Assembly: GCA_020137815.1 (NCBI GenBank)
Contig: CM035355.1
Coordinates: 1,178,001 to 1,242,000, forward strand
Length of the DNA stretch: 64,000 nt
Direction: 5' to 3'
Origin: Hormiphora californensis
Lineage: Eukaryota > Animalia > Ctenophora
Position numbers and translations under genes: made by a program. Below are positions 1-64,000 of the stretch, piece by piece. How positions within the stretch are numbered: position 1 is the first letter of the stretch; each line of letters begins with the position of its first letter. The notes under the pieces were generated by a model that ran no database searches, was not told the DNA's origin, and saw only the letters and a program-made list of their open reading frames with translations.

Positions 1-559
1 AAATGACCGTTAAAAACCGTTATCAGCGATAGCGCTACTTGAAAGCAATAGAGATAACAAGTTTAAACATGCGACTCTCTACTCGTGTGATCCATATCAT
101 ATCCATTAATTTGTTGTTGTCGTCGCTCTCTCTCAAAACATGTCTTTTTGTTTTGGTGTCACGTATCATTATCGTATACACGTGTCTTTCCATTTAAAGT
201 AGGCTTCTTAAAAGGAAATTCTAGTCAGAAATCAAGGCTTCCTTTTTTCACTATAGCATCCTAAACTCCTCCCTTAGCTCACGTCTAATATATTCTCTCT
301 CCCTTCAGTGACTATATACATGTATTAGACGAGCCAGTAATAATATATTCTTGTCAACAGTACTAATATTCCTTACATATTCAGTCTCTCTTTGTAATCT
401 CTCTCTCCTGGTCTCGCCTTTAACTTTCTCCATCATCGTCCAATTGTTTTCTTCCAATCTCGTCTCCTAACAAGCGAATGGGACCTTTCACCTACTTAGT
501 CCAACGACAAGCTCTTTCGTCTCTCCATTGATATTATTTTATTTTCACTAATCTATCAC

Positions 560-683
<124 letters not shown>

Positions 684-1592
684 CTATTTTATTGCTCTAT
701 CTTTCTCTGTCACCCACGTAAATGGTTTCTCAGCCAGTCATTGTTGTCCTCAAATTTGAACCTCTTTATCCCCACATATTATCCTTATGATGATCCTTTT
801 CTCCACCATTATCATTGTGATTACAATAACTGCTAAACCGTGGCAACCTAAAAGATGAATATTTGTCAAACAACACCACCCAGCATTGTGTCAATGAAAC
901 GTGTCAATAAAACTGTCATTGAACAAGTGTCTATTTGGGCCTTTCCCCCCCTTCAAAAGATCTTTTAGGGAACTGGGCTTTTAAACCCCTTCCATGCAAA
1001 TGTTCAATAAGATCAGCCAACTGCGTTTTGAAATTCCACTTGGGGGGGCCTTAAACCGGCCTCATTAACTTGTGTGGTTTTATTTGTTAACCCTGTAGTT
1101 ATGCTACATTGGAAATCTTTTCCTCAACTTTTATTGGTTGTGTTGTCTTGGTGAGAAACGAATTAGTTTTGTAAAATTAGATTATTTAGGGTTTCAGACT
1201 GAGGCTATATCCTGGAGAGCTTTGCTGGGGAGAGCGAGGGAGAGGGATGTAGTGAAGAAGAGAGAGAGAGAGGAGAGGAGAGAGAGGAGGGATCGGGGTA
1301 GATAGAGGGGGGCAGAGAGCGGGGCGAAGAGGAAGTAGAGGGAGAGATTTAGAGGGGAGGAGAGAAAGTGAGGGGGAAGAAACCGATGGAGGGAGAGAAA
1401 GCTTTTTCATTTCCCCCCCTCTCTAATTATCTCCCCCCCGAATATGTTGACCCTAGCTCACATAATGGTAAATCTCCAGCTTTTCAGTTCCTATGGCAAC
1501 AAAAATATACTTGAAGAGAAATTATATGCACATTGGCAATAGTCCAACTTCCAAGTTTGTCACTTGATACCCTTTTGTTGTGGTGCTCTCGT

Positions 1593-1667
<75 letters not shown>

Positions 1668-1973
1668 AGAGTGTGTGAGAGAGAAATATATTAGATCCTG
1701 GCTAGTGGTGACTGGTCATGTGCTATTGATTTGTGATTTATGAACTAATTAATACTTCCTGTTTTTCGACAGTCCCTTTCACATGGTCGATAAATTTGAT
1801 TTTATTTCCGTTAGATATTCTATTTCTCAGTAACATAATACCCGTCCCTAACATCTTTCTGTATCCATGACCTCTCTGTCGAGGTTTAGGACACGTACCA
1901 TTAATTGTTACTTATTGTCAACTCAAGTCTAACCGATATTCCTATTTAGCTATAACTATATACGCACTACACC

Positions 1974-4403
1974 ATGGCTAAGAGAAAGAAAAACACCGGC
2001 CCACCTACAACTGACCAGGATCATAACTTCTCTACTTTGAGGTGGGTGTGCCATTGTAGTATCGGGATTCGGGACAATGGTTGGGTCCTCTAGGGCTGTA
2101 ATTGGGTAATCTTTGGGCCGGTTCCAGATCATAGGATATTTTAACTAAATATCTCTCAGTCACAAGACCTCATTTTGTTTTCAAATTGACCATGTCCTGT
2201 GACGTCATTGACATAATAAACCAAGACAGAGGAGAGAACATAAACAGTTGATAACACTGATCACATTACACCCCATAAAGCTGCAGCTCATATTTCATTC
2301 AAATGCCTCCGTGATAAGAAGATATACAGCTCATAATTCTCTTCAGGATTGACGAGCATGCTACAGATCACTATAGTCATCAGATGGAGCAGTACAGACT
2401 ACCGCCACGAGCAGCAGTTGACACCAGCCGTGCCAGCAGCAGCCGTTATGATTCAGGTATATTATTAGCTGCACCATATTATTAGCGAGCCCTGGTATAT
2501 TTTGGGAGTGGAGGTGATCACTGATTAGGATCCCATTCAATCTCTGACGCTGCAGTCATTTCTCAGAATTCGTAAAACCGATCCACGTCCTGTCTGACAT
2601 TCATTTCTCTGTTTATTTGATTGTAATGTACAGAGTTCCATCGCTGCAGCTAATGTTTGTCACCCATCTTGAAAGTTCCAAAATCCGCAAATATTGAAAC
2701 ATCTACAGGGTGTTCATTTTGGATATAATATTTCATAATTGTAATATTCTGTAGGCCCAAATTATTGGATTAGTTCAAGTATGACGTTTCATAAGCTTAT
2801 CTTGTCAACTTTTTCTGGTTGAAAAAACACGTCTTGTAAAGATCCAAAATGAACACCCTGTACTTCGAGTCAACCACTGGCCCAACATCACTGTGTCCAC
2901 ATCCTCACGAGATAACTTTAGTTTGAGTGTGTTTTATGGTTTTGTTACGCAGGTTTATGTTCAGGCATCGATTCAGTGACGGCAGAGTACGTGGAGAACG
3001 CGGCCCTATCTGACGTCATACTGGAGGACTTGGAGGACCCCTTTACAGAGGTAGGAGGATTTTACAGGGATCCCGATTCCTTCCATTTACATGATCTCTC
3101 CCCAATATAACAATGCCACACTCTCTAGTCTCTGTCGCACTCTCTAGTCTCTGTCGCACTCTCTAGTCTCTGTCACACTCTCTGTCTCACTTTCTAGTCT
3201 CTGTCACACTCTCTGTCTCACTTTCTAGTCTCTGTCACACTCTCTGTCACACACTCTGTCACACTCTCTATCAAACTCTCTGTCACACTCTCTATCACAC
3301 TCTCTGTCACACTCTCTATCACACTCTCTAGTCTCTGTCACACTCTCTGTCACACTCTCTAGTCTCTGTCACACTCTCTGTCACACTCTCTGTCACACTC
3401 TCTAGTCTCTGTCACACTCTCTGTCACACTCTCTGTCACACACTCTGTCACACTCTCTATCAAACTCTCTGTCACACTCTCTATCACACTCTCTGTCACA
3501 CTCTCTGTCACACACTCTGTCACATTGTTCTGAGAATCATGACGAACATGTCCGATGTATCGGTTCTTATGGTTTCCCACTCACACTCTGCCATTACATC
3601 ACCAACACAAATAAAACTAATTTTTTATCTTTTCATTCTTAGAGCCTATGAACCTACGATCCCTTATCACTGGTCACTAGGGTGGCAGCTTGTTAATTCA
3701 TTACTTTATCAGGATGAAGATGAACTCTACGAGGAATTGATACCCGTCGTTACATCAACCCCAGCCATCCACCTATCTGCTGGGCATGGCTTCAGACGGA
3801 GAAATGGTAGGTTTCAGTGGTAGGTTTCAGTGGTAGTTGTAATCCTATCCGCATGGCTAGAAGTAAACAGGAGTGATCAGCACGTCTTTTAAAAACAAGT
3901 TAGATCACCCACTGCATTGACGTAGAGAGACCAAACTTCCCGTGTGAATGTCAAAACAAATTCGTTACAATATGGTGTGTGGGATTTGCGGGAAGTTTTA
4001 CTTCCAAACCCAATCATCATTAAATCATAATTAGAACGTTATACAATTACAATTCACTCCGTTAAGTTAAATTACTATTCAGTGGGACTAACAAATCTTC
4101 ATCTCTAGGATCATTGACACCCAACTCAAGAAGAAGACTGAGAACATTGTCGGAGGGAAGCCACGAGGACTTCCAATATGAACTCAATTACGGTAAATGA
4201 ACTATTCGTGTTGTTTATCAGAAAGCTTCCGTCTTTACATGGTCGATCAATAATCATTTAGGAGTCGATATTTTTGCCTGAGTTGAAGGCCCCAAGGTGT
4301 GTGACCTGCTCTAAATTTTACCATCCAATCTGCCAAGAAGGTGCTTCCAAATCTGGTGGGATTTCCACTCAATCTGTCGGGTGGTTATTCACTTGGGCAG
4401 GGA

Positions 4404-4439
<36 letters not shown>

Positions 4440-6002
4440 ATGAGAGAGAGAGAGAGAGAGAGGGAGATAGGGAGAGAGGGGGAGAGTAATGAGAGAGAGA
4501 GAGAGGGGGAGAGGGAGGGAGGGAGGGAGGAACTATTAAGTTGATGCAGAAACAGCTGTAGTGCACCAGCTTGGTGGTGCCCCTTTATTAAAGAGTTGAG
4601 TAGTCATGATGTCCTTCAGCCTAATGGACTCTCGGAAACTTAGTCATTCACCCCCTAAAAGATGATGAATGAGATAGGGCGAGAGAGAGAGAGAGAGAGA
4701 GGGGGGGGAGCGACGCAGGAGCCAGGAGAGAAGAGGGATAGATTACAGAAAACTCGTAGCTGGCACTTCTCTCATCTCTTTATCGGCATGCCATCTCTAT
4801 CAAAGATTTCCAGGCTTGTTATTGTTAGCAGGGAGGAGAGAAAAACGCTAAGTGCACCCTTGTAGCCAAGATACTGTAGCATGGGAAATCTAGCCGGAAG
4901 AGTTTTTCAGGCGTGTAGGGGTAGCAGGGCGAGGAGAAAACAATGCACCCTTGTATCTAAGATAGATGAGCTAGAGAAATCAATCTGCTTCTCTATGCTA
5001 CGCTTCCTCTCTCCCTCTAGAGCTTCGATTGACGTCTGTCTCATCCTCGCTCTCTCTCTCTTCTTCTCTTTCCTATCCCAGTGTCGATAATACTGTCTAC
5101 CACCCTGTTATCAATAAGCACTGCTGATATCTGGATAATTTAAGTTACGGGCGAAACTAGGGCCAACATAATGAGGTTTAAGAGTAGACACATGCATACA
5201 GTAGGACTTTGCGTTTACCCATAACCATGCATTGCCCTATTCGGGGTGATGAATAATTCAGAAGGGGTACATGACCGGTTGGTAAATCACCGAGAGTGGC
5301 ACGATGGACTTGTTGTGCAAGTTTCCCCCAAATCAGACTCATGGTGCCCCAGTATTGTTTGTGATAAAATATAATTATATGATAAGCGGTGACAATAATC
5401 TAAAAGTAAAGAGAGGGTGATAAAGAATTGCTGGAAGTGTGCCAAAGTAACCCTGGCGTGCCCCGTGCTAATCGACCTATCATCACCTCTATCTAGGCCA
5501 GATTATTATACACACAACTCCTACTTCACCTGTCCCCTTCTACCGCTACTCACTTTAAAGGATTCTGGATAGGTGCCAGCTGCATTTCTACTGACCCCAC
5601 AATTTCAGATCCCACAAACCCTGATCTGACGTTAATTCCCATCTTTAACTCTCGTATCCCCCCACAGGCCAACTGTCCCACCCCGACATATACCCGGAAG
5701 TGGTTGCAGCCCGACTCTCAGTATATGCAGACCAGATAACACCATCACTGGGACTCTATCCTGGTCTCAACAGTGTGTCACATGCTCTGATAATGAGGCT
5801 ACTAGCTGTAGCGGACCGAATGGAACGAGAATACTTCTCCCAACACACAACCGCAGTATTCAGTACACAGCAGCAGCAACAGAGAAGTGATTTAGTAGAG
5901 TGCCATACAACTTCATCAGCCATTTCCCGATCTCTCTTCCTTGGTTCAGTGATAGCCATAGGGTCTGCTGCCGTTGCTGTACTGTGGCATCTAAAGCGGT
6001 GA
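1974..6002 (+). CDS. Multi-exon hypothetical tail-anchored protein with two BH3-like motifs
   Basis: Hand-spliced GT-AG exons at about 1974-2041, 2347-2456, 2953-3050, 3713-3806 and 4109-4192 join in frame (MAKRKKNTGPPTTDQDHNFSTLRIDEH...YDSGLCSGIDS...EDEDELYEELIPV...RRRLRTLSEGS). Exons at about 5497-5572 and 5668-6002 end in a hydrophobic helix plus basic tail (LFLGSVIAIGSAAVAVLWHLKR*). The middle (4262-4960) is garbled, so linkage of the two halves is inferred. Confidence 0.6.
2706..2860. mobile_element. 155-bp Tc1/mariner-type MITE in an intron
   Basis: TIR CAGGGTGTTCATTTTGGAT...ATCCAAAATGAACACCCTG, flanked by TA on both sides. Confidence 0.8.
3120..3523. repeat. Intronic minisatellite of CTCTCTGTCACA / CTCTCTAGTCTCTGTCACA units
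   Basis: Tandem 12- and 20-bp variants are directly visible and account for the ORF-track VTES repeat. Confidence 0.9.
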
Positions 6003-7867
6003 ATATCACACCCTCCTGATAAGACACTGACTGTCATCATATCCTTGATATATCAGTTGTTTAAATTATTAATAACACATACTGGCTGTGTTTTCCAGTC
6101 CAGAGACAAAACGTGCAAATTTGGGATTTGAGAAACTAAGCTTTTTTGAGATGACAAGATAGTGAGAAGAGAGTGTTATATTAAAAAGCAATTTGAGTGT
6201 TTTTCGTGTAGATTACTTAGGTTATGTAACTCAGTTAAAATCATGTTCGCGTCCCTTTATCAACAAACTGACTTCTGTGAGTTTCATTTCGGTCAGAACT
6301 GTTCTGGCTTTAAAAAAGTCCATGATATCTCACAGACTTTCAGTAAAAGGGATCGTGCATCATATTATTTGTCCCCGGCTTAGAGTATGTTATAGAATTT
6401 AGTGTTTGCCGACTACTGTTATAGATCTAACTACCAGACTACAGGTCTAACTAGTTGTTTTTCGAGAGAAGATTTTCAGTATAATTATCATATCTTGCTG
6501 ATTTTTACATTTGGTACGGATTTATAAGTGTCAGGTGTAGCTGAACAGTGCTATTAGTGTACTGTGAGGAACGGGCTTGTTTGTATGGATTTTGAAAGTT
6601 GGGATTCAGAGAAACCGGTTTTCTCTTAGCATGTGCGGTATTTTCTTGGGGGAAATTCTAGCTGAGCTAGCGGGATCTATTTTTTGAAAAGCTACAACTA
6701 CAAACATCTCATATTGATATTGTTCTGTATTTTAGTTTTTGCCAAAAACACATTTTGTCACTAAGTATAAACAAGTTTTTGACATTATAAACACGTTGAT
6801 TTAAAGAAATCGAGTTTTCTTTTCCGATAGACAGACGTGTTTCTGAATAAATGATAAAAAGTTTATTTAATTCTATATTTTCACCACGTATTATTATGAA
6901 CCTACTTGACACAAGTTTTACGTCTCATGCCGATTAATGTCAGGCTGTGCCTCTCCGGTGTGCGGCGTAAAACATTTCAAACTATGACGTTATCACTTTT
7001 TTTGTTGTTATCAATTATAATAATCAATACTTTTTCAATTTTTGTTTGATTTTTGTGCCCCTGTTAAAAGCTGTTTTACGCTTTGGTTTAAAATGCTGTC
7101 TGTGTGACATGTTTCATTTCCCACATTGTTCAGTGTGGAACGTTAAACATGGTTTGTGGGTAATCTCGTTATGTGTGTGAAGCTGTAGATGTATCGCACA
7201 TTTAAAGACCTAGGACCCTGTTTTAAGATGCGGTTACAATAAATTATTGTTTTGTTTACTCCAATGATTGTAAAAATAAGAGTTGTCTTTATCTCGTCAA
7301 GTACCTATCTCCGATTAGTTTTTGGTCCCAATGTAGGCACCCGTTTTACAAACTGAGTATCTTTAATTCAAAACTGATTTTCGGTTGACATTCTTTAAGG
7401 AAACTGGTGCCTACATTTTTGATGAAAAGGTCAAAATATTGTATATCGTTAAAACTAAGATCTGAGAAACAATGTTCATATGTTACTCTTTCCATTTGTA
7501 ATTATATTTGTTTTTCTCGCAATAAAAGAGTTTTTACACTTTCAACCCCCTATTCCACTCCTAACGATTGGACTCGAGTCTATGCCGTTACACTGGCATG
7601 CCAGATACCAGGGTAAGGCAGCCCGGGACCTGGCATGCCAGCTTTTCTTCACTTCGAGATGCGGAACAAGAATAGTCGCATGTCCGTTAGACGCGAAAAC
7701 AAAAACATCAAAACAGGAATCTTCGCGCGAAAAAACAAGCCGCGCAAAAACGCTCCGCGCGAAAAGGCCAGAGCGCGCCGCGCGTAGCCGTGATTTCAAG
7801 AACTAAATTTCCAACATAAAAGTCAAAACTAAATTTTTTAGTTTTGAAACAAAAAAAGTTTTGAAAA

Positions 7868-8777
7868 TAGGGATCCCTAAAAAAGTTCAGTATTTACACA
7901 GAGTTTACACCAGTTAAGCCATTTCGGTTTTTCCCACGGTAGCGTGGGAAGAAAAATTTCGAAATCTGCGCTGTGATTGGCTTAAATTTTCTATCGTCAG
8001 AAATTTCAGCCAATCACAGCGCACGTTAACGTAATCGAGCTTCAACAAACGGTTATCAACCACCAGAAGCAACAACTCAGTACAGTGACAGCATCGGTGC
8101 AGAAGGTGAAAGCCTACTCTACTGTGCTAGCACAGAATTGTGCTGCAACCTCCCCCAAAGTGGGAAAACCACTACCAGTGAATCATCCTACTCCCGTCCA
8201 ACAGCCCGGAAGAGAGAAGAACATGGTTGTGTTTTGTCTCCCAGAAACAACCGATAGAGTAGCTAAAACTACTTTAGACGAACTTTTTGAGGAATTAAAT
8301 GAGAAACCGAAAGTGACTACGATGAAACGCATCGGCGAAAGAAATGAGAAGCGCCCTAGACCGCTCTTAGTATCCCTGGAGAAGAGAGCGACTCTCCTCG
8401 CACTCCTCAGAAAGGCACGAAACCTCAAAGACTCCAAACAGTTTTCGGCTGTTTATCTCTCTCCGGATCTTACGCCCTCTGAACTGAAAGAGCAAAAAGC
8501 TCTAAGGTCCACTTTGAAGCGGATACGATCAGAAGATCCTGACGGCTGCTACTTCATCCGTAATAATCTTATCCAAGTGGGATAGTTCCCCACTAACTCA
8601 CCGTTATCAGAGAACCGTGCTAGGAGCAGGCAGTCTACTGCAGTCCCTTTCAAATTAAGGAAAACGAGTTGTCTGTATACAAACTGTGTCAGTGCGGGAT
8701 ATAAACTGTCATTTTTATTATTATTATTATTATGGTGTAAACGCTGTGTAAATACTGAACTTTTTTAGGGATCCCTA
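7868..8777. mobile_element. Non-autonomous TIR element (TAGGGATCCCTA family) containing a LINE fragment
   Basis: About 45-bp TIRs: TAGGGATCCCTAAAAAAGTTCAGTATTTACACAGAGTTTACACCA at 7868 and its near-perfect reverse complement ending at 8777. The same TIR pair occurs at 22797-23342. Confidence 0.8.
8085..8733 (+). mobile_element. CR1/L2-clade LINE remnant: ORF1 C-terminal half, start of the ORF2 endonuclease, (TTA)n tail
   Basis: ORF 8085-8585 has REKNMVVFCLPE...RIG...RPRPLLV...LLRKARNLK...VYLSPDLTP, typical of CR1-type ORF1. Downstream SCLYTNCVSAGYK resembles the APE N-terminus (CLYTNARS). A (TTA)n run follows. Confidence 0.7.
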
Positions 8778-9026
8778 TTGAAACAATTTTAGGAGTTGGG
8801 CATCCGGTTCCTAGATTTTTGTATGGTCAAAATGATTACTATAGGCTATGAGGTGACTTTATCACATCACCGCTTCAGGCTTGTGACCAATGGTTCATGC
8901 AATACTCCTGGGGGTTGCCCCTCTCATACCCAACCTTTAGGGTGTGTCAGCGGTTACTTGTCTCAGGTCGCCCCTACCCTTGGATACACTGGGACCTATA
9001 TCTAATCTTAAGCTTTCCCTAGTCCA

Positions 9027-12000
9027 ATGCTTCGGTTTGCGGCTCGGCGGCTGCCGTCATGGAGTAAGGCGTACCAACAAACTGCTTCCATAACAACTTT
9101 CAAAACAACAACCCTCACCAGCTCACTGAGCTCTGGAAAGCAGGACACTCTTCCCATTATTGAGGATTTCTCACGTCGTCACATTGGACCAAATGATGGT
9201 GAGGTGGAAGCAATGTTGAAAGTAGTGGGGGCTGAGAGTCTTGATGAACTTTCTCGGTTGGCCATACCTGCAAACATCCTGGATGACTCACCCCTGAAAG
9301 TGAACCCACCAACCAGTGAGTTGGAACTCGCTAGAAGGGTTACCAAGCTCGCAAAGATGAACAAAACCTTTAGAAATTACATTGGAATGGGTTACTATGA
9401 TTCGAAAGTGCCGCCACCCATTGTGAGGAATATTCTGGAAAATCCCGGCTGGTGAGTCAAACAGAAAATTATGTATTTAATATTGTTTTTATTCAAACAT
9501 GTGCTATCCAGTCTGTTCATGATTGGAATTTGAATGCTAAACTCTTTCCTCTGCCAGGTATACTAGTTACACGCCTTATCAAGCTGAGATTGCCCAAGGT
9601 CGAATGGAGAGTCTTCTAAACTACCAAACTATGATCACCGATATGACAGGATTACCAGTGGCCAATGCCAGTCTTCTGGATGAAGCTACAGCTGCTGCCG
9701 AGGCCATGGCCCTAGCGTTCCGAAATCAAAAACGAAACAAAGATCCCGTGTTCTTCATGGATAACGCTATATTTCCACAGACAAAGGCTGTTGTTATGAC
9801 TCGAGCAAAAAACCTTGGAGTCAGGGTAAGATAAAACACTGTGCTGAGTTTTGGTGAAATCTTTCATAAATTATAAACTTTCAACACACTTCATCAAAAT
9901 CAGGAAACTCCTCCCCAAATTAATATAAGTTTCAGTTTCTAGTTTGCTACAATGTCATTATCCAATGTGTTCCTAGGAGTGAAGTAGTAGAAGGGCCCTC
10001 CTTTCATCCTGATCAGTGCCATGCTAGTGCCCACTTGGGGTTTGGAAGCAGGCATCGGTTGTGGGGCCATGTCGAAGTTTCGGGCAAGGAGGGACAGCGT
10101 CAGCTTCATACTGATCATTGCAATGTGTTTGCCAAGACAGGCCCGTGGTCCAGCTAGGAATGGAATGTAGGTGAGGGTGTCGACAGTTTGGAATTCCGTT
10201 TCGGAACCGTTCTGGATCGAATTGTCGGGGATTTGGCCAGTACTTCTCATTTCGATGAAGGCAGTATTGACTCCATTGAATTTGGCATGCCTTGGGAAGA
10301 TGATATCCGGATAGTTTGGTATCCTGTAACACCCATCTGGTCCCCTTCAGAAGAGTTGGGGTTAGTCGTAATGACTCTAAGATGACCATTTCGGTGTACT
10401 TCAAGTTATCCATGCTCTTTAAATCGGTGACTGGATTTTCTCGAAGTTCCTCCATCATTTTCTCGAAAATCTCCTTGTTGTTAATCATATAAGTGAAGAG
10501 AGAGCTGAGCTGTTTGGACATGTTGTCTATGACCATGTACACAGTCATGATGTCATCAACAACCTCCTCATTTGTCAGTCCTGCAGCGTCGTTAGCGGTT
10601 ACCAACCAAGCGAGCATGTCATCATCAGGATTTGTGTCCCAGCCGGCCATTTCCTTTCTCTTTTCATCGACCATTTTACGACAAATTGTTCTCAGGTTCA
10701 CGATCATTTCCAAACTGTCTTTCATCTCCTTGTTCATCGCCCGTTCTCCATACATTTGGAAGACACTCTTGAACTGAACTGGAATCACATCCAGTATAAT
10801 ATTCACTCGTTTCCCAATTTCCTCTGGTTGGTCGACCCCCATTGGACAGGATATTCCCATGACTGCCGGCAGCGCCGAAAATACCATTGTCATCATCTGG
10901 TGTATGTCCATTGCTGCCCCATTTTGTACCCTTGGCTTGATCTTGGTCTCCAGCAGCCGTCCCATCAAAGGTGCGATGTGGGGGAAAAGGTTTTGCATGT
11001 TTTGTTTGGCGAAGAATCCACTAACTACTTTCCTCTTTATTGCCCACGACTGGCCGTTACCTGTTAGTATACTCTTGTAACCGGTGATTGTCTGCCCGAA
11101 TAGAGCTCGGTTGGGAAGATGATCAACTTTCTTCATGTTTACAACCTCGCTGAAGATAAACTTCAGGGCTTCTGGATCAATCGTGAAGATGACGGGCCGG
11201 GTTCGAATTCTAAACTGGAAGGTCTCCCCATATTCTTCCACCCATTTAGAAAAGCATTCCAGAAAAGCGTTTTGCCTCCCATAGTTTTTCAAAGTAGGAC
11301 CATTGCCCTGGAAGAAGGAGCTGTATGGGGGTGGTCCGGGGAAATGGTCAAACTGTCGAGCGTAGAGCCACTTTTTGGAGACATCGTATGCGTAATAGAA
11401 GGAGACGGCGAGAATGATAGAAAACAAAAGAAACATAGTTCAACCGACAACAACTGAATGAGTTTCTGCTGCTGGTTATCCTGTCCGCCCACACACCGTG
11501 TAGGTTTACAGATGTGTAGGCGTGTTGTGTGCGTGTATCAATGGTTGTGGCAAGTGCAACCTCACTACGTGCCTTAACCAGCAGATATTACTGCAACCAA
11601 GTGAAACCTAACTGCAACTTCAGTAAGCTATTATTATTAGTTAGCAATGGAAAGAGTTCTCCCCCCCCCCCCCAAAATGAGGGAGTTAAAAAACAATCAC
11701 CAAAAAAGATCGTTTGCTTTCTAAATTCTAACACCATCTAGAAACTGTGAACTGAGACTTAGCATGCTAGGTTTATACCCAGTCGATACTTGTAGGGTCC
11801 CGTGCCGCTTTTTCAACCAAACTTCCCCAGGTTATTATTGGTGATTACTCTACATTCGACTATGCCACGCCTGGTCTCTGTGGCGTTCTGTTCCAGTATC
11901 CTAACAGTGATGGGAAAGTTATTGATTACAGCGAATACATCAAGGCAGCTCATGCCAACAAAGTGAGTCATTAGTTCTTAATGCATGTGTCCAACTGATT

Positions 12001-12445
12001 TGTGAAATCAATTACAAAAACTTGTTTGTGACTTAATTCAATGCCCTGATACTGCATGTTTTCAAATATCGTTCTTCTCTCAGACGGTTTCACAATCTGC
12101 TGTGTGTGGAAGCTGTGTGAAAATAATAAACTTATTTCATAGTTGCACACATATATGAAGTATGAAAATAGCACTACACATATGAAACAGCAGTGCAGGC
12201 TGCTACATGTTCCTGCCACATCCAATATTGCTATCTTATATCTCTCAGGCCCTGGCTGCATGTGCCACCGACCTACTGGCCCTTACCATGCTGACCCCAC
12301 CTGGTGAAGTTGGATTTGATATCGCTCTTGGAAGTGCCCAGAGGTTTGGAGTGCCTCTTGGTTACGGGGGTCCCCATGCAGCCTTCTTCAGCGTAAAGGA
12401 AAGCCTTAAACGGGCCATTCCAGGTTTGAGTGGGAGGTGTATTGT

Positions 12446-12507
<62 letters not shown>

Positions 12508-12517
12508 CTCTCTCCCA

Positions 12518-12586
<69 letters not shown>

Positions 12587-15500
12587 GCTCCATTTCTCTT
12601 TGTAACCCCTATCTAACCAGGCCGGATTATTGGAGTAACCCGAGATGCAGATAACGGGTTGGCGTTCAGGCTCACCCTGCAGACTAGGGAGCAACACATT
12701 AAGAGGAACAAGGCTACTAGTAACATCTGTACAGCACAGGTAGGAACAAGGCTACTAGTAACATCTGTACAGCACAGGTATGAACAGGGCTACTAGTAAC
12801 ATCTGTACAACACAGGTAGGAACAAGGCTACTAGTAACATCTGTACAGCACAGGTAGGAACAAGGCTACTAGTAACATCTGTACAGCACAGGTAGGAACA
12901 GGGCTACTACTTTTAGTTATATGACAATGTTATATCCATTCAGCAAAACCCCTGGTGTGAATACAATTATTATTGATTTACCCTCTCTTCCAGGCTCTGT
13001 TGGCTAACATGGCGGCTATGTATGCTGTGTATCACGGTGCTGATGGACTCCGCTCCATTGCTGAGAAGGTTCATTTCTCTACTTGTATTGTGGCTGAAGG
13101 TAAGGAGATTCCACCAACTCATTCCACTATGTTACTTGTACCAACCAAGTGTTATTGTGTTGGAGACACACGCCTGAGTTCCGTGTACATTATTTGAGTT
13201 CTGTTTCCTCCCTCTCTCTCTCTCTCTCTCTGTTAGATCGATAGAGAAACGTTTAGCTAGTGTACCAGCTACCAATAACAGAGTACACAGCTATCTCTCC
13301 TTCCTTTTCTAGTTCTCCATCTCTCTACAGTCTACACACACTACTGCTTGTGAAATATGTCTCCCCTTAGTAGAAGAGTGTTATTTCAGGAACTATAAAC
13401 AAGACAAACTTGTGTTCAATAAACATCGCTGGCTGACAATAATGTTCAATAATTTTCCCACGACAGGTGCCAGAAGGGCTGGCCATCACATTGAGGATGG
13501 TGCCTTCTTCGACACTCTGAAGATCAAAATCCGATCTGAACAGGCATTCCAAGATGCCCTCGTTAACGCAGAGATAAGGCAGATTAATATCAGGATATAC
13601 GATGGAGAAGCTAACACAGTAAGTACTCCATCCTCTCTCACCTACCTGTAAAAGTTAGAACAAGTCTAGTTTGGGATCAACAGCAAGTTCAACTTGTAGA
13701 GTTCTTTGAGGGGCAGTATGACACTATTTGTTACTACCACCCCTAGATTGGAATTTCCCTGGATGAGACAGTAACTTCTGAGGATCTTGATGATCTGTTG
13801 TTTGTTCTCGGAGCACCATCCAGTGTAAGAAATTATTTTGTTTCTAGATTCCACATCCATTTAATAATCCCATGTACTACATAATATACTGTTTTTTGAG
13901 ACACAGTTAACTAATTATATGTAGTAAGTTATACAATTAACTAATTAATGTAATTGCCAGTCTAGTTGGAGTGGTACAGATGGTTCGGTAAGGTGTTGTG
14001 CTAACGTGAACTGTGAAGCTTTTTGAAACTACAACAGCTACATTAAACGCTTGTATTGCTACTTTTAATTTATCCAGCAATTTCAGGCACTTGTCCAGCT
14101 AATGTTATTTTAATAGCTCTAGACTTTGTCTAACAAGCTATAAGCTTTATATAGTTAGATGGAGAGTGAGAACAATATCACATGCTACCTAACACACGTC
14201 TGTTCGTTACTAACGGCTAAGCATTGTGCTAGGAACTCTTGGTTAACTCTGCACTCTGCACTAAGTACTTGTCGGAGAATTTGAAAGGTTTACCAAGACG
14301 TGGTAACTAGAGACTACCATGTATAATAAAGGGTGGGTCGGGCGAACTGATCCTAAACTGGCCAACACATGGTAACGAGAGCGGTGGGCTACCGTCTTGG
14401 CGTGCACTGTCACCGGTACATGTCAAATGGAAAGGGGGGTGGACTATAGCCGCTGCATCTCGTTTCTGCCAACTAGGGTTTCATGATATAAGATCACGAT
14501 CAATCTGCTAATAGTGTGAAGCAATATGTGCCTAATCGAGATGAATCTAGCCGAGATCCCTGCTGTATGGCTTGTAAACAGGGTATCGGAGCTAGAGGGT
14601 TCCGTACAGTTGTAACACTAGTTGGCAGAAACGAGATGCAGCGGCTATAGTCCACCCCCCTTTCCATTTGACATGTACCGGTGACAGTGCACGCCAAGAC
14701 GGTAGCCCACCGCTCTCGTTACCATGTGTTGGCCAGTTTAGGATCAGTTCGCCCGACCCACCCTTTATATATCAGTTGTTTAATCGCACTGTACGGGAGA
14801 GAACTGTGTTAAAGACCTGAATGGAGCCTACTGACTAACACATGAGAAGGTTGTATCGACTCTTGTTAGAATACAATGTTTGTTTCTATCAGGGTTTCAT
14901 GATATAAGATCACGATCAATCTGCTAATAGTGTGAAGCAATATGTGCCTAATCGAGATGAATCTAGCCGAGATCCCTGCTGTATGGCTTGTAAACAGGGT
15001 ATCGGAGCTGGAGGGTTCCGTACAGTTGTAACACTAGTTGGCAGAAACGAGATGCAGCGGCTATAGTCCACCCCCCTTTCCATTTGACATGTACCGGTGA
15101 CAGTGCACGCCAAGACGGTAGCCCACCGCTCTCGTTACCATGTGTTGGCCAGTTTAGGATCAGTTCGCCCGACCCACCCTTTATATATCAGTTGTTTAAT
15201 CGCACTGTACGGGAGAGAACTGTGTTAAAGACCTGAATGGAGCCTACTGACTAACACATGAGAAGGTTGTATCGACTCTTGTTAGAATACAATGTTTGTT
15301 TCTATCAGGGTTTCATGATATAAGATCACGATCAATCTGCTAATAGTGTGAAGCAATATGTGCCTAATCGAGATGAATCTAGCCGAGATCCCTGCTGTAT
15401 GGCTTGTAAACAGGGTATCGGAGCTGGAGGGTTCCGTACAGTTGTAACACTAGTTGGCAGAAACGAGATGCAGCGGCTATAGTCCACCCCCCTTTCCATT

Positions 15501-16377
15501 TACCATGTATAATCCTTGTCTCATATAAGACCGTCCTCTCCGCACCGGGCCGAAGGCCCGGTGCGGCTACGTGAGGCCGCGTAGTTGCGCGATGTACAGT
15601 CAGTGTCTGACAAGTATAATCCACATATTTTTCACGGCGTGGGTCGTACAACTTATCATGATCTCCTAATATCTCCTAATCATTATTCAAAGTTAGCTTG
15701 ATGGCTATACAGTGCTCAATCTTTGCAGAGAAAAACCAAACACAAAAACACAGAAAATTCGTTTTCTTTGTTTTTTGTCTCCTAATATTCATGTCAATGT
15801 TTTTAGACGAATCTGTGGCAACAGTTCAAACCTCGTGATGGTGGTATTTTGAGGACAAAGTTCGAGAGGACATCTGAGTATCTAACCCACCCAACATTCA
15901 AGAAATACCACAGTGAACACCAGCTAACCAGGTAGAGGAAAAGAAAAGAGGGAGAGAGAAAGAGAGGAGAAGGGAAACGAGGGTAGACAAAACCATCTTT
16001 CGAGAGAAAAAGAAAAGAGAAAAAAGGGCTCAAATAATACTGTAAAGAGGTTGAACAAGGACGGGAAAGTATAGCACGCTCTGTAGAGAAGGTACACACC
16101 CCGTAGCTAAGACCCAGCCCAAGATATTACGCGGGCATGGAAAATAAAAGCTAAGCAGACCCCAGGAGAGAGAGAGCCTAGAGCCGACAGCTAGCGAAGA
16201 GAGCGATAGACTGCGCAAAAAGAGACCGTTTATAGAGAGAGAGAAGCGCAGAGACGAGAAGAGAAGGATGAAAGACTATATATAAGAATGAGATCGAGAG
16301 ATCTTGTCTATAGAGTCGAAGATCGTAGCGATACGGCGGATCTGAAGTCTTGAAGCTTCTTCTTAGTCCTCATGACG

Positions 16378-16458
<81 letters not shown>

Positions 16459-19400
16459 ATTATCAACATCTCTAAACCCTCCTCTCCCAGGTATATCCGA
16501 GAACTAGAAAAGAAGGATGTCTCCCTCGTTCACTCTATGATACCCCTTGGTTCATGTACTATGAAGCTCAACGCTACATCAGAGCTGGCACCTGTGTCCC
16601 GCCCTGAGTTCAGTAATATCCATCCCTTCGCGCCCAACCACCAGACACAGGGATATGCAGAACTAATCAAGGTTTGGCATGATAAATACAATTACTGTAT
16701 TTGTTGTAATAAGCATGTTACTTTTAGATGAAAGAGTTTCGGATTTTAAATTGGGAGTTTAAGAATTCGAGTGTGTACGCGTCTGTTTTTATAAGGCCCA
16801 TTTTTATTGCAGCCTCTTTGTGTGTAGGAACTTCTAGATTTTCTCTGTTCGTCTCTTTGTGGCAAGTAAGAGGGGAATAGGAAGCGAAATTAGTTCCTCA
16901 TGTAAATTTGATACTCTAAATTTCAGGGGCATAAGGGCCTTCTTTTCACCTTCATCCTTTCTTCTTTGAGCTGTATCGGGCCTCCCTACTTCTTAGCTAG
17001 GAAACTGAAATGAAATTACATAAATGAAATTTTGTTCGCATACAGAAATTTGATATGAAACAGAAATGAAAGAACTTGAGAGTAGGGGAGATGTTACCCC
17101 TCCAACCCTAGTAGAACACAGGGACTAATTACCCCAATTACCCCCCCCCCCAATTAACCCCCCGCCCCCAATAACTCCCCACCTGCCTCTAGGAACTGCA
17201 CGATGACCTCTGTGAGATAACGGGTTACGATTCCATCTCCTTCCAGCCCAACAGTGGGGCACAGGGGGAGTATGCAGGGCTCCTCGCCATCAAGGCATAC
17301 CATGAGGACATTGGAGAGGGACACCGTAACATCTGCCTGGTATGTAGTGCTGGGTAATTTAGGAATAAAGTTGAGTTGATATATTGATATATACCCTGTG
17401 ACGTACAACTATTCCGTATACTACATAAACAACTCACCGTCTGTTGTTGTTCAGATTAAACAATGTTTATACTAACAGCCATCATTCTAACAACCTTTCT
17501 TGGCACAGGTCCCAGTTAGTGCACATGGTACCAACCCAGCTAGCGCCCAGATGGCTGGTATGACTGTTGTCATTGTTAAAACGCTGCCAGATGGACAGAT
17601 TGATATAGAGGATGTTCGTGAGAAGGTGAGGAATGTTAATTAGTGTTAACTTGTGTTAACTTGTGTTGTTAACGCCAAGTTAACACGATGAAAAAGAGCT
17701 TGATACTTGGCGTAACGCGCGATCCCATACCCCACATCCGCATCAAAATCTCTTCAGCGCGAGGTTGTCAGCACTACTCAGGACCTTGTGATTGCGCGCG
17801 CGGCATAGTTATTGAAATATTAGCCATGAGGTTCGACTTGGACTTGGAGCATGTGGTGATGTTTGTACTTCTTCACTAATAATTAACGCCCGTTATCCCC
17901 CACCCAGTGTGAGAAACATTCTAAGAATTTGAGCAGCATTATGATCACTTACCCTTCAACATATGGGGTCTTTGAGAGTGGAGTTCGAGAAATATGTGAT
18001 CTGATACATGAACATGGTGGTCAGGTGTATCTAGATGGAGCCAACATGAACGCACAGGTACATTGTTGGTTGACCAATGACCCCCTCCCCCCCCCCCTTG
18101 GCCCTTCCCTGCACAGTGTACACTGTGCAATGTACAGTGTACACTGTACAATGCACATCCCCCGGCTCTAATGTATTATTTCCATGATATGCCCTGTCCT
18201 TCAAAGATGTCTCCATTATGATATATCACTAGTGGGCAAATGTTTGCATGTAATACTGTAAAGCAACACATCCCCACACACCAGGTTGGTCTTTGTAAGC
18301 CCGGTCACTTTGGATCGGATGTATCTCATCTAAATCTTCATAAGACCTTCTGTATTCCCCACGGGGGTGGCGGTCCCGGTGTTGGCCCTATCGGAGTGTA
18401 AGTATTGCGTTGTTGGTGGGTTTGTTTGTTGGTCTAACTTGTCAACTACCTACTAGACTGTCCATCATGACCTGATTCCCATGTCTAATCACCACCCTCC
18501 CCTCCCATAGTAAGAAACACTTGACCCCCTTCCTGCCCGGTCACGGTATTATTCCCCCAATGGGTACAGACGCCCCTGGAGCACGCCCCTTCGGTCAAAT
18601 ATCTGCTGCACCCTACGGCTCAGCTCTTATCCTGCCCATCTCTTGGGCTTACATCAAGCTAATGGGTCCCGAGGCGCTCCGCAAAGCAACACAAGTTGCC
18701 ATCCTCAATGCGAACTACATGGCCAAACGGTTGGAGCCCCACTACGACATTCTGTTCAAGAATGAGAATGGCATTTGTGCACATGAGTTCATTATGGACA
18801 CCAGGAACTTTGAAGGAACAACTGTGGGGGTGATGGACATTGCAAAGCGACTACAGGACTACGGTAAGAGGGGCGGTATAATGGGTTATTCAGGTGACCT
18901 GTGGAGATACTAGATACATGGGGAGTGCAGTTCTTTGAACTATTCAGAACCTACTACATAACAACCCCCCCTATCTCAGGATTCCATGCACCGACAACTA
19001 GCTGGCCGGTAGTTAACACATTGATGGTGGAACCTACTGAGAGTGAGGACCAGGGTGAACTGGATCGATATTGTGACGCACTTATTAGTAAGTATTATAG
19101 GGACCGTGATCCTCTGTGAATCACATGCTGTGATCCCCCCCCCCTCTAGTAGAGGAACCAGTAGCTGAACATATACTGGTCTGTTTGAAACCATTCATCC
19201 TCTCCTAGTGGGAGTCCCTAATTTCTGTTCCCTAACACCCCCCCTTTCTAGATATTCGCCAGGAGATTACAGACATTCAGGAGGGACGGGCTGATATTGA
19301 GAACAATGTGATCAAGAGGGCCCCCCACACTCAGAGGGTGGTTACTAATGATGAGTGGGACCGACCTTACACACGGAAAGAAGCCGCTTTCCCATTGGTT

Positions 19401-19691
19401 AGTGCCCCGCAGGGAAATAGGGAAATGTATCCAACATTATTCATTTCCGAAGAATATTTCTCGATAAAACCTCGATGGAGCTCTATTCCCTCATTCTTAC
19501 CAATATGTTCCTTGCAGTTGCAGGGGTGAGCTAAATATCTAACAAATCTCTCCTCTATCTAGCCGTGGATTACAACGGACAAGAAGGTATGGCCAGCATC
19601 TGCCAGGGTTGATGACGCCTACGGAGACCAAAACGTGTTCTGCACCTGTCCACCGGTCGAGGCGTACTCTATCGATGATCTGAAGAAATAG
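9027..19691 (+). CDS. GLDC: Glycine dehydrogenase (decarboxylating), glycine cleavage P protein, mitochondrial; multi-exon
   Basis: Exons give [136 protein letters not shown] (PLP lysine), LMVEPTESE and [17 protein letters not shown]. The N-terminus looks like a mitochondrial presequence. Stop TAG at 19689-19691. Confidence 0.98.
9939..11436 (-). CDS. Intronless cytochrome P450 (CYP46-like N-terminus) nested antisense in GLDC intron 2; one apparent frameshift
   Basis: N-terminal TM helix followed by PGPPP, ExxR (ESLR) and PERF. The heme motif [11 protein letters not shown] continues in ORF 9939..10250 if one base is removed from the A-run at about 10187-10189. Confidence 0.92.
12704..12908 (+). 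repeat. 38-bp tandem repeat of a GLDC exon end plus its splice donor (5 donors)
   Basis: Unit GTAGGAACAAGGCTACTAGTAACATCTGTACAGCACAG; GT donors at 12740, 12778, 12816, 12854 and 12892. Confidence 0.95.
14328..15500 (+). mobile_element. Non-coding retroposed insertion: 149-bp inverted segment plus about 2.5 tandem 416-bp units, 13-bp TSD
   Basis: TACCATGTATAAT at 14315-14327 and 15501-15513. Units start at 14475, 14891 and 15307. 14328-14476 is the reverse complement of part of the unit. Confidence 0.88.
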
Positions 19692-20734
19692 AGTTGTGGT
19701 GTGGACAATGGACAATATGTGTGATGATAAGAAGTGACCCCATCAAACTAACATTTTCAACAGTGACCCTCTTTGTATAAACACTTGGTGGTGGAAGATT
19801 GGGGAGGTATAGGGGCCTGTGGGGCGAGGTGCTCTCACAGTGCCTCGCCCCACAAGCAAAACACTTGATGTCATGGGCCCTCTATGCTATTCCCTTCTCA
19901 GCTAGTACAAAAGGGGATGGGGGAACAGATTGGCACAACAATTAATCTGAGATATTTATTTTCCGAAGAAATCTAAATAGGGAGTCAGGAATTGAGCGTT
20001 AGAGTTAATACACATTTTCAAGAGCACAGCTTTTTATAATGTCAGTGTCTGTGTATCTGTTATTTTCGACCTTTTTTATCCGATTATTATTCGTGCTGTC
20101 GTTCTAATTGTACGATTGTGTTGTACGGTATATGTCACTGTGTCATGTGTCATAATCAATGTTACAGTTACTGTAAGTCACTATTATAGTAAATAGAACT
20201 CTAGAGGTCATCAACTCTGAATGGAATGCTTTTAAGTTCCGTCCGGATATCGTACGCGAAAATAACTTTTCTTCGATGCTTTCTACGGCGCGCGAAATTG
20301 ATTTCATTTACGGCGCGGCGCGCGATTTCAAGAAACATTTTATTTCTCTCTCACGCCGCGCGAGAGAAAGCTCTCCCAGTTTTCAGAAATCAGTTTTCAA
20401 ACCTTACCATGTCTTAGTGGTTGAGTGCTCTGCGCCATTTCACCCCTAACTTCCCTAGTGGGTTGTGTTATTTATGTTTTCGATAGCTAAATTAAAATCT
20501 GGGTTCCTTCCATTGCTAACAATCTAACGATCTTGGCGGTCAAGGGCTACCCGTAAGGGTCTGGTTTGGGATTATCGTTTAGTGCTATCGTTGTCTATCA
20601 GATACCATTTAGTTAATTAAAATTAGTCATGTGGTTGCGTGACTGTAGCTGTTTGATAAAAGTTAGTCTAAGTATACTCCTTTGGTAGCGTGCACGGTGC
20701 ACCTGTAATCAGGCTGCAAGGCACCCAGATTATA

Positions 20735-21019
20735 ACTAAAGGAGCGAAAAGTTCTGCTAGCCACCTTGAAACGGGTTCGTACAGATGATCCAGGTGGCAA
20801 TTATTATATCAGAAACAATGTGATCCAAGTCGGATAGCGAACTGAACTTTATCAATCGGACTGTTTCTATATGTTACCCCGCTTTAGGTAACTGCCGATG
20901 CTTTTAGCCTCTCGGCCTTGTAGGATATATATATTTAACTATATATGTCTATAGTGTAAGAGCGGGAAGGGTCTGTTAATGACTCTAATATAAATTGTGA
21001 TGTTCATTCATTCATTCAT
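20735..21019 (+). mobile_element. Second CR1/L2-type remnant: ORF1 C-terminus, short 3' region, (TTCA)n tail
   Basis: Translates to LKERKVLLATLKRVRTDDPGGNYYIRNNVIQVG*, homologous to LKEQKALRSTLKRIRSEDPDGCYFIRNNLIQVG* ending at 8585. Ends in TTCATTCATTCATTCAT. Confidence 0.7.
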
Positions 21020-21044
21020 AATCGCGCCCGTTTTCGGATTCGAT

Positions 21045-21489
21045 TTTTGCATGTGCTTGGCTAACAAATTGCCCACCTACTCGCCTTAGCACACGTAGCC
21101 AAGTCTCTTGAAAGCGATGGTAGCGGGTCTATGTATTATGCCGATGAACTTTGGTGTGGACTTCCTGGAATTTGATGGTCTTAACGACCTAGAAATGACA
21201 TGCTGTGGAGGGGAGAGACTCCGAACAAGTTCATTCCCTCTGGCCCTCAATAGTCCTGTGTTGTGTGACTTGGTGGGTGTTCAAAAAATGAAGGAACTCG
21301 ATGTGGAGGACTTCTCCCGATCCTCAGTTCTATGTTTCATCCAATCCTGCTACTCCGGATCTACAGCTGTCAGCCGTGAAAACTTTCGAGAGGTGAACAA
21401 GCTGAGTGCAGTGTTCAAGGTGGAATGGATGATAAAAGAGTGTCTTGAGTTTTACACTGACCTCTGCTCCGAGTTGAGCTCCCTTGAAA
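21045..21489 (+). pseudogene. 5' partial duplicate of the downstream BTB gene, truncated at transposon sequence
   Basis: Nearly identical to about 23841-24285 up to GAGCTCCCTTGAAA, then switches to unrelated repeat sequence. Confidence 0.9.
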
Positions 21490-21543
21490 CGGGGGCCGCA
21501 GGATTGTTTTGCCCGCGTCACCCCACCCAATGTTAAGAATCAA

Positions 21544-22093
21544 AGCTAGTGAAAAAATCAAGTCAAACGGACTCAGGGGCCAAAGTTATAAGCACCGCCG
21601 TTTTTTCGCTCGCAAAGTTATCTTCGACCCAGCCGGGCCCGTCCTGAGCTCAGGCCAAACGCGCGCGTGGCATTCCCTTCAGTCCCCTCGTTGCGGGGGT
21701 GCGCGCATGAGGGGGCTGCAGCGCATTCCAATCACCCCCCTTTTCGTGCGCGGAATGTTTTTGCGCGTCACATCACATGTTAACGTGTGGTGTGCGCGTG
21801 AAAATTGATAAATTTCATATGCGCGGTCATTTTGGGGTGACAACTTCAAAAAATCCGACTTTAGGGATCGGGCGCCGTTACGATCTGGGTGTTTGGTGGC
21901 TTGGATTGGAATGCGCTGCAGCCCCCTCATGCGCGCACCCCCGCAACGAGGGGACTGAAGGGAATGCCGCGCGCGCGTTTGGCCTGAGCTCAGGACGGGC
22001 CCGGCTGGGTCGAAGATAACTTTGCGAGCGAAAAAACGGCGGTGCTTATAACTTTGGCCCCTGAAGTCCGTTTGACTTGATTCTTTCACTAGC
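21544..22093. mobile_element. GC-rich foldback segment with about 190-bp inverted arms
   Basis: 21544-21733 is the reverse complement of about 21904-22093. Confidence 0.85.
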
Positions 22094-22689
22094 TGTTAGA
22101 TCTGACAATTATCTACCTTGCTGTTTTTGAGAGGAGTTAATTGGACTTCAGGAGGCTGAGCAATAGCCGTTCAAAGATGGGTTGTTTTCAAAAAGTGACG
22201 TCACAGATTCTTGCAGGGACACCATTTTTATAATTTGAATTAAAATCTCGAATTTTTTATTTTACCGCACTCGATTTTGCGGAGTTTGGTTCATATCTCC
22301 TGTTCCTGATAAGATAGAGACCTGAAACCGGTTGCATTTGAAAGCTGTTATCTTCCTCTTTCCAACGCTACCAAAACGATTTCTGTACCTTATCTGGAAC
22401 CGGAGATATGATTGATTATGTATTCCCCCCAGCGCGGTATTCCCTCCAGGCCCCTTATATTATATTATAAGGGGCCTGCAACGTATGCCAATGGCTTGGA
22501 ATGCGCTGCAGCCCCCTCATGCGCGCACCCCCGCAATTATATTATAAGGGGCCTGCAACGTATGCCAATTTGGTGGCCTGTTTACAGGTGCGCGCTGCCA
22601 AAAAAGTTGATTCACTAAAATGGCTCTAACCGCCAAACCACTCAACCGTTTTGGCTAAATCAAAGTTTATCTGGTAGGAAATGTCAAGG

Positions 22690-22747
22690 CCTAACCCCAA
22701 CCCAAACCCCAGCCCTAACCCTAACCCCACTTTAGCCCTAACCCTAA
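22690..22747 (+). repeat. Degenerate (CCCTAA)n telomere-like tract inside a transposon patchwork
   Basis: CTAACCCCAACCCAAACCCCAGCCCTAACCCTAACCCC...AGCCCTAACCCTAA. Confidence 0.75.
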
Positions 22748-22796
22748 AAAACCGTTTGTCAGCACTCACGAAACACCCAGATTTTAACGCTGGCCA

Positions 22797-23342
22797 TAGG
22801 GATCCCTAAAGGAAAACCCAAGCAACAATAGCCCTCACTTGGGTTTTGTGAAATTTCACACGGTCATTGCTCCACCCCCTGATGAGATAGAGACTTGAAA
22901 TTTTGTAGTGAGGTAGAACTCGACATGATCTATCCAACTACAAAATATCAAGTCTCTATCTCATCAGGGGGTGGAGCAATGATCGTGGGAAATTTCACAA
23001 AACCCAAGTGAGGGCTATTGTTGCTTGGGTTTTCCTTTAAAAAAGTTCAGTATTTACACAGAGTTTAAAGTCCATTTTTTTCAACTGTTCACCCCCCAAA
23101 GTCGTGCGCGGAATTGTTTTGCGCGTTTATCACATGTGGCTTTTTTCAAGAAAATATTGGATTGTGTGCTGCAAAATTGACAAAATTGAGCGCTGCGGCG
23201 AAAAAAGTTTCCGAAAACGCTGCAAATCGAGTGCGAAAGACGCAGTCGTTACACCCAGAGCGGCGCGGGCGCTCTGGGTGTAACGACTGAGTAAAGACTG
23301 TGTAAACTCTGTGTAAATACTGAACTTTTTTAGGGATCCCTA
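22797..23342. mobile_element. Second TAGGGATCCCTA-family TIR element, left TIR split by a nested palindromic MITE
   Basis: The left TIR resumes at 23041 (AAAAGTTCAGTATTTACACAGAG). The right TIR ends ...GAACTTTTTTAGGGATCCCTA at 23342. Internal 20-bp-stem hairpin at about 23243-23289. Confidence 0.85.
22810..23036. mobile_element. 227-bp palindromic MITE (AGG...CCT ends, Kolobok-like)
   Basis: About 100-bp inverted arms; flanks CTAA and TTAA; the empty site is visible at 7875-7890. Confidence 0.88.
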
Positions 23343-23374
23343 TCAGAGAAACAGTTGAGTGGTCTGGCGGTTAA

Positions 23375-23592
23375 AGTCGGATTTTTTGAAACTGTCACCC
23401 CCCTGAAATAACAAATTTGTCATATCTCCGGTTCCTGATAAGATAAAGACTTGAAATTTGGAGGTTCGGAAGAACTTAGCAAGATCTTTATAACCTCCAA
23501 ATTTCAAGTCTCTATCTCATCAGGAACCGGACTTATGGTCATTTAAAGAAATTTGAAAACTCAGGGGGGTGACAGTTTCAAAAAATCCGACT
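23375..23592. mobile_element. 218-bp palindromic MITE (AGT...ACT ends, Kolobok-like)
   Basis: TIR AGTCGGATTTTTTGAAACTGTCACCCCCCTGA; flanks TTAA and TTAG; the empty site is visible at 23752-23778. Confidence 0.88.
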
Positions 23593-23912
23593 TTAGAGCC
23601 GTTTAAGTGCTGGGCACTGCAGGGTTGGCATGCGCAAGTGTGCGCGTTTTCCACGGCTTCTAGGGCCTGTAGCATAGGCCAAACTGCAGGGTATAGTACT
23701 CTTTTAGCAGCTTGTACCTGTAAAAAGGCCTCCAAACACCCAGAATTTTTGGTTGAGTGGTCTGGCGGTTAGAGCCGTATAAGTGCAGGGTACTCTTTTA
23801 GCAGCTTGTACCTGTAAAAAGGCCTCCAAACACCCAGAATTTTTGGCATGTGCTGGCAAATAAATTGCCCGTATACTCGCCTTAGCACACGTAGCCAAGT
23901 CTCTTGAAAACG

Positions 23913-25460
23913 ATGGTAGCGGGTCTATGTATTGTTCCGATGAACTTTGGTGTGAACTTCCTGGAATTTGATGGTCTTAATGACCTAGAAATGACATGCT
24001 GTGGAGGGGAGAGACTCCGAACAAGTTCATTCCCTCTGGCCCTCAATAGTCCTGTGTTATGTGACTTAGTGGGTGTTCAAAAAATGAAGGAACTCGATGT
24101 GGAGGACTTCTCCCGATCCTCAGTTCTCTGTTTCATCCAATCCTGCTACTCCGGATCTACAGCTGTCAGCCGTGAAAACTTTCGAGAGGTGAACAAACTG
24201 AGTGCAGTGTTCAAGGTGGAATGGATGATAAAAGAGTGTCTTGAGTTTTACACTGACCTCTGCTCCGAGTTGAGCTCCCTTGAAAATGTTCGTTTTCTGT
24301 TCGAGGAAGCGGCATACATACTGAGGGAGAGGAACAACAAGGACCTTCAAGATGCACTGAACAATGGACTGCTGAATTTCCCAGATCTCCGGTTATCCCT
24401 TGTGCAGGATTTCATGTCTCGTGATCCCAACAAACAGGAGTTGGCGTGTACTGACCTGTGCCTCTCCCTCGCTGGAAGTGCTATCCCAGCTCTCTACAGT
24501 GGACTGATTAAAATGATATCAGGCAGAACCCCTCCTGTACAACTTACAGTTGCTGAAAAACGGTTCCTCCCCCAGACGCTGACGGTGTGCTTCCGGTCTG
24601 ACTCTGATGTTTATCTTCAACTTGTGGACACCCTGCAGACAACATTATGCAAGGAGGATATTGAGGTTCTACTAAAACCTCTTTGTAATGTTTTTCATAA
24701 CTTAGCAGAGCTCTGTGATGAAGATCAGAAGGTAGTTTATCCGATAGAACTGCCGGCTTTGAAGGACTGTAAAACCTTGTTGGATGCTATTCGAATCTTT
24801 GATCGGGAACCACGAATTCAATCTTGGATCCAGTTTGCGGATTGTGTCGGTTACTATTGTTTTACCAATCGAGGAATGTGCGAGGATTCGGAAGTTTTGG
24901 AGGCTTTAAACGTATCACTAGAAAAGCGGTATAAAAACTATCCCTACAGTACGTGCAATGTAACTGGGTTAGGATTGGAACGGAGATTGAGAGATTTTCC
25001 AATGTTGCTGGACGTCTTCAATAGATATGAACAAGGGAGAGAAGCTGGTCACCTGCGTTTAGAGTTCGGGAAACGCCTTAAACCTCCGTGTAAACTTTTG
25101 AAAACTGCATTCCTTGATATTCATGATAGTCCTAGTTTTTGTGAGCACAACCCCCAACCCACACACAAGAGGTGTAAGGTTGCAGTGAATTTCTTTCTTG
25201 TTGTAAGAGATCAGGATAGTTTTCCAACCTTTACTATCGAGTTGGAGAAAGATAGCTCAATTCTTGATGCTCAATCAGATACCCACTTCCACCAAGAACC
25301 CGATATTTTGAAAACCATTGTCGTACAAGAGCATCGCAATGGTGTATGTATGAATTTTACAAGTAATCTAAATAAAGAACCATGCCATAACTTCTGCTAT
25401 TATCTAGCAGAATCTGCTATATTCACAATACGCTGGCCCTTGATTTCCTCGCCCGTGTGA
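23913..25460 (+). CDS. Intronless BTB/POZ-domain protein with an unrecognised C-terminal region
   Basis: Open frame of about 515 codons with the BTB pattern DLEMTC...LALNSPVL...ELDVEDFS...FIQSCYSG...NFREVNKLSAVFKVEWMIKEC. First ATG at 23913 (alternative 23940). Confidence 0.8.
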   Translation: MVAGLCIVPMNFGVNFLEFDGLNDLEMTCCGGERLRTSSFPLALNSPVLCDLVGVQKMKELDVEDFSRSSVLCFIQSCYSGSTAVSRENFREVNKLSAVFKVEWMIKECLEFYTDLCSELSSLENVRFLFEEAAYILRERNNKDLQDALNNGLLNFPDLRLSLVQDFMSRDPNKQELACTDLCLSLAGSAIPALYSGLIKMISGRTPPVQLTVAEKRFLPQTLTVCFRSDSDVYLQLVDTLQTTLCKEDIEVLLKPLCNVFHNLAELCDEDQKVVYPIELPALKDCKTLLDAIRIFDREPRIQSWIQFADCVGYYCFTNRGMCEDSEVLEALNVSLEKRYKNYPYSTCNVTGLGLERRLRDFPMLLDVFNRYEQGREAGHLRLEFGKRLKPPCKLLKTAFLDIHDSPSFCEHNPQPTHKRCKVAVNFFLVVRDQDSFPTFTIELEKDSSILDAQSDTHFHQEPDILKTIVVQEHRNGVCMNFTSNLNKEPCHNFCYYLAESAIFTIRWPLISSPV

Positions 25461-25721
25461 ACAGAGAAGCCTGGATTTGCACCGTGTTTTCTACAAAGAT
25501 GTTTCAGTAAAGCTGTTAGCTGCAAACAACATGGTGTTTTCGTACTTTGTACATTTTCTTTGTGTTTGCTTCATATCGAATTTTATGGAACGATCTAATT
25601 TTTTATCCTTATAAAGTTATTATTTTTTTAATCTTTTTTAAACATTAATTACCTTGTAACACCACTAACACACTTATAACTCTCCTTTCGCCCCTTATAG
25701 CCAAGTCTCCACTCCTTCAAG

Positions 25722-25889
25722 ATGCTATACTGGCGAGCAGCAGGATTGAACTACCTACAGTTCTCAAGGATTGCTGCCCAGGCCGTCCGACGAGGACTGA
25801 AACCCGAGGCAAAGGAGATCGCCCTCAAGGCTGAGGAGGGACTTATGAAGAAGACCAAGTGGGAGGGAGGCAAGGCAATCAAGGCCTAA
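25722..25889 (+). CDS. ATP5F1E: Mitochondrial ATP synthase F1 subunit epsilon (55 aa, missed by the ORF track)
   Basis: MLYWRAAGLNYLQFSRIAAQAVRRGLKPEAKEIALKAEEGLMKKTKWEGGKAIKA* matches the WRxAGLxYxxxSxIxAxAVRxxLK family signature. Confidence 0.95.
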   Translation: MLYWRAAGLNYLQFSRIAAQAVRRGLKPEAKEIALKAEEGLMKKTKWEGGKAIKA

Positions 25890-26366
25890 TATGTGATACA
25901 CACAGACCTTCCATAATTCGTAAATTATTATTATCTCTCGCGTTATAGATTTTGTAAGAAGTGAACTTGGGATGTGTTTTGGCTTCTTTGATAACCCTTG
26001 GCACTGTTCAAACTTTTCAAACTTTTGTTATGCTCCAGTACACTTATGCGTGTGTGTGTGTGTTTGTGTGCAACATGTTGAGAATGTATATATGGAACTG
26101 GAAGTGTGTACTGTGCAAGTGAATGTAAGTGTCCCAAAACTATGTCACACTTTTGCCGAACTTGAGCTACGCGCGGTTTGCAACTGCACTCCGCGCGAGC
26201 AAAGCACTAACTGTCAGCGTAACCAGAAAATTCGGGAAACAGTGCCAAGGGAAAGCTGCGTGTTTTCACGATAACCACTCCCCAAACAACAAACCTAACT
26301 TCCCCAGTCCCTTACAACACAACCTCTTTACCTATAAATCACCCTCCTCTCTATCTCTCTATAGCA

Positions 26367-28166
26367 ATGGCACTGTGGGGCCAGGGTGATCCTAGATGGA
26401 TTGTCGAGGAGAGAGAAGATACCAAGAATGTGAACAATTGGCATTGGTCGGAGGTTGACGCGAGCAACTCCAGTAAGAAGTTCTTTAAAGAGAAATTCCT
26501 GGAGCTTTCAGTCACTGGTACTGAGGGTAGTGTCCGTGTCAGCGAGGTATGTCTTTATTGTTACCATGGTAACCAATAATAATAATATCAGATAACTAAC
26601 TTGTGTTTGTAACTATGATAATACTAACTGTATTGTCCTGACACAACAAGTAACCATCTGTTCAGGTTACTAAGTGTAATGGAGAGGCGACTGTTAACAA
26701 CAGGAAAGGGAAGGTTATCTATTTTTATGAGTGGGATATAGAGTTGAAATGGTGCGGTAAGACAGCAATGAGTAATGATAACATAACTGGGAAAATTATC
26801 ATTGAAAATGTCAGCGAAGAAAACACGGTAGGTACTATAGATTGTTATTTTGGTGGTCAAATCTGTTTAACTGATTGCCAGCTCCTCCCCCCTAGCTCTA
26901 ACACAACCTCCACCACTATCCCCTAATCAACATCACTCTCCCTCTCTCTAAAGGAAGATGAGGTTGACATCACGACACGACAGGAGAAAAGTGGAACTGA
27001 ACATAATAAACTACATCAAATTGTCAAACAACAACGTGAGTGCTGCAACTCTTTTAAACTGTTTATTCTTTGTATCTGTATGTGAGATCCTGAACAAGAT
27101 AAGGAATGTCTAGAGTTTTATTCCCAAAAGACACACTCCTCTTTCAGTTGCACCCAAGTGCCGAGAGATAATCGGACAGTATATTCAGTATCTCCAGACT
27201 ACACATGGTAAACAGGTCGTACTACCTACCAAGGCTGCCGGACAGGGAATTAACGCTGTTACAACAAAAACTAAACCCGATTCGGTTAGTTGGGGAAAGT
27301 TCAGTTTAATTAAAACCCAACATTATCCCACATCGCCACCGCTAACACTGATATCATCCAGGTGAACTCAATCAAGAAACAAATGGACGCTGCTGTTATA
27401 TCAAAAAGTGGGCCAAAGAAGACAGAAAATGTAACCCTCCAAAGGACAGAGTTTTCTCTGAAAGACACTTTCAAATGTAGAAGAGAGGAACTGTTCCAGT
27501 GTTTTGTAAACCCAGGTAGATGGTTTGGATGGGTTACCATGGTAACCAGTTAGTGTGAAACAAAGTGACACCATGGTAACATAATGGTAACCACTAACCA
27601 CCCACTCTCACCCAGATCGTATGAAGGCATATTTACGTGGTGAGGCGGATGTAGATCCCCGAGAATCTGGAAAGTTTTCACTTCTTGCTGGGGCCATTAC
27701 TGGTACTTACCTGGAAATCCAACCTGAGGACAAGATCCAACAACATTGGAGGTAGGAAGTTGTGACAACTGATAGTAATTGTTAGATGTGTTGGGCACTT
27801 GGAATCTCCTCCTCCAGCTTACTAGCCTCTAGGGCCCCCTCTAGGGTCGCCGATCGTGCAAATATTTATCAGTTTGGTCATTTCTGTCAGGTTCAAAGAT
27901 TGGCCCGCCGATATGTTCAGTTCAGTGACTCTAACCTTCAAGGATACCGGATCCAGTACTGAGCTAACTCTTCACCAGGTGCGTGTTTAACACCCTTTTA
28001 ATTAAACTCTAAAGGATTATTTATACCCGAGATATCAAACAACTGAACAACATATTTTCAGACGGGCGTGCCACAGTACTCACTGGACCAAATCAAACAA
28101 GGCTGGACTCGCTATTACTTCCAACCCATCAAAATGACCTTTGGTTACGGAGCTGGGTCGTTGTAA
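26367..28166 (+). CDS. AHSA1: Activator of Hsp90 ATPase (Aha1), 8 exons
   Basis: MALWGQGDPRWIVEEREDTKNVNNWHW, GEATVNNRKGKVIYFYEW, ENVSEEN and the C-terminal QHWRFKDWP...GWTRYYFQPIKMTFGYG. All junctions are GT-AG and in frame. Confidence 0.97.
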
Positions 28167-28578
28167 CAGGCAATTCCGTGGTTTCAAACTACATTTTAGT
28201 TCGCTGTGGGCGTGAGAGAACTGCAACGAGAGAGAGTGTGAGAGTGAGTGGGAGTTTCTATTTTTCTCTAGTGTGTGACGACCCACATGTGAGTTAGTGA
28301 GACCTGTGTGTGTGTACATATATATTTATTACCGTCCCCTTCCCAGTTGGAAGGTAAGCGGAGTCTGGCCCCACAGATCACATTCTGACTGTGCGAGCTC
28401 TTATTGTTATTGTTGTTGTTGAGACGGTCCTTGAATTTATCTCGTTTTAATTACCCCTATCACTGATTAACCACCCACCCAATGATTTGCCCAAAACATT
28501 TTCCAAATCCTCTTTATAGCAACCAACAATGTATAACATATATCCCGACTAATAAATCCCTGCCCATTAGCAGCCATC

Positions 28579-31500
28579 ATGTCATCAGAGATAGCAGTCC
28601 TCACCCCCGCTGATACGGAGAAGATGGACCAAACAGAGACCACGAGAAAGAGGCCCAGGGAGGGAAAGAAGAAGAAGAAGGATGGGAGGAAGGTGGCGAA
28701 GAAGATGTCTTGGACAAATAAACAGAGAGCCCTGGTATTTGCAGCACGTGGAATTACATTCCATGCTCGACACCTGATGAATGATCTGAGGGTGTTGATG
28801 CCCCACTCAAAAACAGGTAACCATGGTAGCCATGGTAACGGGGGGGGGGGGGTGTATGGTTCTGTATGTTTGACGAGCGTTGTCATGCTTGAATGGGTTT
28901 GTACATGTATCGATAAATTCATGACTTTTATCTAAAACTGCTGTTATATTTTAAAACTTCTCGAATCATGTGACGCCAGCGCTAAAAAGAAGTGAAATGG
29001 CGTTGAATGTGACCGATACAAAAAATGCTTGGTCTCATTTCGCCCACTGGCCTGCTTCCTACGTTAAATTGTTCTACTGCTTTCGCTGCCCTTTAGAAAC
29101 AAACAGTTTTTTCCATCATGTCAGGAGAAAACCTAATTTCAAATTATGTACTCGATTGGTTCGACTCAAGTTACGGCAAACATTGTTATATATGGTTCCA
29201 CAGGTGACCTGTAATTGTGTAGACTGTAGTGCTCTTTATCTTTTTCAAAATGTGCAAAAAATTAGGGTTGTCCGTCCTCTCGTTCTCTGGCCCGTGCTTC
29301 AATTTATTAAGGTTTCTGACTATTTTAGAAGTAGTAGAGTCGATAAGCAAACTCACCTCCTCTGATTTCAATGAAACTTCTCTCATGCTAAAATATGGTA
29401 ATGGGGGTACAAATACCGCTTATTTTGAGTCCGGAAAACTTTTGGTTCGTTAATTATCGCTAATTGAAAAACGCCAAAATGGCCTAAAATTGCCCTTAAC
29501 ATGGTTTTGAAATTTTGGAGTTGGAACTCCAGACTTTGTAGAGATGTCCGCTAGGATGCCAAAATGCACCAAAAGTGGGCTCAGGCCCAAATTCATCCGA
29601 ATTTTTGCGTAAGACCGGATGGACTGAATTTTGGTCACGTGACTTCGGCTAACTTCTGAACCATTGAAGTAAGGGAGGTTTATAGGGGGCTTAATCGATG
29701 CAGAAAGAGATAAAAATGACACGTAATGACCCTATTTTTCATCTCCGACGCACAGGAAAGGCACAAATGGCAAAACAAAATTGACGCCATCTAGTCTCCC
29801 GCTCTTTTTTTCAAAACTCTAACTTCTGAACCGTTGGAGTAAGGAATATTTATAGGGGGCTTAAAAGATGCAGAAAAGAAAAAAAATGAGACGAAATGAC
29901 CTTCTTTTTCATCTCCGACGTGCATGAAAGGCACAAATAGCAAAAAACTGATTTTGGAGCCAATTCACGTGACCAAAATTCAGTCCATCCGGTCTTATGC
30001 AAAAATTCGGATGAATTTGGGCCTGAGCCCACTTTTGGTGCATTTTGGCATCCTAGCGGACATCTCTACAAAGTCTGGAGTTCCAACTCCAAAATTTCAA
30101 AACCATGTTAAGGGCAATTTTAGGCCATTTTGGCGTTTTTCAATTAGCGATAATTAACGAACCAAAAGTTTTCCGGACTCAAAATAAGCGGTATTTGTAC
30201 CCCCATTACCATATTTTAGCATGAGAGAAGTTTCATTGAAATCAGAGGAGGTGAGTTTGCTTATCGACTCTACTAAAGGGCGTGCAGGAATAGTCCAGGT
30301 ATCCGGGTTTCCACCCTGTTTAAGAATTTCACGGTTCTGCGTTGGTTAGTCATGCACGTGTCAGCCTCAATGTGACACGATATTATTGGGAATAGTGAGA
30401 GGGAGAGAGAGAGGGAGCTGAGAGAGTGAGAATAATACCGTGGATGCATTTATATTATGATAGACACATGTAATAGTGAAGCCAATTTAGTCTGAATATA
30501 TGAACATTGTTGTAACTTTTTTCTTTTCGTACAATTTGCCTCTAGAATAATCCATTGCATTTACTTTAGTAGATCAGCTGTGAATGTTTAAAAAATCAGA
30601 CTTTCTTATCTTCGCCCTTTGTCGAGAGCCTCTTTCTCTTTTTATCCCTCTCTCTAAATATATCTCCTATCTTTCTCTCTTTCCTTCCCTCTTTCTACCA
30701 CTGATGACTGCACCGTGCAATTCGATTCCTGATAAGAATGCTCGCCCACCAAGTCGCACTCATTTTGAATCACACTCAATCCTTCCTACGCTGTAGTCAC
30801 TACTTTGCTGTTTTCTTTTGTCTGATGGACCGATTTAAACGTTATGCTGCCGCTGGTGTGCTCCTCTCAGCACTATATGTCGAAATGGCCGCCAGGTATT
30901 TACAAACCTCTCAGATTCTGTCATTGACCTCTCGTTACCAATATATCATGTTTCCTAAATCAGACCCTCTACACCGAAAGAAGCAACAAATTGAAATTCT
31001 ACAACTCCTACAGGTTCGGTATACCCATTGTTATGATTGGCGGTATGTTAAAACCTGACGACTGTACTCAAGGAACACCACTCTGCTGGTCAGAGTCCAC
31101 CAAGGCGAACGTCATTGGATCTTTCTTCTATGGCCTAGCAGGACAATTCTTTGTGGTGTGTCTTGTAAAGTGGTTTGACAAGTTTACAGTCTGTTTCCGG
31201 GTATGGCTAGTTCTCTGTATCATCTCCCAGTTCCTGTACCCCTCTCTAGCGGTTACCTCACCCGTTATCCTAATGGTTATCCAGGTTATCCGGGGCTTTG
31301 GAACTGGTGTCAGCGTCGCCTATCACTTGGAATTTCTGAACCGATGGCTCCCAAAATGCGAACAAAACACTTACATCTCTATAGTGGGGATGGTTAATTT
31401 CCTTGGTAACGGTACTGCCGGGCTGCTGGCTAGTTGGATTAATGATACGTATGGGTGGAAGTTCTACTTCTACTCCGGTGGGGTCATGTTTGTGGTGGTG

Positions 31501-33812
31501 CTGATCCTTCATGTCCTATTCCTGGCTCTGTGGCCCAAGGATACTCTGTTCGAGAAGCTGATGGGAGGGAGCGATGGGGAGCATGAAATGGAGGATATTG
31601 GCCATGTTGAGGAGAATAAAGTTAGCATTGAAGAGTTTGATGCTGAGATAAAGCCAGCTGATGATATGAAGATCACCCCAGATGAGATAGAGCTTGAAAA
31701 CAATTGTACAGATACCAAAACCGATGCCGTGGCAGAGTCTCCTCCCCCTGATACCTCTCAAATGTTCTCACTTCGTGACATTCTCAGCCGCTCCTACACC
31801 TGGGTTTTCTCTCTGTACGCCCTCTCGTGGGTCCTATGTCTCTACAACACTCTAAACACTGCCCCTTTCTACCTCTCAAATGTGCTGGGTATCGACGCTA
31901 CCACAATCTCTATCCTTAACTTTGCCCTTTGTATGACCATCGTCGTGTTTACCATTTTCTACTCCTTCCTCGGCCAAAAGTTGGATCAGTATCTTCCCTG
32001 GCTAACCTGCCGACTAACCTTTGCTATTGTGCCCATGATAATCCAAGTGGTGGTATTCGCTGCTTTCCCGCACATACAAACCTTTAGAGGGGCCATAGTA
32101 CTGTTAGTGGTATCTACCATCGCTTCTGCATCACTGTTTAGCTGCTCTGTGGTATCTGCAAACATAGAAATGGATCCAGCAAATGCCTCGGTTATCCAGG
32201 CTTTTTTCAATGGTATTGGTCAGTCCTCCGGGTTCCTGGGTCCTGTGTTCATGGCATACTTCACTAAGGATGATCCTTCCTCTACGGCAGGATGGGCCAA
32301 GTTCTTTTACACCTTATCCGGGGTTGCTGTTCTTGCTATATCTGGGATAGTGGCTAGTGCCGTGTTTAGGAAAGTAGAGTGGCAGAATAGGAGTCTGAGT
32401 GGGAAACCTTACAAGACAAATTAGTGTTTTTAGGGTTTAATACCTGCTTCAAAATCAAGAACATGTTTTAATTTGACTGGAAGTTGGTAGTATAAGATAA
32501 AGTGACGTTTCAAACCCCAATGTATTTTGTGTGTTGGAATGCATCAAATATTTATTAAACCTTTATTAAACCACGTTTTTTAAAAGCTGTCAATTACGTC
32601 AACGCAATGAACAATTACCGCCATTTAGTGCTTACGTTGCTACCACAGCAGTGATTGTATAATAATGGGATGTGGGATGTGAGGGGTGGGGGAAACTTTC
32701 GGGAGAAGGTAAAATAAACTGTGATCTATCCCAAAATTCCCCCACCATCCAGATTCCAAGTTGGAGAGAAAAGAGGGGTTGTTTGCAATCAACGAGGTCT
32801 GTGAAATGAAGAATTGCAATATGACCATGTTCTTTGAAATGCGGAAGAAACTTGACCTGTACATGTGGTTGTCCATGGTGCCCAATGGGCCCTCCGCTAG
32901 GTGAGAGAAAACAACCCGCCTATTTTGTTTCCTGCCTCCATGGTCCACCAGATATATAATTTCCGTCCTGCTCCATTTTCTAAAGTTCAATTCACTACAG
33001 GTTCTTGGTTCAGAACGTTCACACGATGGATGAGTTGAGGTTAACAGGTAACCACCTGAGGGGCAGCAGACCTCTTGTGACTTTTGATAAAACCTTTGAT
33101 GAACAGCCTCACCTTTCTCTTCTCAAGGAAATGCTGAAACAGGTAACACTCGTCAGAAAGTAGTATACCTCTTAAATCACATTTTATTCTGAGATGTCAA
33201 TTCCACCAAGTTTTTATCACCTAAATTACATTCCAATGTCGGCAACTGAAGATAACATCAATTTTTAACATCATCCATCCGGCTACCTTTGTCTAGCTAT
33301 CTATCTCCTATCAGATGTTTGGAACCCCCAACGTCCACCCAAAGAGTAAGCCTTTCTTCGACCACATTATCGGCTTCACCAACTTCGACGGGCGGATTTG
33401 GTTCCGGAATTTCCAGATTTCTGATGAGGAAAAGGGAGGGCTTGTAGAGGTGGGACCCCGGTTTTGTTTGTGGCCGATCAAGATTTTCAGTGGCAGTTTC
33501 AGTGGTGAGGTGATATATGAGAATCCGGACTACAAGAGTCCTAATCAGTACAGAAACGAGATGAAAATGGAGGCAGCCAACAGGTAAATAATTATCAAAT
33601 TAAAATGAAATACATTAGGGTTTCCATTTTGAAAAATCCAAAAGAAATGTTCTTCTGCTCCCCTCTTCTTTATCTGTCCAATTTCTTCCAGGTACAAGTT
33701 GAAGGCCCAGAAGACAGCAGCTAAGTTAGCCCAGGAGAAAGAGATCGTACCCAAGGAGGATGAACTCGATCAAATCTTCCACACCATCACCCAGGACGAA
33801 TTAGCAGGGTAG
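28579..33812 (+). CDS. BRIX1: Ribosome biogenesis protein BRX1, 5 exons
   Basis: Exons 28579-28816, 32753-32900, 33001-33142, 33315-33583 and 33692-33812 give WTNKQRALVFAARGI, CEMKNCN, DLYMW, NVHTMDELRLTGN, HPKSKPFFDH, IWFRNFQI and EVGPRF. Confidence 0.97.
29332..30275. mobile_element. 944-bp foldback element in BRIX1 intron 1
   Basis: About 310-bp near-perfect inverted arms starting TAGTAGAGTCGATAAGC. The centre has two diverged direct repeats with a 170-bp period (29651, 29821). Confidence 0.9.
30825..32424 (+). CDS. SLC17/sialin-like MFS anion transporter nested on the same strand in BRIX1 intron 1
   Basis: Exon 1 30825-30895 (MDRFKRYAAAGVLLSALYVEMAAR) splices to 31014. Motifs WSESTKANVIGSFFYG, IRGFGTG, RWLPKCE, YGWKFYFY and NGIGQSSGFLGP, plus many TM segments. 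Confidence 0.85.
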
Positions 33813-33841
33813 TGTTACCATGGTAACATGGGGCGCGTTAA

Positions 33842-35232
33842 GGGTACGCTAACCAAAATTTTTTTTCGAGTGCAGGGAAATCTCTCACCGTAGGGTTGTA
33901 GGCCATGCCAAGGAGACCTCAAATATGCAATTTGAGCTCTCAAGTCGAATTCATATTTTTGCTACAGCTGCTTGAAAAATGAACTGTAAATACGTTTTTG
34001 GCATCTCAAAAAAAATTTTTTAAAGATAGAAGCATGAAAATTTGGGGATTTGAAGAGGACATGAAGGGGAATAACCACAAAAAATTTTTTTGCAATCCGA
34101 GCTGATTTCCGGTCCCGAGATGGATTTCTTTTTTTCCACTTTAACGCCCTATTTGGCAAAGTTCCGAAAACATGTGAAAGCTGTAAATTGGTGAAAAGTT
34201 TCGTCTAACGATTATCTAAGTGGCCATAAATTTTGGGCGTGTCCTTATTTGAGATAAGCTGTACAGAGTTTTTTTTGTGAAAGCCGTCATTTCAGAAATA
34301 AATAAATTGCCTGTATCTCAAAAACGGCTGATCGTAGAGACCTGAGACTATGCTTAAACGATTCAGAAGGTCCGATTTTGGGTGGGTCTTCTGAGAGACA
34401 TTTTGCTCCTACTTCAACCGTTTTTGCTGTAATTGCGAAAAACAAAAAACCATCTTCGCCATCGTGGATTTTTTGTGATTTTGTTTTTGGTGATTATAGG
34501 GACCCATATGGACCAAATAGTGAAGGAATTAGCTTGTTACACATTTTTCCATAGTTTCGGTCCTTTCTTAGCCACAATTCCCTAATTACAGGATATTGGA
34601 GTTTAGCTTTTGCCCTTTCCATAGAATTTGTTTTTCGCAATTACAGCAAAAAACGGTTGCAGTAGGAGCAAAATGTCTCTCAGAAGACCCCCCCAAAATC
34701 GGACCTTCTGAATCGTTTAAGCATAGTCTCAGGTCTCTACGATCAGCCGTTTTTGAGATACAGGCAATTTATTTATTTCTGAAATGACGGCTTTCACAAA
34801 AAAAACTCTGTACAGCTTATCTCAAATAAGGACACGCCCAAAATTTATGGCCACTTAGATAATCGTTAGACGAAACTTTTCACCAATTTACAGCTTTCAC
34901 ATGTTTTCGGAACTTTGCCAAATAGGGCGTTAAAGTGGAAAAAAAGAAATCCATCTCAGGACCGGAAATCAGCTCGGATTGCAAAAAAATTTTTTGTGGT
35001 TATTCCCCTTCATGTCCTCTTCAAATCCCCAAATTTTCATGCTTCTATCTTTAAAAAATTTTTTTTGAGATGCCAAAAACGTATTTACAGTTCATTTTTC
35101 AAGCAGCTGTAGCAAAAATATGAATTCGACTTGAGAGCTCAAATTGCATATTTGAGGTCTCCTTGGCATGGCCTACAACCCTACGGTGAGAGATTTCCCT
35201 GCACTCGAAAAAAAATTTTGGTTAGCGTACCC
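33842..35232. mobile_element. 1.39-kb foldback DNA transposon with TTAA flanks and GG...CC ends (Kolobok-like, non-autonomous)
   Basis: TTAA|GGGTACGCTAACC...GGTTAGCGTACCC|TTAA with about 600-bp arms. Related internally to 50545-51847. Confidence 0.92.
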
Positions 35233-35877
35233 TTAACATGGTAACAAGGAATGACCTCACCCAAACCGTGTGACGACTTCTGGAAATACGTGACCTGGTT
35301 ATTCTGTGCGTGTCGGGGAAATAATGCTTTTAAATGGACTACCACTCAGCCTGTTTGTTTTATCACGTGACTGGCAACTTTTAATGGGTTCAACTAATTT
35401 ATTACCAATTTCCATCTCTTTTAACGAATATTATGAGTTTCATTGTTTCTTTCATTGTTACCATGGCAACTGTGCATTTCCTCAATTTATATCTCTCTCC
35501 CCCTCCTCTCTTTTATCAATTACACGGTTTTCTTTTTGGCTTCCGGCCAGTTCGTGATTTGTGTTTTCTCTATCCACGTCTACCTCTCTTCAAACATCGT
35601 ACATGTGTCGCTGCGGTTCGGATGATTTTCTGACTTAATTACTTCTTTCAGTCCGGTTTTTAGAAATCTTCCACGCCCTTGTATTAGCCTTCTTGTCCCT
35701 ATCACAGCTGCGGCTACATAACAGTCACCGGTATATCAAGTATTTCTCTAATTTTTTTGCCACCACCCGTTTTTACTTGCGGTACTTCTACTACCATTTC
35801 TACTACCATTTCTCTTCATTCTTCCATCTATAATAGGCGATCTAAAATTGGCCTACTGCATCAATTGTAATTACTGT

Positions 35878-35999
<122 letters not shown>

Positions 36000-37217
36000 G
36001 GAACTGTTGATATTTTGTGCTTGTACTGCTACCGATTGAAGATGAAATAGAGAGAAACTAACATTAATTGAGAGAGTGTGTTTGTGTCTGTAACTGTACC
36101 AAAAACTTAACACGTACTGTCACGAGAGCATTGCACTAAATATGGCCAGTGTTTTTAATTGTTTTGTGTTGGTTGAAGGGTCTAGATACAGTACTATCAG
36201 CTCTCTGTTTTTAAACCTCTTTGAAGAACCACTTCTAGATCTGTGCTGCAGTTGTCGCCCTGCATTTAGCTACCGGCCATAGAGACTTTAAATTTAGATC
36301 AAAGTGTATCGGGAGTGTATCGGGAGTGTATCCCAGAAGCCTATTTTCGCCTTCCATTTTCTCTTGCCAGTTGCCATGGTAGAAACTCCACAACATCACA
36401 CATTATCCATAACAAGCTCATTCTGTTTAGCGGCATTCTATATAGAGGAGGGTGCTGTAACATGATGTTAAAGACAGTGTTGTAAAGTTTGATCTTCATC
36501 TACGACCTACGTCTATATACCGAAGTAGGTAAGATACCATTGTATTTCAATTATATTTGTTTTTCTCCGACCCCGATCATATTTGTTGAGTCCAGGTCAC
36601 AACAAGATCGCACTTTGACCAATCCAAAACGGTCTGACTATATCTTAGACAGTCTTCCGGGCCTTTCCTAATGGTGATATGAGGTCACATTATAACTACC
36701 CATGAAATAGTAGCCTGCACGCCCCCCCCCCCTCAACAACACCCGCCCTCGTTTTCACAACCATTAGTTAATATGGTTTACCCAGCCATTTAGTGCCCTA
36801 TCCGGTTAGACGTAGTTTATCGTATCCACTGTCTCCCACCCTCTTTCTCCCCACCTCTATCTCTCTTCCTCCTTTTCTCCCTTGGTATTTCTTCCTCGGG
36901 ATACATGTACCATTTAATTTGAGGGGAAGGAAGAAAGATAGCTCGGGTACGGAGGGCCAGGGACAAATAAGGGCACAGAGAGGGAGAGAAAGAGAGAGAG
37001 AGGGAGTGAGGGAGATACCCGGATGTTACCCCTTTAACTGCTCCCCCTCGTTAGTTCATAATCGCTCTGTACGGTCCCCTGTTGTAGATGGTTAGTGGTT
37101 ACACAAAAGTACAAGGGGTTATATTATTTAGCTATTCCCTCTCCCAGCTTCTCTCTATATCTCTCTCTCACTCGTCATTTGTTCGATCATCAAGGCACAA
37201 TATGTTGTGGCACTTAA

Positions 37218-38227
37218 GGCCAGAGGGGGGGGTCGACCGATTTTTGACCCCTATTTTGGGCCATTTTTGGGGTTACCATCATGTGATAGCGCTTGGCACA
37301 CCGGACCAGATGGATATGACAGAATCGATTTTGCGCGGACGGTCTGGGAGAAAAGTGGGGTTAACTTTTGGCCTGAAATCAATGTAAACCCCAATATTTT
37401 AGGACTAGTAGGGTTTGGGACATCCAATCAAGTGTCAAACGCTTCGTCTTATCAAGAGTGATCACTCTGCTAAGTTTTACACCATTAGTCCAACTGGTCT
37501 TTGAATTATTTGGGGTTTACAAAATCTGGAAAAATCGACATTATGGCTCCCATATACACCCCATTTTTTCACATGGTTAACCACTTTCTGAGAAAACGGC
37601 TAGGATCTAGACCTTGTCATTTGGCACACCTGTTCTACAGACCAAGGAGCATGAAACATATGTAGCGATTTTTGATTAAGGCCCTCAATCAAAAATTATG
37701 GGGGTTTACAAATGTTTGGTCAGGGAAAATATTATGTAAACCCCCATAATTTTTGAATGAGGGCCTTAATCAAAAATCGCTACATATGTTTCGTGCTCCT
37801 TGGTCTGTAGAACAAGTGTGCCAAACGACAAGGTCTAGATCCTAGCCGTTTTCTCAGAAAGTGGTTAACCATGTGAAAAAATGGGGTGTATATGGGAGCC
37901 ATAATGTCGATTTTTCCAGATTTTGTAAACCCCAAATAATTCAAAGACCAGTTGGACTAATGTTGTAAAACTTAGCAGAGTGATCCCTCTTGATAAGACG
38001 AAGCGTTTGACACTTGATTGGATGTCCCAAACCCTACCAGTCCTAAAATAATGGGGTTTACATTGATTTCAGGCCAAAAGTTAACCCCACTTTTCTCCCA
38101 GACCGTTCGCGCAAAATCGATTCTGTCATATCCATCTGGTCCGGTGTGCCAAGCGCTATCACATGATGGTAACCCCAAAAATGGCCCAAAATAGGGGTCA
38201 AAAATCGGTCGACCCCCCCCTCTGGCC
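37218..38227. mobile_element. 1.01-kb almost fully palindromic element with TTAA flanks and GG...CC ends
   Basis: TTAA|GGCCAGAGGGGGGG...CCCCCCCTCTGGCC|TTAA; arms about 490 bp, spacer about 25 bp near 37712-37735. Confidence 0.92.
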
Positions 38228-39426
38228 TTAATTATCAGTTTAGTAGCCCCTCTCGTCCCCGTTTAGTACCATTTATCGTAACTGATGAATAGGCCGAATC
38301 GTTTAAAACTTCAGTGTTCACCCCCCTCTCATCCCCCATATCTGTTGAGCTTTTGTTCCGAATTGCCAATAGAGTTTTTGTTGGTCACATAAACTCTGCA
38401 CCCTTGCCTCATGTAGCACAGTGTGATGCAGTATATACCACACCAGATGGTCACACAGTGCTGCTGCTGTTGGAGTTTGAATAAAGGCGGGCTTTTAGTG
38501 ACTCACTCAAACCTTCTTTGGTTGTTCTAGCGGTTTTTTGAAGTTATTATGTTTCTAAATTATCTCCCGTTAGTTTTTCCCCGATAGTAACCTCTGTCCT
38601 ATTCTTAGTTGTGTTTCACTGCCGTGTATTGTATCTGAAGTGAAATAGAAGATTAGCTCCCTATTTAATTGGGTTTATCCTTGATTGGCAATTCAATTGA
38701 TTGCCGTTAATTGGAAGGGGGGGGTTCCAATTAGGAAGTATCCAGGAAGAGGTTATTAACTAAAGTGCCCACAAATTGTTCTCATAGATACCCTCTATAA
38801 CATGTCTGGTCCTCTGTCTCCCCTAACTGACACACCAGTCACCGATACCGCTCTTATTTCTGTATTGAAATAACCTGTTTTTAGATATATTTCCCTTTTA
38901 TTTCCCTGTTTTACTATCCCCGGAACTGAGCTGTTATTCCAACCCTTATCCTAGTCTCAGTGGGACTAATCTCTGCTATCCGTGATGTGAATTTTGTAAG
39001 GGGGGAGGAGTACCATGATGATGTGAACATGACGTATACACCGATCACTGTGCACTTCTCTGGGAGGGAGGGGCAGCTATACAATGTATAGTTTGTAGCT
39101 ATTGTTTCGCCATTTTATACAAATGAGAGCATACAATGCTACATTATTCCTCCTATATTCCCTTTTCCTCCTTCTAGGGCAAAGTAATAAACCCCTTCAC
39201 ATGTTGTTGTGTATTTCTCTCTAATGCAACACCCCTGCATGGTGTGGTTTAAACTGTGAGTCGGTTTATTTGGGATCTCCCTGAATTTTTGATGAGGTGT
39301 CATAGTGAATTGTGGGCAGGTCGGACTGCCCGACAACGTTAGCCCTATTGATATTGTCACTAGGTTCTGCAAAAAATGGGCTGTACAAATTAGCAGATAT
39401 TCGCCCTAAGAAACGTGCTAAACAGC

Positions 39427-39503
39427 TTGGTAACGAAATTACCCCTCGTAAAGGCATCGCGGTAACGAAACTTCACCTACCTTGCAGGTAATTTAGTTAC
39501 CAA
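39427..39503. mobile_element. 77-bp MITE with a 9-bp TSD (Mutator-like TSD length)
   Basis: CTAAACAGC at 39418-39426 and 39504-39512; TIR TTGGTAACGAAATTACC / GGTAATTTAGTTACCAA. Confidence 0.65.
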
Positions 39504-39730
39504 CTAAACAGCTTCAGTCAGCTTTTGAATTTAAATTATTGTAATTATTTTCACCAAATCAATCCATCCAGCCATGTCACAGATCTATCAACTAAATGTC
39601 CTAATCATCTCAGTATGAACTTGCCGCCATCCTCCGTCACACATGTCATCTGTTGGCAAGAGGGTAAATATTGGTCAACGAGGTGTTGTTAGGGAACTTG
39701 TCAGTTACATTTTATCACCTCTTCAACTCA

Positions 39731-39847
39731 TTATGCCAAAAACTAACAGAAATTAGTTGGCCGGAAAGGTGACCACTTTTGTTGTCAAACTGACACCTTT
39801 GCCCTCTCCGGGTTTCATCATTATCTTTCCCTCTCTGATTTCTATCT

Positions 39848-39926
<79 letters not shown>

Positions 39927-40048
39927 TCTCAAACTCCCTGATTTACCCCATCGATGATATTGGTAACCCGGGCCGGGCAAAGGTGTCAGTTTGACAACAA
40001 AAGTGGTCACCTTTCCGGCCAACTAATTTCTGTTAGTTTTTGGCATAA
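39731..40048. repeat. About 75-bp perfect inverted repeat enclosing a (CT)n tract
   Basis: TTATGCCAAAAACTAACAGAAATTAGTTGGCCGG...CCTTTGCCC and its reverse complement ending at 40048. Confidence 0.85.
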
Positions 40049-41085
40049 TTGGGGTATATTTTTGGTATTTTCTGATGTGAAATACAATGTAAGACATGTC
40101 TGGACGTGTAAAGACCGTCGGGAATCGCTAAAATACGAAAATTTCAATTTTGACGTCGTTATGACGTCATAGCGTGACGTCACGACGTTATAAAGTCAAG
40201 ATGGGGATGTAATATTATCAGGCTCATCTCTTTAAAGATGCTGACCAAGTTTGAGATCGATTGGACAAGATTTGAGGTCGCTATGGCGAAAAACGCATTA
40301 TCGTCATATCTATTTTCATACAGTCTTAACACTTCAGACGCGATTTGAGACCCTTAGAAATAGAGTTTCACAAATTCGCGATATAGTTTCTGAAAGTATA
40401 GACAATTATCTTTCGTAAGTGTGGTCTCCGTTTTTCAATCAGAAGCCGGCTTCAGGGTGTAAATTGAGCTCAAAGAACTTTGGTTCATTTGAAAAAACTC
40501 TTATCTTTATGACAGTTAGTCAAGACGTTCTGGTCGGACCTAGAACATGAAAACCATTCGTTGACACAATTTGAACGATTATCTTTCGAATGCAACAAAC
40601 GAGAAGAGTCTATCCTATGTCGTTTTCTCTCAAAAACGATTATAAATTTGGTAAAATAGCGTCTATCCATACATAGATAGATAGACCCGGGACACTTATT
40701 GCTTTTTTCACGATGCCATATCTCTAAAACTAAAAGAGATAGAGACTTGCCCTTTTAAACTACATTAGATCTAGACTATGTGACACTGTATACCAAATTT
40801 CAGATTGATTGGTGCAGTGGGGGCCTTGCTATGGGCGTCGCAAAATGCCATTTTTGGCTAAAAAGTGAAAAAAGTTATTACTGCATTCTGGCACGCGCGG
40901 CTGGGGGGAGGGGATGGTCACCTTTGCGCTTGCCAGCGCAGTGATCACCTTCAGCTCTCCCCAACAAGCTGTCCCAGTAGTCACATTATCTTTTAGCGGT
41001 TTACACTCAAACCGTCCTGAAATCTCTGTTTCACTTTGAACCTTTCATCAAACATCCTGTCACGCTCCCCGTTACCTCTCTCTCT

Positions 41086-41126
<41 letters not shown>

Positions 41127-41594
41127 AATCATCACTTTATATCTCATCTCTAACCACGCGCTCCCACTTCCAGACAATATCTCGTCAACCCCAAACCACA
41201 ACCCCATTCTCATTAGGTGATTAGTTAATCACTCAATTATCACGAATGAGTCATGTGATATGGAGTACATATCACGTGATTTTGGTTAGTAATCACGTGA
41301 TCAACGACCCACGGGGGAGGTTTACCCAGACCTCAGTAGATTAGTTAATGTACTCTCTGTTTTAAATCTTTCTGTTTAAATCTTTCAGCTTTCTGTTTAA
41401 ATCTACTCCGCTAATCTAAAAGGGATTTCTTCCAATTTTCGCTTAATTCCCATGTCATTGTCTTTACACCCTTCAGTGTCATGCAGTAGTCCAGGTAGTG
41501 GTTCTTTTATGTAACCCAAATTGAGGAACAATAGTTTTAATTGGAGTCATACCTAGTGCTTCTGTCGCTCTGTGTCTCTCTCTCTCTCTCTCTA

Positions 41595-41677
<83 letters not shown>

Positions 41678-43946
41678 GGTTTCAATGCAGCCACTCCTAC
41701 CAGCCTGCTTTTTAGGAGGAGACTAAAATCTCTACTTAGAGAAAGAGGATGGAGAGAGAACATTGGAGAATACTAAAAAATACTGAATACTATAGTCTGA
41801 AGTCAAATAAACTTGAGTCAATGTTTTATGCAGCCTCATTATCTTTTTACCATGTCTTATTTCCTCTCAGTCCCAGCTAAACATGACGTATGCTCCAGTT
41901 GTTTTTGTAAATTCCTGGGCAGGCTGATTTATTCAACTATGTATATTATTATTTGCAGTCCTTTCGTTTTGGTGGATTCCCGGCTCTACCGCGTACTTTT
42001 ATCCTTCATCATTCTTGTTGACTGTAAGAGTAACAAGATCTTTTAGTCCTTTTTTTCAATTTGCCAAATCAGTTATATCAAGACTGCAGGTCTGGTAATT
42101 AAATATGTCTAGATACATAATATAATGTGCACTACACATAATTATGGCTATTTATAGCACCCATCATCTAAATCAGTACTTACTAAATTTATCACTGAAG
42201 CAGCAATGAAAACAAGCTACTCTTTTGTTCTGCACAGTGTCTCGCTAGATCTGCACAATTCGCTCAGTTGCTGCTAGTACCTCACACAGTAGTAGCTGCT
42301 AGTACCCTTTTGTTTGTGTTCATTGCCAGTGGTTTACCAGAACACGCCTCTCGTTTGCGCCCGTTTGAATTTAGTGGCGCCATTGGTCAAGCTCCTCATG
42401 AAAGTTTTGGGAGGGTGAAGGGTTGACACAGAACGCTCCTACCTCTTATTTCTTTCCCCCTCATCTCTCGTTCATCATCCTCTCATAGCGTTTACGCTCT
42501 CTCTATAGATATATCTATAGATCTCGTAAGATATCTATTCTTTGTTTTTATTGCTATTTGAGAGCCACTCATACCGTAATACACATCGAGCAGGAAGAGA
42601 ATATAATATTGATATATTTGGAGCTTCGAGATTTCTATATGGATCAGGATAATTATTATAGAGAGAAAAACTAGTAGTAAGCTTGAAGTTGGAACTCAAT
42701 GTGAAAACCTAGAAGTTGAGATGAACATGTATTTTTCACTCTATGGTGTAGTCAAACATGAGTATGAATGCTGCAAAATGCAATGCACTTGTAGAAGCCT
42801 GAAGTCACGGAGTTCAATCTCTACTCCTCTTTCTTTCTATCATTCTCTCTCTGTATCTATAATAATTTTAACGAAGCAAACTGTCTTCGCAGTACATTGT
42901 GAGATGGGAGGGGTTCCAAGACGCGGCATCTACAGCCTAAACGACAGGAGAGAGGCGCCAGAAAGGAGTGATCGAGAGATAGAGAGAGAGATAGAGAATA
43001 GCTAATCGTATAGATAGGGCATATATATAGAGATAGCTCTACTCTCTATAGAGAGATAGCTCTGATATCAGCTAGCAAGAGATCTATATCTAGCTCTCTG
43101 ATCGACTATAGCAGATCGCTAGAGATCTCTGTTTCTCATCTCGGCTCTTCTATCTTCTATAGAGCAGAGATATCGTCGATCGATCTGTACCTTACACCTT
43201 TTCTATCCTTAACAAGGGATGACAGGCTCTCTCAGAGCAGGTCGTGGCAGCACGTGGCCTCCAAAACTCACTGTTAGATATTGGTCTCTCTCTCTCTCTC
43301 CCTCGATCTATATCTCTCCATCGCTGGATACAATACCACGTGCTGCAGCAGCCGCGACAATTTCTGATCAAATTGAGGGGATCTGGCACGACCACCACCA
43401 CCACCAATGTACCAACACCAGGTATTTGCTTGTATACAATGTCCCTACAACCAGTTTTATGAGCGTGTGTCGCCCCTCTCTTTTTTTTTTCTCAAACTTC
43501 ATATAATATCGTATAACTGAGCCATATTTATACAGTCCCTGGTATTATCCAAAGAGGGGTTAGATAATGACGGAAAGAGACTTCAGCTTCAATGTATAAC
43601 GAGAGGAAGAGGTGTCTGATTAGGAAGTTGTCCCCTAGGAACTCTATAAAATTCAAGAGGAGTCTCTTGCTCGATGATTGTGAAATTTGCATTTAAAACG
43701 ACACACCGCTCATTGTGATCTCTACAATCTACATGCGATCTGGCAAATCTTCCCTATATTTCCCGCATACAAAATGGGTCATTGGGGAATCATTCGAGAG
43801 AATAAAATTAGACAAATCATTTGGTGAGGGGTAATCATCTGAATGTTGCCTATTGCTGGAATTGGTAGAGAGTATTGCACACGCCCCCACTTCCCATACA
43901 ATTTACCCAAGTCTGGTCACTAACTAACCCTCCCTTTCCCCTCCAG

Positions 43947-44665
43947 GTACACCATGGTAAAGTTGGCTCATTGTCCCACGTTGATGTTCTCAAGATAACG
44001 CCACCCTCCCGGTGCTCCAACGGGCTGTGGTCTTGTCATGTCATTCTGAGGGTATCTAGTCGGCAAAAAGAGGAGGTTTGGAGTGCCGTGACACTCATCA
44101 GTACCCTTCAGGTGAGTGTTTGACATTGTTTATATACTTAGGTCTCATGTGAGACTCCCTAAACTTGATCTACTGAAATCTCACAGAGCGTGCTCATTTT
44201 GAAATAAGATGACGGTGTGGGCCACATAATCTCAAACAACCTATCCTAACCAACCCCCCTCCCCACTCAGGGTACGAGATGTGCAGTCAATACTGTCAAG
44301 GAGTCTCCCATCCTGGCATCTTTACTTTCCCAAAACTCACCCACACCCGGACATCATCGCTACCGACATCAACCACCTGTCTTCTGAAGAGAGAGAGATT
44401 CACGCAGAGTGCGTGATGAGTAACGCGTGGGAGCTAACGCGTGAGGTGTGCAGGTGGGGTCAGAACAACAATGATAGACACTATAGGACATGGATTGTTC
44501 AATCTTGTGTGGAAGACTAGCTTACTAAGATTGAAAGTGAGGGTTTGACCTCGAGAAAAGGAATTGAACATTGGTAAAGTGTTGTTTTTTTAAATCTACC
44601 TTTTTACCCATACCGTGATGACTGTTGTTTGTAATGAGTTGTTTTTGATGATTAGAACTCCCTCT

Positions 44666-44700
<35 letters not shown>

Positions 44701-45081
44701 AGGTTCTATCTCAACTTTCTGTGACTTGTAAGAGTGATATCTTCTTTTTGATGCACTTAAATATTCAAATATTCCAAAATATGCGTGTTTCAGTTTGCTA
44801 ATGGAATGTCACATCCTCAAAGTGTGTGTATCATTACTGACAAGGTGGTCCAGGATATGGACTGTCATTTAGCAATGTTAGATGAGGTCTTGCTCAACGA
44901 CCACGCCCTACCAGATGGTGGAAGAACTGCAGAGGTGCGCCTGCACTATTCTGTTGCACAAAGGGAACAAACGCGCGTGGAACAAATGCTGAATAGGGCT
45001 ACTTTCATTAAAATACAAGTTGCCGCGCGCAACACGAACAACGATCGCGGGAGAAAAGTGCGTCAGAAAATCGCCACTTGA
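43947..45081 (+). CDS. 3' exons of an unidentified spliced gene (further exons probably at about 42890-43420)
   Basis: AG/GT-bounded open exons at 43947-44111, about 44271-44445 and 44794-45081 (stop). One junction is off by a base and no family is recognised. Confidence 0.5.
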
Positions 45082-45403
45082 AGTGCATGGGGGCGTCTCA
45101 TCTGCTGTTCTCTCGGTGCAACCATTGTTTAGGATGATATCATTCCAAAACCTTTTTCTACGGCTGGGAGTCCTTTTTGAAAGATAGTATAAATAGCAGT
45201 AGCCAGTACACACTTCCGCGTTTGTGTAGTAGAGAGTGGAGACAAAAATAGCCTTTGTTTGTTAAAGGGAAACATCAAAACAAAAACACACACAGCAAAA
45301 ACAACACCTCAATACAAAACAGCAGTTATCTGAATTATGAAACTCATTCCAACAGTTTCACGCCCTATATGGAGGTAAAATAAGTCCACTAGATAATACT
45401 AGG

Positions 45404-47822
45404 TCACGAAATGGCAGCCTTGTCCACATTCTTCATAACAACATTTATCAGCTTGCGATCCAGTTTCCTGTACCTAAAATAGGGAGATAGAGGTAAGAAT
45501 AAGGGGCCATAAAAAATGACAAATAAGCTGGAGATAGTAAACAAATTAAGAATTCGAGGACTCTCGCCGAACACAGCGCTCATAAAAAAAGAAAAAGAAA
45601 ACAAAACCTCACCTGTCGTCTGTAAGGTAGTTGAGGAATGAGGTATAGGAAGGTCTCATAAGATGAGGTTCACACACCCCAGTGTGTATAGTAATGGCGG
45701 TACTAACTGTAAACAATAATAATACATCATATGGTATCTCTCTTATTATCTGAAGGAGATAATTTAATTAGGGATTTAGTTTAATATTAACTTGAATATT
45801 GAGACCCGGGAAAATGATCCCATTATGTTATTAAAAAAGTCTCCCACTGAATCAAAGTTTTCCATAATTACCTCGTCTTGTATCAGCTTCTTGTAAACAC
45901 ACTGGAATGCTCGACAAAAGAAATAGAGGGCGATGGGCCCCGATGGTTCGGGGACAATGGTAAATGACAGACCAGACACCAAACCTAGGAGGAGAGAGGG
46001 AGTTCTGTTAGAGTATTGTACTATCAGGGTGGGGTACAATGGGTATTACTAACTCAAACAAGAAAGACATGTACCGACCTGCTATAGCGGGTGTAATATT
46101 ATCATTACACCAATCCTATGGAGAGCACACTCCAACGCCACTACTCCTGCAGTGTAGGCGCCAACAAATGAGCTGACTCTGGCTAACTCTCTCCTCTTGT
46201 GGAGCAGTCTGAATACCTGACGGAGAGACCCCCCTGAACTGAGCAGTCTCACACACATCTGAAACAGGGAGATGTTAGTGAAGTTAGGGGTATAATATCT
46301 CTATTATAATTTGGAGATGAACGTCGAAGTGATGGCCGTTCGTTAGGCGGTATCTAAGCGACAGACTGCTCCTTCATAAAACACTTCATATCAGAAGGCC
46401 CTTTAGCGCACCCAATGGGTGCGCTAGTGTTGAAAATTATCGAGGTACAACAAACAAGTGTTAGTAGAGTTTTAGGAAACCTGAATGATAGTGCCCCAGA
46501 TAACTCCATTGAGTCCCGTATTAACCGCATGACCAATGCATGTCAGTTCGTGTGTACACTTAGTCGATCTGTAAAGAGAGAGAGAGGGGATTTGTTCTAG
46601 GTGTGGTAGACGTATACCAACACCATAGGTACTATGCGTGTCTAAAACCCAGGGTTAATAATTCTGGACCACCCTGTACTAACTTGTCACAGTTAGTGTG
46701 TTGTTGTATAAACGCGTCCAACATGGCTACCAGGTTTTCCCTGGCTCTTGTTGCTAGTTTCCAGCCCTGACTAGATGACCCTTCTTTTGAACTCTGACGG
46801 GCCGGACAGCACAATAACTTGGTCATTAGCCAGTCCATTGTGTCGTTTATCTTTACCTGGAGATAGGAATTACTTGTAGACACTTTACCAGATGGGGGTG
46901 GGGGAATATAACTATCTTGTTTCTATCAATAACAAACAACAACAAAGTCTTACCTCTCTATTTCGGTGAAAGTATGTGAGTACCGCCCCAGATACTGCAA
47001 ATAATGCTACCTCACCTCCCTTAATTGGGGGTATTAGGTCCCTGTACACAGCCATCTCATAAAGACACTCTAGTGCTAGAGATGCCATGTATATCGCCAG
47101 AATCTCTTGTCTCTGTAGAATAGAGAGAAGGGGTGATTAGGAAATAAAGGATTGAACCCTTCAGCTGATATGTATTTGGTTTTGAGTCAAAACTTTTGAC
47201 ATTTGAACAGCGCTAAATAGGGTTTGGTTTATCTAGAAAAGTAACATTTAGAAACATAAGGAAACAGCGCCACAAACTTACTGAGTATTTCTCAATGGGA
47301 AGACTGACGAGACTGCCAATTGCGGCAGGTATAGCGGCTACAGTGATTGCTCTGTATTGACCCAGGAGGCGTCGTATTACACAGTGAGCGGCACACGTCA
47401 CAAAACAATGGCAGGTCAGGAACGCTGAGGAACCTGTAAAGAAGGTGAAGTGGGGTTTGTGTAGGAAGGAGAGTGTCAGTAAATATCAGGTCATCTCCTG
47501 ACCTCGATCAGCAGGTCAGCCAAGTGCCAATTAGATATTATATCAGTATCTATCTCAACTCACGTAAGACATCAGGGAATGTTTGCTTCAGACTCTCGCA
47601 CATTGATTTGTGTTTTAGTAGCTGCGGTAGTAGGTAAAGGGCTGTGTATATCTTCACTGCCTTGACGCTGCATACAGACAGGAAATGAAGTCCTGCGACA
47701 TCACATCTCTGGAAGTCAGCGTGCCAGAGGGTGTTACAAGGTAGACCATATACAGGGGGCACGAACATAGATTTAGCAGTCCGGAGAAGGCAGTACACCT
47801 TGTCAGTCAAGGTACCGGACAT
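45404..47822 (-). CDS. TMEM135: Transmembrane protein 135 family, multi-exon
   Basis: PCNTLWHADFQRC...VKIYTALYLLPQLL, SSAFLTCHCFVTCAAHCVIRRLLG, SLPIEKYS-RQEILAIYMA, KCTHELTCIGHA, LRPSYTSFLNYLT; stop at 45404-45406. Confidence 0.8.
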
Positions 47823-48079
47823 GGCGAGGAGAGCTGCACTACATATCTGACATTAATAGTTCCACTTCCTGGGGTTGATGTGGGAGTTGAGAGAAGGCTC
47901 TACTTCGAGATAGTTTCAGAGAACGTAACAGGATACTTTTTTTAGAAAATCTCAATTTTACAGATTGCAGAACATTTTAAAACAGCCTAGATAAAGGATT
48001 CTCTCTGAAGATTAAAAAATCAACACGTTATATTTTGCAACACGGGTAATAATACGAATTCATAACATATCGGGACTGC

Positions 48080-50496
48080 CTAGGACCAGATATCTTCACA
48101 GTATCGTTTAGTAGTTCTCATTTTCTTCATAAAAACCTCACTCTCCTCTCTACTCCGTCCAGTCCACTTTCCCACCATCTCCACAAATGCCTCGCACACA
48201 CCAGCCCCTAACCCTTTAGCATCCCCGCACACATATACCGCTGCTCCTTTATCAACAATTGCATTGACCATCTCCTCCCCCTTATCCCTGACCACATCCT
48301 GTACATACCTCCACTGACTTCCCTCCTCTCGGGAGAATGCTCGGTACCATGTGTTCAACCTTTCATTAGACAGGTGTTCCTGGAACTCTTTTTCGTACAC
48401 TGAATCAAGGGCACGGTACCTGTTACCTGTTATAAGGGTCACGTGACTAGTTGTCACGTGATCAACTCCTTCTGTCACGTGATCAACTCCTTCTGTCACG
48501 TGATCAAATCCTTCTGTCACGTGATCAACTCCTTCTGTCACGTGATCAACTCCTTCTGTCACGTGATCAACTCCTTCTGTCACGTGATCAACTCCTTCTG
48601 TCACGTGATCAACTCCTTCTGTCACGTGACTGTATGGTCCTGTCACGTTGTCAAGGAAACCCAGGAAGGGAGAAACGCCCGTTCCCGCACCAATCAGGAT
48701 CATATTAGGACCAGGTGAGGAGGGAGGAAGGAAGGAGTTGTTTTTCCGGCGGTAAATATGAAGATGGGAGGTTGTGGAGAGAGAGGAGAGGTAGGTAGAA
48801 CAAACACCAGGAAGTGGAGAGGAGAGGGAGGTTGAGTTTCGGATGTTGGTGATGATGTTAAACACAAATTTGATACCTGAAACAGAATGCATCAAAGATT
48901 GCTTAGCTAATAATAATATTGAAGTCTATATTTTAGTTGTTCTTATTTACCTTGTTCAGTGATGCGGGAGACAGAATAATATCGGGGTGTTAGTCTAGGT
49001 AGAAACTGGAGAAGTCCAGCAAGACCAGGTTTACAGGAGGGGAATAGTTCCAACAAATCCAGAAGTGTTAAACCGGGGGAGTATATCATTTCATTCAGAT
49101 CACTGCTACCCTGACAGAAAATATTTAATGTCTTTCGATAGAGACAATTATATAACGAAGGAAGAAACGATTATAATTTATACTACTTACCTCTTTAGAA
49201 GCAAAGTGTTTCAGCAGATCCCCATCCCTCTTGTCCCCACAGCACTCCCCTAAATACTTGAGGAATGCTTTCTTAGGTAGACTGTGTACATCTAATGTGT
49301 ACTTGAAAGCATACCACGGAGTGCACTCCATCAGGATGTGTTTAGGGAGTAATCTAGCCTTTACTCCCTCCCCAACTTGTAGCCGATAGGGGGTGTGTGG
49401 AGAAAGGGACAGCCGGGAGAGAAGGGTCGTTACCTCACCATCACTGTTCTCACATAACACTCCAAATGAGTCCCCAGGACCATATTTAGCTGCGGTGGAG
49501 GCGATCTCAATCTCAAACACTGATTTCACTAACGGATCACTGGTGAGAGGGGTGACAGAGAGGACAGGGGCGGGTTCCAGGGGTGTTCCATCTGAGAAAG
49601 GGAGTATAAACTTGTCAACTCCATGAGGGAAGGTGTTACTCCACTCCTTTTCTCCACTCCACTCTAGACTGTATATCAGTTTAGTTATAACGTTATTAGG
49701 CTCTGTTGTTGTTATACTCAGTGCAGCCAACTTATCAGCAAGAGAAGGAGGTGGGGGTGCAGGTGATAGAATTGCCCGGAGTGGATCCCATAGACCCTCT
49801 ATCCAGGGCTCAACAATGTGCTCCAAACCAACAGCGTCATCAGCCAACTAAACAAGATAGGGTAGTGATAATGAGGTATCAGAGGAACAATAACTTTGCA
49901 GTGAACGAGATTATCACCTGGTATTCGTAGAATGATTTAGCGCCTCGTTCGGTTAGAAACCTGTTAAGGGAATTTGGGAAACCACCATAATCCGTGTAGT
50001 TCGTATCACCTAGACCTGGCAGAGGAAAGAGAGGTTATCATGTACTGTGATCAATAAATTGCAAGAGCGAAAAGGTGAAATGGAAACCTTACCCAGTAAA
50101 GTATAGTTGAGGTTTGATAAGTCTGGATAATCATGAAGGTTGTTCCAGAACTCCTCAAAGTTCTCAGGAGGATCACCTTCACCTGTGGAGGAAACAACGA
50201 AGACAACCACCTGTAATGAGAGTCATTGGGGGGGGGGATAGCGATATGGGGGCGGGCAGAAGAATTTTAAAGATTCTAACTCTAAAAAAAGAAAGGTTCC
50301 AACTTCAACAGAAGCAATAATGTTGCGGTATGGGTTTATATACCTGTTCCTTCAAAAGATCCTCGCCAGTAAGGCCCTCAGCGACCTTCAGATCACAGTG
50401 TAGACCCTCCCCACAAGAGAGGGCTATTTGTTCACTAATTGCCTCACTTTGTCCAGTCTGGGAACCGTAGATGAGAAGGAAGCGGAGAGGAGGCAT
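48080..50496 (-). CDS. MTRR: Methionine synthase reductase (diflavin reductase), multi-exon
   Basis: FLLIYGSQTGQSEAISE, VSSTGEGDPPEN, LGDTNYTDY, ADDAVGLEHIVEPWIEGLW, LPRLTPRYYS, ILIGAGTGVSPFLGFL, YVQD, YVCGDAK and RYCEDIWS*. The N- and C-terminal motifs are MTRR-type. Confidence 0.92.
48453..48630 (-). repeat. In-frame 21-bp coding minisatellite (HVTEGVD x8) in MTRR
   Basis: Unit GTCACGTGATCAACTCCTTCT on the + strand, 8 copies, frame preserved. Confidence 0.92.
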
Positions 50497-50544
50497 AGAG
50501 AGATGCTAGGGAAAGGAGGAACACACTGCAAATGAAGGGATTAA

Positions 50545-51847
50545 GGGTACACCTGGCGTTTTTCATCATCGAGTGCCCAACCAAATGACTTCACCAGGGT
50601 TTAGGTCATACAAAATGGACCTCAAATATGCAATTTTAGCCCTAAAGTCGAATTCATATTTTTGCTACAGCCTATTTTCAAAGTGGCGTTTTTTCTATTT
50701 TTGTTGGAATTTTTAACCTCAGGACGACTTTTTTTGAGATAGAAACATTAAATTCTTGGAATTTGAAGAGAATATAAAGGTGAATAAGCCCAAAGAAGGA
50801 TTTTTGAAATGGAGCTTATTTCTGGCCATGAGAAGGGTTTACTTTTTTGCTTCTTTGACACGCTGGCTGAGAATGTTCCCATGCTTCATTAGAGATGAAA
50901 ATCTGGAAATAGTTGCTCAAAACGATTATCTATGTGGCCCAAAAATTTTGGAACTTTCCCGCCAAAGATGTGGTGTACAGAGCTTGTTTTGTGAAACCCG
51001 TCTTTTTGAAAAAGAGAGGAATTCCCTGTATCTCCAAAACGGATGATCGTAGAGACCTAGGACCAAGCTTAATCGATTCAGAAGGTCCGATTTTGGGGGG
51101 GTCTTCTGAGAGACATTTTGCTCCTACTCCAACCGTTTTTGCTGTAATTGCGAAAAACCAATTCTATGAAAAGGGGGGACAACTCTATTCCAGTAGCCTG
51201 CTTCGGGCTGATTTCCCTCTTACTTGCTGATAACTTTTTCGCAATTACAGCAAAAACGGTTGGAGTAGGAGCAAAATGTCTCTCAGAAGACCCCCCCAAA
51301 ATTGGACCTTCTGAATCGATTAAGCTTGGTCCCAGGTCTCTACGATCATCCGTTTTGGAGATACAGGGAATTCCTCTCTTTTTCAAAAAGACGGGTTTCA
51401 CAAAACAAGCTCTGTACACCACATCTTTGGCGGGAAAGTTCCAAAATTTTTGGGCCACATAGATAATCGTTTTGAGCAACTATTTCCAGATTTTCATCTC
51501 TAATGAAGCATGGGAACATTCTCAGCCAGCGTGTCAAAGAAGCAAAAAAGTAAACCCTTCTCATGGCCAGAAATAAGCTCCATTTCAAAAATCCTTCTTT
51601 GGGCTTATTCACCTTTATATTCTCTTCAAATTCCAAGAATTTAATGTTTCTATCTCAAAAAAAGTGGTCCTGAGGTTAAAAATTCCAACAAAAATAGAAA
51701 AAACGCCACTTTGAAAATAGGCTGTAGCAAAAATATGAATTCGACTTTAGGGCTAAAATTGCATATTTGAGGTCCATTTTGTATGACCTAAACCCTGGTG
51801 AAGTCATTTGGTTGGGCACTCGATGATGAAAAACGCCAGGTGTACCC
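50545..51847. mobile_element. 1.30-kb foldback element with TTAA flanks and GG...CC ends (Kolobok-like)
   Basis: TTAA|GGGTACACCTGGCG...CGCCAGGTGTACCC|TTAA with about 610-bp arms. Confidence 0.92.
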
Positions 51848-51906
51848 TTAAATAGTAGGAAGTAGTTGGGGTGAAACAAAACTTGTTTATCCTGTGAGCA
51901 TGGGAG

Positions 51907-51948
<42 letters not shown>

Positions 51949-52330
51949 TGGGGGAGCCGGGAGAGAGATAATATATACCATCTAAGATGAACGACATGCA
52001 ATACAGGATATAACCAGTTTAGCCGGAGGATAAGCCGAATAAATATCATTTCTTGTGGATAAAAATTGTAAAAATAATACAATGGCAAATAACACAGCTT
52101 CAATATTACGATTGATTGATGTAACTAGGGGAGTAGTACTTGGGCCCGAAACGGCGAACACAAGTGACAAGTTTGTCATAGTAGAAGCAGGGGAGGGACG
52201 TAACGCCCAATAATCTAGTAGTGGTATAGAGGATTCGATATTAACCGGCTACATAAATACTAAATTAATATCACCAGTTCTTTTTTACTGAATATGTGTG
52301 CTAAAATAACTCTAGCACAGTTTTCTCGCT

Positions 52331-55300
52331 TCATCTTTGGTCAACAGTTTTCTGTTTGACAGGCTGTACCCGATTCAAGAAGGACTCCAGGAGTTTGTCT
52401 GAGACGGCTTCTCGTTGCAGGATCTGGCCCCACACAGGGGCATCCCATGGCCAAATTAGGGAGCTTGTTCTGGTGTAACTAGAGGAGAGAAGGGGCGTTA
52501 CTAGGGGGTGTAACTAAGGGGTGGGGGTTTCACTGTTACTAGGGGGTGTTACTAGGGGGTGTTACTAGGGGGTGTAACTAGGGAAGATCATGGGTATAAT
52601 TATGGGGTATTATGGTGTGTTACTAGGGAGGGAAGTGTTGTACCTAAAGTCAGCAGCTGCCTCAGCCGGCCACTGGTACTGGGACTCCCTTGTTTTGGCG
52701 TTGAAAAAGTAAAACTTCTTCAGCTTACTGCTTAGTTCCATGTTCCACGGTTCTGGTGGGGAAAGGGGGGAGGGTTAGATCTTGAAAAGACTCATTTTAA
52801 ACAGAAGTTACACTATCTTTCATACATGAGTATCATAACCTATTTTATGGAAGTCAGTATACTGTCTGACAGACAGCCCCACCTTTAATGTGTCGTATCA
52901 GCATCATCCCCCTGACCAACATCTTCTTGTCCTTGATACAGTGGGCTAGTCGGGGTGTGGAGTGACCCTTGACGTGTTGCACTACTAGGGATGATGTCAT
53001 GGTGTAGAAGTTCTCAACTCGCAGCGGCCGAACTGGCATCACTTCCTGCCACCTTTTGTAGCTCTCTTTTCGGATCTGGGGGTAAAGAGGGGAAATATAA
53101 CAACTCAGTTATGAATAGAAGTGATCTGCTGGACAAATAAAACGTTAATTCATTACTCACCGTCAGACAGAGTTTCTCCAGCAGGATCTGTCTCTCGCTG
53201 TAAGGTTTCTGATACACATCCTGTCCTCCCAGTACTATACCATCAGTTAGTACTACACAGTGAGTCCTCATTCCTCCAGTATCTCCCTGGAACACCTCCG
53301 CCACCTGAAATTAATTTGTTTAGAGTCCTCCTGTTACACCCGTCCTTGGAGCACAGGAGACGAGGTTTACCCATCAACCCCATTTGACAGAGTCTTTCCA
53401 GGCTATCAATTATCACCCAACATGGTATATGTTAGTGCCCCCCCCCCCTCCCCGATATATATCACCCTCCTACCTGGGCCTCCACTATGGTATCCTTTGG
53501 CAGCTCAATATGTATCCGCTGGTCTCTGATCCAACTCTGCTGCTCTGCACTGAAAACGAACACATTCCTCCCTCCCTGAGAGAGAAGGAGGACGGGCTGC
53601 CCATAGTTCAGATGACACTTCCAGCTGTATTTGCTGCTGAAGGAAACTACATTCTCCGGGTTGAGAAGTGATGGTTGTCCTTTAAACAGAGAGGGATTTA
53701 GTAGTCGGACTGCTGTCTCTAGCGGGGACTCTTTTTGTTTCTTTTTCCGGGTCTCGTTGGGGATCTCCCACTTCCGCAGACAGACTTCTCTGATCTCCTG
53801 ATAAAAAAATGCTCTTAGTATACTAAAACAAAATAATACTGTATAATCTTGTTTCAACAGAATCTGATGATAAAGTTGTCCTACAAAAAGAACCCCTTAC
53901 ATTTTGGTTGGATACCCTCAAATTAGGATTCCGTACGTATGCCCTTAGTTTCTGTAAGTTATATAACTGGTTCTCTCCAATTGTGTCATTGCTTGTTGAC
54001 ACATAACGGCAGAACTCAGCGTCAGATAGGTAGTGAGACTCTGGTACCACATGCTGAACGTCCTGAGTTGGGGTCAGGTCAGGGGGGATTGAGTTGGGGT
54101 CGGGTCACAACAGGGGTCAGGGGGGATTGAGTTGGGGTCGGGTCACAACACGGGGTCAGGGGGATTGAGTTGGGGTCGGGTCACAACACGGGGTCAGGGG
54201 AGGTTGAGATTGAGTTGGGGTCGGGTCACAACAGGGGGTCAGGGGGGATTGAGTTGGAGTCGGGTCACAACACGGGGTCAGGGGGATTGAGTTGGGGTCG
54301 GGTCACAACACGGGGTCAGGGGGGATTGAGTTGGGGTCGGGTCACAACACGGGGTCAGGGGGATTGAGTTGGGGTCGGGTCACAACACGGGGTCAGGGGG
54401 ATTGAGTTGGGGTCGGGTCACAACACGGGGTCAGGGGGATTGAGTTGGGGTCGGGTCACAACACGGGGTCAGGGGGATTGAGTTGGGGTCGGGTCACAAC
54501 AGGGGGTCAGGGGGATTGAGTTGGGGTCGGGTCACAACACGGGGTCAGGGGGGATTGAGTTGGGGTCGGGTCACAACACGGGGTCAGGGGGATTGAGTTG
54601 GGGTCGTGTCACAACAGGGGGTCAGGGGGATTGAGTTGGGGTCGGGTCACAACACGGGGTCAGGGGGATTGAGTTGGGGTCGGGTCACAACAGGGGGTCA
54701 GGGGGGATTGAGTTGGGGCCAGGTCACAACACGGGGTCAGGGGGATTGAGTTGGGGTCGGGTCACGACAGGGGGTCAGGGGGGATTGAGTTGGGGCCAGG
54801 TCACAACACGGGGTCAGGGGGATTGAGTTGGGGTCGGGTCACAACACGGGGTCAGGGGAGGTTTAGATTGAGTTGGGGTCAGGTCACGACAGGGGGTCAG
54901 GGGGATTGAGTTGGGGTCGGGTCACAACACGGGGTCAGGGGGATTGAGTTGGGGTCGGGTCACAACACGGGGTCAGGGGGGATTGAGTTGGGGTCGGGTC
55001 ACAACAGGGGGTCAGGGGGATTGAGTTGGGGTCGGGTCACAACAGGGGGTCAGGGGGATTGAGTTGGGGTCGGGTCACAACAGGGGTCAGGGGATTGAGT
55101 TGAGGTCGGGTCACAGCACGGGTCAGGGGGATTGAGTTGGGGTCGGGTCACAACACGGGGTCAGGGGGGATTGAGTTGGGGTCGGGTCACAACACGGGGT
55201 CAGGGGGGATTGAGTTGGGGTCGGGTCACAACACGGGGTCAGGGGGGATTGAGTTGGGCCTTGGGGTCGGGTCACAACAGGGGTCAGGGGGATTGAGTTG

Positions 55301-58300
55301 GGGTCGGGTCACAACACGGGGTCAGGGGATTGAGTTGGGGTCGGGTCACAACACGGGGTCAGGGGGGATTGAGTTGGCTGTTGGGGTCGGGTCACAACAG
55401 GGGTCAGGGGGATTGAGTTGGGGTCGGGTCACAACACGGGGTCAGGGGATTGAGTTGGGGTCGGGTCACAACAGGGGGTCAGGGGGATTGAGTTGGGGTC
55501 GGGTCACAACACGGGGTCAGGGGGGATTGAGTTGGGGCCAGGTCACAACACGGGGTCAGGGGGATTGAGTTGGGGTCGGGTCACAACACGGGGTCAGGGG
55601 AGGTTTAGATTGAGTTGGGGTCAGGTCACGACAGGGGGTCAGGGGGATTGAGTTGGGGTCGGGTCACAACACGGGGTCAGGGGGATTGAGTTGGGGTCGG
55701 GTCACAACACGGGGTCAGGGGGGATTGAGTTGGGGTCGGGTCACAACAGGGGGTCAGGGGGATTGAGTTGGGGTCGGGTCACAACAGGGGGTCAGGGGGA
55801 TTGAGTTGGGGTCGGGTCACAACAGGGGTCAGGGGATTGAGTTGAGGTCGGGTCACAGCACGGGTCAGGGGGATTGAGTTGGGGTCGGGTCACAACACGG
55901 GGTCAGGGGGGATTGAGTTGGGGTCGGGTCACAACACGGGGTCAGGGGGGATTGAGTTGGGGTCGGGTCACAACACGGGGTCAGGGGGGATTGAGTTGGG
56001 GTCGGGTCACAACAGGGGTTAGGGGGATTGAGTTGGGGTCGGGTCACAACACGGGGTCAGGGGATTGAGTTGGGGTCGGGTCACAACAGGGGGTCAGGGG
56101 GATTGAGTTGGGGTCGGGTCACAACAGGGGTCAGGGGGATTGAGTTGGGGTCGGGTCACAACACGGGTCAGGGGGATTGAGTTGGGGTCGGGTCACAACA
56201 CGGGGTCAGGGGGATTGAGTTGGGGTCGGGTCACAACAGGGGTCAGGGGGTTGGGTTTAAGGGAAAATACAGGCGACCCCAACTCAAAATGTTTAACAAA
56301 AAACTTCCCAAAACTCGATCTGGGGTCCTCTTCGGTGTATTTTTCTGTTTTTGATTTTAAATAGGTAACTGTAGAGAACTGAGGTTTTCCCTTTGCTCTT
56401 GAAAAACCCGATCAAACCCAAACCCTGGTAATAGGGGAATTTTGAAAAAACAAACCTCCCCCCCCCCACCCCACCACTACCCACCCCACCCCACCCCCCC
56501 CTCCCCACTCCCCCAAAACCACAAACCTTTTAACTACTACCCCTTTTTACCACCCCCCTTTAAACCACTACCTTCCCCCACTAACCCTTCCCCCCCTAAC
56601 CCTCCCACTACCCTCACCCCCCCTCCCCAAATTTCCCCCTCAAAACCTACCTTTCCCACTCCCTTTCACCACTACCTCCCCACTCTCACCACACCCCCAA
56701 CCCCATTTCCCCCTTAACCTCACCCCCTCCCTTCCAAAATTTACCTCACCACTCCCTTTAAACCACTACCCCCCCCCCCCCCTTTACCCTACCCCCCACC
56801 ACCACCCTCCCACAAACCTTCCACCCCCCTTTACCATTTACCTTCCCACCCCTTACCAAAAAACCTTCCCAAACCTCCCCTCCCATTTAACCAATCCCCC
56901 CCTTTTAGGAACCCCCCTACCTCACCACCCCCCCTTTCCCCACTACCTCCCACTCCCTTTTCCCACCACCTTCCACTACCTCACCCTCCCTTTAAACCCC
57001 ACCTCCCCCAAACTCCCTTTTAACCGTTTTTGGGGGTTGGGGGGTCTGTGTCAGGGGTTTAATAATAGCGACCTTCTCAAAGGCATATCTCACAAATGCC
57101 CCGCCCCAACAGAGGGAGTAAAGAGATAAAATGTCTTGCTCCACAAATAGTCCACGGAAAAGATTTTTAGTAAAATATCTAACAAATCAAACCCGAATTT
57201 TCAACTTCTTCTGGTATGTCACTACCCACCTTGCCGAAGTACTGACAGGGCACAAGCAAACTGACAAAGAAAAGTTTCTGTTTTCGTTAGGCCCTCCGGA
57301 TTTTCCTTTCCCCCCCCCCACATTCCCCATCACCATAAAAAAGGGGAGCCCACCCCCCCTGTGGGGGCCCCATGACATACTCTCGGAATCCTTTCCGGTT
57401 CTCGGGTTGGTGTTTTCGCCTCCCGCCCTGTAGAGAGAAAGGATAGAGAAAAGAAGAAGAGAAGGGGGATGGCGGGAGATATAGGAAAAGGAGAGAGAGA
57501 GGGAACCGGGAAAAGGACAAAAGAGAACAAATGGAAGAAACCGAGAGGGGACAAAGGAGAGACATAGACAGAAAAGAGAGAAGAGAGAGAAGAGAGAGAA
57601 AGAGGAGACAGGAGGGGAGAGACAAAAGAGGGGAGATAAAGAGAGAGAGGAGAGAGAGAGAAAAGATAAGAGTATCAGAGAAGAGAGAAATAGAAAAAAA
57701 AAATATACAAGCCATTCGAAGAAAAGAGAAAAATTTGCAAAAAAAAATCAGTTTTTAACCAAACCTTTTCCCTCCAGCCCCATGCCCTTTTTCAAACACT
57801 CCCTTTTTTTTCCAAACCCTTAAAGGAAAAATTTTTTGAAAAAAATTTTTAAATTCCCCCCTAGCGTCGGGGGCCCCATCCTTAGGGGTCATCCAAACCC
57901 CCCTTTGGCCCCCAAATTTGGGGCCCCCAAACCCTGGGTCCCTCCCCCCCGAAAAATTAAAAACCCGGGCCCATTTTTAAACCGCCGGGCCCCTTTGAAA
58001 ACAAAACAAAAATTTCCCGGGGGGTTCGGGGGGGGGGTTTTTTTTTTGGGGCGGAAAAGGGGTTCGTTAGGGCCCCTAAAACCTAAAAAGGCCCTTTTTT
58101 CCTTTTTTTTGGCCCGGGGCCCTCTGGAAGGGGGGGGTGGGGTGAGAATTGAAATAGCCCCGTTTCATTTTTTTTTATTTTTTTATACAATGAAAACCGG
58201 GTAAATTGTTTTACTTGGAAAACAGTCTAAAAAAGCAAGCAAAAGGAATTAGGCCCAAACACGAAAACAACTAACAAAGAAAACAGTAGTTGCTCGATTC

Positions 58301-59800
58301 AGGTACCTGTTTTGAAAATAAACCTGATCAAATCCTCTCGAAGGGATTGGGCCCGGGCCCCGAGCATCTTTTAAAACCTCTTTCCTCAGGAAACCCGGGT
58401 CAAATTTTTTCCCCTTTGTTTTTAAAAATTTTCCCCCCTAAAAACCCCCCTTTTTAGAGACAAAAAAACCTAGGAGGAGGAGAGTTTTACCCAAAACAAT
58501 TAGTTTAACATTTCTACCAGGTTACTCCCCCCTTTTTTGTTTGAGATAAAATTTTTGGGGCCTAAAAATTTCCCCCAAAACCCCTCCTAAAAATGGTACT
58601 AACTTGGTTTCATCCTCCACAGTTTCCTTCCTAGTTCCAACAAAAAGGCCCCATATCCCCCCCCCCCTTTGAAGAACCCCTCATCCCCTCAAACTTGGGT
58701 TTCCCCCTCCATTCGCATTGACTTGAGGGGGAAAACAGGTCCTTCCCTTTTTCCCCTCTCACATTGCCCGGGAATCCTGGTGGGAGAGGAGAGATGAGGA
58801 AAAAAGGAGAAAGAGAGAAAAGAGAGGGGGAAGAGGGGAAAAAAATAGGGGAAGAGCTAGAGAAAGAGAGAGGAAAAGGGGAGAAAGAGGAGAGAGAAAG
58901 AGGGGAAGAGCAGAGAGAGAAAAGCCCGAGAGAGGAGAGAAAAGGGGCCCAGAAAAAAGAAAAAGAAGCGAAAGGAGCAAAAGAAGATAATAGAGAAGCC
59001 CAGAGAAAGAGAGAAAAACCGCCAAGAAGAGAAAAGAAGAAGAGAGAGAAAAAAGGAGAAAAGGAGACCTAAAAGAGTAAAAATGGGGAGAAGGAGAGAG
59101 GAGAAGAAAGAGGAAAAGGGAATTTCCCTTTCAGTAAATGTCCCAGCCCACTTTTTCCCTTTTTTTTGTAAATGTTTCAATCGGGGTCTTTGGGTTTACC
59201 CGGCCACCCTTTTCCCGGAACCCCCCGTTCCTGGCTTGAATCCCATACTTTTCGGGGAGAAAAGGGGGGAAAACCCGGCAGAGCGAAGGAGGGAAATAAC
59301 AAATTCAACGAAAAAGGGGGAAATTTAAATAAAAATATGGAGAGATAAGTTAAGAAAATTTGGGAGGGGCCCCAAAATAAAGATGGGGGGAATAAAAGGT
59401 CCGCCTTATGTTGATTGAAAACTACACAAACCCGACCGGTCCTTGTTTCCACTTTTTTTTCCCATTTTTAATAAAAATGAAAATTTCCGAATTTTTTCCT
59501 TTTTCTCAAAACCACTGGTTTGGGGGTGTTTTTTTCCCCCCAAAAATTTTGGAGGAGAACAAAAACATGGGGTTCTAGGAAAAAGCATTTTTTTAAAAGG
59601 GTAGGACAAAGCAGTTTTCAAAAGAGCATGGAGGCTACAAACCCGCGGGACAGTTTTGGGCCATGTTTCCACCCCTGGACTGTAAACCCCTTTCTGAAAC
59701 TGCTCACTTTTTTTAACTGGGACTCAAAATCTCTGGTTTGCGGGGGTTAACAAAGGTAGATAAATGAACATGCTCTCCATACTTCCCCTTCTTCTTTAAG
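52331..59800 (-). CDS. CMTR1: Cap-specific mRNA 2'-O-methyltransferase 1; 3' exons clear, 5' exons corrupted
   Basis: DVQHVVPESHYLSDAEFCRYVSTSND...LQKLRAYVRNPNL, EIREVCLRKWEIP, IELPKDTIVEAQ and a C-terminal WW domain (EPWNMELSSKLKKFYFFNAKTRESQYQWP); stop at 52331-52333. Traces of LCQFACALSVLRQG and YAFEKVAIIKPLT at about 57050-57290. The start coordinate is approximate. Confidence 0.85.
54062..56250. repeat. About 2.2-kb G-rich minisatellite with a roughly 38-bp unit, filling a CMTR1 intron
   Basis: Unit GGGGTCAGGGGGATTGAGTTGGGGTCGGGTCACAACAC with variant copies; four G-runs per unit. Confidence 0.97.
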
Positions 59801-60524
59801 AAGGGAACTGGCCCTGTAACCCCCCCCCCCCCCTCCCCACCCCCCAGAGGGGGGAATCTTGTCTTTTGGATAGATTTTGACTTTGGGAAAGGAACTGATC
59901 GGGTCAAATGGGAAAAGGTTTTGGTGGGGTGCCTTTGTCCCCGGGTTTGGGGTCCCCCCCTTTTCCAATTTCCCCCAACCCCCCCCCCCAAAGTTGGTTT
60001 TGTAAATGGGGGGGTTTTGTCCCCAATAAATGGGGTTTTTTTTTAGGGGGGGACATTAAAAAATAAAAGGGGGGGGGGGTGGGGGTTTAATTTAATTTTT
60101 GGGGGGGGGGGGGGGGGGGGAGGCCCTAAACTAATTTTTTTAAATCAAAACCTAAAAAACCAAATAACCGCTCCCCCAAATTTTGGAAACTCCTAAAAGA
60201 CCACATTTTTTCAGATGGGTTTTTGACCCTTAAAACCCCAAAAACGGCCATGCCCGAAGTATTTCGACTTTTTTTGAGTGTTCGCCTTAAATTCGGGTTT
60301 TTGTAGGGTTTTTTTTTGATCTTCCCGAAACCCGGGGTGAAGTCGGGAAAATGGGTTTTCCCCCTCCCCCCTTTTTTCCTTTTCAGACCCCCCCCTTTTT
60401 TCTGTGGGCGAAGGGGGGGAATACCTATTTTTTCCTGATTCACCAAAATTTTTCAGCTAAAAAAAACCGGGCCCCTAAAACCCGGGAATTTTTGCAACCC
60501 GTCACTAAAAAAAAAAATTTCCCT

Positions 60525-60581
<57 letters not shown>

Positions 60582-60830
60582 GCCCGGGCGTTTTAGATGT
60601 GACCCGTAGAAAATATCAAGGGTCCCGGGGAAATGGGGGCCAAAAGGGAAAATTTTTCCAACAACCGGGGGTTCCCTTAGCCCTTCGGGCCCCGGGAATT
60701 TCCTTTAACAAAAACGCTTGCAGGGGGGTCTACCCAGAATCTTTTTTTTGTCTCACCTTGGGGGGAAATCTTTTGTTTATTTTGTCTGGGGGAGGCGGGG
60801 GGGGGGGGGGGGTAGGAAAAGTCTAAACAA
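56250..60830. other. Low-quality consensus (homopolymer-inflated sequence)
   Basis: Nearly every base sits in a run, and recognisable CMTR1 and WARS1 exons here are broken by many indels while flanking exons are intact. Confidence 0.85.
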
Positions 60831-62714
60831 GATAACGAAGTGGACAACCATTATAAGTACTTGGAACATTCAATGGGTAAGTTCTGGCTGAGACATGTGG
60901 TAAGAAAGAAATTGGCATTGCATTATGACGTACCAGAGAGGAGGGCTCCACTCTCGTAATCTCGCTTTATCTCCGCTAACCGCTCATCATTAGGCTCAAA
61001 GAAGCGAAGGTAATGGTAGGGAACGTCAACAGATGTATCTCCCCCTAACTTTCTGTGCTCCTCTATTGAACCCTTACCACCTGGAAATATAGTCGACATT
61101 TAAATCTTATTATACATTTTGAGAGACCGGAGCGAGAGCAGAATTGACTTGCTTGAGTCCACAACTAGTAAATGTTAGATCCCTGGAGGAACACTGTTCC
61201 TCCGCCGAGACTCACCGGAGAAAGCATGCTTGTTAATCTTTGTCTTGATTTTCTTTGGAGTGTCACTCATCTCCACATTACTGTTACTATCACTACTACT
61301 CATCTTCGTCTGAGCCCCCTGTAGAGCCGGCAGGAAGGTAGAATGCAGAAGGACGGGTTTGTTTTGTTTCAATCGGGGTGCCACATCTCGCGTTATCCGG
61401 AAATATGGGTCTTGGTCAATAGCACAGGGGATCAGACAGTGGACCTTCTTATTCCCGAATATGTGGGGAAATGAGTTACTGAAACTGGGTGCTGCTTGGA
61501 TGGCGGGGAAGGATATTTTACCGATGTAGGAATCCCCCGAGAAACCGAAACATTTCTGGGCCTGAGAGGAGAGGGAATGACATGGGTTAATTTTTTGTTA
61601 TGTAGCTTGAAGGTACATCTATTTTGGATAAGATGGTTAATATTCCAACATGTTTTAGTTTGTTTTACCTGATTGTAGTTGATGCATTTCTGTATCCTAT
61701 TCATGTTCCAATAGAACTCTTTGCACGAGGGTATGTACTCTAGATCACAGAATATAAAGGTCTTCTCAGGATTGAAACCAAATGCTATAATGTCCTGGGA
61801 ACGGGTGGGTACACTAATTAGAGATAATTTTGAGGAAAAACAGGGATAATAATAATAATAATAATCAATACATTTAATATACCGCTTAATAGTGTTAAAA
61901 ATAAATGGTTCACTACCGGGGTTAACGGATAAACGTTATACCATTTACCACTTTCTAAAGCGGTAGTTGCCTACCCAAAAGAAGAATGTTATAGAACAGA
62001 CTCCCCTCAGATAGGAACTATATGCCAGTAGATAAGTGTGTGCATTGGCCATTGAGTTTTTAAAAATATTTAATAAGAGAATAATTAATTAATTAATTTG
62101 ATATGAGTAAATACTGTTAATTAATAGTTTAATCAAGATAAAATCAGAGTTATATTGTACAGGTGATCAGATTAATTTAAAATAAGTCAGATAAGATTTA
62201 CAGTTGGTATAAAAATAAATTATATAATTATATATATATAAAAAAACAGCCCGTAAAAAACTAGAAAAGGTAAAAAAAAATTACGTCAGGATAAAGTAAA
62301 TTACTGAAGATGCTAACAGATGGGTGAGTGAAGTGAACGATGGAGATTAATATATACTGTGCTATCTAATTATAGACTTTATCGAAAAGGTGGGTCTTTA
62401 ATCGCTTCTTAAACACTTCAGTAGAATCTGACTAACCTACTCGGGATATCTCTAGGAGGCTATTCCATAGTTTTAGGAGCAACCAATGCTAATCATACTA
62501 TAATAATTATAACGTTTTGATTATCTCGTAAGCACTGTAATGGCGAAACAAGCTATGTGTAATTGATTAACTGAAAACATCTGGAGTAGGTTTTACCTTG
62601 ATATTTTCATGGGCCAGTTTGTTAGCGTCCTCTAAAGAGAGATCTTTCCATAGTGCTTTCTCATCATCAGTCATCTGTATCACTAGCGGCACATCAAACA
62701 CCTCTTGCAGCCAT
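60640..62714 (-). CDS. WARS1: Cytoplasmic tryptophanyl-tRNA synthetase, central and 3' exons
   Basis: Exons 62714-62597 ([19 protein letters not shown]), 61795-61669 ([15 protein letters not shown]), 61561-61216 ([13 protein letters not shown]...[13 protein letters not shown]...KINKHAFS) and about 61081-60934 (IEEHRKLGG...DYESGALLS). The last exon is corrupted near 60640-60757. The HIGH-motif exon is not seen in this window. Confidence 0.93.
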
Positions 62715-62976
62715 CTAGTGGGAGGGGGGGTTAGAAATCAGATGGTCTGTTCGCTGTTTCCCAGCCCAGTTACTGTTACAACAGAGCGAATCAGGAATTC
62801 CCCGGACATCACACTTTGAGAAATGCTGCAGCCAGACGGCACACCGGAGATGTGAATTTGACACTGCCAGGTGCATCACTGTGTTACCCTCTGTATCTTT
62901 ACTGAGATCCTCGAACCCCAAACTCAACCAGCCATCTGATAACCTCCTTGTGTCCTTTACTGGCGGCGTGGTGCAC
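62715..62976 (-). CDS. Ankyrin-repeat exon abutting a WARS1 acceptor
   Basis: After an AG acceptor: [19 protein letters not shown], a frameshift, then [27 protein letters not shown], i.e. two ankyrin repeats. Confidence 0.65.
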
Positions 62977-63682
62977 TGAGGAGAATTTAGGGGTTAATTT
63001 AGGATAATTTAGGATTTATTTAGGAGTTAATTTAATTAATGATTTAATCTTAGAGTACGTCTTATATTTAGGGTGCAGTGCTATTTAGGAGTTCCAATTT
63101 AGGCGTAGTCGTCCCTTCCGCGTGATTCCACACGTGAGTTAACATCTTTTCTCTGGAGTTGTATGGCGCGGCTTTAGCTCTTTATCTGACCCCTTTACAT
63201 TTTAGGAGTTATTAGTAGATAATTTAGCAAAAACCAAAAGGGGGGGGGCCCAAAAAAGGGAAGTAAAAAAAGGGGGACCTTGTGAGTTGTTGTTGTCAGC
63301 ATAGTAACTATGGTATTCACAGACTCCCTTGAGTTGAAACATTTCACTGGTGTGCTCTTGATATTCCCCGCTGAAACATGAAACAGTTTATATTATTAAG
63401 TAAAGTGGACTGCAGTAGGGCTGACTGTGGAAATATTCCGCGGGAGGGGTTGAAGTAGGAACTAGGGAGGGTGAAGAATTTCTACCGAAGTGTTCAAAGG
63501 AGATGGTTTAGTGTGAAACAGGTGTGAAGTGTGTGTGTGTGTGTGGGTTTACCAATAACTTAATTATCTACGTCACTGTGTAGATACATAGGGAGATACC
63601 ATACGTAGGAGATATTGTTATACGTACCGGGGACAGCATTTGTGTAACGAAGATAGATAGAGATACATATAGAGATAGAGAT

Positions 63683-63742
<60 letters not shown>

Positions 63743-64000
63743 GGGGGGGGGTAGGGTCAACTAGAGTTAATTGTACTGTTGCACTATATCAACTTCAAGA
63801 AGTCATTGATTTCTGAAGAAATTGTCTCTAAATTAGGCCTACAGACAAGAGACAGCGTGAAATGCCCTACAACTGCTGCTTTCACTACCAGTGCATGCAT
63901 TTAACCCCGCTCTAACTGTGTTTCTCCCTATCTCTCTCTCTTTCTCTCTTTCTCTCTTCTGTCTTCCTAATTTGGTAGACCGCATTACCAGCCAAGTGTG

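What the first reader, a model, noticed from the sequence alone, without database searches (positions are those of the whole stretch)
14315..15513. Retrozyme/Penelope-like insertion of a multimeric 416-nt structured RNA with no recognisable ribozyme
Seen: about 2.5 head-to-tail 416-bp units in which I found only one substitution, starting and ending at different phases, preceded by a 149-bp inverted piece of the same unit, all within a 13-bp TSD. There is no poly(A), TIR or credible ORF. The unit is strongly self-complementary (TCTAGCCGA/TCGGAGCTAGA, CCCTG/CAGGG, CCGTACAGT/ACTGTACGG, AACGAG..AGCGG/CCGCTCTCGTT, TGTGTTA/TAACACA), and the single A-to-G variant keeps pairing as G-U. At the 3' junction the unit would continue T-GA-CATGTA and the target reads T-AC-CATGTA, suggesting template-target pairing. 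Established: tandem multimers with a TSD are the footprint of retrozymes copied from circular RNA, and 5' inversion is a twin-priming or Penelope-like signature. I found no CUGANGA...GAAA hammerhead core and no clear HDV or twister motif on either strand. Inference: a very recent insertion of a circular-RNA-derived retroelement that may use a divergent or new self-cleaving motif, or another circularisation route.
Basis: partly seen in the sequence, partly recalled or inferred. Interest (0 to 1): 0.85.

Follow-up and report, generated by a model that had tools for sequence, protein, structure and literature searches.

The report
Ribozyme-less Penelope-type repeat in comb jelly
This is a real, apparently recent insertion of an abundant 416-base non-coding repeat into a gene intron of a comb jelly, laid down in the tandem-plus-inverted pattern of Penelope-like jumping genes and likely copied by their enzyme, but it folds no better than shuffled sequence and shows no recognisable self-cutting RNA.

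Summary
The anatomy is confirmed. A 13-bp TSD (14315-27/15501-13) encloses a 149-bp inverted piece and 2.47 head-to-tail 416-bp units with one substitution. The host is a ctenophore and the site is an intron of the glycine decarboxylase gene. The unit is a high-copy family with no fixed end among the loose ends shown. 'Strongly structured' is not confirmed: fold z-scores are -0.1 to -1.2, and family variants break predicted pairs more often than they keep them. No hammerhead in any block order, HDV or twister motif beats shuffles, and Rfam is blank. Tandem plus inverted 5' copy plus TSD without a hammerhead is the published pattern of Naiad/Chlamys Penelope-like elements and their non-autonomous derivatives such as MRC1. 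A hand-scored word chain links the unit weakly to the 3' end of a Beroe Naiad. The single A/G difference is a family polymorphism, which favours a linear mixed multimer over one RNA circle as template. Best reading: a non-autonomous Penelope-like element (0.62). A degenerate twister-like layout is a weak, post hoc lead.

The parts
14315..14327 (+). Left copy of the 13-bp target-site duplication (last 2 nt shared with the inverted arm)
14328..14476 (-). Inverted, 5'-truncated copy: reverse complement of unit 14618-14766; inferred cDNA primed from the top-strand 3' end at the unit's CCCTTT|ATATAT site
   Evidence: exact match; priming is inference
14475..14890 (+). Unit copy 1 (416 bp, A at 14594); begins at the inversion junction with a 2-nt microhomology
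14891..15306 (+). Unit copy 2 (416 bp, 46% GC, G at 15010); TATA-like TATATA at about 15182-15188, readable both ways
15307..15501 (+). Partial copy 3 (195 bp); its end is the inferred bottom-strand priming site, with 7 of 10 matches to the target
15501..15513 (+). Right copy of the TSD (first nt shared with the unit); overlaps the left 9-bp TSD of the neighbouring MITE
15016..15190 (+). Least variable part of the unit (shown in copy 2); holds the four collinear word matches (15023, 15077, 15150, 15178) to the 3' end of the published Naiad_Bfor consensus
   Evidence: variants; by-eye comparison; null; weak lead
15005..15119 (+). Degenerate twister-like layout (GA-GGG 15011, UAA-CACU 15029, UC 15079, stem 15093/15119, loop CCAA-GA) with a 43-nt and an 11-nt insertion; not supported as a ribozyme
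   Evidence: post hoc
13825..15806 (+). Host intron (GT..AG) of the glycine decarboxylase gene; the element's inferred RNA strand is the gene's sense strand
   Evidence: splice junction 13824>15807 in run X4; Pfam GDC-P and GcvP2_C on exons on either side

Best explanation
The 1.2-kb stretch is one insertion of a high-copy, non-coding 416-bp ctenophore repeat, likely recent and likely a non-autonomous Penelope-like element (Naiad-type, hammerhead-less, comparable to MRC1) copied by a Penelope-like enzyme supplied from elsewhere in the genome. Proposed steps: (1, inferred) a genomic tandem array is read through on the + strand into a linear multimer whose units differ slightly. (2, inferred; the TSD is shown) the partner's endonuclease makes staggered nicks 13 nt apart in an AT-rich intron site, leaving two 3' overhangs. 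(3, inferred) each overhang primes reverse transcription inside the RNA, at two sites 99 nt apart in unit phase, helped by imperfect pairing (7 of 10 matches shown at the right end). (4, inferred; the geometry is shown) both new strands have the unit's minus-strand sequence, one 1027 nt and one 149 nt long, and they are joined head-to-head through a 2-nt microhomology. Gap filling gives the TSD. No self-cleavage or RNA circle is required.
For: Geometry: read outward from both target 3' ends the new DNA is the unit's minus strand, so both ends copy one template strand. A purified Penelope-like protein cleaves and extends both DNA strands, starts inside the RNA and does not need hammerhead cleavage (PMC11167929). 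Direct repeats plus an adjacent inverted copy inside an 8-10-bp TSD, with a two-way TATA, is the typical Penelope layout (PMC3846280). Naiads show partial tandems and an inverted 5'-truncated copy, lack canonical hammerheads, and occur in two other ctenophores (PMC8557442). Non-autonomous Chlamys elements make multi-copy head-to-tail insertions. Family: summed contig depth over the unit is 3e4-4e5 against about 170-190 on single-copy flank in X1 (the tool warns this is not a copy number). No loose end inside the unit had more than 3 contigs among the 18 rows shown of 256, while the MITE next door had 35 and 24 contigs at its two fixed ends. Youth: one mismatch between copies and a perfect TSD; the 15311 T allele carried by all three copies has zero depth in X1, X2 and X4 and about 3.5 of 1375 in X5. 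Linear mixed template: 15426 G>A is 9% of X1 depth and 32% of X5 depth. Naiad link: four collinear ungapped matches (hand-scored 18, 18, 16, 18 at +2/-3) to the 3' 275 nt of Naiad_Bfor; such a chain arose in 0 of 600 null comparisons, and a tighter three-match chain in 4 of 600.
Against: No autonomous partner was found: no genome is held; the 8 of 33 long window ORFs that were scanned gave no RT or GIY-YIG hit; a degenerate Naiad RT motif found nothing in viral or prokaryote collections. The two priming sites are 99 nt apart, not the 30-40-nt tail described for these elements. The target is not a (TA)n microsatellite, the Naiad preference. In the in vitro system initiation was not homologous to the target, whereas here there is partial homology. 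The Beroe chain was found by eye, its thresholds were set after seeing it, two Naiads and two strands were inspected, and the Mnemiopsis Naiad shares four or five scattered 8-9-mers with the unit at about the chance rate. Only one full insertion could be read; 238 of 256 loose-end rows were not shown, so a family held mostly in a few long arrays is not excluded.
Confidence: 0.62

Rival explanations
1. Retrozyme-like element with an unrecognised ribozyme: a multimer transcript self-cleaves to 416-nt monomers, these are circularised, and a Penelope-like RT rolls round the circle to give the 2.47-mer.
For: Unit size and GC fit animal retrozymes (150-450 bp, GC under 50%, TSD over 4 bp; PMC7229834), which are proposed Penelope derivatives (10.64898/2026.07.22.740005). 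The unit is held by 6 runs on record as RNA among 20 holders. X2 holds the unit but not the more abundant MITE, and X4 gives a closed 445-nt contig (a tandem gives the same). A two-part twister-like descriptor matched the unit once and 4 of 3000 shuffles.
Against: No hammerhead at up to 2 core mismatches in types I and III or better than shuffles in any of six block orders; no HDV match; Rfam blank at E<=10. The general twister descriptor's best hit has 3 deviations, reached by 16 of 200 shuffles. The descriptor was written round the hit, needs two insertions, and its helices have probability 0.02 or less. The fold is no better than shuffles and variants do not covary. Copies differ at a polymorphic site. 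Depth is low in X4.
Confidence: 0.14
2. A satellite-like array is transcribed and occasionally retroposed in trans by a LINE protein with twin priming; it is not a dedicated parasite of Penelope-like elements.
For: A 5' inversion inside a TSD is the twin-priming signature (PMC2837659, search listing; details recalled). On one linear RNA the arms fit with a 122-nt deletion at the inversion. A LINE ORF1-like frame lies at 7986-8585 (resemblance recalled; no Pfam hit).
Against: No poly(A) or short-repeat tail at either primed end and no A-rich 3' signal on the + strand; both ends are internal to the unit; hundred-fold depth with short pieces embedded in unrelated flanks (35 nt at 15130-15164 in X4; a 100-nt diverged piece in a 706-nt X1 contig) suggests a dispersed family.
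Confidence: 0.13
3. DNA-level capture: a break with 13-nt overhangs was repaired by copying a genomic array or an extrachromosomal DNA circle of the unit from both ends, guided by microhomology, with no RNA step.
Against: A clean 13-bp duplication without loss of target, and a 1-kb templated tract, are unusual for such repair (recalled). Both ends copying the same strand is expected for RNA and only one of two options for DNA.
Confidence: 0.08
4. Assembly artefact (collapsed or chimeric repeat).
For: No listed contig spans the stretch, and the window's 15309/15311 alleles are rare or absent in the four runs laid.
Against: A perfect TSD that also rebuilds the neighbouring MITE's own 9-bp TSD; the inverted arm contains no flank; the head-to-tail junction is bridged in X4.
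Confidence: 0.03

Closest known systems
Non-autonomous Chlamys Penelope-like elements, e.g. MRC1 of Chlamydomonas reinhardtii, and Naiad insertions (Craig et al. 2021, PMC8557442; PMC9940879)
   Same: Non-coding, head-to-tail multi-copy insertion, inverted 5'-truncated copy at the 5' end, no canonical hammerhead, recent activity; Naiads are listed for Beroe forskalii and Mnemiopsis leidyi.
   Different: Ctenophore host; not in a microsatellite; primed ends 99 nt apart rather than a 30-40-nt tail; shared 3' end with a same-genome autonomous family not shown.
Canonical EN+ Penelope insertions, e.g. Pen2a_Av of Adineta vaga (PMC3846280) and PAc of Anolis (PMC11167929)
   Same: Direct repeats plus adjacent inverted copy within a TSD of about 10 bp; two-way TATA; both strands extended from internal RNA sites.
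   Different: No ORF between the repeats, no hammerhead, and partial target-template homology at the primed ends.
Animal non-LTR retrozymes (Cervera and de la Pena 2020, PMC7229834; Li, Clavereau and Pollet 2026, 10.64898/2026.07.22.740005)
   Same: Tandem unit of a few hundred bases, GC under 50%, TSD longer than 4 bp, non-coding, probable Penelope dependence.
   Different: No type I hammerhead (the defining feature), not highly self-paired, no sign of abundant RNA in the spliced run laid.
L1-type twin-primed 5'-inverted insertions (PMC2837659, search listing only)
   Same: Inversion with microhomology inside a TSD of 7-20 bp (range recalled).
   Different: No poly(A); both primed ends are internal; the insert is a tandem multimer.

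Membership tests
Animal non-LTR retrozyme | Type I hammerhead in each repeat | tested here: not met
   (0 hits at up to 2 core mismatches); descriptors written from recall
Animal non-LTR retrozyme | Tandem 150-450-bp units, GC under 50%, TSD longer than 4 bp | tested here: met
   416 bp, 46% GC, 13-bp TSD (criteria)
Animal non-LTR retrozyme | Highly self-paired monomer | tested here: not met
   z -0.1 to -1.2; no covariation among 20 variants
Animal non-LTR retrozyme | Abundant linear and circular RNA | tested here: inconclusive
   depth 3.7 in spliced run X4, 6.5-9.7 in X2; contigs cannot show level or circularity
Non-autonomous Penelope-like element (Naiad/Chlamys type) | Partial tandem or multi-copy head-to-tail arrangement | tested here: met
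   criterion
Non-autonomous Penelope-like element (Naiad/Chlamys type) | Inverted 5'-truncated copy next to the 5' end, inside a variable-length TSD | tested here: met
   criterion
Non-autonomous Penelope-like element (Naiad/Chlamys type) | No coding capacity and no canonical hammerhead | tested here: met
Non-autonomous Penelope-like element (Naiad/Chlamys type) | Optional 30-40-bp tail at one end | tested here: not met
   the inverted arm extends 99 nt beyond the right end's phase; the tail is described as optional
Non-autonomous Penelope-like element (Naiad/Chlamys type) | 3' end shared with an autonomous family of the same genome | not testable with these tools
   no genome held; cross-genus by-eye chain to Naiad_Bfor is a lead only
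Naiad | Insertion bias for (TA)n microsatellites | tested here: not met
   target is AT-rich but not a microsatellite; one site only, and no preference is listed for the two ctenophore Naiads
L1-mobilised twin-primed insertion | 3' poly(A) tail | tested here: not met
tRNA-derived SINE | tRNA head or Pol III A and B boxes | tested here: not met
   ARAGORN 0 genes; recalled box patterns 0 hits
Twister ribozyme | UAA-P2-T2, P4 loop U-NNN-AA-NN and P2'-GA-T1' blocks without large insertions | tested here: not met
   best hit 3 deviations, 16 of 200 shuffles equal; Rfam blank; layout with two insertions is post hoc; consensus recalled
Non-circularly permuted hammerhead (types SGC, CSG, GCS; PMC10085705) | Blocks C, G and S with stems I-III in any order | tested here: not met
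   best hits have 2 core mismatches and 8-9 pairs; most of 150 shuffles do as well or better
Viroid-like or HDV-like circular RNA | Rod-like or strongly stable circular fold with ribozymes | tested here: not met

The most novel reading that the evidence does not exclude
The unit is a ctenophore Naiad 3' end turned into an independent tandem retroelement that carries a rewired twister-derived ribozyme (two extra segments set into the twister frame, predicted cut at 15029/15030), so that it is processed to 416-nt monomers or circles: an animal retrozyme that runs on a twister-type rather than a hammerhead ribozyme, in the earliest-branching animal lineage.
Probability: 0.08. Interest if true: 0.85.

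Novelty: new member of a known kind. Interest (0 to 1): 0.36.

Why it matters
If the best reading holds, it extends hammerhead-less non-autonomous Penelope-like elements, described from green algae, to ctenophores. It also gives a clean, young footprint (TSD, two primed ends, partial target pairing, one polymorphic site) for asking whether these multimers come from linear read-through RNA or circles, and what fixes the internal priming sites. I found no report of such an element in ctenophores in the searches made (open-licence library only). It does not by itself reveal a new ribozyme or a new route to circular RNA. The larger payoff lies in the unlikely twister reading and in the side observation that two published mollusc Naiad ends look like twister ribozymes.

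Tried and rejected
No whole genome is held, so copies, TSDs and partners could not be listed. Rfam: 2 weak hits outside the insertion at E<=10 for 14000-15800, 0 for 14700-15350, 0 at gathering for the window. Exact-word scans for other loci: viral contigs 0, 3, 0, 0; metagenome contigs 0, 6; genome contigs 0. All 9 loci returned match only 18-21 nt and are chance (L001-L003 look like RNA-phage genomes). A degenerate Naiad RT motif found 0 in viral and 0 in genome contigs. No other copy lies in the window beyond a 22-nt match. Only 4 of the 20 holder runs were laid, on one unit plus right flank; the left junction and the empty allele were not examined. In X2 two contigs meet within 1 nt in the C6 run at 15073/15489, as a monomer end would give, but one study, low depth and a homopolymer make this no evidence, and X4 bridges the site. 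A P3-order twister reading (loop at 14973) has 5 deviations, matched by 114 of 200 shuffles. The energy printed used a mis-set pair and is void; the corrected value is -2.4 against an MFE of -7.1 kcal/mol. Three CUGAnGA..GAAA strings elsewhere in the window: two (22879, 23523) are arms of nested inverted repeats, and one (62670) was not examined. The bacterial promoter scan is irrelevant to this host. Earlier findings: none by sequence or place. Supplement word searches: 0 hits for 7 unit words of 10-13 nt and for a 9-mer; scattered chance hits for others.
Full report
Observation. The anatomy is as described. A 13-bp duplication (14315-14327, 15501-15513), found nowhere else in the window, encloses a 149-bp inverted piece (14328-14476) and 1027 bp of tandem repeat (14475-15501), that is 2.47 units of 416 bp with one mismatch, A at 14594 against G at 15010 and 15426. 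The inverted piece is the exact reverse complement of unit 14618-14766, with 2 nt shared at each of its ends. There is no tail, no terminal inverted repeat and no frame over 80 codons; the 6 unit frames sent to Pfam gave no hit.

Setting. A P450 frame at 10024-11439 is 99% identical over 74% of its length to a protein labelled Pleurobrachia bachei, with 60% relatives clustering with Bolinopsis and Mnemiopsis proteins, so the host is a ctenophore of or near that species. The insertion lies in intron 13825-15806 of the glycine decarboxylase gene: Pfam marks exons on both sides, and a contig of run X4 joins 13824 to 15807. The target overlaps the left 9-bp duplication of a 98-bp MITE-like element at 15516-15613, which fits insertion next to an older element.

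Structure. The claim of strong self-complementarity fails its control. Linear z-scores are -0.11 and -1.17, circular ones -0.27 and -1.05, and the best of 84 local windows is -2.2. Three of five named helices are probable and two are not. Among 20 variants listed within the unit, 7 break, 4 keep and 9 lie outside predicted + strand pairs. Seventeen of the 20 fall in one 120-nt arc (about 15209-15327; 0 of 20000 random draws reach this), so about 290 nt are more constrained, which suggests a functional part without showing a fold.

Ribozymes. Rfam gave nothing in the unit at E<=10. My descriptors (written from recall) found no type I or III hammerhead at up to 2 core mismatches and no HDV-like fold. 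Earlier scan notes on scrambled hammerheads in Naiads led me to test all six block orders of Eckert et al. (PMC10085705; abstract and parts 3-4 of 8 read); the unit does no better than shuffles. A general twister descriptor gave a best hit with 3 deviations, equalled by 16 of 200 shuffles.

Family. Twenty of 24 listed runs in 14 studies hold the unit's words, 6 of them on record as RNA, with a best share of 0.75. Four runs were laid on one unit and the right flank. In X1 the summed depth over the unit is 3e4-4e5 against about 170-190 on single-copy flank, so the family is at least a hundred-fold amplified; the tool warns that this is no copy number. Among the 18 of 256 loose-end rows shown, none inside the unit has more than 3 contigs, while the MITE's two fixed ends have 35 and 24. 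That favours variable ends but does not exclude a family held in long arrays. The T at 15311, present in all three copies here, has no depth in X1, X2 or X4 and about 3.5 of 1375 in X5, so this insertion is probably absent from X1; contigs drop rare variants, so this is an inference. In X4, shown to be spliced RNA, the unit forms a closed 445-nt contig at depth 3.7, like intron depth and far below the exon (about 1600). A tandem and a circle give the same contig, and the library type is not on record.

Mechanism. Read outward from the two target 3' ends, the new DNA is in both cases the unit's minus strand, so both ends copied the + strand, at phases 15085 and 15184, 99 nt apart. The right end matches the template continuation at 7 of 10 nt (4 of 416 phases do as well), though a 9-of-10 site exists and was not used; the left end matches 7 of 10 only in a shifted register. 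This is the published Penelope-like layout: direct repeats and an adjacent inverted copy within an 8-10-bp TSD, with a two-way TATA (PMC3846280, passages). A purified Penelope-like protein nicks and extends both strands, initiates inside the RNA, and inserts without hammerhead cleavage (PMC11167929, parts 1-2 of 4); against my reading, its start sites were not homologous to the target and lay a short tail apart. Naiads have the same layout without canonical hammerheads and are listed for two ctenophores, and non-autonomous Chlamys elements such as MRC1 make multi-copy head-to-tail insertions (PMC8557442, passages and supplement; PMC9940879, passages; PMC9977147, passages). The single difference between copies is a family polymorphism (G>A at 15426: 9% of depth in X1, 32% in X5). 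One circle copied 2.5 times would give identical copies, and a fresh mutation would hit a listed variant about 2% of the time (20 of 1248 possible changes; the table is cut). A linear multimer of mixed units, or a jump between two RNAs, is therefore more likely; later gene conversion is also possible.

Link to Naiads. Reading the supplement (part 8 of 59), the last 275 nt of Naiad_Bfor share four collinear ungapped matches with the unit's + strand, at 15023, 15077, 15150 and 15178, the last being where the inverted arm was primed. I scored them by hand at 18, 18, 16 and 18 (+2/-3). In 600 null comparisons (300 random, 300 window segments) a four-match chain with shifts up to 60 arose 0 times and a three-match chain with shifts up to 15 arose 4 times. 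The thresholds were set after seeing the match, two Naiads and two strands were inspected, and Naiad_Mley shares scattered 8-9-mers at about the chance rate, so this is a lead. No autonomous partner could be sought in the host.

Twister lead. Two mollusc Naiad ends shown read, by eye, as type-P5 twister layouts with paired changes in P2, P3 and P5 (consensus recalled, not run through a model). The unit has the same blocks in the same order at 15005-15119, but with a 43-nt and an 11-nt insertion. A descriptor built round this layout matches the unit once and 4 of 3000 shuffles, but it is post hoc and its helices have probability 0.02 or less in the predicted ensemble. I give the working-ribozyme reading 0.08.

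Comparison and novelty. It works like a non-autonomous Penelope-like element; membership is unproven because the shared 3' end with a same-genome partner could not be tested. It is not a retrozyme by definition, since the type I hammerhead is absent (PMC7229834, part 1 of 6 and passages; 10.64898/2026.07.22.740005, parts 1-3 of 5, whose supplements were not seen; its 35 species include no ctenophore). Searches for retrozyme plus ctenophore, Pleurobrachia plus Penelope, ctenophore plus transposable elements plus Penelope, Naiad plus non-autonomous, and twister plus Penelope (listings, plus passages of PMC6765202) showed no report of this element or of twisters in Naiads; subscription papers and Repbase were not searched. 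Other windows of this scan report similar ribozyme-free tandem elements in other animals, which are unchecked notes and not support. Verdict: a new member of a known kind, interest 0.36.

Noticed in passing
PMC8557442 supplement File S5: 3' ends of Naiad_Mmer and of the record before it: Both mollusc Naiad ends read by eye as type-P5 twister ribozyme layouts: UAA, GA, two pseudoknot pairings, an 8-nt P4 loop, with paired changes in P2, P3 and P5; P1 is poor. The passages read describe hammerhead searches only, and I saw no report of twisters in Naiads. Not run through a model.
   Followed up: partly
window 15516-15613: 98-bp MITE-like element with 5-bp terminal inverted repeats, a 9-bp TSD and a GC-rich hairpin; very high copy with fixed ends in runs X1, X4, X5.
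   Followed up: partly
window 15672-15777: A 106-bp segment is skipped in contigs of X1 and X4 and has raised depth in X1 and X5: probably another small polymorphic insertion in the same intron.
   Followed up: no
window 10024-11439 (-): A long single-frame cytochrome P450 gene nested on the opposite strand between exons of the glycine decarboxylase gene.
   Followed up: partly
window 33837-35237, 37214-38231, 50541-51851, 29332-30275: Four fold-back elements with 98-100% complementary arms of 314-617 bp; three begin and end with TTAA, as piggyBac-type elements do (recalled), and two share about 150 bp at 89%.
   Followed up: no
window 7855-8790: A 199-codon frame resembling LINE ORF1 (recalled; no Pfam hit) lies between 58-nt inverted arms whose sequence recurs at 23038-23067 and 23303-23342: possibly a DNA transposon carrying a captured LINE fragment.
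   Followed up: no
window 6043-6064: 21 of 22 nt match the unit's TATA-rich site (15178-15199; E 0.001 in the window), the site where the inverted arm begins; a tiny remnant or chance.
   Followed up: partly
run X2 on window 15073/15489: The two RNA contigs meet within one base in the C6 run, 12 nt upstream of the insertion's right end, and the run lacks the more abundant MITE; low depth and one study only.
   Followed up: no
window 21058-21536 and 23854-25460: Partial duplication (96%) of a BTB-domain gene, with nested inverted repeats between the copies.
   Followed up: no
window 54077-56257: G-rich 38-bp minisatellite of about 56 copies with strong GC skew.
   Followed up: no
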